Shown: piece by piece, positions 1-64,000 of the stretch | Layout of the letters: each line of letters opens with the position of its first letter | Position numbering within the stretch: the stretch's first letter is position 1 | From: Protoeuglena noctilucae | Taxonomy: Eukaryota | Length of the DNA stretch: 64,000 nucleotides | Assembly (NCBI GenBank): GCA_958009085.1 | Contig: OY253673.1 | Coordinates: forward strand, 744,001 to 808,000 | Reading direction: 5' to 3' | Program-made: the position numbers and the translations under genes | Notes under the pieces: model-generated | What the model was told of the DNA's origin: nothing | What the model saw: the letters and a program-made list of their open reading frames with translations, nothing else | The model's database searches: none

Positions 1-841
1 GAGGCCCACCATACATGATGTGTCATTTTCATTTTCCCTATATATCTCCTTATCCACTCGCCTTGGGGTCCACGAGGCCCACCACGGGCAGGAAGACCGT
101 CTGCCGGGTGGAGGTCTTGAGCACGACCGCCTTGCCCTTCCTCTGCGCGTCCAGGTCGATTGCCCCGCCGTCCTCGTCCTCCTCCGGGTCCATGTCCAGA
201 ATCTCCACGATGTTCCCCACCAGATAAGGCAGCTGGTTGTTCAGCTTGATCTTCTCCTTGTTCTCCTTCACTCGATGGTCCAGGCCCTTCAGGTCGTGCT
301 CCAAGCGCTTGCCCTCGTCCTGCCAAATCCGTAACTCGTTCTGCGAAGCGGGAGGCAAGCCGGTCCGGCGACGCGGGGCGCCAGGAAAGCGCAGGGAGCG
401 CGGACACGGATGCAGAGAGCCCTGCGGCGGGCCAAGGCCACGGCAGCGGAAACGAGGGCCGCGATGCGCACAGGGGGCAGTATCGGAGCACTGCAGGGAC
501 CGCGGCTCGCGTGCCCTTCCACAGCGGGCGCGGCAGGGTCCCCGAGACGCTTCGCACGAGGGACGCAGCGCGCAGGGCCGCCGCGGGGGCGCGAGTGCCA
601 CCCTGTCCGCAGATCTCCACTATGATGACTTCCACGAGCGGCGCAGGTTTGGCGCGCAGGTACCCCACGGCCCCTGGTTCCCATTCACGACATTGAAAAC
701 CTGCCCCTGGCCCCGTCCCCGCCAGATCTACTTCCTCACTTGCAAAAGCCTCGTCCTCCTCTCAATGTCCTCCACGGACATGGTCGTGAATTCCTCAGGG
801 AGCTCATCCTGCCCCTCAAACACCGCCTGCTCGATGTCCAT
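1..841 (-). CDS. RPT5: 26S proteasome regulatory ATPase subunit 6A (RPT5), 5' part; continues beyond window start
   Basis: Exon 841-740 reads [34 protein letters not shown]. Exon 340-62 reads NELRIWQDE...[24 protein letters not shown]...[30 protein letters not shown], a hallmark RPT5/TBP-1 N-terminal sequence. Confidence 0.95.
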
Positions 842-1364
842 CCCCGCGTCCCCCAATGCCGATGGGCGCCGCCCCGCGGATAGTCTGGGCCGACCTAGGC
901 CACTGTACGTGTATACTCCACGGCCGGCGGCACTCGAACCGTGGTTCTTGGAGATTTACAGACCTAGGGACCGCAGAAAACCATCAATGGTCGCGTGGGC
1001 TCGTCAGCTGCGTCGTCATAGAGAGCAGTATGCGAGAGGATCTCGAGAAACGCGACTCAGGACGGCCCAGGCGACCTCTGACACCGCGCGTCGCCAGTCG
1101 GGTCGCGTTGCGCCCACAAATGGCCCGCGGGTGGACCTGGCTGCCAGCAAACCGCACGGCTCGTTTCGCGGCTTCCTGGCCGCGCCCCTTACGGCTGCTC
1201 GCGGCCGCCGCAGGGGGTGGGTAGCGCAGCGCAGGCAGCCACCTGGCCATCTGTGGGAGAAGAAGTCCAAGGTTGCAGTCCCGTTTGCATGCATCCGCTT
1301 GTGGGTGCTCCGGGTGGGCAGAGGTGCATCCAGAACTCCCCTGCGCGCGGATCTGGCCATCAAG

Positions 1365-3778
1365 ATGGAAGCAAAGCCAGCCGCCAAGGCCCTGGCGGTG
1401 CCGCTCCTGTCAGAGCACGAGTCGTCCGCGATTATCAAAGCACTGCAATCGGGCCGCGAGAAGGCAAGCGTCCCCCGCGGCCTGCGCGCGGCGCTGACAG
1501 CACTCTCCAACGCGGACAGCCATCCTGCCCCCCGCGCACCGCAGCCCCTCCGCGACGCGGTTCGGGACGCGCATGACGTCATCGCGGGCAGAGGCTACCA
1601 TGTGATGTGCATGGCGTTCGCGTTCCTCGCCTGCAATCTGCCGTCCCTTCGGTGACAACCCGCGCGATCCGCGCCGCAGCAGCCCGCGTGGCCCCGCAGC
1701 TCGCGCTGCCCTCGCCGCGAAGACCCTTATTCGCTTGCTTGCTTTCACCGCAGAGACCGGCTCTCGTGCACCTTCGCCCTGCATGCGCTCGCGTGCCAGG
1801 GCCCCGCCATCCAATCTTCCGGCGCCCAGAGGGCCAGCGGCCCCCTCCCTGCGCCTTCCGTCCGCCCCATCTCCGCAACCGCATGGGACGCTCTGCTGAG
1901 CCTCATCAGCGACGCCAGGTAGGACCTGGGGACCAACCATGCTGTCCGCACCAGCCTAGGTGTGCTGCAAGAGGCCTCTCACGTGTCATTGACGCGTCTC
2001 TCGCCCGCAGGCGGCACATGATCCAGCGCGCGCTGGCGTACAAGCTCCTGCGGGATGACGGGTGGGCCCAGGCGATGGGGTCGCTGACGTCCCGGGAAGT
2101 GGAGGACACGGTGGCGTCGCTGGGCACCGTGGCCATCCCCAGCGATCCCCACGCCGCGCTGGGGTCGCTGTGGGTTTCTGGCATGGGGCTGGCGTCGGGG
2201 GAAGACAGCCTGGCGGCCGGGTGAGCGGGGCCAGTCCCGCAGCTGCCTCGCCAGGGCCGCCGTGCGTCGCCTGCGTTGCGCTTCGGGTTTTGCAGTTACT
2301 CGCCATGCGGCATCGGGCAGCAGTGAGGGCGTTGCGTTGCCAGACACCCCAAGACGTGCTGCGGTGCCACGCAGGAAGGTCACGCATGTGTTCGGGCCCC
2401 CTTCCCAGCCCCATTCAACGAAAGGCGGTGCGGAGAAGAAGGGCTTTGCTACTCCGGGTGGAGGACCGGGCTTGCGGACTGACGGGCCACAGGACCTGGG
2501 TGCTCCTGGGACCCCGGCCTTCGGGACCCTCCCCTGGCCATTGAATGCGGGGGCATCCCATGCGCAAGAGCACCCGCATTCCTCGGGTTTCCTGGCGCGC
2601 GGGCCGCTCTGGGGAAACGCCGGGGCGGCCCCGGCTGCACCACCAGCGGTGGAGACGACGCGGACCGTCTCCCTCACGCCTTGCCTGGCCCGGCCCCGGC
2701 CCCCGCTGGTGAGCGCCGGTGGCGAGCGGGGCTGGCATGCCGCGCGCGACTGGGCCGTTGCGGCTTTTCTGATTGCGTGTGTGCCTGAGTGGGGTGCATC
2801 ACCGCGTTTCCCTGGTCCCGCCTGTCCACCCTTTCTGACCCATGTCATTTCGCCCGCGCTTTCAGCTGCCGGTGACAGCGCGGGAGAGCCTGGCTCTCCT
2901 GGCGGAGTGCTGCGAGCGCCCGCCCCCGCTCTCCGTCGACCCTCGGTTGGGCACCGATTGGGCGGACCTCAAGGCCCTTCGCTCTGCCATGGCCAAGGCG
3001 CTGGACACGACGCTCCTCCCGAAGGGCCAGGCGCTGCTGTTAGAGCAGCTGCAGGGATCCCCCGACCTGGCATCCCAATGCGGCCTCACGCCTGCCAAGG
3101 TGCGCCTGCGACTCTGGCGGCGGTTCGCTGCCCTTGACGCTGCCCTTGCTAGACGCAGTGGACAGCCAGCGCGTCCCGGGCCGCGGCCACACGCGCTCGT
3201 TCATCCGCGCCGCAGATCGTGGCGTTGGTGGAGAACAACCCTGCGCTTGCGATCGAGGTGCTGCGGCTGATGACCGCGGAGGCGCGGGACGCGGGGGTCC
3301 CGGAGCGCATGGCCCCGTGGATTGAGCGGCTCGTGGAGGCGGACATATCGCTCCATTCGATGGAGGTCATCAACTGCCTGGCGGGCGAGGGCGCCCTGAG
3401 TCGCGACCAACTGCGGCGATTCGTCTCCCACTGCATCAGCCAGGCGCGTGCCCGGGGCGCGGAGGTTGCTGTTCGCGACAAGCGCGCCGCTCCTCGCCCC
3501 TCGCGCCGCTCTCACCCCCGCCCCCGCTTTTCGTGCCCCAGTGCGAGCGCGTCGACGAGCGTCGCCAGAACCGTCTGGTGCGACTCGTGTGCGTCTTCCT
3601 GCGCACGCTCATCAAGGCGCGCATGCTCGACGTCGACGGGCTGTTCCTTGAGGCCCAGGCCTTCTGCATCCTATTCGCAAGGTTCAAGGATGCTGCCACC
3701 CTGTACCGCCTCCTCAAGGCGTCGGGGAGCGCCGCCACGAGCCCGCGCGAGTCGCAGGCGCGGGAGGGAGAGGGCTAG
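1365..3778 (+). CDS. CNOT11: CCR4-NOT complex subunit 11 (multi-exon)
   Basis: C-terminal motifs [22 protein letters not shown] and [16 protein letters not shown]...[23 protein letters not shown] match the conserved CNOT11 C-terminal domain. The start ATG at 1365 is inferred. Confidence 0.9.
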
Positions 3779-3848
3779 CAGTGGGAGAGTGCGCTTAGGC
3801 GATTGGAAGGAAGGCCTGGGAGGGGATTGAAGCGAAGCGGGACTCCCA

Positions 3849-5015
3849 TCACTCAGCAACCGGCACGGCCACGTGGGTTCCCTGGCCCTGGCCCGCCCCC
3901 GCCTTGGAGCCCCCCGCGGGTGCGTCGCCCTTCTCTTCTCCCTCATCCCCGTCCCCGCCCGACCCGTCGCCCTCCCCATCCTCGCCCTCCATGTCGCTAA
4001 ACGCGTCCGCGGCCTCTATCAAGCTCTGCTCCACGCACTCCTTGACCATGCGGTTGTACTCGCGCCGATTCTCACTGCGACCGGAACCGAAGCGGCTCGT
4101 CGCGCGGCGGCAGGGGGGTGAACGGGAGGCGCTTGCGATGGGGCGCACGGCGAGCGCACGGCCCTGACCTGAACAGCCGCGCGGCCTCCGTGTTCGCCGG
4201 CGAGTTTGGGTTTGGGTCCGATAGGAGCGATTGGATGGAAGTGAGGATGCCGGAGACGTCGTAGATGGGCGACCACTTGTTTTGGAGGATGTCCAAGCAA
4301 ATGCTCCCGTCCGCGTACACGTTGGGATGAAAGAGCTTGGTGACGAACTTGACCTGGAAGTATTAAGCGGGAATGCAGTGAAGGCCACGATGGCCACGAG
4401 CCAGGAGGCCCACGGCAGGGCCAGCTGTGTCACAACGCTCCAGGGACGGGCAAACGCGGTGCTGTCAAAAGCGTAGTTAGCTGAGACACGGAGAGCGACG
4501 AGCGAAGAGCCGGAAGGTCACCTTGGGTGGCTTGTTTGGATACTCCTCCGAGAACTCAATGGTGAGGCGGAACACACCCCCGTCCCTGCGCGTCCACGGC
4601 AGCGAGGCTCGTATCGTTATCTCCGGAGATAAGGTGCAACATCTGGCAAGGCGCCGGGCTGCGGCCACGCCGCCTGCCGCGAGGAGAGGATATCGGGCGC
4701 GGCGCCGACCTGGACTCCCCCGTCGCCCTCACCAGCACGTGTCCTCGGGCCCGAAAATGATCGCCGTCCATTGCATAATGTTATTAGGATCCGGACTCGC
4801 GTTCACGCCGATGGGCGGGTCCTGCTGCAGCCGCTTGAAGTCATTGACGAGCCTCTGTGGAAAGGGAGACGCAGCGACGACGTCGAGGCGCCGCAGAGCG
4901 GTCGACACCGAGGACAGCAGCAGAGATCACAAGAGAGCCCCATCGTAGACGCCGCAGGGCCTCCGCGCGCGCATTGGCGCTGGAAAGAGCGCACCTTGCG
5001 CGCCTGGGTCGACAT
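3849..5015 (-). CDS. UBC2: Ubiquitin-conjugating enzyme E2, RAD6/UBC2 family (multi-exon)
   Basis: Spliced product [21 protein letters not shown]...[50 protein letters not shown]...[23 protein letters not shown], including the catalytic Cys motif. Confidence 0.95.
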
Positions 5016-5529
5016 GGCGACCCATGCACCCTGGGAGGCGACGCACGCCGGTGAGGTTCTTAAAGCGCAGCTGCAACGATAACCGTGGCCGAAGCCAGGC
5101 TGCGAGACGCCCTGGGAGTGCAGAATGGCTGAGGAACAGCTAGGGTGGACAATATGCAGGTATGTGCGTGGGGCGGATGAAGCAGGAGAACGGGAGGCGC
5201 TTTGGAACCATCGCAACGAGGTACCGAGAAGCTGAGGATGCGCAGGGAACCTGAAACCCGCCCGCCAGAGAATGAAGGGTCTTCCCTGGACGGGGCCTCC
5301 GGGGCCGTGAGTTTACCCAAGTTCCTGACTGTCCAAGTCCAAAGTCGCTGTATTGACTGTTCAAGAGGCAGCGCGATTGCTCTTTGCAATCCAAACCCAG
5401 ACCCCAACAAGCATGGGCTGCTATGCTAGCGCCTTTTAAACCGCCTGTCCTCATGCCCCCCTCGACCCCACCAGCCCCACCACAGCCACCGTCCTCAGCC
5501 AAACCACCGTCCCCAGGCCACGCCAGCAG

Positions 5530-7185
5530 CTATTGTGCCCGCAGCTCCTGCACCTTGCGCATCACCCGCCCCGGCTCCCCACCGGTGTTGACCAGGTCCG
5601 CACCGCGGTCGGCCATCCGCAGCACAGCCCGGGCAACGCCAACACGTTTAGAAAGCGCAGCAACGTATATGGGCGTCAGTCCCCCATCGTTTCGGGCCTC
5701 CAGGTCGGCCCCGGCGTCCACCAGCACATCCACGCATGCAGCGTGCCAGGCCCAGTGCAGGGGTGTGTTGTTGTGCCCGTTGACAGTCTTAACGTCCGCA
5801 CCCGCGGCCAGCAACAGCCGTGTCACCTCCGCAGCCACCCGCTCATCGATGGCACGTGCCATGGCGTAAAAGAGAGGCGTCTGAAGGTCGTTGGTTCGAT
5901 AATGGACGTCCGCGCCCAGGTCAATCAGCGCGCAGACGGCGTTGACGCGACCCTGGCTGCAAGCCAGGTGAAGCGGCGAATGGTTGCCTCCGTCGCCCTG
6001 GACGCTCACCCCACGCGCCGCCAGCCACCGCACCGCCTCCCCCGTCGCAGCGCTGTGCATCACGGTCCATCCCCATCTGTCAGTACCAGTCACGTCGGCC
6101 CCCAGCTCCACCAGGACCTTCATGACGGCCACATTGCCACGACGTGCCGCATTAGAGAGGGCCAGATCTGCACCAGACCCGCTCACTGCGGCACCCGCCT
6201 CCACCAGCCGCCTCACGATGCCCGGCGTCGGAGAGCCAGAGCAAACCCTAGCCAGGGCCTGGTGCCTGCCATCCGACCCGACCGTGGCTGACGCCCCTGC
6301 CTCCAGCAGCGCCTCCACCACCGCCTCGTGACCATGCCTTGCGGCAACCACAAGCGCGGTCTCCCAAACGCAATCCAAGTCGATTTTGTAGCTGCGAGCG
6401 CTACACGAAGCGTCCACCTCCGCCCTCGCTGCCAGGCATGCCATGACCGCCGCCAGGCAGCCCCGCCCCGTGCAGTACGTCATCAGCGGCCATGCCATGT
6501 ACAGCCGCCGGTTGACATCCGCCCCCATCGCCACCGCCACCCGCACCGCCCGCGCCACCTCGTCCCCCAGCGCGTACGCCCACTCCACCTGGCCGTCCGC
6601 CCCGCGCCCCACTGGCCGCCTCGCCCGCACCGCCAACATCAGCGGCGACTGGTCCGGGTGCGGGTCATCAACAGACCCTGGCTGGTCATCAGAATCGTCA
6701 TCTGATGCTGGCTGGTCATCAGACTCGTCATCAGACCCCGGCTGGTCATCAGAATCGTCATCTGATGCCAGCTGGTCATCGCAGACGTCATCCAAGCTCC
6801 AAGAGATCGCGTTAAGGTCCGGCCCCTCCGCCACCAGCAGGGCAAGCCACCACATCCCCAGGCTCGCCAAGTGGTGCGCATGGGACGCATTAAACGCGTA
6901 CACCGCCAGCGGACCAAGGTTGAGCTCCATATGCAGACAACGTTGTCTGACATGCTTGTGGATGGCGCCCCGCTTGTCCTCCTGCGTGGCCCGGATGCCC
7001 CACGCGCTCCACACCTCGTCCACCTCGTCGCGCATCTCCCGCGACACCCCCCGCGCCGCTGTCACGTCGCGCAGCGGCACCAGCCGCAGGATCTCGCGAT
7101 GTAGCTCCCCGGGCAGGTCGTCCCACCCTGCGCGCGCGGCCGGCCCACGCGGGATGCCGCAACGAGGCGGTTGCACCACTGACAT
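5530..7185 (-). CDS. Intronless protein with N-terminal F-box-like motif, acidic repeat and C-terminal ankyrin repeats (551 aa)
   Basis: WDDLPGELHREILRLVPLRDVTAARGVSREMR is F-box-like. Several ankyrin repeats follow (ETALVVAARHGHEAVVEALLEAGA, SPLHLACSQGRVNAVCALIDLGADV, NTPLHWA...LVDAGADLEARNDGGLTPIYVA). The frame is one continuous ORF. Confidence 0.85.
   Translation of the reverse strand: MSVVQPPRCGIPRGPAARAGWDDLPGELHREILRLVPLRDVTAARGVSREMRDEVDEVWSAWGIRATQEDKRGAIHKHVRQRCLHMELNLGPLAVYAFNASHAHHLASLGMWWLALLVAEGPDLNAISWSLDDVCDDQLASDDDSDDQPGSDDESDDQPASDDDSDDQPGSVDDPHPDQSPLMLAVRARRPVGRGADGQVEWAYALGDEVARAVRVAVAMGADVNRRLYMAWPLMTYCTGRGCLAAVMACLAARAEVDASCSARSYKIDLDCVWETALVVAARHGHEAVVEALLEAGASATVGSDGRHQALARVCSGSPTPGIVRRLVEAGAAVSGSGADLALSNAARRGNVAVMKVLVELGADVTGTDRWGWTVMHSAATGEAVRWLAARGVSVQGDGGNHSPLHLACSQGRVNAVCALIDLGADVHYRTNDLQTPLFYAMARAIDERVAAEVTRLLLAAGADVKTVNGHNNTPLHWAWHAACVDVLVDAGADLEARNDGGLTPIYVAALSKRVGVARAVLRMADRGADLVNTGGEPGRVMRKVQELRAQ
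6676..6790. repeat. Coding 30-bp tandem repeat (about 4 copies) encoding DDQxxSDDxS
   Basis: Unit gctggtcatcagaatcgtcatctgatgc repeats with variation inside the ankyrin gene. Confidence 0.85.
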
Positions 7186-7837
7186 CACCAAGCCCTCCCT
7201 CTGCGCGCCCCACCCTCGCGCGGGCCCCTCCGCGTGGCCCTCGACGCTCGCTTGACCTTCGCACCGCCCGGCATCGCGGCCTCGTCTGCGGACACGGCTC
7301 CCGCGCAACGTCCTTGGAGCCGGACGCTTGTTCGGCTCCCAGCGACCGCAGTCGCACCGTCCGAGCCCCGGACGCCTGCTACGTGTTGTCACATCGCTAC
7401 ATGTCACTCACTTGTTGAATAGCTGGCCCGGCCGGCCTCGCACGCGACGAGGCTGATGGGACAGGACGGAACGTGCTGCTGGTCCGACCAACGCAGCGCT
7501 TTCCAATGGCTCGTATGCCTCGCGATGCCAAAAAAGTGAGTGTCCTGTCGCGTTTGCCACAGAACTCAACCGTGGGAAGCTTTAAACTTGCAGGAACTCG
7601 AGGAAGACGCAAGACGCAGTCAGAGCACAGAGTGTCACAGCCGTTGTAGCCCTCCAGGCACCCGTGTCGGGCAGAGATGTTGGAAAGCGAGGTTGCTTGC
7701 AGCGCGGCTTGCTCGAGATGCAGCTTCAAAGCCATCTTTGCTTCGCTGGATCGCAAAAATGAAGGCCTAAGAGCCTTAGATTAGACGCCTGTCGACTGTC
7801 GGCGCGTCACTTTCGACGACCCTTTGCTGGCGCCGAA

Positions 7838-10800
7838 ATGAACCAGGTGGGCGGACGCGGCAGTGATGCGCACTGCTTGAACGCGGCCGCCCGCAGCTGG
7901 GGTGCACGCTGCCGCCCAGAGCCATCGCGACGCTGCGATTGCGCCGCCATCTCGCAGGCCCGACAGACGCCGGTCGGCCAGCACCGGTCGCCCGCAAAAA
8001 CGCCCGCGACGGGGGCGCTTGGCCCTGCGTGCTCTGGGGAGGACGAGATTGAGCCGCCCTCGCCCCCGACCGTGCAAATTACCGGACGGAACGCTAGTAG
8101 AGGAGTCGACTATGCGCCTGTCGACGCTGCTCCGGGCGCATACTCCTCGGCGCCGCGCCCCAGCCAGGGTGCGGTGGGCCAGGGTGGCTCCACGCGCAAA
8201 GCTGCGACCGGCGCCCAGCCGCGTCTCGCCCAGGTGCCGATTCCCGACCCATTCGCGCGTATTGATCGTCGCACCCCCCCCCCCCCCCACCCGCCGCAGC
8301 CTCACTTCGTGACCTCGGCCGCCCCCGCAGCTGCAGCTGCAGCATGCCACGCCCGTCCCGATCCATTTCCCGCGTGACAGCGCTTCCCCGGAGCCGCCGT
8401 GCGCGACCCCCGGCTTTCGCTCGCAGCCGCACGCGCCCCCGGGTCCGGCGCCTGACGCCCGGGGTCCCGCCAGCCCCGGCCGTTGCGGTGAGGCTGGGGG
8501 CCAGGTGGACTGTCCTGGGATCGACGCATTGGGTCTCAATTTGGCTGACGAGGGCGATGAGTCGGACAGCAATTTGGAAAGTTTTAATGGTGATGATGAC
8601 GGGGATGGCGATGGTGATGGGGATGGTGACGGGGCTGGGTTGGGAGGTGGGGAGGGCGAGTCGCCGCCTGGGCCCCTGGTGCAGCCGGGTGATGAGACTG
8701 GGCGTGGGCAGGGTGGGTGCGGTATGGGGTCTATCGTAAATGTTTTGAGATCCAGAAATGGACGGCCGGAGGTGCTGGTTGTGCACGATATTTACGATCT
8801 ACGGTCTGTCTGGGTAGATGATGCAAAAAAGGGCAAAGTAAGCAGTGGGAAGGAGGAAGAGGTGGATGATGTAAAGGAATGGGCGTTGGGTAAAGCCTGG
8901 CTGGCAAGGATGGATTGTGCGAGGCACAAAGGGGTTGATGCTGTAAACATGGGGGCGGGTGATGGGTTGCTGATAAATGGTGGTGGTAGAGGAGAAGGGT
9001 TGATGGATGACGGGAGGCAGAAAGGGGTTGATGCTATAAACAGGGGGCTGCTGATAAATGGTGGTGGTAGAGGAGAAGGGTTGATGGATGACGGGAGGCA
9101 GAAAGGGGTTGATGCTATAAACAGGGGGCTGCTGATAAATGGTGGTGGTAGAAAGGAAGGGTTGGGGAATGAGCGATGGCTGGCCAAAGAAGACGATTTG
9201 GATATAGGATTACAGGGGGGTGATGTGGGCCAAAAAAGATCCAATGCTGTTGTCAGGGAAGCTGAGGGATATCATCATAGTCATCATAATCTAACTACAG
9301 CACATAAAGTGGGTCAAGGAGCTATGCCATTGAGCGTGGAGTGCACAGCTACCAAGGGTGGTGTGCAGAGATTGTGCACTGGAGTGAGCGGGAGTTTTGC
9401 AAATAGGGTGATTGAGCAGGGCAGCAAGGGTGGTGGCAGCGATATCGCAAGGCATGGCGTGGCTGGGTGCAGCGGCGGGGGTGCCCACATGGGGGTGGCA
9501 GAAGTGGGGGAGTTGGGTCAAGGAGATGGGTTAAACAGCCAATCGGATGGGCGGGCTTTGATGGGTGGAGATGACCACTGGGGCGGTGCGTGGGGCGACG
9601 GTGGCGGCTTTGGTGGCGGCGATTTGGGAGATGGGCTGTGGACTGATGAGCGCTCGGTGAGGGGCGCCTGGGTGGCGGAGTGAGGTATTGGGATTGGATG
9701 CCCTTAAACCCTGACTGTCAGTCGTGTTGCCGTGCTCAAACTACTGCTGTCAACGTCCATTCACCTGCATGGATGGCCACTTCACTTGCATAATCCCCAC
9801 ACCTATGCTGTCACTGTCCAGTCATCTGCATCCATAGCCACCTGCATATGCAACCACCTCAGTCCCTCTCGCTCACTCACCCTCCCCGCCCTCCGCGCAG
9901 GTGGACACATCAAGCCCCCACCAGCCCAGCGCGGCTGTGGGCCCTAATGGAGGGGCGGGCTTGAGGCCGCATGTAACGCCGCCACCTCTGCGGGGCAGCA
10001 GCGAGGCGGGCGTGCACGGCAGGGCCCTCGCCACACCGCACGCGACATGCGCCACGAGCAACGTGCATCGATGGGGCAATGACCTGCTCGGCCTGGGCCT
10101 GGGCCTGACTCAGGCCGACGCTGGGGGCGCCAGCGAGGGGTCCGCGTCGGATTCTGACAATGCCGACATGTCAGACTCTGGCGCTGACTCCGGCGCTGCG
10201 TCAGAGTCCTGGGACAGCGAGGGTCTTTACGGGGACTCGGAACCCGAAGCAGACGAGGCGGTTTCTGACAAACGCGAATGTGGGAATGGCATCAATCGGG
10301 ATGGGTTGAGTGGGATGGGGTCAGGCGGTGCAAAGGGCGAGGGTGTGCGGGTGGGGCTGACGTCACTGGGGATCGAAGGGGCACTGCGGAAAGAGCCAAA
10401 AGGCGCGGGGAGGGTGCTGTGCATCTCTAGTGACGACGAGGGGGAGGGCCGCGGGGTGGGGAGGGCCTGGGAGCGTGCGGGGGTGGCGGTGGCACGCGGG
10501 GCGGGTGGGCCGGCGGGTGGCGGTGCGGCGCAGGCAGCGCCAAGCATGCACATGCGCGCGCAGCAGCCGAGCGGGCGGGCGCGCCAGGCGATGATTTTCG
10601 GGGAGATCGGCGCCGCGAGGCCCGGGGCGCCCCCTCAGGCCCCAGCGGGGGGTGTCAGGGCCACCCCTGGTGTCGCTTCTGTGATGGGGCGTGGGGCGGG
10701 GTGGGGCGCGAGACCAGGCCAACCCACGGCGCCCCCGCCCGCGGCTCCGGTCGACGTCGATGACGATGACTATGACGCGGACCTGATGGCTCAGCTGGAC

Positions 10801-11244
10801 AGGCCACTGCGCGCCCGGTCAGCCACTGCGCGCCACAACCACAGCAACCGTGGCACGTCTCACGCCCGCCAGTTTGGCGGCGGTCCCGGGAGCCCCGGGC
10901 GCGCGGGCGGCTTCGATCCGGCGGCGTTTGACGCGGGTGATGACGAGGATGAGGACGTGCCTGAGGCTCTGAGGGGGCTGGCACTGAGGGCGGGGGGTGG
11001 GGGTGGCGGTAGGCGAGGGGCGGGAGGGCTGTTGGGAGGGGCGAAGAGCGGGCGGTGGGAGAAGCGCGGGGACAAGAACGTGTTTATCCTCGATACGGGG
11101 GTGGAGCTGACCGGGCAGGAGGCCTATCGCGCCCACTTGCGGCTGAACAAGGGCGGGGGCGGGCGCAAGGGCCGAGCGAGGGCGGGTAAAGGGAAGGGGG
11201 CCAAGCGGGTGGCTAAGGAGGGCAAAGCGAGGGTGAAGAAATAG
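7838..11244 (+). CDS. Hypothetical low-complexity protein (about 1000 aa) with short C-terminal motif GRWEKRGDKNVFILDTGVELTGQEAYRAH
   Basis: Phase-compatible exons at about 7838-8233, 8331-9656 and 9901-11244. From recollection, the C-terminal motif resembles that of uncharacterised plant proteins (unverified). The start is uncertain. Confidence 0.55.
8928..9165 (+). repeat. 81-bp tandem repeat (about 2.7 copies) encoding KGVDAINRGLLINGGGRGEGLMDDGRQ
   Basis: Near-identical copies of aaaggggttgatgctataaacagggggctgctgataaatggtggtggtagaggagaagggttgatggatgacgggaggcag. Confidence 0.9.
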
Positions 11245-11667
11245 GGCAAGGGAAGGGTGAAGAAGGAGGGCAAAGGCAAAGGGGCTGGGGGGGAGAAGGG
11301 GGCCGGTCGCAAGCGCGCGGCGGCTCCCGACGGTCAGTGGGTGAAGCGAGTCAAGCGGGAGTGAGGGCTGGCAGACGGGGATGGGGTGGGCTGGTAGAGG
11401 TTGCGCTGTGGTTTAGTGTTGCTGTCCTTTTTGCTTTTCTTGAACAAGCGGTGGTTTCTTTGCTGAAGCAGTGCTTGCTCATGCATGAGCGTGTACAAGC
11501 GACACGGCACAGTCATACAATCATAGCAAAGGAAGGGGCTACCATGCACGAATCAGCTGCCTCTCAGCAACGCAACACCCACTCCCGCTCCCGCACCCAC
11601 TGCTCTCCCACCCACTCCTGCCCTCGCACCTACTCCCGCTCCCGCACCCACCCCCACCCTCGTACCC

Positions 11668-14600
11668 TCACTCCGCCCTCGCCCCCCGCCCCAGCCGGAA
11701 TCGCAGCGGACCCCGCCCCTGGCCCCGGCTGCTCCCCGGCAGGTCCCTCAGCCCCCCCAAACGCACATGTTGCATGTCGGCGGGCAGCGGTGGCAGCGGC
11801 GGGAGCGGCCCTAATGCAGGCGTATTGTTACTGCTCTCCCAGCCAGCCCCGGCAGGCGCTTGCAATAAACCAAAATCCGGCAGCGGCGGGAGCAGGTCGG
11901 GCGGTAAGAGCTGAGTTGCGTCACCCAGGCCGGCCCCATGCAACCCCACCGCTCCCGCCCCCGCCCCCGCCCCTGCTCGCCCCCGCCTGGCCGCCCTGCG
12001 ACCCCACCCTGCACCCCACTCTGCCCCTTCGCCCTCAGCATTCCCCTCGCCATCCCCGCCGCTGTGCCCGGGACCCTCGGTGCCGCGGTGGCTCCTGGTC
12101 GGCGCGTCGTCCTGCAAAGCACGAAGCGAGGTGCGCGACGTGAGAAGCGAAGCACGATGTGCACAAGTATGGCACTTGTGCACACATCGGTGCAACCGCA
12201 CTGCGCACCCTCCTGCCCACAAACACGTCACCACAGCCACCCATGCGGACACCCCACCCACCACCGCTGCACCGCCCACCCAACCCTCACACCACCCCCC
12301 TCGCCCAGCCCCTCACCTCGACGCCCCGCCTCGTCGCCTTCGTCCCCCGCCCCTCCCACTCCTCCTCCGCACCCTCCGATTCTGACGCCACCGCCGCCGC
12401 CAGAGCACGGTTCGCCGCCTCCCCCGCCCTCCTCCTCGGCCGCCCATTCCCACCCACACCCCCACCCATCCCATTCATCCACCTCATCCCCATTCCCACC
12501 CCGCCCCCGTCCCCACCCATGTCATTGCCCAGCCCCCCATCCAACCCCGCCGCTCTCCGCCGGTCCCGACGCCCACCCCCGGCCCCGCCCAGCCCCGCGC
12601 CCGCCACCCTCCCGGGCATGAAGGGTGCGTCCGGCTCCCGCAGCATGTTCTCAGGCGCACTCGCACCCCCGCCCACACCCCCGCCCGCACCCCACGCCCC
12701 GCCAGCCCCCGCGGCACGTGACCGTGTCGCCACCCCCACCCCAGCACCCTGCCCAGCCCCGCCCCTCGCCCCCCGCCCGCCCCGCCTCCGGTCCCTTGCA
12801 CGGCGACTGTTCTTGCGATTTGAGATGTCGGAATCTGACGTTTCAGTGAACGAGTCCTGGCGGCCCCGCTTGCGCCCCGGGCCTCTCTTGCGTTTCGCAT
12901 GATCAGACGATGGCTCGGATGCGCTGCTGCCGTCGTCCATTTCCCCCGCGTCCGGGACGTCGCTGAGATCGGAATCATCCCCCGAGGCATCGCTGCGGGA
13001 GAGGGAGGGGTGCAGGTGTGAGGTGAGGTGGGTGTGGGTGAGGTGGGGTGGGTGCGGGTGAGGTGGGTGCAGGTGGGGTGGGTGCGGGTGAGGTGGGTGC
13101 TGGGTGAGTCGGTGAGCCGGCACAAGCAGCTTAGTAGCCAACGCCCTCTGCATGACCACACGCCCGACGCCCTGCCACCGCCTTTGCATATGAATGACAC
13201 CCAATCGCCTCTGCATTCAAACACAACCCCACGCACCTCTGCCACGCCGCCCCCCTCCTCGCCCTCCCCCGCTGCCGCGCCCCCCTTCCCATGTCGCCCG
13301 GCGGGGCGGGGGGCGGGGTGGGGGCCACCACGGGCGCTGGGCCCGGCAGCTGCCCCGCCTCTGCCTGACGCTGGAGGTCCTGGGGGGGCGTAGAGGGGCG
13401 GTGGAGGGTGTTGAACAGAGGGAAGTGATGGAGAGACGGTAGAGAGCGTTGAGAGGTGTGGTGGGAGCGAGTGTGGATGTGCACGGATCGCTGGGTGAGA
13501 CACATGTTGGCGATGCGCACACACACACACACGCATCGGTCAGACATAGCTCGCCACCTCCCTCACCCGCAACAGTGCTGCCCACCACCTATCTCACCTG
13601 CAGCTCCCCCACATCCACCTCCCTCACCCACCCACCCACAACACCCCACCATCTCCCTCCCTCACCCGCAACTCCCCCACATCCACTTCATCCGCATCTC
13701 ACCTGCAGCTCCCCCACATCCACTCCCCTCCTGGCCCCCGCCTTCAAAAACGTCGCCACCGCCCGCGCCGCCGCCGCCAACTCCGCCCCCCCCCCCGCCA
13801 CTGCCACCAGCGCCACGTTCCCCGCCAGCGTGTCGCAGTCGTGGTCAAACGCCTGTATTTGGCGGTAATACCCCGATTCGATCCGGGACCTGATGTCGAG
13901 CAGGCCGAGGGGCAAAGGGACCGTGCGGTTGTAGTAGCGGCCGCGGGTGGCGTCCCGGCCGGTGGGGAGCCACGTGTCGAAATCGGGGGCGGTTAAGAAA
14001 GCGGAGAGGTGGGCTGCAAGGAGGGAAGGGAAGGGTTGAGGTGAGTGATGGTGGTGGTGAGGGGATAGGTGGACTGGGACTTTGCCATGATGTACAGATC
14101 ATAGTATTGATCATAGTATTACTACCACCAATGCACGCCTGGTCATACAAGTCTCACCCGCGAAGGGGTGCGCGGGGTCCTCGGCCAGCGCAGTGAGCTG
14201 GGAGATGGCCGCCAGGGCCCTTGCAGCTTCGGGCAGACGGGTGCAGGGGTGGGGTGGTGCGGGGGTGGCAGCGATGGTGGTGTTGGCAGTGGTGGCAGGG
14301 GTGGTGGTGTTGGCAGTGGTGGCTTGGTCGGCAGTGGTGGCAGTGGTGGCAGCGGTGGTGTTGCCCGCATCAGTCGCATGGTCGGTTGATGCCAATGATG
14401 CGGGGAAGAGTTCCCAAGGCGAGTGCATCTCCTCCTCCCAATCAGACATGTCCACGGGACTGCGGTGATGATAGAAAGCGGCTTATATTACTGTCAGTGG
14501 GAGATGTGCAGGAGTGGGACTGCGATGGCAAAGATAGAGGACCGAACACGCCCGTGCACACACCGATCATCCACCATAGTGCACCCGCTATCACATCACC

Positions 14601-15470
14601 TCGCTGACGCTATGCACAGCCTCATTCATCCACACCCACATGTTCACCCCCCACCCTCACCTGCCCGATCCCACCCCAGCTGCCCCGCCCTCCCCACCCC
14701 CACCCTTCTCCCCATCTCCCTCCTCTCCCTCTCCCTCTCCCTCTCCCTCTCCCTCTCCCTCTTCCTGCGTTACACCCTCCCCTGACTCAGGGAAGTACCG
14801 CACGCGGCAGGTGTCCCACAGGTTGGCCCCCGGGTCCCCCAGCCCTGACGTTTCGGCCTCCGCCAGAACGCCCGTGTACAGGCGACCACTGGGGGGGCAG
14901 GGGAGGGCGAGATGCGTGGGTGAGATGCAGTGGTTTGTCATTCACTATAGTTACAAGATATGATATGTGCCAATTGTGAGGGACCTATGCAGGACGTGCG
15001 ATGTGAGAGCGCCGCAGCTGACGTGCTGTGCGCTCCCTGCCACATCGTGCTCCGCTCTCGCCTGACCGGGTCCTCCGGGTCGAATTCCTCGTCGATGGCG
15101 AAGGTGGCCACCCTGGCGCGGCCCACACCATCGCGCATCACAGATACCCCATACTGCGACAGTGGGGGACACGAGTCGTGTGTGAGCAAGGATGGTGACG
15201 TTGCATGCTGCGAGGATAGGGGACACGAGTTATAGGGCATGCTACTATACATACATCTACACACACAAGATGACATTGCATACTGCAGCAGGGACACAGC
15301 GCTACCACTCCCCTCACCACCATCAACACACCCACCTCACCCATCCTCACCCTCACCCCCCAGACCACCCTCACCCCCACCCCCGCCTCCCTCCCCATCA
15401 CCTCGTATCTCTCCACACCCACCCACTCCCTCACCTTGTATCTCCTCACCAGCACCACAACCATCCCACC

Positions 15471-15521
<51 letters not shown>

Positions 15522-18500
15522 CACAACACCCTCCCCACCATCCACCCTCACCTCGTATCTCTCCACCAGCACCACAAACTCCGCGCACCCCCCCAGCAGC
15601 GGGTGCGGCACGGGGCACGTGAACCGCCTCCCCCTCAGTGGGTGCCCCTCCCCACTCAGCTCCAACTCCACCACTGCCACCGTCGTGTCGTCAGCCCCGG
15701 GACCGGACGATTTGATATCGTACCGCATCCCCACCACAGTGCAAAACTCCGTCGCTCGCATGCCGGGGGTTTGTATTTGTGTTGGCGGTGCGGGTGGGCG
15801 GGATGCTGTTGCAAACGCGTTTGCGTCGCCAGTCACATCCCCGCTGAGCCCGGCGGCTGCGTGGGGATGCGCGGAGCGGGACCGCGTGGGGATGCCTTGC
15901 TGTTGTTGTGGTCGGGCGTGGAGGCGGTCGATGGCCGCTTGCACTCTGGCGCGGGTGGGTCTTGCCCCGGGCTGAGTCAGGGCCGAGGGGGGCCAGAAAC
16001 GCTCGGCGCCGGGGATGGGGTCCAGGAGGGGGACGCCCAGCTGCTGCCAGGGCTGCGGGGGGGAGGGGGTGGGTGGGTGAGTAAGTGAGTGGGTGGTTGG
16101 GTGGTGGATGGGGTGAGATATGGCAAGGGCATGCTCAGCTGCTGCCAGGGCTGCGGGGTTATGAATGGGTGGTGGGTGTTGGCTGAATGGACTGTGGATA
16201 AGCCGATTGCAACTCAGTGAACATGTGGATTGGGAATGGACGGTGAATGCATGGATGGGTAACTGACTACCCCCCCCCCCCCCCCAACCCTCACCAGCAG
16301 CGCCTGCGACCCCTCTTTCTTGCAGTGATATGCCAGATGCCCCTGTGCCAGATACACCACCCGGTCGCCCACTTGAGGGACATACACAAAGCGGGGCTGG
16401 CGGAGCACACGCAGCCAGGCGTACTGAAAGAGCTGCCGGGGGCCGCGGCGGGAAGCGGCAGGACCGAAACGGACGCGGCTGCTTGCATTTGCATTCGCAT
16501 TTGCACTTGTACCCACACCCGCACCCGCACCCTCCCCAGCCCCGCCCGCACCAGCGCCCGCTCCCCGCCGCTGCGCACGTCGCTGCCGCTCCCCTCCCGC
16601 CCTCGCTGCCGCCCTCGTCGCCACCCTCTGCCGTGACTGCAACTGTCGCCTTTTACTCCTCCCACCCCTCCGCCCTCTCCCACTCGACTCGCTATCGCTC
16701 CCCTCCATCACACTCGCGTCCTCATCACTGGTACTCGACTCATTTGCATCAGACCCATCCCCAAGCCCCTCATCGCTCTCATCACTCACCACTCGCCGCA
16801 CCCCACGCCCACCCCTCACCCCCACCCCCATCTCCCCACCACCACCATCATCACTGGAGTCTTCCTCATACCCCACCCGCACGCCCCGCCTCTCCCCCCC
16901 ACCCCCGCTACCCACAGCCACCCCATCGCTGCCATCCCCACCCCCACGCCCCCTCAATGCACGCCCACGCCGCTCCGCCCGCCCAGACCGCCCCTCTCCC
17001 CGCCCATCGTCCCCATCTCCTTCATCTTCATGCAAACCCTGTTCATCCGTGTCACTGGTATCGTCCTCCAATGCGTGTGCTTGTGCCCGGGTGCGGGTAC
17101 GGGTGCGTGGTCTGAGTCGTCTCCTGGGCAATGCAGTGGTCGCTGTTGCAGTAGCACCTGCCTCTGCCTCTGCGTCTGTGTCGGTGAGGTGCGGGCGTAA
17201 GCGGGAGGAGCGGCGCACGCCGTCGGCTGCGGGGGCGGTGGGGGCGGTGGGGGTGTGAGGGGCTGGTGGTGATAGGAGGTGGTGGGGTGCAGAGCAAGCG
17301 AGGTGTTGATGTGTGTTACTATACTGTGCAAACCGCGTTGATTGTGCAAATCTCTGCCATCCTTGTCACCCCACCCCGCCCCTCACCTCCCCTCTCCCCC
17401 TCCCCCTCTCCCCGCCCCTCACCTCCCCTCTCCCCCCCTCCCACACCACACCCCACCACACCCCCGCCCCTCACCTCCCCTCTCCCCCTCCATCTCCCCT
17501 CTCCCCATCTGCCGCAGCCGGGCCGACCGACGCTCGCCCTCACGGCCACCGCGGGACGACCTGGGGTGATGGAGCACAATTGGTAATGGTAGATAGTCAG
17601 TTCGCTGTTACAGCATGTCACCATGGAATCATCTCGTCATCGCACCCACCCACTAGGGCTCGCGACACCATCACTCCAAGCCAGTTCACCCTCACTCACC
17701 CTCACTAACCACCCTCACCCACCCAACCCCACCCTCCCACCCTTCTCACCTCCCACCCCCACCCCCACCCTCACCCATCCCTCACCTCCCACTCCCCACC
17801 CCTCACCCTCACCCTCACCCAATCCCCTCACCTCCCCACCCACCCCACCATCTCACCCCACCCCACCCCTCACCTCCCACCCCCGCCCCCCTCATCCGTC
17901 TCGTCACTCCCCCACGCCCCCTCCCCATCCTCATCCTCATCTGCGGCATCCATCTCAGCCTCAGAAACCACGAAATCCTCATCCATTACATCCGCCAAAT
18001 CCAACTCCACATCCCCATCCACCCCACCCTCCCCATCCCCCTCCCCCGCACCCATTGCCGCCCCCCCCGCCCCGCCCGACCCTGACTCAGCCCTCTCGCT
18101 GTCTGTCAGAACCACCAAATCGTCGAATGGCAGCGGCAGCACAGCCCCGGCCGGCGCCCCGGCCTGCCCCCCACCCCCCACACCCACCCATGCATCGTCA
18201 CCATCATCGCCCATACCCATAGTAGTACCATTGGTGTTGATACCCATACCCATAGTACCCATCGTACCCATACCAACCCCATCCCACCCCGCACCCCCCC
18301 TGGCATGTCTCCTGGCTTCTGCCTCCAATCCCATGGCTATGCTGCCCGCCCTCCCCGTCAGCCCCGCCACTCCCCTGGGCATGCGGCCGCGGGGGGGCAG
18401 CATACCATTCACCTGTGAAAGGGGTGGGGGTGTTATGATGAAATTTCACATGTAGTTGTTTGTATGTAGTGCAGATGCATGAGAAAGGGCAGCTTCCCAT

Positions 18501-21500
18501 TGACCCACACTGCTAACCCCCACACACACACCTACCCTATCCCCCCACACACCCCCCCCTCTCTCTCTCACCAACACTGCCCCCAGCCCCGTGCACTCTC
18601 TGTCCCTCACCATCAACACTGCCCCATCCCCATACATGCACGCCCCCTCACACTCCCTCTCACCGACACCGCCCCCACAGATCCACACAACCCCACACCC
18701 CCACCCCCACCCACCCCCACTCACCGACACCGCCCCCAGCCCCGTCCCCCGGTGCTCGGCCCTCAGCTGCCCCGCCCGCCACTGGTTGTACCGATCAAAC
18801 ACGGCATTCACCGCCCTCTGCACGGCACGGTCGTCGCCCCCCATCTCTGCGGTGATGAAGCAGGCAGCGGCGACCACCGCGGGGGCCTGGGGGGGGGGGT
18901 GAAGGGTGAGGGTTAACTGTTGGTAAGTCAACTGAGTGAGGTAAATGGGTGGGGTGAGTGGGGTGGGATGAGTGGGTTGAGCGGGGTGAGTGGCAGTGGG
19001 TTGAGAGAGGCGAGTGGTGAAGGTTTGGCCGTCTCTCAGCCAGACATCCAGCCCTGTCTCGCGCAGTCTCCCACACACAATCACTTCTTCTGTAATCAAT
19101 CGATGCTTCGCCAATCACAGCTTCTCACCATGTTAATGACGGATGGCACGGGTGGCATGGGCTGGCCGGGAGGGGGGCGCTCGTGGGCACTGGGGGGGGG
19201 GCAGAGAGAGGGAGATGACTGACAAAAGCAGTACTGTACATGTTGCGTGACGCACAGCACGTTGATCGGTGCACGACTCGTCGTTTGCTGCAGCATGTCG
19301 CATGCCACACATATCAACGTGAGGACCTCAACCTCTTTGACAGCTACCCACCCCCAGCCCCTTCACCCCAACCCCTCTCCCACACCCACCCTGTCACACC
19401 ACCCCTCTCCCTCACTACCACCCACCACACCCCCACCCACCACAACCAACCACCCCTTCTCCACCCCCACCCCCCTCACCCCAGCAAGGCCTGCAGTCTC
19501 CTCTGCCCGAATGCCCTCTGGTACGAGTCAGGGTAGGTCTCCCCCATCACATCCGTGAGGCTCTCGCAGCCCACGCGGCTCTGCAGGGGAGGGGAAGGGT
19601 GGGTGGTGAGGGTTGCTGATCGGTGAGCGATGATGAGGGGTGGGGTGGTGGGTGTGGGTGTGGGTGAGGGGCCCTCACAACACGCGGCTCTGCAAGAGTG
19701 GTGATGTCATCTTCATATTGTTGTTAACCCAATCACTCAGTGACCCCAATCCACCACCCAACCACCCCCACCCCCTCACCCTCGGCGGCTGCAGCGAGGC
19801 CGCGTCCACCACCGCCCCATCCACCTCCTCAACCACCACCTCACTCAGTGCTATAATCACCCCAATCACACACCGCAATCACACACCGCAATCACCCAAC
19901 ACCCCACCCATACTCCCTCACCCTCGGCGGCTGCAGCGTGGCCGCGTCCACCACCGCCCCATCCGCCTCGACCACCAGACCGTCGTAGTCAGATCGGTAG
20001 AACTGGTCGTAGTGAGCGAGGGCCATGATGGATGCGGGTCCCTGACCGTACAGCAGCAGCTGCCCGGCCCCGTCTGCCAGGGCCAGGCGAGCGCCCGAGG
20101 GGGCAAAGCGGCCGTCCAGGATTTGAATCGCGTCGCAGCCGCCGCCTGGGGAGACGTGGTAATATGTGGTGTGGTTTGTCAAGATGCGATCAAGGTATTA
20201 CTAAGAGATGGAGACAGGTACAAGCAAGACCATGACTCGCATGGCGTCGCAGCTGCCGCCTGGCTGCGCCATACTCGCAACTACCCCATCCACTCCCCCC
20301 CACCTGGCTGGCTGTGCAGTGTGTCGATGACCCATACACACACTCCCATCCCCACTCTCATTCACCTGGCTGGCTGTGCAGGGTGTCGATGACCCTCAGC
20401 CTCTTGCCCCGCGCCACGTCCCAAAACACCACGAAGCCATCGTAGCCGGACGTCACCGCAACGCGAGGGTCTGCGGTAAATGGAGATGGGTGAATGGATA
20501 TGGGTGCATATATATGAGTACGAGTGTGTATGTATGGGTGCGTGTGCTTGCTCGTCATCGCACACACCCACACACCAACACACACACCCACACCCTCACC
20601 TGTCGGGTGCTGCTGCAGCACTTGCACACTTCCACACACACACCCATACACACACCCACACCCACACCCTCACCTGTCGGGTGCAGCTGCAGCACTTGCA
20701 CGCTGTGCTCGTGCCCCCTCATCGCGTGCCTCTGCGCGCCCGTCTCGCTGTCAATCACCCGCACCGTGTAATCCGACAGCGTCAGCACCAGGTGCCGCCC
20801 GTCCGCCGTCAGCTCCATGTGAGTGACCAGGAGGTGGGGGGCGATGGGCTTGCGTCTCGCTTTCTGCGGGAAGGGACACGAGGGGTGGTGAGACTCGTGA
20901 TACTCGTGATGTGCGATGATGTATATGACTATATGGTATTTGAGTAACCCTGTCATCTCTACTTGCCGCGCCACCCACCTCCGCGCCACCCCTCTCACCT
21001 GCCACGCCACCCACTCCTCGTCGTGACTCAGCCCCGCCGCCATGCGCCGCGTCCACGACACCGCCCCCTCCCCCGCCCCCACCTCCCCGCGCAACCGCCA
21101 CCCCACCACCTGCCCATCCCTGCCCGCCGTCCACAGGTCATGACCGTCCCGAGAGAACACCAAATGCAGAGCCGGGCCGTCGTGGGCCCGCAGAGCGTCG
21201 CAGGGGATGGGGCGCGGCCACTCGCTGAGACGGCTCGTCACTTGTGCCGCACCCGCACTCGCACCCGCGCTCGCCACCCCGCGCGCAGCGCTGCCCCGGG
21301 CGCCACCCCGCGCCCTGACGCGCGGCTGCCGGCCGCGGCCCGACTGCCCTTCTCCACCGCGCGCCTCCTCCCCAGCACCACTGAGGTTGTGTATGGGCCT
21401 CAATGCAGACACCCCGTCATGCGTGTGTGTGGCGGCCCCACCACTGCTGCTGCCTTCCGCACCCCACGGCGCGTCCCTCTCTGTGCCTCTATTGCCCGCA

Positions 21501-23825
21501 CTGCCACCCGCATTGCCACCCGCACCGCCACCCGCACCACCACCCGCACCGCCACCCTCGCCAGCCCCGGGCGCACCCACCATCGCCCCCAGCCTCGTCA
21601 CCTCTGCCTCCCCCTCCCACAGCCACACGCACACCAGGCCCGTGGCAAACCCTGCCGCAATGAACCTCCCGCACGGGCTCACGCACAGACCCATGCACTC
21701 ATTGCGACCGGAGCCATCTGCCGCACCCGCACCCGCACCCGCACTGCCACTCACACCCGCACCCGTACCCCCTCGGCCCTGCCTGCTGGCGTCCGCCCCA
21801 GACCCACCACCACCCGCAGTGCCACCTGCACCGCCACCCGTACCACCCGCACCACTTATGTCCCCGAATGGCCGGAGTTCGATGCAGCCGTTGGCCTTGT
21901 CCAGAGCGTCCCACAGCCGCACGGTCCCATCGGCACCGGCGCTCACCTGCGACCCAAGGGCATCAATGGGCAGTGATGGGCATTGCTAGGCGTTACATGG
22001 CATCGATGGGGAATGATGCGCATTGACGGGGCATTGTTCATGGGCACTGCTGAGCGTCATCGCAGGGCATTGGCAGCTGAGGGCATTTGTAGCTGAGCAT
22101 TCCTTAGCACCCGTTGGCATCGCTGGGCACTGCTGAGCGTGCCCGCTACCGCAAATGCTGGGGCACGGCGCAGGGGTCACTCACGAGCACTCTGGGCACG
22201 TGGGGATGGAACGCCAGGTAGTTGACGGAACCCTCGTGTCCCTGCAGCAGGCCACGCAGCTCGCCCTCCCGGCCAGGCGAGAGGTCCCACAGCGCTGGGG
22301 GTGAGGAGGGCATGGGAGGGCATGGATGAGATTAAGCACACGCGTGCTGTAGTGTCAAGAAGGACAACACAGTCACGCAGAGCGACACTGTTGGCCCCCC
22401 ACCAATCACTTGTGCAGTCAGTCACCCCACCGCACCCCCCCTCACCGATCCTCGAGTCGACCAACGCCGATGCCACCCCAGCACACCCCCCACCACATCC
22501 CTCCTTAAACAACATCCCACTTCATTGCATCTACCCTACCCCACCCCACCGCAACCCCCCCTCACCAATCCGCGAGTCAACGGACGCCGATGCCACCCGC
22601 CGCCCGCACGGCGACACCTGCAGGTCATTGACCTCCGCCGTGTGGCCCCTCCCCGTGGCGATGAGGCACCCGGTGATGGCGGACCAGAACTTGACCAGAC
22701 CGTCGTCCGCGCCCGTCATGACCACGGATTCGTCCCTCGACCACGCCACGCAGTAACTCGCCACGCTGCGAGCGGTGCAGTGTGGGCTCGGATTAAGTCG
22801 CAAAGGCACTTAACTGGGAAATGCTTAGATTACGGGGTCACACGATCACCACCCGCCCATGCACCCGCATGCACACACCTGTGCCCCCGGAAGGTCCGGT
22901 GGTGCCGCAGGCTGCCGACGTAGGCCTCCGGCGACAGCATCCAGTGCTGCTGCGGGCGGCGGGGCGCGCGCCCGACCTCGCGCCCCGCTGCCTTGCGGTA
23001 GGTCGACCCCCGGGTGTAGGGGTGGCGCCGGTGGGGCGGCATCCCCGCCGTCACCGACGCCGCGCCTCCGGCATCTGCGAGCGCACGCAGCGAGATGATG
23101 TAAAAATAGAGATATCGCCGGGCGCGTCAGGGTGCAGCGGGCCGCGCAGTGCGCGTCAGACTCACCGGCGTCGAGAACGGAGAAGGGCGGGGGGCACAGC
23201 GGCGAGCAAAGGGACGCGCGGCCCGGGAGCCTGGTGCCCGGACCCGCGGCCTGCCACGTGCGGAGGAGGGCCGAGATGGCGTCGGGGAGAAACGCGCCGG
23301 GCCGAGTCAGCGTGCGGGCCACGTCAGACGGGTCCTGCTGGTGAAGCGCCCCGGACAGGCCCATGCGCAGCGGCAGGCGTTTCGCGCCGAGAGTTTCGCG
23401 CTCGAAGACCTGCGCGGGCGAGCCGAGGGCGCGGCGTTGAGGAAGGCGCGGCGGGGCACAGCGCAGCACGTCGGGTGCTGCAGGATGCGCGGACCCACCT
23501 CGGCGGTCTCAGAGTGGCCGGCCCCTTGCAAGTAAAGCAACACGAGCATGTTGAGATCGCGCTCGTCGATTTGCAGGGCCCGGGCGCCCGGACCGGCGCC
23601 ACCGGGGCCTGTGGCAAGGTTGGGATGCTGCGCCGGGCCCGAAGCGATGGCACGCGGAGACGGCGCCACCCCCCGACCATCGCCACCCAGTGCTTCTGCT
23701 TTGTCACCCGCCCCGCATCTGGCCACCTCCCGCGCGTCGTGGGCGCTGCCCGGCGTCGCATGGCCAGCCAATCCCACACCAGACGGGCCCCCTGCGTCGC
23801 CATTCCCGGTCGCGCTGCGCGACAT
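11668..23825 (-). CDS. WD40-repeat and bromodomain protein, PHIP/BRWD family (many exons)
   Basis: N-terminal LisH-like segment (ERDLNMLVLLYLQGAGHSETAE). WD40 repeats (FRGHR..YCVAWSRDESVVMTGADDGLVKFWS; VSAGADGTVRLWD; TSGYDGFVVFWDV). Family motifs YDQFYRSDY and YVPQVGDRVVYLAQGH, and bromodomain PLGLLDIRSRIESGYYRQ. The 3' end is uncertain. Confidence 0.88.
15471..15521. repeat. Intronic (CACCCT)n microsatellite, i.e. (GGTGAG)n on the sense strand
   Basis: About 8 perfect hexamer units next to a BRWD donor site. Confidence 0.9.
21957..22165. repeat. Degenerate intronic minisatellite rich in GGGCAT/GGGCAC
   Basis: Recurrent gggcat/gggcac at roughly 10-20 bp spacing. gggcactgctgagcgt occurs twice. 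Confidence 0.6.
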
Positions 23826-24521
23826 CACGGCCACACGCGGATCGCTGATGGACCCGCGTCCTCGCGCGCTGCTCTGGGAGCTGAACACCGCTTCCTGCGA
23901 CGAAGGGAGATGAACATGCTCGTTCCCGGCATCGCTTGCGCCGGAGCCGAGAGAGCAACGCATAGAGTCCGATGGGACGGCGCGCGCAGCAGCGGCCGCG
24001 TCCCCCGCGCCTCAGTCCGTGGGATCCGGCACGCGCTGCAGGCCGTGCCGCCCCGCCACCCCCTCCCGCCCGCCCGCCCGCCGAGCGCGCGCCCGCGTTG
24101 GGGAGGTCCCTCCCCGCGTCTCGCCACCTGAAATATCGCGCTGCTCCGGGACGGGTCCGGCGGGAGGCCTGGGAGGCCTAGAGGCCGGCCCAACCCTGCC
24201 TTCCTCCTTGGGCCCCGTCTGCCCAGCCGAGGCTGGTGGGCACGGGGAGAGCCGGGCTGCGAGGGCCCGCGAGTCCCTTGCTCTGACCACCCGTCCCTCG
24301 AAACGCAAGTTCTTTTCTTCCGCGCAAGATACAAGCAACCGACGCGCTGGATTGCGGGCGGGAGAACCGCAGCCGGGGGTCGAGGGGTGCGCTGTGAAAC
24401 CCAATTCTGACTACTCAGGCTTTTCGCGCTCGCCGCCAGGCCAGAGCTCGCAGTTCTCATCTGCATTGTCGCTATCGAATCCGTCAGCTGGCCACCTGCT
24501 CGTCACGTATCGCCGCCGACC

Positions 24522-25596
24522 ATGCCCGCGATCGGCCTGACTGCTGCACCTTGCGTGTGCCGCTCCCAGGTGAGCAGGGGGCTGTATGCGGCCCAGTTTC
24601 AGCTGCCTTCCTTTGCATCTGTCTCCCGCAAATCGCTTGGCTCTGCCGCACCGTGCGAAGGCCCTCCCAGCCCTCGCGCAAGGTGCCGGGAGTCAACAGT
24701 CTCGACCCTACCCGCGCCTGTCCAGGCTGTGGGGTCACTCTCCGCGCTGCCCACTTCGAATTTTGCTATCCTACGCGCGGGTGCTTGTAAGCGCCTGCCC
24801 GCCGCTCTCTCTCGCCATAAAACGCCCGCTCTCCGGTCCCCGCAGGCGGCTTGGGCGCGGCCGGCGCGGCGGGCGGTTCTGAGGGCGCACGCGCCGCGTC
24901 AAGTGGTAGCGAGGGCGCATGCGGAGGCCCAGGAGACGGCCGGCACGGGCGCCGAGCAGGCGTCCAGCTCCGGAAGCAGCGTCAATCAGTACCGCCTCAA
25001 CTTCCTTTGGATGGAGCGGAACGTGGCCGTCTCGGGTGCGTTGCGTCCGCTGTTATGATCGACACATTTATGGCGCTCGTCCAACCGCCCCCGTCCGCCG
25101 CGGAAGGGTGTTCTCAGTCTGCGGCGCCCCGCCCGCTGCCGGGTGCAACAGCGACAAGGCATTGGGTTCGATCCCTCGCAGTGGACCAGGTGTTGCCGTC
25201 CGGCGTCGTGACGCCGCTCACCGAGTACTTTTTCTGGCCGCGGAAGGACGCGTGGGAGGAGCTCAAGGCGGCGTTAGAGCGCAAGGGGTGGATACCCGAG
25301 CGCGACCGGGTGGTCCTCCTCAACCGGGCCACGGGTGAGAGGCGATCACTAACTCACCGGAGAGTGCATTGCAATACGCGGTCGAGTGCATGCAATGTCC
25401 GTGACTGTCATTGTCATACGGCCATATGACCAATGCCGGCGACATCACGTACCATGGTACGAGGTGGGCTAAAGCAAAGCAGTCGTGTTCCTCGCTGCCT
25501 GCAGAGGTGATCAACTACTGGCAGGACGACGAGAGCAGTCACACGGTCGAGGATGCCAGGAAGCGGTTCCCCGACTGCACCTTCGCGGGGGCATAG
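24522..25596 (+). CDS. PSRP3: Plastid-specific ribosomal protein 3 / Ycf65 with transit peptide
   Basis: [74 protein letters not shown]. Confidence 0.92.
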
Positions 25597-26144
25597 GTCG
25601 CCAATGCTTGGTCCCGACAAGTGGCCAATGCTTGGTACCAAGGCTTGGCCAATACTCGGCCCTATGAGTGGCTACTGCTTGACCCCACCAAGTGGCTGCT
25701 GCTCAATCCCGTCAAGTGGCCCGAAATATCTTACTGCTTGCCACTGCTCGACCCCGACAGGCTGGCTTCTTGCACAACAACGTGCATGGCCGGCTCATGC
25801 TGTTTTCTGTACCTGTGACGCCGAGTCTCGGCTGTCAACTCGACACAAAGCCTCAACCCGGTTTGAAGCATCACGGTTTTAAAGGGCGGCCAGCCGCAGT
25901 CAGACGCTAGCATTTGACGACAGCGTCACAGACAGTTAATGCTAACGAACAGCGTCGGAGTGGGTCAGGCCCTTGACAGGGCACCAAAGGGTATGTCGAA
26001 GCGGGGCAAGTCAGGCTGAGGAACGGGGTGACGTCACGAAGAGCGCGCTCGCCCGCAGGCGGGCAAGCAGCAGCTCGCCGAAAACACAAAACACACGCCA
26101 GATGTCGGCCCTGGTCGGTGGTGCGTCGCATGTACGCTGCCCGC

Positions 26145-27753
26145 CTAGGCGACGGCGGGTGTCGGCTTCCCAGCCCTGCTCATCCACCGCTTGTAGAAGA
26201 CGGGGAAGATTGCCGCGAGCATCATGACGACCATGCCGAGGACGGTGGCCGGGGAGTAGAGGTCCTTCATCTGCTTGATGCTCGCGATGGTGCTCCCGGC
26301 CTTGACCAGGAGGAGGTTGCCCGGGAAGAGCCCAGCGAAGGTGGCAATCGTGTACGTTGTGAAGGGTACCCTGCGTGCGAGAGGCGGGGGTGGGGTAGCT
26401 TGGCAGGGATCGTGATGTGCTGTGCTGGACTATGCAGTGGGTGGGTACGGGCGCCAGAAGTCGAAACGTGCTGTGTCAGCAAGTGGGGTGCTCTGGCCAT
26501 GGTACGCACCCGACGATGGGGGAGGCGAGGTTGATGAAGAAGTTGGGCGCGACGGGGGACATGCGTATGGCGACGATGTAGCTGGCGAGGTCGGTGCGGT
26601 TGTGGGCGACGGTCGCCGAGAACTGCGTCAGCTGTCGTGGCCAGAGGGAGTGGGCCAGGTCCACCAGGAGCCACGCGGCGAGGCCGTAGGCGATGCAGGA
26701 CCCCAGCGTAGAGCACGCCTGCACGACGGCGAAGGCGCTCCAGAAGGGCAGCAGGGACCCGGCCATGGGGTTGAGGAACAGCACGCCTGGGATCATGAAG
26801 GACTGCATGACTAAATAAAAGGCGACGAAGAAGGACGTGACGCGGCCGGGGGCCACGGACTGGAGCACCGACAGCACCGCCTGCATCTCCTGGGCGTCGT
26901 GGAGCGAACGGGGGAGGCGGAGGAGCGACCCGCGGCGGAGGGCGGTGGCGGCGCGCAACGCGAGGGCCTCGCGGGCGGGGTCAGGGACGGTGTCGAGGAG
27001 TTCGGGAGCGGCGGCGCGGAGGGCCGCGTCGGTCTCCCCCGGGGGCCCGGGCGGCAGGAGGCCCCCGGCGCGTGCCAGGCGGACCTCGAGGGACAAGCGC
27101 GCCGCGAGTGGGAGGTCGTCGGCGGTGGGGAGGGAGCGCGCGAGGGCCCAGACGCCGAGGCAGGAGAGGAGGAAGAGGGCGAGGACGGCCGCGAGGGACG
27201 CGGCGAGGTGGGTGGCGTGGAAGCGCCGCTTGCGCCGCGCCGCCTCGGCTGCTGGGACGGCGAGGTACTTGGGGAAGCCCAGGACGCGGCGGGGGCGGAC
27301 GTCCTGTGGCAGAGAGGGATGAGGGAGGTGAGTGGTCGGGAGCCTTGGAGGGTGGAAGGATGGTCGCAAGCGGGTGCAGTGGCTGGGGCGGCTCACCTCG
27401 ACGGCGAGGGAGCGCAGCCAGAAGGAGGCGGCCGGGGCGGAGGGCGATGCGGTGTCGTCGCTGGACAAGCTGCCGTCCTCCGCCGCGTCCGGGTAGGGCG
27501 CGCCCTCCACGTCAACGGTGGCGTCCGTGCCCTGGCTCGACTTGCCGACCTTGCGGGCCAGGATGCTGGGGCCGGGGGGGTCGCGGGCGGCTCCCGACGC
27601 CAGCGCTGAGTTGTCTCGACGCAGTAACCCCCCCGCGGAGGGGCCGTGGGTCGGCGCGACGCGGTACGCGGAGCTCTGCCCTGCCTCCAGCTCCGAGGCC
27701 GCGTGCTGGCGCGGCGAAGCTGCTGTGCAGGCCCGGCCGGCCAGCCACCGCAT
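26145..27753 (-). CDS. VTT/DedA (SNARE-associated Golgi, TMEM41-like) membrane protein
   Basis: YLVMQSFMIPGVLFLNPMAGSL...CSTLGSCIAYGLA...YIVAIRMSPVAPNFFINLASPIV-GVPFTTYTIATFAGLFPG. The start may extend upstream to about 28052. Confidence 0.85.
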
Positions 27754-28845
27754 CAGGAACCCGCCCTGCGCCTTGCCGGCTGCGCGCGGTGTCCGGGGCG
27801 ACGCCGGATGCCGCAGCACGGCCTCGCTCGGGTGCAGCTCCCTGGGGCCAAGACACGTGCTGGGTCGCTGCGGCGCGCGGGCTCGCGACCGGCGCCCCGC
27901 GGCGATTGCAAATGTGTCCTCACCTTCCACTCGCGCTGCCCCAGGTCACGTCTTCCTCGCCCGCCCGTCCCCTTGCGCTCGTGGGGCGCCCGGAATGTCG
28001 CCCGAGATGGCCGCCCAGGCCCCATCCGGGCCCAGTGCGGTTGGTCCTGCATCGAGAGGATAGTGGGAAATTCAAGTCTAGATCCCCGCGAGCCGCCCTC
28101 GCCGGCCCCCGGGGCGCCAGGCCCCCCGTCGTCGCCCAAGTTGGGCACGTGTGCCGCGGGCGCGCCGGGCTCACCCGCTGTCAACATGCGGGTAGCCACG
28201 CTCCCTCTGCTCAACGTATGAGACGTTGGGCCGCACGCTCGGGCCTGGCGGCTCGTCCTGGCCTCCCCAGCCTCTGCCCAACATCTCCTGGAAACCCCCG
28301 CGGCGATCCGCCACGGCGCCTTAGGTGCCGAGGTCTGAATGCGACGCTTAGCACAAAGCGCTGTTCTACTGCGAGACAGAAAATCGAGGGGAAAGGGTTT
28401 ACGCATTTACGCAGCCACCACATTTGTGATAGCGGGACAGGTTTGCATGGGCAGCGGGCACGCCAACTGATGGCACGGCTCCATCAAGCGTGCGATGAGA
28501 AAGCTCTGCGGTGAGCCAGGCCCCGCAGCCCTATTCACATAAGCAACGCGGCCCGCCCCACGGCATGGGGCGGCGTGGGGCGGGTCCGACGACAGCATTC
28601 CCGTCGAATTATTCAAACGCAATTACGAGCAGCATGAGGAGCGGTCACCTTCTTGGGAAATAAAGGCCAGGGACAGAAGCTGCACTCGTCCTGAATGACT
28701 TAAAAGCCATACGCCAGCCTGCCGCGCGCAGTCAAGCGTCAACATCCACATGTACACGGCTTCACGCTCGGGCGCGGACGGACGTGGTGGCAACCTAAAA
28801 TCTGGCGTGCCGCACGACACTTGCAAGCGACTTCTCCCGCTGCTC

Positions 28846-31800
28846 TCACGCGGCGACCGGGAATGCCGTCTCCAAGCACCCGACAGGCACCCACCCGCGG
28901 ACCGCCTGCAAGCGGGGCGGGACCGGGAACGATGGCAGATGGCAGACCTCTCCGCGCGACGCTGTGCGTGGGATGCTATCCCACGCATGGCTGGTCTCAC
29001 CAGCACCACCTTCGCGAGAGCCGTTACTTCCTCGGCCCCGCTGGATCCTGCAGCGGACGCCCAGTCCTGCAGCGTGTCGGCCAGCTTGGTGCAGAGCGCA
29101 GCACCTGCGCCCTGCCACTCTGCGTGCAATTTGCAGGAAGCCACGGTGACCACAGCCCACCTCCGCGCATCGCCAGCGCCTCGCTGCCGGTCTCACCCGA
29201 GGTCCGCAGCAGCTGCACCAGCGCCCCCGCCAGCAGCGGCTCCCCCGCGACGCCGACGGACGCGCGGCACGCCGCGTGCGCCTCGAGAGGAGCCAGCGTC
29301 AGGGCGCCGAGCGCGGCGCACGCGAACATCGCCACGGCGATCATGCCGCCCCGCCGCTCGCTCGCGTCCTTCGCCCGCAGCAACGCCGCCAAATCCACCA
29401 CTGTCTGCTGCTGAGAGGCCAGCGGCAGACCCGAAACGGCGAGGCCCAGCCAGGACAGGACCTCCGCGCCCGCCCCGCCCCGCACCACGGCCCGCGTGGT
29501 GGCAGACAGCACGTCTGGCCCCAGCGCGCCCGCCCACACCAGCACGGCCGAGCAGAAGGCCGCGGCGCCCGCACCCGGGGCGCCCGCGCTCCCCCGCACG
29601 CACGCCGCCAGCAGCGGCGCCAGCGCCGGTGCCGGCAGACGGAGCGTCGCCTGGGCCACCGCTCCCCACAGCTCCCTGTGAGGCGCGCTGGCAGGCCTGG
29701 GTGCGCTGCTGGTGTCCTGTGACCCGTCAGGATCAAGCAGACTCGCCAAAGTGTCGGGAGGCGTCCGGCACAATCCCCCCGGGCCGGGCTGTGCGGCGCC
29801 GCGCGCTGCAGTGGCAGCGGCGATCCACACCCCAGGGTCCGCGGGGGGCAAGGCGAGCAGGGCTGGGGAGGAGAGGGCTTTGATGAAGGCATCCACGGCG
29901 GGGGACGTAGAGGGGTGCGTCACGGCAGCCATCCCCTGCAAGAGCGCCACCAATGCCTCGGTCCCTGTGCCTGGGTCCGTGGGCGGTGCAGGTGCGAGGG
30001 CGAGGTGGAGGGCTGCGGTGTAGAGATCACCGGCTGTGGAGGATGCTTGGGTGGCGGCGATGGCGGGCACAGCCCTGCGGGGAGGGACAGGGGCAAGGTG
30101 CATAGCCGTGATAAGTGCTGAGTGCAGATGAGCGTATGATCGTGCTTACTAGGCAGCTGCGAGCCTCGCCTGATGAGGGCAGAGACGGCGCGACGTGACA
30201 GGCCCGATTTGTACGGGTCCGACGCCAGAATCTCCTGCACCGCCGCCAGGCAACCGAGGCGGAGGTCCTTGCTGCGAAGGGGGCACACGCTGGTGTGATC
30301 GCATCACGCATGTGTAAGGCTCATGGCTAGCCAACCATTGAGCATCAATCTATTCCCAATAGGTGGTGGCTTCAGTCACAAAATCTGTATGCCACTGAAA
30401 CTGCACAGGCCCTCACCTGTGGGGCACCAGAACCCCAATGCAGGCCTCCTGAAGGGTCTCGCTCGCAGCGGTGCACTGCGCCAACCGCAGCACCGCCGGC
30501 CCGAGGCTCAGCGCAGGGAGCTTCCCGGCAGCCGCCGCGGCGCCCAGGCAAGCGCAAAGGAGCGGGCCCGAGTGCGCCCCGCCTGCCGCCGCCGCCAGTC
30601 GGAGGTCTGGCGCCGACGCGATTGCCAAGACATGACTCAGGGTGGCGTGCAGAAAACTTGACTCCTTGAGACCCCGGAGAGGCGCGGGGGGTGGAAAGCC
30701 CGCCCCTGCGCCCTCCTGCGCCGCTGCACTGATAGCGGTACTGTCCCCACTGCCGCCATCGTTGTCGCTGTCGGGCCCCGCAATCAACGCTACCGCTGCA
30801 CGCAGCCCCGCGCACACGCACGCGAGGGACCGGGCGGCCATCGCCGCATCCGCCGCGTCGCAGTGGACATCCCCAGCGGCGCCCGCAGCGGCCCGGCCGG
30901 CGGTGGGAGGGAGCACGTTGGTGGGCGTGGCGGCCTCCAGCCCCGCCGTCCGCACCAGCGCCAGCAGCGCGGCGCGGCACAGCGCCGGCCCCACGCCCGC
31001 GTCCGCGCAGAGCAGCAGCGGCCGGGCGAGGAGCGCGCCGCGCGTCTCATCCGCGCCCGCCTCCGCGCCCACTCCGCCCACCCCCACTGTTGACCCGCCT
31101 CCCCCCACGCGCGCCCACGGCACGACGCCCAGCCGGTGCGTCCCGGTCAGCAGCAGGCTGATGCCGGCAGCCGCGGCGGATCGGTCGAGCGGGCCGCAGA
31201 CGCGGGGCAGTGGGGCGCCCGAGTCTGGGACAAGACATGCGGTGGGGCTGCCTGCGTTCGACTGCCCCATCAGCAGCCTCCAGAGGTCGCTGCTGGTCGA
31301 GGCGGAATGAGGGGAATCTCCCAGGTCCTCGTCTGCGGCCTGGCGACTCTGGGCTGCGATGGTCTTGCGGTACGCAGCCACAGCTGAGGGCGCCAGGTCC
31401 CCACTGCCGACCCACTGGCTCCGGTTGAGCATCGACGCTGACAGGGACACGATCAGAGAGACCTTGTCTGCGCGCAGTGGAGAGAACGGCACGTGCATGT
31501 CACTGTACTGCGGACAGCAAGGTAAGCAACAGCCACAACGCAGCACGCAACCACCACCCCGCACCTGTGGACAAGGGTGCCCCTGTAGACAGCGCAGCCG
31601 CCGCCACAGCCGAAGCTGCCAGGAGGACTCGCGACAGCACACGCTCGGGCAACCCAGGCCCCTGCAGCGACCCACGCGCCAGGACGGCGCAGAGCTGGCC
31701 CAGCAAGTCCCCTCCCGACGCCTCCGCCAGCCCCGCCCGCTGCGCCAGCGTGAGCCAGCACGCTGCCTCCAACTCCACCATTCCGCCGACCAAGGCTTGC

Positions 31801-34800
31801 TCAATCGGCCCCGACAGGCGTGGCACAGACGACGCCCCACCCACCGTCGCCCACTCCCCCAGCCTCCTCTCCACCGCTCCCCGGGACGCCCGCATCACCC
31901 GCAACAGCGATGGCTCGGCCGCAGTCGCTTCCACGGCACCGCCACCCCCCGGGCGTGCCACCTCCACATCTGCCGCAGCCGCGCAGGTTGCCACCCCCGT
32001 CATCACCGCCCCCAGCAGCGCTGCACGGTCATCGGGGGCGAGCGGCAGCGCGTCTGATCCCGACCCAGCCCCGTTGCCCCACTCCACGCAGACACCCCAT
32101 TCGCGGGGCAGTGCGGTGGCGACCGGTGCCAGGCATTCTTTCCATAGTGCCTGTCCCGAGGGCCCCAATGCAGCCGCGGCGGCGTCGAGCAGCGCGGCCC
32201 AGCACTCCGCGGCGAGGGAGGCGTACTTTGCCGCGAGGCGAGCCCCTGCGACCCTCTGGGTCCCTCTGGCCGCCCCGCACACCTGGCCCAATGCCACCGC
32301 CGCCACCCCACGCACCGACAGGGCCTGGTCGGGGGAGCGCAGCGCCGCGGCGTAGGCGCGAACGGCGGACTCGAGAACGGGCAAGTCGGGGGCGGGCATG
32401 TGGGAGAGGGCGAAAGCCGCGGCGGCGAGGGCCGGGCCGGTGGCAGTCGGCAGTGCCGACGCTGCACAGAGGCGAGAGGACTGCGAGGGGAGGGGCAGGG
32501 AGCAGTGAGTCATGTCGAATGAGATGGCGAGAGATAGAAGAAGCACGCTGAGGCAGGGCTGTGACGGAGCAGCGGTGCACGGAGGCACGGAGCGGGGTCG
32601 CACATCAAGCACAACAAAGCGGTGCGTAGCCACTACCATGTCACCTCCAGCAGCCCTTCGACCGTCTCCTGCCCCACCGCGACGTCGAACTTGCCCGCCA
32701 CGGCCCCAAACGACCCCAGCAGGCCAAGCGAGTTGCACGCCATCCGCGCCCCCGCACGCGCCTCAACCCGACACTCCCACACAGCTGCGGATGGCCCCGG
32801 CTGAGCTACCCCCGCGTCCCCGCCTTCCGCGCCCATCGCTGCCTTCGCCAGATCGCGCAGGAAGCGAGCCAGGCTGCGGCAACAGTCCGCCTCGACACCT
32901 GCCAAGTCACCGCCATCCGCACCCGCGCCCGCATTGGGAACGTGCAGCAACACGCGAGTTGGTGCTGCGCGCCCCTCCGCCCCCGCCCCACCCTCCGCCC
33001 GCACCGTCACGGCCAGTGCCCTGGGCCACAGCGCCCGAGGGCGGCCGGCAACCCCACTGAGCTGAGCACCCGGTGGCCCCGCCTGTTCGGCCATGCTGTG
33101 CCGCACGTGGGCTGCCATGGCAGAGACGAGGCGCTCCAGGATGGGGCGCAGGCACACCAAACACTGCTGCACGGCCTCCGGTGGAGAAGAGAAGTGCAAG
33201 AGGGCGCTGTCCTGCGAGCCAAGGTTGGAAGCGACCGCTTGCAGATGACCATGGCGCATGCAGGGTGGCACGCGGCACATCTGTTGCCACTTCAATCAAC
33301 AAGTAACGATCACATTCACCGCACGTGTCACTGCAAGACGTCACCCCACGAGAACATCCCTCCTCCCTCACCAGCGACACGGCCTCCACCAGCGCCCCCA
33401 CATACGCCAGAAACGCCCCCGTCGCCCGGGCGTCCGAATCCTCCCTGGGCCAATTCCCGGGCGCCACCGCGTCCAGCGCGTCCCTCGCCTCCCGGGGCCC
33501 CACCCGCAAACAACCCCGCCCCTCCAATCCCACCGCATGCGTTGCCACGCTGGCAGCACCGCCACCGCCCCGGCCAGCCAGGGCGCGCGGGAGCCCGCCG
33601 GTCAAAAACGCCACCGTCGGGTTGTCCTCCGCCAGCCGCAGCGCCCCCGCAAGGCGCCCGCCCTTCCCCGCCCCGGGCCCCCGGGTCCGCCCTTCAAATC
33701 TCAGCACCGTCACGATTAACGGCTCCAGTGCCTTCCGCACCCGCGGGTCCTCCTCCGATGCCAGGAGATGGAAGATCTCGGATCCGGGGCGCATGCAGCA
33801 CTGCTGCTCCATCAGCGCCGGGTCTGCGGGGGCCGATGCGGGGAGGAGGGTGCTGCGTGAGTGGTGGTAAAAAAGTGGTGGTAAAAAAGGTGTGAGGTGT
33901 GCGTGACATGAAAGCAAAGAGATCGGTTCGGCAACATACACGAGACGCAACAAGCAAAGCACATACATGTGCAAGGGCAGGGTTGTGCACTGGGCGAGCA
34001 GGGGCGTATGCAGGTCATCGGCGGGGCTGCAGGCGCCATCATGACGCACCGTACTGGGCCAGGCACGCGGCCGCGGCGGCCCGGACGGCCGCGTCGGTGT
34101 GCGCAGTGGCCCTCCACAAAAGCCTCAGCACGAGGCCGGCTTGGTCCGGGTGCAGGTGGGCGTCATAAGACCCACACCGCAGGAGGCTGACCCAGGCCGC
34201 AGCCAGGCGAGGGTGAGACGGGAGGTCCGGGAAAACGTCGAGGACGGCCCTGCGGAGTAAATAGAACGCAACAGGTCATTGGCAGTGAGTATAGAGGTGC
34301 GAGACAGACAGGCAAGATGAGTAAGGTCGCCAATTTTCTCCGACGCTCTGATCAGGCTCTGCGCCCGCATCTACGCCCATCTCGTCGCTTTCTCGTTGAT
34401 ATCGAACTCATTCATGCGCAGCGTCACCTGACGGACTTGAAGAAGTCGAGGCAGTCCTGGTCGCACAGCGTGGCGACCGTCTCCAAAGCGAGGGCGGCCA
34501 CGTAAGGGTGCGGGTCATGGAGCGCACTCTGCAGCGCGGGAAGCAGGTCCAGGCCCCGACCGCCGTCCTCCGCGCAGATGTCTCGCACGCACAGAGCACG
34601 GGTGAGCCTGGAAACCGCGAAGAGAGGGCTACTAGTCTGACGCAGTATAGCGCGGCAGCAGGCCCCCCCGCGACGCATCCGGCGGTTTACATGGATCGCA
34701 GTGCCTGTCTGCGCTTGCCTGAGAGACAGCGGGTCCGAGTGCAGCTCCATCGGGGCACGGTCGCCCAGCAGGATGGGGAACACGGAGCGCCACGACGCCT

Positions 34801-37735
34801 TCCCCACGTTCCACATCGCCGCCAGCACCCGCAGCGCGCAGGGCCTGCGAAAAGGAAGTTGGGAAGACTAACGAATCAGCGAGCGTCACTCCGACTGCAT
34901 TGCTGCCCTACGCGACACGCCCGACATTGCACCGCACGCACTGTGGTCCAATGAGGACGTCCCAACTGAGCCCCCGGTTGCATTACTGACGGAGCAACTC
35001 CTCACCGCACCACAGCGGCGACCTTCTCGTCCAGACCCGCCCCCATTGTCAGGGGCACGAGCGCTTGGATGGCCAGGTCGGTGGCCGAGGGATGAACACA
35101 CAGCGAGGGGACAAGGTGGAGCAGAGACACCGCGCAGAGGGCCGCGTCTTGCGCCTTGCGGCTATCGTCCCTGCGACCAAGGAGCTTGCGCTAGCAGAAT
35201 TGGAGCGACCGGCATCGATCCAGCACCAGTTGGGCAGCACTGTCGAGGCCGACCATGGTCAAACTGTGTACTAATATACCAAAGCCGTGTCACCTGATAT
35301 CCCTCGCGCTCTCCGCGACGGCCCGCACGCGCCATAGCGCCACGGGCAGGAGTGCCAGCGCCACCCCCCGGAACGTCCCCGCGAAGGGCGCCGCACGCGT
35401 GCCTCGCTGCCGGCCCTGCCTCACGAGCGCCCCCGCGCACCGGCACGCGGCCTCCACCACATCGGGGCACGCGTGGCAGAGGAAGATTCCCAGGACGCTC
35501 TGCGCCTCGTGGAGCTTCGCCAGGACACGATTGGGAGCATCACTTGGGACCTCCATGTCCAAAGCAGTCCTGGCGGCATGGGATGCGCCCTTGGCACCCT
35601 CGGGGCAAGCGAGCCCGTCCCCTGTGAGACAGTTCTCCAGAGACTGCAGGAGACTCACACACTCGTCGCGAGACGCCTTGTCACCCCACGCACCGCCGTC
35701 GCCACCCCACGTGCCGAGCGGCTGCCGCGCCCCCTGCCCCGCCGACAGCACGCACCACACCACTGCGCGCGCCACCTCCCGCGATGCGCCTCCTCCTGCA
35801 GCATGCTCGGCACCCGCCCCACCCTGTGCAATGCTCCCGGCTTTCAGTGCCTCGCAAAGGGACCGCAACGCAGCGATCGCTGCGACCTTGGCATCCCCGG
35901 GCGGCAGCAGCGAGGCCGACTGCACGACAGGAGAGACGAGAGAAAAGACGTTTGGCCCATCGAGCGCGATGGCGGTCTTGTCCCCAGACCGGGCAAGTGT
36001 CGATGTGGCGGGTGTGCGTGCTTCGTCGCCGTTGCTGCGCTCGCTCTCGGGCGAGAGGTCGCGGGCGACGATTGCATGGAGCACCGCGGCGTCTGCGTCG
36101 CTGGCGGCCAGGGCCATCAGAGCGAGGGTGGGCGCGTGCGGGCGCGTGCAGGACGCATCAACCGCCCTCAGCCGTGCCAGCACTATGGGCCAGGATGACA
36201 GGCCCGTGCCGATGGCCACGCTCTGCGCCGCCGCAGACACGCAAGCGGACGCGAGCTCGCGGGCCCAGGGGGACACGCGGCTCTCTGCGAAGGTGGCAAG
36301 AGGTGCCGGCATGTGTCCGGGATCAGCACGTCAGGTCGCCAGTACATCAGCCGCCTCCACTGTGTGCATCCCACCAGCGCCACGACCGTGCCAGTTCGCG
36401 AAATCAACTGCAAGCACCTCACCTGCCTCGCCGCTCCCTCCTGGGCCCTCCCAGTCATCAGAAAGGCAGTCCACGACGTCAAGGGCGTCCGTGGCAACTG
36501 ACGCACAGAACGCAGCCTCCGCCGGGGCGCTCGGGGAGGCGGGCGGCACGCCCCGCAGCGCATGGGAGAGGAAGCGGGTGAGGAACCGCAGCGCGGGCTC
36601 CGTGGCTGCTGGGTCCACGCACGCGTGGCGGATGAGGGACGCATGCACGGCACGCCGCAGTGCGTCCGGGGCTGGGTTGTGCGCCGAGGCGAGGGGCGCG
36701 AGGTACACCTGCGATGGGTTTGGGGAGGAGGCCGCTCTTTTCTGTTGACAAGCGATGCAGGCGGGAAGGAAGCATATGGTACCTAAGCAGCAAGGGCGCA
36801 GTGTCTGCCGCTCGCCTGTTGCAGGACGGGCTCGATGCCCAGACTCCAGAGACGATCGGCGACCGCATCAGAGGCTTGGCAAACCCCTTGCAGGGTTTCG
36901 TCAAAAGCGGCGACCAGGGAAGGGAGGGCCTCCAGTCGGACGCGCATCGCGGAGAGGAGCGGGTGCGAGCCCCATCCCAGGGACGCGGCGGGGTCGTTGC
37001 GATCGTCGCGGGCGGACTTGGCGGGCTTGGGTGCCGCGGCAGCTTGGGCGAAGGTCGCGGGAGGGCGGGCATCACTGGTCAGCATCGCTTGGAGCTCCAG
37101 GTCGGCGCCGGACAGCGCCGCGGGCGGGGCCTGCACCTCCGGTTGTGCAGCTCGAGATGCAATTACCAAGGTCAGCCGCCCCAGCGCGGCGCAGAGGGGC
37201 GCGGCGCAGGGCAGCGAGCACGACCCGAGGGCGTCGAGCATCGGGCTCGCGCACGCGCGCGGGTCCACGAAATCGGACGCCGCCGCGGATACCGATGCAG
37301 TGCATGCGACTTCCACCACGTCGGCGTGCTGCGAGGACATCGCCTGCCGCACGGCGCTGTCCCAGAGAGGCCGCGCACTCGACCCATGCTTGAGCTGCTC
37401 CACGAGGCCCCCGAACAGCGCGTGCGCTGTGTGCTTCCTGCATTGATGAAGGGTGAGGTCCACGTGAGGTCAAGGCTCCTTTGGCAAGATTCAGAGCAGG
37501 GAGGGGGTCGAAACTTTCTCTGCCAAGGCATGCAAGCGTGCGTGGCCGAGGACGGCTCATCGCCGCGAGATCCGCGCGGAGAGGCAATGATAGGAACGAA
37601 GAAAGCCGCTGGTATCAAGATACGGGTGCGAGGAGCAGACGACGGCGCCTCCTTCGCACGCAAAGTGCCTCACCGCACGGCAGGCACCGGCTCCCCCAGC
37701 CGGCTCGACAGATCGTCCAACCTGGCCCTGTCCAT
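28846..37735 (-). CDS. RST1: RST1/focadhesin-like ARM-repeat protein (DUF3730), many exons
   Basis: ALCVRDICAEDGGRGLDLLPALQSAL...ALALETVATLCDQDCLDFFK matches the RST1/focadhesin core. Long Ala/Leu-rich helical exons. Inferred first exon MDRARLDDLSSRLGEPVPAVR and last exon AVRGWVPVGCLETAFPVAA*. Confidence 0.72.
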
Positions 37736-38158
37736 TTCTAGTATCACAACGGAACAGATGACAAGAGCGCAGCGGCGATGGTGCTCCCGGTAGATCTGCA
37801 GACCACGCAAGCCCTTCTGCAACACGAAGCTACTCGCGCTTTGTCCTTCCCAATGCGATCCCGACTATGTGATGTCAAGGGAACTGCAGGGAGAAACTCA
37901 CTGAGTCCAACGGATGGCCTGGCCCGCCGTTCTTGCCGAGACTGGCGAAGCACGATGTGCGCCAGGGCTGCTGTCAGGCCCTTTCGGTGCCATCCTAGGG
38001 CTTGCGAGCCACCAGTCTCCATGCTGTTGCTCGTATATCACTCGAGGACTGCTTAGCTCGTCTTGACGCATCGGTTGACGACACAACCCTGAGCGCTGCC
38101 CGCCATCTTCAAACCCGCCCTTGCCGAGAGACCCTCGCTGCTCTCAGCTGCGCTGACG

Positions 38159-39075
38159 ATGTCAGATTCACCAGTGCCGAAGCGGAGGAAGCTGGGGGCC
38201 GCCATCCCGTTGGAAAAGTTCGCGACGGCAAAGAAGTCGGTGCGGGCCGCGCTTTGTCGTCATGCTGGTGTAATCCTGGCTCACAGCGAGGCTCTACAGA
38301 CGAGTTTGAATTGCCTCATGTCCTGACGGACTCTATCGCGCGTTAGTATCGACGCCTTGCGCGTCGCAAACGCAGGGCTTCGACAAGCGCAAGGTTCTGG
38401 AGCGGGAGCGCAAGCTGAACGCGAAGAAGGTCAACAAGTTCCGGAAAATCATGAAGCGCATGAGCGAGTCGGGGGAGACGAGGGCTTTGCGTCCGTGGGA
38501 GCGCGGGGAGGACGCGGCCACCGGCAGCCCGGCAGAAGCCAGCCCCTCCGGCGACGGGGCAAGTCGAGACGCCGGCGGCGGGCCGGGGCGGATGCGGAGG
38601 GATGCGATGAATGACGGGCGCAGCGCCGCGCGGTCCGGTCGCAAGCTGGAGGGCCCTGGAACGTCCGGGAGGGACGAGGGGAAAGGGCAGGGGGCTGCGG
38701 GCGAGCGCGAGGGGACGCGCGGCGGCGCCGGGGCCGGGGCAAGCGGGAAGAAGCGGAGATTCAACGCGCTGGAGGCGGAGGCGAAGCGCGTGGCTGCGGA
38801 GCAAGCGGACCGGGCCGCGGACAACGCGAAGGCGAAAGAGGCGAGGCCGGTTGTGCCGGATGGGTGCTGTTTGGAGCAGCAACCTGCTGTGCCTTGCTGC
38901 CATTTGTCAACTGACATCGCTGTTTGCATCTCCACAGGAAGCGGAACGGGAGCGCAAGGTGAAGGCGCGCCGCAAGTCGAAGAAACTGTTCCACAAGGTC
39001 ACCAGGACAGGGCAGCCCTTGCTGAAGAGCCGGATGGAGGTGCTGCTGGGCAAGATACAGGGCGGGACGGCGTGA
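38159..39075 (+). CDS. rRNA-processing protein, FYV7/CCDC59-like
   Basis: MSDSPVPKRRKLGAAIPLEKFATAKKS-GFDKRKVLERERKLNAKKVNKFRK and C-terminal KKLFHKVTRTGQPLLKSRMEVLLGKIQ, the family signature. Confidence 0.75.
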
Positions 39076-39342
39076 GGGAGCTTGGCAGGTTGCAGAGCCC
39101 TGTCTTACAAGCTTCATTTCATTCTACCCGTCTTGTTGCTTACCCCTGGCCAGCCTTTTCCCTAAGCTGCCATTAGTTATAGCTTGACAGGATTCCCATT
39201 GCTTCGTTCACAGCATGTGCCATGTGCTGTGCATTCCCTTCCCCAATCGCGCATCACATTGCATCTAACGCACTCTGTCTATGGTCATTCCTCTCACATC
39301 GACGCCATCCATGCCGTCCATAGATGGTTCATCCATAGATGG

Positions 39343-42300
39343 TTAAAATGCGAAATCCTTCACTGGCGCTTGGGCGCGGTCCACGGCCGACGCCAGGAGC
39401 CACCGATAGCTGACCACCGGGACACCCTGGGCTGACAGCTCGCCGATGGTGGTCTGGTCCCTGAGAGCGGTGGAACACAGGCGACACTGTCACAAGCACC
39501 ACCAACTAAGGCCTTGGGGAAGGGGTCGATGTCAGCGTGGCGCGTCGCGATTGCCACGACGATGTCACACTTGCTAAGACTGGCTTAGGCAAGGCGACGA
39601 GGCCGAAACAGCGCAGGTCGGTGAGTTATGCGACGTGCCCCGCCGCGGCTCGCCTGGTGCGGAGGTTGTCGGGGTCGCATACCACGACGGCATCAGTGCC
39701 TGCCCCCGGTGCGACCGACAGCACCTCGCCCCCCAGCAGCTCCACGATGGCCTTGACGTTGCGGTTCATGACCGGGCCCGTCTTGAACTCGCCCAGCACG
39801 TACACGCCCCGGCCACGCAGGCACCCCTCGGATGGGCCCTCTCCTGTCCGGGCGCTCTGCAGAGGGCGTACATGCGTACATGCGTAAAGCCGGTTCAGTT
39901 CATCACAAAAGCAGGCGAGGGTATCGAGGCCCACAAATGACCAGAAATTGGTCCAGGGAGGAGACAAAGCAGCACAGCTTGCCGTACTGGTGTGCCAGGG
40001 GTCCCAGCGCACCCCTGCCGTCTGCTCTGCGCCAGCTGCGCTGTTGCATGCACCACACAAACCGCACCTCCGCGGCGCCGAAGCTGCCCTCGGTGTCGCC
40101 TTTGACGAAGAATGCGCTCTCGTCCTGCGGTGCGCCCGCCTTGGACGTAGCCTGGACCCACTCGGGGGTCAGCACCCACGCGCCCGACTGCGGGTGGGAC
40201 CATGTGTCTAACCATGTAAGGTGGTGGCAACGCGTTGATGGACACTGTTGCATGCATCGCTGCGATGAGCACCTCCCTCGCCCAACGTCACCCAAGCGTC
40301 ACCCAGCATGCGACAGTCATCGACACCCCACGCTGTTGCATGCACACACCCACACTCATAGAAGCACGCACCAGCAGTCCCAGCGCGTACTTGGCCGTCC
40401 GCTTGGCTGCCCCCTGCCCGTCCACCCCGCACACCACGTGCGTCACGCCCGCGTCCCACTCATCCACGTAGACGCACCCGAGACGCTTGGCCAGGGCCTC
40501 CAGCGACCCCCGCTCCTTGCCGCTGAGGCCGGACCCCGTGATGCGCCACCCAAGCGACGCCATGCGCCCCCGTGCACCCCCGGCCGCCTTCCCAGCCGCC
40601 TTCTTCCCGCCCTGCCCGCGCCCCGCTCCCTTGGCGCCCTTGCCGCCCTCCGCCCCTTCGCTCCCCGCCTCCTCCAGCCGCGCCAGAAACGTCGCGCCCC
40701 CGTCGCCGTCGGCAATCCCCTCGCTCGCCTGCTCCGGCGTCGCATTGGCCGTACCCCGAGCGCCCTTCGACCCACCCCGGGGCTTCTTGGACGCCCTCGC
40801 CTCCTTGTCGGTCCCCACCCCGCTCGGACCCGCACCCGCACCCCGCTTCGCCCCGCTCTTCGCCCCGCCAGCCCTGCCCGTGGCCACCCCGTCCTCGTCC
40901 CCCTGGTCCGCCCCACCCTTCCGCTTCTTGCCCCCACGGGACTTGGCCCCCACCCCCGTCTCTGCAGCCCCGTCCCTCGTCGACTGAGACGCCGTCAGGA
41001 TCGGATCGATCTGCTCCTCCAGAGCCTTCTGCTTCAGGACCACTTCCTGCAGGGGTTCACGAGCACAGGCGTCAGCGGCAACAGCGACATGGCCATTTGC
41101 AAAAAAGGTGGTGGTGCTGCGTGAACAGGGACGCAATGCTGCCGGTAACCCTAAAGTTTCCACAGACATCACGAGGTGGCAACCCTTGCAAGGAAGCCAC
41201 CTCCTCTTGCCAGTCACATGACCCCCACGCACCTCAGGCGGCTGGTCGGCGCCCCGGGGCACACGGCACACGCGGCATTCCTTGGCCTTGGCCTCGTTCT
41301 CGAAGGTGCAGGCCGAGCAAGCCCACGGAGCGTGGCGCGCGGAACCTCGCCGCTCCGTCGCCGGCGTCGGTGCCGCATCGGCGACCGCGGGTGCGCCACG
41401 GGGTGGCATAGAAGCCCGCTTGGCGGCCCGCCGCGCAGCCGCAGCACCCATGCCCCGCGGTGCAGTTGCTGCCCCCTTCGACTCCGCCCCAGCGTCAGAG
41501 ACCCCCGCTTCCAAGGCGTCAGCAAGTGGCGCCCGCTCGCCGCCCTCATCGCGCTGCGCATGACCCGAGCCCGTGTAGTTGTACGGGTCGCTCTGGCGCT
41601 TCGTGGCATCGCCCTGCGCCTTCTTGCGGCCCGCGGCCTCATCTGCTGCGTTTGGAGGCGCTGCTGAAGGTCTGCCTTTGGCCCCGCCCTTGGCCTGGGT
41701 GCCAGCGCCCTCCTTGGCCGGTGGGGTCGTCAGCTCGATGTCCTCGCCGGGGGTGCAGAGGACCGCAGCGAGCGCCGCGGGGTCCGCCGCGGTTGCCATG
41801 GGCGGCTCTGCTTCGTCGTCGGCCCCTCCAGCCATGTCCATGTCAGGCGGCGGTGCGTCTGCGTCGCCCGCCTCTTGCGGGGCGCCGGGCGAGTTGGAGC
41901 GCCGCAGGGGCAGCGGCCCAAACTTGTCGTGGGAGCTGCGGTGACAGACATATGAGGCGTGCTCAGCTCTCTGTGAAGGGCAGCGTGCGACCTGGGCTGG
42001 GCAACCCACATGCCAGCATGATGAGAGGCGCCGTTGCTTTGCAACCCGTGGCGTGTGCCGCAGCGTCTCACCGGGACGCAGATTTGGCGGACGACGCCAC
42101 GGACTGCCGCTTGCAGCGGATTCCCAGGGTGGCCCCGCGCCTGCCCTGCATGAGGAGCCGCTCGCGCGCCGCGTCCTGCACCAGGTCGTTGCGGGCGCGG
42201 TCGGGGGTGCGTAGCTCCGGGAGCTGGCTGCAGTGCTCCTGATGACCCGTGAGCGCCTCCAACATCGCGTAGTGCTGGGAGATGCGGTGCAGCTTCGCGT

Positions 42301-42740
42301 CGCCCTCCTGGCCCCGGGAGATCCTGCGGGCATCGGGCGACCGGACGTCGGGACGCGAGATGCAAAAGGTTGAGGTGAGAATGCTCAGGCGCGCGCGCGA
42401 GCGCACTTGACGGGCTGCTTGCACGTCGGGCACTCCTTCTTGGCCTTAAGGTGCTGCGTGAGGCATCCCCTGCGCGGGGCGGGAAGAGCGGGCGGCGATA
42501 TCGAAGAGACATGGGTCATGATGATACCAGAGGGCACGCAGGGCCTCAGAAGCGCGCAGGCGCGCCGCTGCGGGGCGGGGCATGCACAGCGTGTGGCGGC
42601 GCTCACGGGCAGAAGTAGTGGCAGCATGGCGTGCGGATGGGCGGCTCCCGGAAGATGGACAGACATATGGGGCACTTAAGCTCGGTTCCCATGTTCTCCA
42701 GGGCCTGTAAGGCCGTGGAGGGCACCTCCAGCGTGGGCAT
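39343..42740 (-). CDS. BRCA1/BARD1-like protein: RING, RanBP2-type zinc finger, two BRCT domains
   Basis: N-terminal LQALENMGTELKCPIC...CLTQHL...ECPTCKQPV RING. WACSACTFENEAKAKECRVC zinc finger. BRCT1 (WDAGVTHVVCG...KRTAKYALGLL-SGAWVLTPEWV) and BRCT2 (VELLGGEV...VPVVSYRWLLAS). Confidence 0.82.
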
Positions 42741-43025
42741 CGCGCCGCAGCGATATCAAGAGGGCTGGGCGGGTCACCCTCAGACGCAGGCACGAAAGAG
42801 CGATACAAAGGCAGCGTATTTGTTGTCGTTGTCCTCCGGTGATCCTTCTTTTGAGCTCTCTGGCGGGTAGGGTTGCGCGTTGAGGGCTTCCCCGTGGCTA
42901 TGAGTCCCCGCTGGCCAAGAAACGCGCGTCAGTTTGTCGGCTTGCGCGCCCCGACTGCCTGCTCAATCCGCGCAGGGCAGCCTGGTCATGCAGCAGGAGT
43001 TCGCGTTCGTCCTCAGCGCTTGAGC

Positions 43026-45213
43026 ATGTCGGAGCGTGCCGATCGCACCGCGGACGCCTCTCCATCTGCTAAGGAGCCCGAGCTCCCAACGTTGCTGGCC
43101 ACGTCTGGCCGGAAGAGGCAAGCTGCAGTGGGACGTGCCCTTTCGCAGAGCCTTTCCGCGTCAATCCAAGCCTCTGCTTGATGCACTGGAAAGCATGTAT
43201 CCAACTGCGCCCTCTCTGTGCGTCCAGGGGCTCCCGGAGCTCATCGCCCAGCACTACCTCCGCACCCGGGCTCGCCATCACCCGGGACGACGAGGAGCTC
43301 CCGGTTCTCGACCCCGTGACCGACTATGAGAAAATTGGGCGTGTCGGAGAGGGCACCTATGGGTGAGGCAGCGGCTGGGATCGATGCCCAGACCGATAAC
43401 GCATGGCCCATCTCTCTTGCGCCAATCCCAGCGTCGAGCCAACCGCAGGGTCGTCTACAAGGCGCGGCATCGCGTGACGGGGGAGGTCGTTGCGCTCAAG
43501 CGCGTGAGGATGGAGCGGGAGAAGGACGGGGTCCCCGTCACGGCCGTCCGGGAGCTCCGTGTGCTACAGAAGTGCCGCCACCCGAACGTCGTCAACCTTT
43601 TACGCGTGCTGACGGGCGCCAAAGCCGACTCTGTGTTCTTCGCTTTCGAGTTCTGGTGAGCGGCGCCGGAGATAGAAGAGCGGCTGTGCATGTGCCTTGG
43701 CCATATCCGCGCTTCCCACGATGACATCGGTCATCTGCCCCAACTGCCCCTTCTCCGCAGCGAGCACGACCTCGCCCGGCTCATCGACTCCCTCCGCACC
43801 CCCTTCACCGTCTCGGAGGTCAAGTGCCTCATGCAGCAGCTCCTCAGGCACGCGACGCGCTCCCACGCCTACCCCTGGCACATGCGCACCTGCTTGACAC
43901 AGCTGCACTGATCCTCTGACACTCCCGTTATACACCTCCGTGGTTCATGCCATGCCGCGCGCCCTTGCCTCCAGAGCTGTGGCCTTCCTGCACGGCCGGT
44001 GGGTGGTGCACCGTGACATCAAGCTCTCCAACCTCCTCCTGACCAACACGGGGGAGCTCAAGCTGTGCGACTTCGGCCTGGCGCGCTACTTCCGAGCGTA
44101 CCAAGTGGCCTACACACCTGGAGTGGTCACGCTGTGGTATCGCGCGCCAGAGGTGAGGCCCACCGTCACTACTCTAGCCTGAGGTCTCTGCCACACCTAA
44201 GGGCCTGTGTTGGGGCTTGCCAAATATGCACGGCCAAACCTCTCTCCTTGCACCTCTCCTTGCAGATTCTGTTGGGCGACGACAGCTACACGGAGGCCAT
44301 CGACATGTGGGCCGTGGGGTGCGTGCTGGGGGAGCTGCTGCAAGGCTCGCCGCTCTTCCCGGGGCAAACAGAGCAAGAGACCGTGTCTCGCATCGTGGCA
44401 CTGCTGGGGCACCCCACTGAGGTGAGAGCGCGGAAGACAGTGTGGGAGATGGTGCGGGAGGGGTAAACAGGGCTGCGGTCATGGGCGAGTGCGGGAGAGA
44501 GTGCGTGATGGACAGAGCGATCGAGGTTGGGAGACGGGGTGTGACGCATTTGCAGTGCTTGGGCAGCCAGCCCGGGTGACCAATAGCTGGCGGCAGGTTG
44601 TGCCGGCAGCGACTAGACCCTGGGCGGACCTCGTTGCTCCCCGCAGGCCATCTGGCCGGGCATGTCGTCCCTGCGCCACATCAACAACTTCCGCATGCCC
44701 CGGCAGCCCTACAACTACCTGGCCCGGACGTTCCGGGACCTCAGTGAGACGGGGATCGACCTTTTGGGGCAGCTACTGCTGTACGATCCGGAGAAGCGCA
44801 TCAACGCGAGGGAGGCCCTCAAGCACCCGTGGTTCACGGAGCACCCTCTCCCGAAGGCCACGCACATGATGCCCACCTTCCCGTCCACCCAGGCGAGGAG
44901 GCATGGGTGCTTAAGGCGTCAGGTTGTGCGGCATGGGTGTATGAGGCATGGACCCAGGGATGGGTGTCGTACCTAGTATCTTGCATGCATGGTACAGTCA
45001 GAGGGTGGATGATGCCTGTTGATGCTGGCGGGTGTCTGGCGTTTGCAGGCGAAGGAGGCGGAGCGCAACAAGCGCGAGGGGCAGCAGGGCCAGGGTGCGG
45101 CGGGCGGGGGCGCGTTTGGACGCGGGGGGGCGGGCGCGTATGGTGACGGGGCTGGCGGCAAGGGTGGCGTGTCCAAGGGGGGCATTGCGCTCGGCAAACG
45201 GCCCCGGCCCTAA
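43026..45213 (+). CDS. Cyclin-dependent kinase, CDK10/CDK11 (CDKG-like) family
   Basis: GEGTYG-VVYKA, cyclin helix [40 protein letters not shown] and DMWAVGC. Confidence 0.92.
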
Positions 45214-45466
45214 GCGGTATGGCTGGCTCTGGTTTCATTATGAATGAGTCCGCTTTCATGGGGACTTAGGCGCCCTGCCAGCACTGATGAGAGGTGCTAG
45301 GCCCACTACGGCAAGCCCCGTGCAGAGTGCACCGGCTGGCCTTTGCACACGATCAGCCCTTTTGTTGAAACATCCGCGCCGGTCCGGCTAACCCAGTCTG
45401 CCGCACCACACCGCGACGGCCGCCAACTGTGGGACTCGCCAGTCTGGCATGTGTCAGTGTCCAGCG

Positions 45467-47749
45467 TCAGTGGTCGTGCTTGGGCATTTCCCGGCGCATG
45501 TACGTCTTCCACCCCTCCTCGCGCGCCTTTCGGTCGTTGCGCTGCCTCTCCTCCAGATCCGCCTTCCACCTGCAATGGAGCAGAACACCAGCGCGAGGCA
45601 TCGGACAACGGTGGGTGTGCTGAGCATCGGGCACCGGCGGGCATGCAGGGTGGGTCGGCCGCACATCGCACATCAACACCACCCCGCTCACTTCTGGCTG
45701 CCGGCCTTGTTGTCCTTCCGCAGGAAATCGAGGTCTTCCCGGAAACGCGAGTCGCTCGGCAGCGCCGCGTCCTTGGCCACTAAGAGGGCAGAGGAGACAC
45801 GGGCAGCGTCGCGATGCACCGCAGTCTTCAGTGTCGCGCCGCAGGGTCGCCAGGCCATGGGATCCCACAAGCGGTCGGTCGCACAAAGCAGCCGGAAGCA
45901 GCCGGGGCATGCGACAAAGCAGCAGTGAAAACGGCAACGTACCACCAAACTGCCCCAGCCACCACACTCGCCTTCCTTCCACCCCTTCCACCCGCCCGTC
46001 ACTGCCTCGTTCTCTTCATGGAGCGTCCAGTACCGCACCCCGTCGAAGTCCGCGTGGCTCAGCCAGTTGCCAGAAACGACGCTGTAGATGCCGTCGCCCT
46101 TGGGACGGTGGCCCTTGCGGAAGCTCTTGCTCTTCTGCGACCAAGCGAGGGGGCGACCGTTTGTGCGACCACCAGTCCGCAACTCGCCTCGCCCCGTGGG
46201 CGTTACATCGACACCCTCAGGTCGACAAGCAGGCAGGGAGCAGGCAAGAGCCATGCCAGGGCATGCGCAGAGTACATGCAGCAGTATTGATAGCCCAAAG
46301 CAAACGCCAGGGCTTGCAATGCACCTTGAGCATGGCCCCGTCGTCCCTGCCCCTGAACCACCCCTTGCTGCGCCCCGTCTGCACCCCCTTGTCCGTAATG
46401 CCTCCCCACAGGGCGTCCTCCCGAGCGAGGAGGTGGTCGTCGTCGCCCTGCGTGCCAACAGCCGCGCCCGGGGTCACGCGGTCATCACCACCGCTGTCGT
46501 CACCGCCGCCGCCCTGCCCGAGGCAGTGCAAGAACAAGCCACCGTCGGGTGTCGCACAACCGCGCGTGAGGCAAGACGACTCGCCTTGACGGGTGCGAAG
46601 TGGATGACGCCCTCCAGGTTGTTCTCGTTGTCGATGAAGCTCATCTCGCCCTTGAGGAGGCCCTGGGGCGTGCCCCGGATCACGTTGTTGATCACGTACG
46701 AGGGGAAGTGCAGCTCGATGCAGCCCTTGTCCCGGGGGAACTCGATGCGACGGAAACCCGAGGGAATCGTGGTGAGGGAATTCCACTTGAACGACACCTG
46801 AGGCGCCATGGGCGGGGAGGGTGAGTCACGGTGGGGCCGGGGCGGGGCACGGTGGGGTCGGGGCAGGCCAGGCAGGCCATGCTGTGCCGCGTATGGCGGG
46901 CGGATGGCAGGGGAGGGCGCCGCACATGGCGAGCGGCGGCAGAGTGGGAGTGCTCCGCAGCTCGTATACATGCTCGCCTGGGGGTTGGACGTGCCCACAA
47001 ACCGCCAGGAGGGTCCCTTGGACTCCTTGCTGTCTTTGGCCTCCATGTACCACGCGGAGACGGGCGGGTGGTGGGAGATCTGCTCGAGGAAGACCGTGGA
47101 GCCGTCCGACAGCTCGCCCTGCCACGTCTCGCCGAGGATCGGGTTGAACGGCTTGGCCCAGGTTGCGAAGACGTGCTGCATGCCCGCGATGAAGAAGGTC
47201 ATGACCCACTTCATGCGCTCCACGGGGTCCGCGGACTGCGAGCGTGGCAGGGGGGGAGGGTCAAGGGTTGAGCACCGCGGGACTTGGAAGCTGTGCGTCC
47301 GCGCAGGCACGCGCAACGCCGCCCGCGGCTGCGCCAGTGCGCTCCTCACCGCTGCAGCTGCCTTGTCGAGCATGGCGGGGTAGATCCAGGGGTCGGTCAG
47401 CTTCTGGAGGTAGCTTCGGGCCTCGAAAAAGGTCACGGGCATCGACACGTTGATGAGGTTGACCTGTCCCTTGAGCAGGTGCCTCCCCATCTCCCGAATC
47501 AAGTCCGAGATGGCGCGCCGCTGCCTGCGCGCAGATCGGAGCGCGCGCAGGGGTGCGCTGCAGCTTCGAGCCATCTTGGCAACAGGCGGCCCCCGCGACG
47601 GCCGGCGCTGCCCCGGCCCCCCCTCCCCACCTCTGGACGACCTTGAGGTCCACGCACGTGATGCCCCCGCTGTCATTTGCGTGGTCGTGGAGCAGGGCCT
47701 CCGCGACATCGTAAAAGTAGACCCCGTCGCTGTACGTCGGGGGGCTCAT
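45467..47749 (-). CDS. Oxysterol-binding protein (ORP/OSBP domain)
   Basis: VSMPVTFFEARSYLQKL, KPFNPILGETW, EQISHHPPVSAW and ALPSDSRFREDL. An additional 5' exon is possible (acceptor near 47761). Confidence 0.92.
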
Positions 47750-48562
47750 GATCACCGACCCTGCGCATGCCGGGGAGGGAAGGTCAAGTTGGCGAGGAAC
47801 TGCTGAGCAGGACCATGAACGGCTGGACGCAGGCCCAGGCCCAGACGCAGGCCCACTGCGCCCATCTGTCAACGCTTGGCGCCCGCGCAGGAGATCGAGG
47901 CTCAGAAGAGTGGACAGAATCCGGTAACCACAGCTCCGCTTTACAAACGCGGCTGCTTCGACGGAACAAGAGATGCCCGAGCTTTAGGGGTCTGGGAGTC
48001 TGATGCCGCGCGGAAAGCGGGTTACGGGTTCCAGCGACGCCATCATACTTGCAGGGATAATCTGGTATACGCGGCGGGGGCATTGTCGCGCAGAGGTACG
48101 TGCTGACCGGGTCCCAGGCCCAGCGTGCGTCGAGCGCGAGCTGGATCTCACCTCCTCCCGCGCCGGGCACCTGCCCGGGGGCCCTGCGACACCAAGGATG
48201 AAGAGGGCTATAGAAGAGCGCAGCACTGGGCGGGTTCGCTCGTGTACTGCGGCTGGGTCTGCTGAATGCGTTATTGTCCTGCCTGCCAAACAGTGGAAGC
48301 AAGCAGAGCACGTAAATTGTGTGGTCGAGGGCCTGATGCACTGGATATCTTCCGCAGCGCTCGCACCGCTCGTCTGGCGGGTGAAACCATAATTCTGGCA
48401 CCAAGAAGTCTGAGAAGAAGGCCTTCAGCGTTCCACAGGCGTCTCTGAGAGGGTCATGCATTCCGCAGGGTCTGAATTCTGTCCCTCTCGCATCGCCTGC
48501 CCCCTCACATCGCTTCCCTCCCCACGTGTGCTGCTGTGACCAGTAATGCTTGAGGCCTAGCC

Positions 48563-50601
48563 ATGATGCGCGCCATTTGGAGAGCAAGATGGGTTCTCCC
48601 AGCCCGACAGGGCATGTCACGGCAATGGTGGCGCAGATGGGCGTCTGAGCAAGGCCGTGGACGGGACGCGCGACCCCGCCGCGCGTCCAGGGGATTTGTT
48701 CAGGCCTGCGCCGGTCTGCACTTGAGAGAAATGAAGGAGGAGGGAGGCGTGTACCAGGAAGCGGCAGGTATGGCCGCGTAGGCATCAGAGATGAGCATGC
48801 CACGCCCGCCAAGTTTCGCACAAGCAGTCGTGCAACATTTCCCGCTTTCTATCGCACCCCCAGGCGCCGTCTCCGATTACAGCCGGGCGGGGGAGCGCAT
48901 CACAGTTCACACCGAGCTGCTCCCCGGGCCCAGGGTGAGCCTGCCAGCGGTGGCTGCCTCATGCACTACGTCAGCAGACGCCCACAGACCAGCCAGTCGC
49001 CAGCGTGTGCTGCAGGTGCTCAGGCGTCAGGGCTCCCACCCGCGGGTCACGCTACTGTGCCCAGCGTGCGCGGCCCACTTCACCAAGGCAGCCTCGCTCC
49101 GGCAACACTGCGCGACGTGCTGCCCGGACCTGTTGGCTGGCACGTCCTGGGACCCGGGGGACCCGCAAAGTGCTGCAACTGTCGTCGACGAGGACGCCGG
49201 GAGCGTGGCGTGCCCGGAGGCTCTCGCTGCTATGGCTGCGAGGGAGCGCGCCAACTGGTACGCCGTACTGCACCTGGCGTTCCGGGCGGGGGAGCGAGAC
49301 GCGAACGGCAAATCAAGACAGAGGTGGGAGCTTGGTTTGGTATGGCGCTGCTGTATCCGTGCCTCATGACTTCCCCCAAACCAGCCCCGTGTGCCGTTGC
49401 CGGGATGCAGGACGGAGGCTGAGCTCGCCTCGATGCTGGGCTTGCCCGAGCCGCGCGTGTCGCTCATGCTCAAGTCCGCCATCCGCGCATGGCCCTTGGT
49501 AATGGACAGGGAGCCAGTTGAGGTGCTGTATGAGGTGAGTGCCTTGGGAACCTCTGCCTGCTCACGTCACCCGGTCCTGCCCCTGAGCACGGCAAGCAAG
49601 GCCGGAACATGGTGCTGTTACCCCATCATGACACGCAGGACGAGGACCTGGTGGCGCTGAACAAGCCGCATGGCATCTCGACGGCCCCCCGTAGCCGGCA
49701 CGAGGGCGGCACCCTTTTTGCTCGTGCGTACGGCCACCTGGGCACACCCCCGCTCGTCGTCCACCGCCTCGACATGGACACCTCGGGGCTCGTGGTCTTT
49801 GCCAAGACCAAGAGGGCTGCAGCGGGGCTGGCCATGGAGTTCCGCCAACGCAGGGCTCAGAAGGAGTATTTGGCCATCTGCCAAGGGGCCCACTGGGCAT
49901 CCCGGGTGCGTGCGAGGAGTGGTATCTGCCGCGGGGGAGGCATGCCATGGCACCTCCCTCGACCTGTCGCCGGGGGTGCTGTCTCGGAGCCATGCTGTGG
50001 TTGTAGATGTGCGTATGTTGAGTCACACGAACGTCCCGGCGCTTTCAGGAGGTTGACGTGGACGCGCCGATTGGGTCCCACCCCACGCTTCAGGTGGGGC
50101 GGCGTGTCACGTGGGACGGGGACGGCAAGCCGGCATCGACAGGGGTGCGCGTGCTGTCGACCTCGACGACCGCGGGCCTGCTGACGGAGTCCCATCGCCC
50201 GGGAGAGATCATGGACCCCAAGTGGCTGGCCCCTGACCATGCGGCCGGGGCAGCGCTGGTGCTCTGCTCGCCCCGCACAGGTCAGTGACGGTGGCCGCTT
50301 TGCAAAGCGCTGGCTTGGACATGATCGACTTGTCTCTGCTCAAAGCGCGCGTGTCGCCTGTGCCTCTGCAGGCCGCACGCACCAGATCCGGGTGCACCTG
50401 GCGCACCTGGGCCATCCGATCGTGGGCGACGACCTGTACGGCCTCGTCGGGCCGTCCATCCCGCGACAGGCTCTGCACGCGTACCGCCTCCGAGTGCGGC
50501 ACCCCACGCGAGGCGACGCGCTGGAGCTCACGGCCCCACCCCCGGCTGACATGCTGGCGTGCATGGGGCGCCTGGGTTTGACGCACGACATCGCTTGCTA
50601 A
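48563..50601 (+). CDS. RluA-family RNA pseudouridine synthase, probably organelle-targeted, with extra N-terminal zinc-finger/HTH-like region
   Basis: VLYE-DEDLVALNKPHG, VHRLDMDTSG (catalytic Asp), GRTHQIRVHLAHLGHPIVGDDLYG and RQALHAYRL. Confidence 0.9.
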
Positions 50602-50737
50602 GACTTCAAGCCGAACACACCGCAACACGTGCGGGTACGACGCGGCACATGCCAGCCAACGTCGGCCTGAGATCGCTAGGGAGGGACACCTCGCCCCTCG
50701 TAGCATACAGAGCAACACCCCAGGAGGCGTGGGCGCC

Positions 50738-51724
50738 TCACAGGCCTGCGAGCGGGGCGTCGACCGGCCATGAGCGCGAGCGAGGCGACGCGCGGGGCCA
50801 GAGCATTGACGGCGAGCCGCGGCGTGGCCTCACCGGAGCGGCCCCACACCACGAGCGACAGCGAGAAGGAGAACATCACGCACGTCGCGGCCCAGCCGAT
50901 CTGGACGATCGCGGGCTCCCCTTCGGCGAGCATCATGGCCTCCGTCGCCGCCTGGGCGGCGGGGGCGAGGGCGAGCGCGGCGCCGGCCACGGCCGAGGCC
51001 AGGGCCACCTGCGAGCGGGTCGGGGCGGCCGGCGGTCGGCCATACGAGCGCGCGGGAGCGGCAGCAGCCACAAACGGGGGCAAGGAACGCGGGGAGATCC
51101 AAAGTCGGGGCGTCCGCGCGGCGTCGACCGGGCATCGCGCCAAAACTCGAACCCCCCTCCTCTCAGCCGCTCGGGGAGGGCAAGGCAGACGCGTCCGTAC
51201 GGCGCCGCATCCCCCAGCAAGGCCTCGACAAGGAGAGCGGCAGCGGGGCGCAGGAAAGGCCAGATTTCCTCGCGCGGGGTCGCGCTGCGCCTGACCGACG
51301 TCCCCCGGCAAGGAGCGGGGACAGACGCGCGCGAGGAGTCCAGCCTGGCGAGGAGGCATTGGAGCTCGCCAGGGGAGCCCATCGGACCCCCCACGACCGC
51401 AAGCGTCGGGCCGGGACGAGCAATCCAGGGCTGGGGGGGCTCCACCCGCGCGCGGGTGAGGCTCGCCCCCCCGGATGCAATCTTCGACCCCCAACGCAGG
51501 CCGTGGCGCTGTCGGGCCGCGCCCAGGGAGGGGAAGCGGCAGGCACCAGCGGGATGCGTGGGGCGGACGGGCGATGCGCGTTTCCGGGGAGCGCGGACGC
51601 GTAGTGTCACCTTCTCGGGCTTCCGCGCGGAGGCGACGACCGACGCGCGGCGCGCAGCGGGCGTGCGGGCGGCACCCGCGACGCGGAGCCCCTTCGGCAC
51701 GGAAACGACGGAAGAGAGCGCCAT
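50738..51724 (-). CDS. petN: Cytochrome b6f subunit 8 (PetN), nucleus-encoded with transit peptide; 3 exons
   Basis: Mature peptide [32 protein letters not shown]. The last exon (50738-50745) holds only 8 coding nt. Confidence 0.95.
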
Positions 51725-52123
51725 GGCTGCGATCCACCCACGTCGGAACGCTGAAGAGATCTCGGTGGGGGGGCTGGCGCGGTCCTGCGGAAGGCTGGCC
51801 CAGGTGTGTCACTGGCACGCGAGTCCAGCATTTTCAACAAGCCCTCTCCTGCGACGAAACCGGTTGAACTCGAACAACGGCATCACATGAATGCACCACA
51901 CAGCTGGTGCTCGAAGTTGTGCTGCCTTTCCTTGGATTATATAGAAGTGTCTTGATCCCGCTCCTTCGCTCATACAACGATGCCTTCGATCACGTCGAGC
52001 CCGGCAGCGCCGGGGAGATCCCTGAAGGTGCGCCTGGTCGCGCGTTCTGACGCGCGGTGCACTCGCGGGTGGTTGGCCGACTCGCGGCTCCGCGAGGCGG
52101 CGAGCGGCCCATATATTGCAGCT

Positions 52124-55100
52124 ATGAGCAATGTCATCCGGTTCGCGACCGATGGGCGCCCCGCCAAGGCGAAACGGGCCTTCTGCGGCCCCTGCAGGCC
52201 CGTGCGCCCGCAGTGGAGCGGTGCTACGAGGACCTCCAGGCCTTTGCTGCGTCCACGACGCTCGGCGACCTCCTTCGCTCTGCCAGCTATGCGAGCAGCA
52301 AGAGGCGCACGACGCCCGTGGTGGCGGTGCACGGGGAGCAGGCGGTCGCGGACGTGCTGTCGGTTTTCTTGGAGGAACAGGTGGTCGCGGCGCCCGTGTG
52401 GGCCGCGGACACCGAGTACCAGGGCTTCGTGGACATCTTCGATGTCCTGGACGCCTTCATTCGGCTCCTCCGGTGAGCACGGCTGTGGTGGAAGCACGTC
52501 GGCCCATTCAGGACTGCCACACCGCGCCCCCCGTCCCCTCCCGCAGCCCGGAGCTTCTGTCGGCGCAGTACCTGCGGGATCACCGCACGGCCGCGATGCA
52601 CGAGCTGAACGAGGCGGCGCGGGCGTTCCTGGCCCGTCCGATTGAGACCGTCGCGTGGCGCAAGGACGGGCAGCTGTGGTTTGAGGACGACTGCGGCTTC
52701 AGCCTGCGCGAGGTCATCAGCCAGGGATTCATGCTCCCCCAGGAGCCCATGAGGGCCACCCTGGTGAGAGAGCTACGGGCTCATGATCAGGAGCAGCGAC
52801 CGTGCCTGCGGCACTGAGAGACTAGGGACCCCCATGGCACACCAACCCGTCGTGACACCCCCCATCTCACATGTGCCTCTGATAGCCGACCCGACTTACC
52901 TCAACCCTGCCCCACGTCACGCCCGCAGCACCGCATCGGCGTCTTTGCCTTTGACGCGGCCCCGGAGCCCGAAGGTGCCCCCCTAAAGACCCGAGAGCCC
53001 AGGCAGCCTGCCAAGCCATTGGACGTCGCACCTAGCGATGCCGTGGTCGATCAGCCAGTGGCAGAGGAGGGGTCCAAGCAGGCGCGGTGAGTGAGGGACT
53101 GGGAGGGTGCGAGTGTTGCATGTTGTACGTGGGGTGTGCTGCAGCAGCTATGCTTCTTCGACTTTGCTTGCGGAAAGGGGGCTGGCCCTCTGGCGCTTTC
53201 ATCCCTTCCCTTCACCTGTGCCCTCACCCATCTTAACAAGCATGGACACAACCTGCGGGCAGGCGTCCCTCCTCACACCCGCGCCTCTCCCTGCCCTCAG
53301 CGTCGACACCTCCCACGCCCTCCGGTGGAGCATCCGCCACGTGGTTAGCCAGTGGGACTTCGTGTGTTTCCTGCACGAGGCTCACGCAGAGAAACGCCTG
53401 CCCGCCCTCGACGGCATCGCAGGCGAGCACGTGTTGACAGGTGTTGACAGCGGCCCCTGTTGGTAGGCAGGCATGTAAGGTAAGCATGTAAGGCGATTGT
53501 CACTTGTGCCAGCACCCTACTCCCACCCATCTCTCCCCCCTCGTTCTACCCCAACTCCCACCACCTCCCTCTCAGCTTCGCCCCTGTAACCCTCCCACCA
53601 ATCCACTCCCATCTCCCCCCCCAGTGTCCGACCTGCCCCCGTCCACCCCCACTACCGCCCCGTGCGACACCCCAACGCTCCCCGCCCTGCACTCCATCGC
53701 CCGCCTCCGGGTCTCGGGCCTCGCCCTCACCCACCCTGCCTCAGAGTCCACCATTATCGGCCACGTCTCATCGACAGATTTCCGAGGTCTCACTCCCGAG
53801 TGGTTCGCATACCTGACGCTGCCGATCGCAGAGTTTGCGGCTGCGGCTGCGCGCGCGGGCGGGGGGCAGCGGGGGTTCAAGGAGGCCTGGGAGGGGCAGC
53901 GCGGGGTGGCGGCTGGCGAGGGGGAGCGGTGGGAAGAGGTGAGGTGGGGTGGGGTGGGGGAGTGAGTGTAGGGTGCGGTGAGGTGAGGTGGAAGAGGTGG
54001 AGTGAGGTGAGGTGGGGTACGAGAGGGATGGCTGGAGCACTGTGCAGATGTCGCAACCATCACAGTGATTGCACCCGCCGCATGCGCAGTTGCTGTCCCA
54101 CTGCCGCCCCGTGTGCTGCACCCTCGGCGACCCCCTCTCGCTGGTCGTGCGTCACATGGCCACCCTGGGCATCCACCAGGTGTGGGTGGTGGACGACCGC
54201 CAAGCGCTGGTGGGCGTCGTTACGCCCTCGGACATCCTCTCCTGCATGGCCACCTGCGTCGGGACAGAGCACGCCATCCGCGACGAACAGGTGAACGAGC
54301 GATGGAGTAACTGGTTTGATACTTGACAACACTGCTGTTGTACGCCATGCGCCGCCCGTCTCGTGTGTGATGCGGGGCGTGTTTCCCTGCGCTGTGTTAT
54401 CTCGCACAATACCCCTGCTAGGGTGAAACTACACCTAAACCGTCTCGTTCACCCCGCAGGACTTTGATCGGGAGCTGACGCGGCTGCGCGCCGACCAGGG
54501 CAGCACCCGACTGCGCGCCTACAACACGCCCTTCCCGGTCGAACAGGGGAGGGCGCTGGAGGGGCGGATGGCAGAGCTGGCCGGCATGGGTGGGTCGACC
54601 CCTGGGGTAGGCAAGGAAGGGGTTGGGAGCGGGGGAGCAGCTGCGTCCCATGCAAGGGCGGACGTCAGTGCAGCCCCGGGGGCAGCGGGCGAGGCGGTGG
54701 GCGAGGCAGAGAAGGGCGCAGCTGCACCCCCGGCTGGCGATGTGGCGTCTAACGAAGGTGGAGTGGAGGAGGCGGGGAGTGGCGTGCCGCGTCTGTCAGC
54801 GGGGGCGTCTGAGGAAGGCGTGGGCCGGGTGCGGCAGGAAGCGCGAGAGGCGATGGCGAGGGTGCTGGGGGGGCTGACGGTGGAGGAGGCGCTGCGGGAG
54901 TTGCCGGGGCAAGAGGTGTTTGCGGTGGAGGCGTCGAGGCCTTGCGGGGTGGCACTGCAGGACATGGCCAGGGCAGGGCGAGACTCGTGCCCGGTGGTGT
55001 GGCCCGGGGGGAAGTTCAGGTGGGGGCTTGGGGCTGGGGTTGTGGAGGTGCATGAGCATGACAGGTGGGGCTTGTGGGTGTGGAGGTTGCATGAGCATGA

Positions 55101-56729
55101 CATGACTTGACTGGCGATGTGTGTGATGGTAAGTACGTGCGATGGGGTGAGGTGCCTCTCTCATATAGTGCGACTCGCGGCATGCGCAGGGGTTACTTTT
55201 CCGTTCTCGACGTCTTCCGGTCTCTGCTTGATGCCTTGGAGGTCGAGGCGTCGCTGGAGGAGGCGGCCGTGAGGGTCACGGTGCTGCCCGTGGCGTCGCT
55301 GGTGAGACACAGGGTGTTGTGTGTGGGTAGCGATGTGGGTGTGGGTATGGGTAGCAGTGTGGGTGTGGGTAGCAGTGTGGGTGTGGGTGTGGACGTGTGT
55401 TCTGTTTGCACAAGAAGGGCAGTGGGTGTGCACGATGAGGGGGCGGTGTGCGTGGCGAGCATGGTCACCTGATGGTCACCCGCCCGCCCGACCCCACGCA
55501 AACGCTCAACCCACCCGTCGCCATCCCCCTCAGATGCGGGCAGACACGGACGGCGCTCGCTGGGACGACCTGGGTGCCTCGCTGCTGTCCCTGGTCTCAA
55601 GGGGCCTCATGCGGTCGCAGTCGGCGCCCCACTTCCACCGCATCGTCGTGTGCGACGCGGATGGCAGGCCTGTGAGGGTGGTGTGCCAGGTGGGCGGGGT
55701 GGGAGTGGGTCACGTCTGCTTAGAGAGATCCCTCACACTTTGTCTCTTGCACTGCCATCTCTTACAACCCATCTCCCACCCTCCATTCCCCATCGCAGCT
55801 GGACCTCGCCCGCCTCCTCCTTTCTCACCTGCACTCCCTGGGCCATTCGGTCCTCTCCGCCACTCTGTCCCAACTGGGCCTGGTCACCCCGCACGTCTTC
55901 ACCGTCCATGGCAACGAGCCGGCCCTCTCTGCCCTCGCGCGTGTATCCGAGATGGGCCTGACAGGGGCCGCGGTCGTCGATCCAGCCACGGGGCAGGCCG
56001 TCACGCATGTCACGCTGGCCGACCTCAGGGGCTTGACGGCCAAGGACATGCCGGCGCTGCTGAGGCCCATTCTCGAGTTCGTGCTATGCCGGAGGGAGGC
56101 CGGGGCTCGCAGGGCCCATTGGGGTGGATCAAGGGGTGAGCGTGCGACTGGCACGGGGGGGGATATCGATGCAGGCAAGGAGTCGCGAGAGGGGGCGGCG
56201 GCGGCAGAGGCGTTGGGATTGGATGCCGGGATGGGCGTGGAGGTGATGGCTGCGGTCCAGACGGGGCAGGCGGGGCAGGCGAGGGGCACAGGCGGGGGTG
56301 GGAGCGGGAGGGGCGGGGAGGGCGGTACTGGCGGGGCGCATGGGATGCAGAAAGAAGGAGCGAAGGGGTGGGTGCCGGAGGAGTTGGTGGTCTGCCACCG
56401 GGAGACGCGATTTGAGCAGGTGAGGCTGCGGGGGTGTCACGGTGACGGTGTTGGGGGCGGTGGTGGGAGCGTGAGCGAGCTCTGCTCCCGCTAATGCTGC
56501 TTACTGAGTGGTGTTGCTTGGCATGACCCAACGCTTTGCACGCACACTCTGTCCACCCCTCCCATCCTTGTTTCGTTCCCTGACATTCACATTTGCTTCT
56601 CCATCCCCGCAGCTGCTCTCTGTGATGGCGGAGGCGGGGGCTCACCGAGTATTCACATTGGACGCGGGAGGGCGGCCAGACGGGGTCGTGAGCATCACGG
56701 ACGTGCTGCGGGAGGCGTGCTGTGCCTGA
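52124..56729 (+). CDS. CBS-domain protein with two AMPK/SnRK1-gamma-like modules
   Basis: CBS motifs VVAAPVW...YQGFVDIFDVL, HVVSQWDFV, IIGHVSSTDFRGL, IHQVWVVDDRQALVGVVTPSDIL, then again HRIVVCD, VTHVTLADLRGL and HRVFTLDAGGRPDGVVSITDVL. The two halves are joined in frame by intron 54291-54460. Confidence 0.8.
55321..55392. repeat. Intronic minisatellite, unit gggtagcagtgtgggtgt
   Basis: The 18-bp unit is repeated here, and the same unit occurs at 58440-58508. Confidence 0.8.
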
Positions 56730-57218
56730 ACGCGCTGTGGGGGCACGGCGCGAGGTCCGGAGCAGGGGCTGGCTCAAGGTGGTGTTTGGTGTGGCGGATG
56801 GGGTGGTGAGGGTTTGGCTGGAAGTACACACAGTGCCTTTTTAAGCAGACGAGGGGCACTGCAAAACATGCATCTGCACTGTGCATTGGCCGCTCTGTGC
56901 TTTGTCTCCACGCTTTGTGTTTGCATCGCTTTTCATGCCTTGGCGTGCGTTGAATGCCCCACATTTTATCAGCGTGGTTCCTTCAACCATGTTCCGTCAC
57001 CCTCTCCCTGCTACCATGCCTCCTCCCGCCACAGTCCCACCGCGCTCAGCACCCAACGGTGTCCCTACCGCATCGTAGCAGTGGTGGGGCACCCATCACT
57101 CCCTCGTCCCTTAGCTCGCCATCGCCTGGTCGCCTTGTTACACCCATCACTCCCTCGCCCCCTTGCCAATACCGGTCAGTGCCCCTCAGGCCCCGCCAGC
57201 ACCCGTCCACCCCACCCC

Positions 57219-60200
57219 TCACGCCTGCCCACCCTCGCTCCCCCCCACGAACGCGTCCTCTGCCAGGTCAATGGCCCTCGCCAGTGCCGCGGCCTTGTTC
57301 ACCGTCTCCTCCAACTGCGGTCAGAGAGTGCAATAGAGAAGTGTTCAATCTCTGCATCTCTGACCCTCACAGCTCAGCCACCACCACCACCATGCCTGCC
57401 GTCTCGCCCCTCACTTCCGCCTCTACCACTCCCACCCCCACCCCCATTCCCACCCTCCCTCGCCCCTCAAATTCCCGTATCCACCCCGACCCCACCCCAC
57501 CCCACCCCTCGCATCCGCCTTTACCACTCCCACCACTCCCACAACCCCCACCCCCACCCCACCCCACACCTCCCCCCTCACCTCCGCCTCCGGGCTTGAG
57601 TCCGCCACCAGCCCCGCCCCGGCCTGGATCAGGAAGCGCCACTCGCGCCGCGCGTGGCCCCACTCCCCGGGCGGACCGTACTTGTACACCGCATCCTCCT
57701 GGGCCGTGGGCACCATCATGGTACGCAGCGCCAGGCACATGTCGAGCTCGCCCGTGAAGGAGACGTGGCCGATGCCGCCGCCGTAGGGGCCCCGCTTGGC
57801 CACCTCCAATTCGTCGATGATTTGGAGGGCGCGGACCTTGGGGGCGCCCGAGATGGTGCCGGCGGGGAGGGAGGAGCTGCGGGGGTGGGGGTGGAGGGGT
57901 GGTGAGGGTGGTGAGAGGGTGGTGAGGGGGTGAGAGGGTGGCGGTGGGGGTAAGAGTGGAGAGGCGGGTGAGGGGATGGGAGAGTTGTGAGGGGGAAGAG
58001 GGTGGCAGTTGGGGTAAGAGTGGCAAGGCGGGTGGGAGGGTAGCAAGAGGGTGGAGATGTGTCCAGGGGTTGGTCGCGGCGGCTACTGGGCACAGTGGCA
58101 TAGTCATGTCACAAGTGTGCCGGGTCTTTCGTGCCACGGCCCTGGCCCCCGCCCCCCGCCCTCACCGCAGTGCGTCCCAAGAGGTGAGCTCCGGCCTGAG
58201 CTTCCCCGTCACCGTGGAGCTGATGTGCATGACGTGGGAGTACCTTTCCACCTCCATGAGCTTGTCAACCGACACGGTACCCATCTCCGCCACGCGACCC
58301 ACGTCGTTGCGGCCCAGGTCCACCAGCATGATGTGCTCGCATCGCTCCTTCTGGTCCGCCAGGAGCTGAGATTCCAGGGCCAGGTCCTCCTGGGTGTCCA
58401 CGCCACTGAGGGGAGAGGTGGGGTGGGTGTGGGTGCGGGTGGGGGTGGGGGTAGCAGTGTGGGTGTGGGTAGCAGTGTGGGTTTGGGTAGCAGTGTGGGT
58501 GTGGGTGCAGGTGTAACTGTGAGTCTGCGACAGTAAATACGCTTCTCCACCCCCATCGCTTTCCCCCACCACCCCGCCCCGCCCCTCACCGCCTCCGGGT
58601 GCCGGCCAGGGGTCGGTTGGTGACCACGCGGTGGCTGTCGACCCGGCAGAGGATCTCGGGACTAGAGGCCACCATGATGCATCCCCGGCACTGCATGTAG
58701 ACCATGTACGGGCTCGGGTTGACCACGCGGAGGGCGCGGTAGACCTCGAAGGGGTCCGCGTACGTGCGGCGCTCGAACCTGGGGGGAAGATGGGTGGGGT
58801 GGGGGTTTGATGTTGTGTGGCGGCGGTGGGGTGGAGGGTGGTGGAGGAGGGCGGCATATGTTGTGTGCATCCGCTGCTCAGATCGGGGAGGTGGGGTGGG
58901 GGTAGATGCTGCGTGGCGGCGGTGGGCGGGCAGCAGCGTGGCCGTGACAATGAGCATTGTCGGTCAGAGCCATCGCCCAGTGCAGCCAATGCGCTGCAAG
59001 CCACCCAACCCCATTCCACTAAGCGTCACCTCACCCACCCCGCCCCACCATCCCACCGGCCGCGACCTCACCCACCCCATCCCATCCCACCACCCCTCTG
59101 CCACCCTCACCGGTGGGAGACATTGCCACCCACCCAACCCCATTCCACCATCCCACCTGCCCGCATCGTCACCCACCCCCCTGTCACCCTCACCGGTGGG
59201 AGAGCACCAGCTGGAAGACGTCCCCCGACAGGATGTATTCCTTGGTCCTCTCCACGGCCCTCTTGTACTCGTCCCGCCCCATGTCAGACTCTGCCGTTTC
59301 CGACCATGCGCTGCGCTGCGTGGTGGCCAGGTCCACCGTCCCCACGCGCATCTCCGGGGGCGCCTGGGTCAGCCGGGAGACCAGGGAGGCCAGGCGCGCG
59401 GAGCCCTGGCGGTAGGCATCCTCCAGGGACGGCGCGGCGGCTGCGGGGGGGGGTGAGGCGAGCGGGGTTAGGGTGCCATGGCAAGATGTCAGGTCGCAGA
59501 GTCGCAACCACAGGCCCGACCACAGCGTTGATGGAATGTAGTCGACTCAAGTATGCATCCACCCCCCAGGGAGCATAGGAACTCTGACAGACACGTCCCC
59601 CATCCCACGTCACGCATCGTGTGGCCTTGTTGCGCCCTTACCGGTGTCGACCCAGCAGACGACGTAGGCCAGCTTGGTGGCCTGGTCGAACACCACCACG
59701 TCGTTGTACAGGGCCAGGTGCACGTCCGCGAAGCCAGTCGTGTCGGGGGGGGCGCTGCTGAAGGGGATCTTGGAGGAGTAGACGTACCGGACGGTGTCGT
59801 AACCAGTGAAGCCCACCTGCGGGAACAGAGGAGCGCGGGAGACTCGCAGGAGTGGTGGTGACAGCTGCGCCTGCTATGTAGTCAACACAACCGAGGCTGT
59901 GTACCCATCGAATGGGGGTTATACATGTCCCGCTCGCCCCACCACCTCGCTCACTACCCTGTCCTGTCACGCCCCGTCTAGTCCCGCTAAGCGTCCGAGA
60001 ACCTCACCCAGCCCCCCGTGAAGACCTCAGGCAGCCCCTCGACCCGCACGGGCCGCCACTCCCGCGACCGCGCCTCGGGGACCGACAGAGGGTCCGCCTC
60101 TTTGGTGTGCGTCCGGGTGCCCGCCGCGTGGTCCAGCACCGTCACGTCGTTGCCGCGGGCGATCACCTCCACTAAGGGGACGAGGCAGGGGCGATTGGGG

Positions 60201-61031
60201 CATCAGGCATCCAGGTGCGGTGTCGGTCGGGGTGAGGTGAGGTGAGGTGAGGTGCTGCTGTCGGGGAGCAAGCGGGGGCAGGGGACAAGGAGATACAGAA
60301 GACAGTAGCTGAGCGCGACTCACGCACGGGTCTCGCTCCCACGAAGGAGTACCGCCCCGTCTGGGTGCCCCCGACCACGGACTCGAAAAGGAAGGACGGC
60401 GACTCCTTGTCGTCCTCCGCGACCAGACAGCGGTAGGCCTGGATGGGGCTGCAGAACAGACGCAGGCAGATGGAAGGTCGCGAGATGGGTCTGCCACGGG
60501 CGGCCGGGGTCGGGAGGCGCGGGCGCGGCTCCTGCCCTTGCGCTTCACCTCATCTGGTCCGCCATAAGTCGCCGGAAGAGCGGCACCAGGTTACCCTCCT
60601 TCGCGTGCTGCACGAACTTGGCATAATGAGCGTCTGCAGGGGATCCCGCAGCCCCGTTCGCCGTGGAGTGCGGAGCTGCGGCGACGCAGAGATGGTGGAT
60701 GTGCTGCTCAGGTGGCGCACTTGCGTTGGGAGCGCGAGGGACGACCGCCAGGCTGCGACTGCAGTCGGTATACCTATTCGCTCGCCGTCAGCGGGCTCGA
60801 ACGCGAGCCAGCCGCGGCGGACGTGGGGCTGGCCATCGCTAGGCTGCACGGCGGGGCGAGGCGCACAGACGCACCGTGGAGCACATCCTTCTCCGCCGTC
60901 GCTGCGCGCGGTGGCGCATGGACTACGCATCGAGTCAATCCCCCGCCCCCGAAACGCGGGATCGGGCGTCCCTGGTGCCGCGATGGGCCACAAGCGTGCC
61001 GGCTGGGCCCCGGGCGAGCCAGCGCCGACAT
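57219..61031 (-). CDS. ASA1: Anthranilate synthase component I (alpha subunit), chloroplastic
   Basis: [90 protein letters not shown] and [10 protein letters not shown]. Confidence 0.96.
58440..58508. repeat. Intronic minisatellite, unit gggtagcagtgtgggtgt
   Basis: About 3 copies of the same 18-bp unit seen at 55321-55392. Confidence 0.8.
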
Positions 61032-61878
61032 GCCGCCCCCCCGTCGATACGAGCTCGCTCCACAGCTAGTCACGCGGCACCGGGGAACCGGGAGAACGCC
61101 CCGCTTCCTTCGCCTCTGTGCCTGGGACGCCGCGGTGACCCCTGAGCGAGCCCGCTGATAGTTTCGGATGAGCAGATGGACGCGGCAGCGCTCCTAGCCC
61201 AGTCTCGATGAGACGGCGACGCAGCCGAGCCAATCACTCGCTTGTTCCTGCTGCCAGTCCCGTGTCAGGGCATATCCACCTGCCAGCGCCTGTTGGCTCG
61301 CGCCTGCGTCCCCCCGCCGAGCAGAGCAACCCGTCTTTGAGATAACACGCGCATTCCACCCACGGAGATCCGTTCCCGTGGCACGGGTGTGGCGTTTAGG
61401 TCGAGTCCGCGGGAGGCGCGCAGTCAGGGGCGAGCGATAAGGGCCTCACTGCACCCTCGCAAATGGGCCTGCCCGCTCTCGTCCTGGGAGGCGCGCACTC
61501 GGCCCAACCGACGGTAGGCAAGACTCTCAAAGCCAAGGGCGGAATCGGGGAGCTGGGAGCGCGCGAAAAGAGCACCGGAGCCGCGTCGAAGGTCGGTCGT
61601 GTCCCAGATGAGGTCCGGGTGAGCGCGCGCACCCGCGAGGGGGTCAACGGGCCGCCCGCGCGCACCCGGGCACATCTGCGCCGAAAGCGGTGCTGTGCCG
61701 ATTTGACTGCAAGCGATGAACTCGGTCGCGCGCTGGCGCCGCGTCTTGCCCGCCGGCGAGAGGGGTCCGGCGCGCCATGGGAGAGATTCGCGTGCATCTC
61801 CAGTATATTCGCGACCCCTAGTCGAGGAGGTGTCGAATACGCATTTTCGATGCGAGCGCCCGCACGCTGGAGGCCCTG

Positions 61879-62774
61879 GTGGCCGCCACGCAGGAGGGGG
61901 TTGAATGCCATTTCAACCGCGGCGAGACTGCACGGCCGCTCTGGACCTGTCCCCGAGCCGCACGCCCGCAGGCGATGGTGGATAGGCATCTCGACGATCT
62001 CGTCGCGAGCCCGGTGACCCTGCGTGCCACCCCCCGCCACCATGACGAGCGAAGAGCAGCCATGCCCGGCAACCCCGTCCTCGTCGCGGGGGCGTGCGCG
62101 GTGATGGGGACCCTGGTGAGATGCTCCGCCGCACGCGGTCGCGCATCCGGCCCCTCGCGTCGCGGCCTGCGCAGTAGCATGCGCAGATTCTCAGGAGATA
62201 TGGCCCGCCCGCCGCACCGCGAATCGCCGCCGGCCGTCCCCGGCCGGGACATTTGGACTCATCGCGGTCGTTTGCGCTCGCGCGGCGCGCGGGAGGGGCT
62301 CGGACGCGCACCGCCGGCGCGATGCTCATTGGGCGACGCCTCGGCACTTGCGCCGCAGATCCCTGCGGGCGCGGCGCTCGCGGAGGAGGCGGCGACTGCA
62401 TCCGCCGGCAACGCGGCCATCTCCGCGCTGTTCGGGGCGGCCGTGGTCGTCCTTACGGTGCTGACGGGGAGCGTGGGCTACCTCACCTTCGTCAACGTGA
62501 GCCGGCTCCCCGCAGCAACCTGCCTTCCCTCCATGTGGCAGGCATTGCAAGTCAGCCAGGCGCCCTGCCGCCCCGCGCGTTCAACCACCGCTGCCCTTCT
62601 TCCTTGCAGTGGCAGGACAGCCGCGCTGAGAAAGAGGAGCGCCGTCGGTTCGAGCAATCGGAGAAGGACAGGCAGTACCAGCAGCAGATGGCGGCGTACA
62701 AGGGCGACAAGAAGAGGGACAAGGAGAGGAAGAAGGCGACGGGGCGGGGGGGAGGGAGCGGGTTCGGGGCATGA
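61879..62774 (+). CDS. Small single-TM protein, probably thylakoid-located, with charged C-terminus ending GFGA
   Basis: Exons ...AVMGTL-IPAGAALAEEA...LFGAAVVVLTVLTGSVGYLTFVN-WQDSRAEKEERRRFE...GGGSGFGA*, with an AxA-type cleavage motif. The start is uncertain. Confidence 0.55.
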
Positions 62775-63288
62775 GGCCAGAGGGCCGGATGTATTGTCAC
62801 CCCACGCCACCCCACGTTTAGGCCCACACACGTCGTCACGTGTAGGAGCGTCGATCGACGCGGGAACGGAGCAATCGACGCTCCCGTCGCCCCGCCTGGG
62901 AGGTCCCAGGATCGATTCCTTTCTGTTTCGAACATCCGTGTCCGAGCGCGGGCGCCGGAGAGCCGAGGGCCGCCCTGGGCGGCATCGGCCCCCGGCCTGC
63001 GTCGCTGGTAGCAGGCGCGGCGCTGTCCGCCGCCTTCCACTTCCCTTCGCTACCCTCTCTGCATGATGACGCGTCCGGCGCGGGCCGAGCAGGCTCTGCT
63101 GCCGGCCTTTTCCCCCTTTCCCTTGGCCAGTCCTGGCTAAGATGCGCTTTGGCGCCCGTTTGTGCCAGTCACTGCCCTGCTTCGAGCCGCGTCGAGGCCG
63201 ATCTCGACTCGCTCGGCGAGCCTAGGGCCACCCCTATGAACAACAAGAATGGCGGTGTGACAAAACGTGCTTCACCGAGGCATCGCGC

Positions 63289-64000
63289 TCAGGACGCCGG
63301 GGCAAGCTCCAGTGCCCGCGCCTGCGCCCCGTACGACGTCGCGTTGTCGACGTGCCTGCCCCCCAGCCACTCCAGGCCCTTGCCCGTGGCACGGGGCGTC
63401 AGGCCCAAACTCGCTAGGTACTCTGGCGAGTGGAATTTGCTCAGGTGGCGGTGACCGCCGTCGCACAGCACGGTGACGATCACGTGGCCGGGGCCGAGAT
63501 CCCTTGCCAGCTTGGCAGCACCCACTGCAGATGGGAGGCGCGAGGCGGGATCGCCGTGGCGCGTCGGCTGCCGCTACGCTGCAGCAGCTTGCGGGCAAGC
63601 CACTCGCCGCAGTTCATCGCGGCGCTCGACCCTAGGAAGAGCCCGTCGTTGCGCATCAGGTAGGCCGCCATCTCCACGCACTCCTGGTCGGTGCCTCGGA
63701 ACGCCCCGTCAATCAGTGCGGTGGCGAAGTTGGCCGTGAGCCGGTTCAGGCCGATGCCCTCGGTGACGGTATCGAAGGGGTTGCGCAGACGGCGCCCCTC
63801 CGCCTCCACCGGTGCGTACAACACCCCTCGCTCGACCTGCGTGCGCAGTTGTCGCAGCCGTACCGTCGACACGCCCGCCCGTTGCCATGCAGCTCACTTG
63901 GGCAAGGCTCGCACGCACCTTGTTGTACAGACTGCTCCCCGGCGGGTCGACCAGGTAAACCCCGATGCGGGGGTCCAGGGCCTTCAGTGCCCGTGAAACG
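63289..64000 (-). CDS. Cysteine synthase-like PLP enzyme, 3' part; continues beyond window end
   Basis: DTVTEGIGLNRLTANF, DGLFLGSSAAMNC-VGAAKLARDLGPGHVIVTVLCDGGHRHLSKF. Confidence 0.9.

Follow-up and report, generated by a model that had tools for sequence, protein, structure and literature searches.

Why do introns of one gene in this window, the 64,000-nucleotide stretch of DNA that was analysed, repeatedly contain copies of the last bases of their own upstream exon together with its splice donor, and do these 'echoes' reflect a function, a process aimed at splice junctions, or short duplications that were simply tolerated? The host gene (11668..23825, minus strand, as are all features below unless stated) was modelled by hand with 23 coding exons and 22 introns and checked via translation; the reading frame is open across E1-E17 and E18-E23, with candidates only for the I17 donor. 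A 5'UTR intron lies at approximately 23895-24127, and one RNA contig record joins 23893 to 24127. The product is a WD40 protein (E=7.5e-13 in a domain search) with a weak bromodomain-like C-terminal part (19.9 bits, under the 21.7-bit cut-off; a separate comparison also gave weak bromodomain matches), an architecture resembling BRWD. The source is a GC-rich green alga, and the nearest named homologues belong to Chlorophyceae and Trebouxiophyceae (42-48% identity). Introns of the gene share a common style, their 5' arms being G-rich and their 3' arms C-rich; G over C skew is at least +0.43 in the 5' third of 17 of the 22, and Tandem Repeats Finder (TRF) reveals abundant micro- and minisatellites close to junctions.

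Donor and acceptor echoes along the gene

The echoes are real. All 13 junction/echo pairs proposed in the first-pass annotation align as claimed, with identities of 15/19 to 28/28, and the main pairs were recovered independently by a repeat search (7 repeat hits). Across the gene the spacings are 24-153 bp and the cores about 20-80 bp. Specificity was measured by scoring the last 30 nt of each upstream exon in its own intron and in the other 21 introns. The own intron gave the best match, clear or marginal, for 10 of 22 exon ends (binomial P=1.5e-8), the introns named among these top ranks being I4, I6, I7, I8, I9, I12, I14, I16 and I20; in 7 top-ranking introns the match reaches the last exon base and continues into GTGAGG, GTGGGG or GTGAGA. 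The earlier claim that echoes match no junction but their own is thereby confirmed.

Two introns contain near-clean tandem duplications. In I7 (20560..20707; donor G 20673, echo donor 20599) a 74 nt unit made of ~31-34 nt of exon and ~40 nt of intron is repeated at 66/77 (86%) over its whole length and 45/47 at the junction pair (TRF period 74, 1.9 copies, 88% matches). The I8 unit of 62 nt (20272..20401; donor G 20365, echo donor 20303) matches at 52/65 (80%) overall and 32/33 at the junction pair, with an own-intron score of 28 vs 12 elsewhere. A longer unit in I9 (19694..19980; donor G 19921, echo donor 19779) spans 142 nt, 57 of exon and 85 of intron, with a repeat match of 102 nt at 81% and a junction pair of 60/63. 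In I4 (22423..22600) the junction at 22543-22600 (donor G 22565) is echoed at 22423-22480, 120 nt downstream in the transcript, at 50/55; its exon end scores 20 in its own intron and at most 8 in the others.

Several junctions were copied more than once. I12 (18565..18750, donor G 18724) has three echoes, at 18643-18679, 18606-18626 and 18565-18597, with identities of 19/19, 15/19 and 24/26 and spacings of 61, 92 and 153, respectively. I14 (17374..17506, donor G 17474) has echo donors at 17422 and 17386 (27/28 and 28/28) in an array of period ~52/36 (TRF period 52, 2.4 copies), with the same motif score at all three donors. The echo donors of I16 (15389..15582, donor G 15551) lie at 15434 and 15401 (28/31 and 19/19), with a perfect hexamer array of (GGGTGA) type between them (TRF period 6, 8.7 copies, 100%). 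In I20 (13585..13733, donor G 13702) an older, degenerate echo (donor 13665, 24/26) accompanies a younger one (donor 13597) whose 28-nt copy at 13591-13618 is exact (28/28), as had been described; here a 37-nt duplication is nested within a later one of 105 nt. The more exact echo is the farther one in I14, I16 and I20, so that rounds of different age recur at single junctions.

Other donor cases are marginal, either very short (I6) or low in complexity (I10, I13). The I6 echo (20964..21014), absent from the first-pass list, lies ~24 nt inside the intron; its exon end scores 15 in its own intron vs 12, and in a second test ties at 15 (rank 2). The low-complexity junction-spanning repeats of I13 (17744..17896, spacings 88 and 124) reach only rank 3 in the own-intron test. 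Clear donor echoes are missing from the G-rich introns I10, I15, I18, I21 and I22, and about half of the G-rich introns function without echoes.

Echoes also occur on the acceptor side, where the first-pass annotation had missed them: the AG and the start of the downstream exon are copied 54-114 nt upstream of the real acceptor, strongly in I8 and I15 and weakly in I9, I16 and I12. The I8 copy (20116..20267; 20230-20267 matching the AG and exon 9 start at 20116-20153, 82%, own score 18 vs 10) lies 114 nt upstream of the acceptor and adjoins the donor echo, so its upstream sequence is non-homologous to the real 3' part of the intron and the copy is not tandem. In I15 (16025..16164) positions 16123-16164 repeat the acceptor and exon 16 start at 16025-16066 (spacing 98; 78% over 49 nt; own score 18 vs at most 11 elsewhere). 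The weak I9 copy (19571..19706; 19680-19706 vs the real 19571-19597, spacing 109) shows 73% in the repeat search and 21/27 when aligned, ranking first in one test and second in the other, and that of I16 (15150..15231, spacing 54, 22/28) is not rank 1 in the own-intron test.

The first-pass annotation had described the copies as separated by non-matching spacers rather than cleanly tandem, which holds for part of the set. Whole-unit homology is 86% in I7 and 80% in I8, followed by I14 (78%), I12a (71%), I20 (70%) and I4, I9, I12b and I16 (64-67%). The spacer is homologous in I20, where just 3 of 500 shuffles reach its score. By contrast, the spacer after the first copy lacks homology to the sequence after the second in I4 (56 nt; 332 of 500 shuffles reach the score), I12a (202/500) and I14 (394/500). 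Duplicating the full spacing in simple tandem fashion would not produce these three, and a filler or copy-paste step is needed to account for them.

Independent sequence and locus specificity

The echo regions are G-rich and repetitive, and several of the simple arrays coincide with breaks between metagenome contigs, which might suggest an assembly or polishing artefact of low-complexity sequence. We consider this the least probable explanation of all, since short-read contigs from a marine metagenome of a different study carry the echo regions unchanged. These contigs cover 12789-13796, 14772-15460, 15532-16285, 18889-20560 and 21034-24400, with neither gaps nor any differing letter over the echoes of six introns (I4, I8, I9, I15, I16, I20); the DNA contig over I20 (12789-13796) shows 0 differences. 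No copy-number variation of the echoes was seen in this one independent sample.

Introners are reportedly known in marine algae (Gozashti et al. 2022), and the host introns resemble them as marine algal introns with a recognisable shared style. The echoes could be target-site duplications or derive from a repeated element that generates introns, a reading in line with the common G-rich 5' and C-rich 3' arms. The present data already contradict such an origin, which we regard as very improbable. Introners form multi-copy families sharing sequence, but every echo matches its own junction only, and the copies lie inside the intron beside the junction on the same side and do not flank an insert. 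The complementarity of the arms is compositional: folding z ranges from -2.5 to +0.7 in 20 of 22 introns under within-third shuffles, with only I7 (-5.9) and I22 (-6.1) as outliers, and no family-wide core is visible by eye in intron centres. An inverted-repeat search of the introns found no junction-specific inverted copies, the inverted repeats present being low-complexity matches of G-arm to C-arm. The echoes are thus local, direct, locus-specific duplications and, as the first-pass annotation stated, not a transposon family.

Strength, decay and use of the echo donors

Echoes do supply extra donors in the sense of candidate sites: their motifs are intact, scoring 7.6-13.3 bits vs 6.6-13.3 in their real partners. 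This raises the question of whether they are retained because they are useful, as U1-binding enhancers, decoys, recursive-type sites or alternative sites, the last perhaps yielding regulated unproductive or variant transcripts. The full motif strength of echo donors favors such retention, as does the fact that many exon ends of the gene finish in AG, so that the copy carries an AG|GT pair, and that splicing at 3 of 12 echo donors would add in-frame sequence lacking a stop (I12 spacing 153; I16 spacings 117 and 150). However, the donor part has decayed much like the exon-derived flank (mismatches 15/96 vs 30/240, Fisher p=0.48), so echo donors are not specially conserved; motif strength is largely kept because the changes stay G-rich, and the exon-derived part has no conceivable signal role inside an intron. 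Of the 12 echo donors, 7 would throw the transcript out of frame if used, and among the 5 that preserve the frame, 2 lead to a stop within 11 codons. Together with the real-site use described below and the introns that work without echoes, this makes functional retention unlikely.

RNA contigs end at exon ends 14158, 15552, 16052, 19922 and 23166. Beside echo-bearing junctions they end exactly at the real exon ends (19922, 15552, 16052, 20144), with the records continuing; a contig stops at 19922 for I9 and at 15552 for I16, and one starts at 16052 for I15. There are 2 strong donor motifs (≥8 bits) in 7,117 nt of exon and 39 in 5,041 nt of intron, a roughly 25-fold higher density in introns, although the matrix was built from G-rich donors and G-rich intron arms therefore score well by composition; 35 of the 39 lie in the first half of their intron. 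This asymmetry is consistent with splicing from the 5'-most donor. It also supports the view that echo donors are silent, as do the RNA contigs, which are few, assembled and blind to rare isoforms.

Origin of the duplications and known precedents

Our preferred reading, to which we assign a probability of roughly 0.6, is that frequent short direct duplications left the echoes behind and are harmless as long as the outermost splice sites stay in use. Such duplications would originate in or near the G-rich 5' portions of introns, some plainly tandem and some with unrelated filler. One falling within an exon would alter the protein and be removed by selection, while one within an intron would be neutral. 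A junction-straddling duplication would also be neutral if the spliceosome keeps the outermost site (5'-most donor or 3'-most acceptor); the inner exon end and donor, or acceptor and exon start, would then become intron and decay. Both the neutrality and the 5'-most-donor rule are what we infer. The neutrality of junction duplications is not universal, as a human case has reportedly been pathogenic. The duplications do lengthen introns, as originally proposed.

Donor-spanning duplications occur in 10 introns, acceptor-spanning ones in 4, and intron-internal ones independent of the echoes in 6. We compared these counts with a geometric model for I4-I22 in which tandem duplications of the observed unit sizes are placed at random and kept only if the mRNA is unchanged. 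Because units are a third to half of intron length, about half of tolerated duplications straddle a junction in this model; this ratio, together with an easily recognised exon-derived part, could yield the high echo density by a mechanism that is not junction-specific.

The first-pass annotation had suggested that junction-spanning copies are preferentially generated, and had itself offered a frequency no higher than the general short-duplication rate as grounds for rejecting the idea. Under such targeting, breaks or template switches would favor the 5' splice site and make junction copies above chance, whether through transcription-linked R-loops or G-quadruplexes forming immediately past the donor on the non-template strand, which is G-rich there, or through polymerase-theta templated insertion. 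There is a nominal excess of junction-spanning duplications (14/20, 70%, where the model predicts 51%), and donor echoes are more numerous than acceptor echoes (10 vs 4), but neither difference is significant (p=0.12 and p=0.18); the counts are small and compatible with a real bias. Repeated events at one junction (I12, I13, I14, I16, I20), the extreme G over C skew of the 5' thirds, and the unrelated spacers in I4, I12a and I14, which look more like copy-paste than plain tandem duplication, also point toward targeting. Against it, detection favors copies that contain exon sequence over intron-internal ones, since one copy is held constant by selection and is not low in complexity; template switching often yields inverted local copies, of which our search found none at junctions; and the five G-rich introns named above lack clear donor echoes. 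We therefore hold targeting to be a doubtful alternative, albeit somewhat less so than functional retention, and the model suggests no need for it.

For the preferred reading, the likeliest molecular route may be slippage or the repair of breaks with fill-in, in the way reported for small tandem duplications. Such duplications form when CST-guided Pol alpha-primase fills in double-strand breaks that have 3' overhangs and the ends are joined (Schimmel et al. 2021, PMC8355091). According to the relevant passages, they resemble the echoes in extending over tens of base pairs, in being direct head-to-tail copies and in needing little or no microhomology, and filler at the joint would explain unrelated spacers; the mechanism was demonstrated in mouse cells at engineered breaks and would extend to this alga by analogy. 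Other possible routes are templated insertion, slippage and, within arrays that already exist, unequal exchange.

The first-pass annotation knew of no earlier description of such copies, but two can be cited, as far as the accessible portions of these sources go. In human F7 a 37-bp minisatellite in IVS7 has a first unit spanning the exon 7-intron 7 boundary (2006, PMC1557585). There too, head-to-tail repeats begin in the exon, the authentic donor is followed by copies of the exon end and donor with intact consensus, and the most upstream site is used; experiments found identical downstream pseudo-donors silent behind the first. F7 is a regular array in one intron of one human gene, whereas in the host gene 1-3 copies occur in at least 8-10 of 22 introns, and also in some introns of neighbouring genes, with units of 24-153 nt, many unrelated spacers, different ages and acceptor-side counterparts; silence was established by mutagenesis in F7, and is supported here by a few RNA contigs and the exon/intron asymmetry of donor motifs. 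Secondly, two green algae show an enrichment of tandem repeats close to intron-exon junctions (Zhao et al. 2014, PMC3887541), and introns featuring tandem repeats are many in Chlamydomonas (PMC9977147); the host is likewise a GC-rich green alga with micro- and minisatellites close to junctions. The passages concerned treat density near junctions, not units that include an exon end and splice site, and the word 'splice' is absent from the available text of PMC3887541. The echoes would give a concrete reading of that enrichment. Overall, the first-pass interpretation stands as to local direct duplication, intron lengthening and extra donors, and not as to preferential generation, a generally non-tandem form or lack of precedent. 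The density of echoes in the host gene is nonetheless unusual.

A related process, in which an intron is gained when an exonic segment containing AGGT is duplicated in tandem, is said to have been reported by Hellsten et al. 2011 and Ma et al. 2016. Lehmann et al. 2010 (PMC2891723, in the portion available) also describe it. As here, a short tandem duplication doubles the splice signals and a former exon copy becomes intron. In that model, however, a new intron is formed whose 5' start copies the downstream exon and whose 3' end copies the upstream exon, whereas in the host gene introns that already exist grow longer, and their 5' part holds the copy of the upstream exon end.

Elsewhere in the window, the exon-only test gave rank 1 for 1 of 12 introns of two other genes, vs 8 of 22 in the host gene; this concentration of long exon-containing echoes in the host gene is not explained by the neutral-duplication model. 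Shorter donor-spanning copies occur in 3 of the 12. One, at 53928..53991 on the plus strand, belongs to a third gene (spacing 44, 17/20). The others lie in a gene for a chorismate-binding enzyme (Chorismate_bind domain), at 59087..59206 on the minus strand (~11 nt of exon, spacing 83) and near 57581 (spacing 167), and match at 29/35 and 19/23.

The host gene and its neighbourhood

The gene whose introns contain copies of their own splice junctions, here called echoes (donor echoes when the copy comprises the exon end plus donor, acceptor echoes when it comprises AG plus the downstream exon start), extends over ~12 kb of the minus strand, with coding sequence from 23825 to 11668. Our hand model, checked by translation, has 23 coding exons (exons 1-23) and 22 GT-AG introns (I1-I22), with a frame that is open across exons 1-17 and 18-23; the donor of I17 has three GT candidates in the needed phase, at 15043, 15022 and 14995. 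In the N-terminal half, exon 4 has a Pfam WD40 match (E=7.5e-13) and exons 6-7 have further WD40-type matches. The C-terminal half yielded one Pfam bromodomain match of 19.9 bits, under the 21.7-bit cut-off, and weak PDB sequence matches of the product to the bromodomains of ASH1L (E=0.0026) and polybromo (E=0.008); exon 16 had no match. The name 'BRWD-like', after the BRWD label of the first-pass annotation, is therefore fair for the architecture and does not amount to proven family membership.

The organism is a GC-rich green alga (~66% GC). For a neighbouring gene, the closest homologues with a name belong to Chlorophyceae and Trebouxiophyceae (42-48% identity), and 81-90% of the region's sampled words are present in marine metagenomes. 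In the ~30 kb between 24000 and 53000 there are zero locally specific direct repeats and zero G-rich donor clusters, and several open frames there run to great length in a single exon (26479-27945, 40291-42384 and 46477-47745 among them), so intron load and style contrast sharply between genes of the same window. On the plus strand, three head-to-tail copies of an 81-nt unit (8917-9165, 94% identity) lie inside a long G/A-rich open frame (8313-9680) with no Pfam match among those tested.

Specificity and anatomy of the echoes

All 13 junction/echo pairs listed in the first-pass annotation align as claimed there, at identities from 15/19 to 28/28, and the main pairs were recovered independently by a repeat search of the window. 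That each echo is specific to its own junction also held when the last 30 nt of every upstream exon were compared with its own intron and with the 21 others: the own intron gave the top score for 10 of the 22 introns (typically 20-28, against 8-15 elsewhere), where chance would rank it first in 1/22 (P=1.5e-8), and in 7 of these 10 the match extends through the final exon base, with a donor motif after it. When the set was widened to 34 introns by adding 12 from two other genes of the window, 9 ranked first, comprising 8 in the BRWD-like gene and one marginal case. Acceptor echoes, which had been missed, sit 54-114 nt upstream of the real acceptor; those of I8 and I15 are strong (score 18 versus at most 11), those of I9, I16 and I12 weak. 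Marine metagenome DNA contigs from another study span the echoes of I4, I8, I9, I15, I16 and I20 with 0 differences, which argues against an assembly artefact. Copy-number polymorphism (VNTR behaviour) was likewise not seen over the covered echoes, a weak test given one independent sample. The observation is thus confirmed and extended.

Every junction copy is in direct orientation, and the only inverted repeats found in the gene are matches of G-rich arms to C-rich arms. In I7, I8 and I14 the arrangement is a direct head-to-tail repeat whose first unit lies across the exon-intron boundary, with whole-unit identities of 86% over 74 nt (I7; TRF period 74), 80% over 62 nt (I8) and 78% (I14; TRF period 52, 2.4 copies). 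Identity is lower for the I12 echo I12a (71%), for I20 (70%) and for I4, I9, I16 and the I12 echo I12b, at 64-67%. To compare spacers, the stretch following copy 1 was aligned with that following copy 2 and controlled by 500 shuffles. I20, I12b, I13, I9 and I16 show homology or a hint of it (3-39 of 500 shuffles reach the score), it is undetectable by this control in I4, I12a and I14, and the spacers of I7 (14 nt) and I8 (11 nt) are trivially short. The earlier statement that the copies are not clean tandem duplications therefore stands for I4, I12a and I14 and fails for I7 and I8: some events are plain tandem duplications, and the rest either have unrelated filler or are of the copy-paste kind. 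In I20 an older 37-nt duplication is nested within a later 105-nt duplication. Of the copies in I14, I16 and I20, the more distant one matches better, as would be expected from a later duplication of a larger unit that already held the junction together with an old echo. Duplication events recur at one and the same junction.

Two known routes by which introns arise were considered and rejected. Introners, or transposon-derived introns, do not fit: exon-end probes match their own intron only, each copy sits on the side of the intron where its source junction is, instead of at the two ends of an insert, and the inverted repeats are compositional matches between G-rich and C-rich arms. Intron gain of the Rogers type, by tandem duplication of an exonic AGGT, does not fit either, since the upstream exon end has its best copies 35-151 nt away from the donor and not at the intron's 3' end, and the downstream exon start is copied 74-84 nt away from the acceptor and not at the intron's 5' start. 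A search of metagenome contigs for relatives using exon 9 matched 593 pattern stretches, none encoding a relative. Pieces from a further run, labelled organism B and found beside AT-rich foreign sequence, were also discarded as a relative; they are identical, indicating the same organism in another sample.

Junction placement and splice-site use

Whether junctions are preferred as duplication sites was assessed from a gene-wide map of locally specific direct repeats (12,378 probes of 24 nt, each compared with ~40 non-local blocks). On this map, repeats span the donor in 10 introns and the acceptor in 4, and 6 introns have internal repeats unrelated to echoes; exon-internal repeats are confined to low-complexity coding tracts. 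Under a null model in which tandem duplications of the observed sizes are placed at random and retained only if the mRNA is unchanged, 51% of repeats in I4-I22 are predicted to span a junction, and the observed 14 of 20 is not a significant excess (p=0.12); nor is the 10 versus 4 division between donor and acceptor echoes significant (p=0.18). Copies that include exon sequence are also easier to detect than others. Junction-spanning copies are thus not significantly more frequent than expected, essentially the outcome named in the first-pass annotation as refuting its reading, and the suggestion that they are preferentially generated was not upheld. A junction-targeting process is not required to explain the echoes, although the small counts leave room for one.

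By motif score the echo donors equal their real partners. In a leave-one-out matrix, 13 echo donors range from 7.6 to 13.3 bits and their real partners from 6.6 to 13.3 bits, so that the donor motif of each later unit is as good as the authentic one or nearly so. Mismatches are about as frequent in the donor part (15/96) as in the exon-derived part (30/240, p=0.48), and this equal divergence argues against selection either keeping or killing echo donors; none was found by this comparison. Splicing at an echo donor would put 7 of 12 cases out of frame; the remaining five stay in frame, but 2 of them reach a stop within 11 codons and 3 would insert 39-51 codons. Strong donor motifs number 2 in 7,117 nt of exon and 39 in 5,041 nt of intron, counts on which the matrix's preference for G-rich sequence bears, and 35 of those 39 lie in the first half of their intron. 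Near-absence from exons and abundance in introns are what would be expected of a splicing machinery that takes the first strong donor it meets and passes over those behind it.

Metatranscriptome contigs (X10) cease aligning exactly at the exon ends 14158, 15552, 16052, 19922 and 23166, the records themselves going on. Echo-bearing junctions lie next to four of them (the donors of I9 and I16 and the acceptors of I8 and I15). At 19922 and 15552, where the contigs stop, as at the other echo-bearing junctions, the real sites are those required by the reading frame. The RNA contigs thus point to use of the real splice sites; they are blind to rare isoforms, so that minor use of echo sites would be undetectable in them. 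Joints tabulated from the aligned records were mostly low-complexity cross-matches, with no true splice joints among them. A second RNA-labelled set (X9) was left out of the splicing evidence because it contains unspliced material, its contigs crossing introns (13252-13523, 14331-14665 and 23196-23456).

Intron composition, precedents and intron growth

Introns of the BRWD-like gene (11668-23500) and those at 57315-60007 (minus strand) and 53939-56612 (plus strand) have a strongly polar base composition. In the BRWD-like gene, GC skew is at least +0.43 in the 5' third of 17 of the 22 introns and negative in the 3' third of all 22, the two arms consisting of GGGTG/GGTGAG-like and CACCC-like units that are able to pair. 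A hairpin explanation of the echoes through such pairing was rejected, as I7 and I22 are the only introns in which the arms are predicted to pair beyond what composition-matched shuffles give. I1-I3 are short, not G-rich and free of echoes; I5 (21947-22184) is without a G-rich arm and holds many degenerate 10-16-nt units with an ATGCCC-type core; and a 5'UTR intron (23895-24127, minus strand), recognized from one X10 contig that joins 23893 to 24127, has neither echo nor G-rich arm. Across the 64 kb of the window, locally specific repeats are concentrated in the BRWD-like gene and the two genes with the same intron style, in which 3 of 12 modelled introns have short donor-spanning copies with at most ~11 nt of exon.

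The closest precedent is the 37-bp minisatellite of human F7 intron 7 (IVS7). Its first unit spans the exon-intron boundary, and its pseudo-donors are functional yet silent behind the authentic, most upstream donor (PMC1557585). The algal echoes share the first unit across the junction and donor motifs in later units, but F7 IVS7 is one human minisatellite, whereas the alga has copies in many introns of one gene. In green algae, a survey reports that tandem repeats reach their highest density in introns, with enrichment close to intron-exon junctions, and does not mention splice sites (PMC3887541); Chlamydomonas introns are rich in tandem repeats (PMC9977147); it has been described how small tandem duplications can form at DNA breaks that carry 3' overhangs (PMC8355091); and a human exon-intron junction duplication is reported to cause disease (PMC9052919), so junction duplications would not always be harmless. 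Own-junction copies in many introns of one gene were not found described in the literature covered, which is incomplete and yielded single-locus cases only. The phenomenon as such is known, the echoes being a variant of it that is dense and affects many introns, and the special mechanism proposed for them is not needed.

A broader reading, to which we assign a probability of only about one in five, is that introns here lengthen chiefly through a ratchet in which small duplications start from the intron's own splice junctions. The spliceosome would commit to the 5'-most donor and the 3'-most acceptor, and with such commitment to the outermost sites every junction-spanning duplication would be invisible to the mRNA and be fixed neutrally; the GGTGAG-like units of the G-rich 5' arms would on this view be what is left of donor-site copies after decay and renewed amplification. 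If so, a single process would account for the length of introns, for their base composition and for the scarcity of donor motifs in exons, and each genome region would hold dozens of natural 'duplicated donor' experiments.

If the echo pattern itself extends genome-wide, it provides a concrete, countable route of intron lengthening in GC-rich green algae and would explain the pile-up of tandem repeats beside their intron-exon junctions. In animals, donor choice among identical sites has been addressed mostly through one human minisatellite and designed constructs. The present case offers many natural tests of spliceosome choice among identical neighbouring donors, and is a good natural system for studying both donor choice and intron growth. 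It also carries a warning for annotation, since the many full-strength pseudo-donors and some pseudo-acceptors that these introns hold beside copies of coding sequence can mislead gene predictors and spliced aligners.

Smaller duplications occur elsewhere on the plus strand. Possible miniature junction duplications in a third gene (53431-53500) include a 10-nt unit ending in AG that is immediately repeated at a candidate donor, and a second short duplicated stretch containing GTAAG ~30 nt further on. Two introns of the plus-strand gene start with short tandem arrays, of ~39-46 nt from the donor (55020-55105) and of ~24 nt (55321-55390). On the minus strand, exons 19 (14243-14385), 6 (21248-21855) and 22 (12443-12712) of the BRWD-like gene carry low-complexity repeats that keep the frame, their periods being 9, 12 and 27 nt; the same duplication-prone behaviour seems to be active in exons too, where the protein tolerates it.
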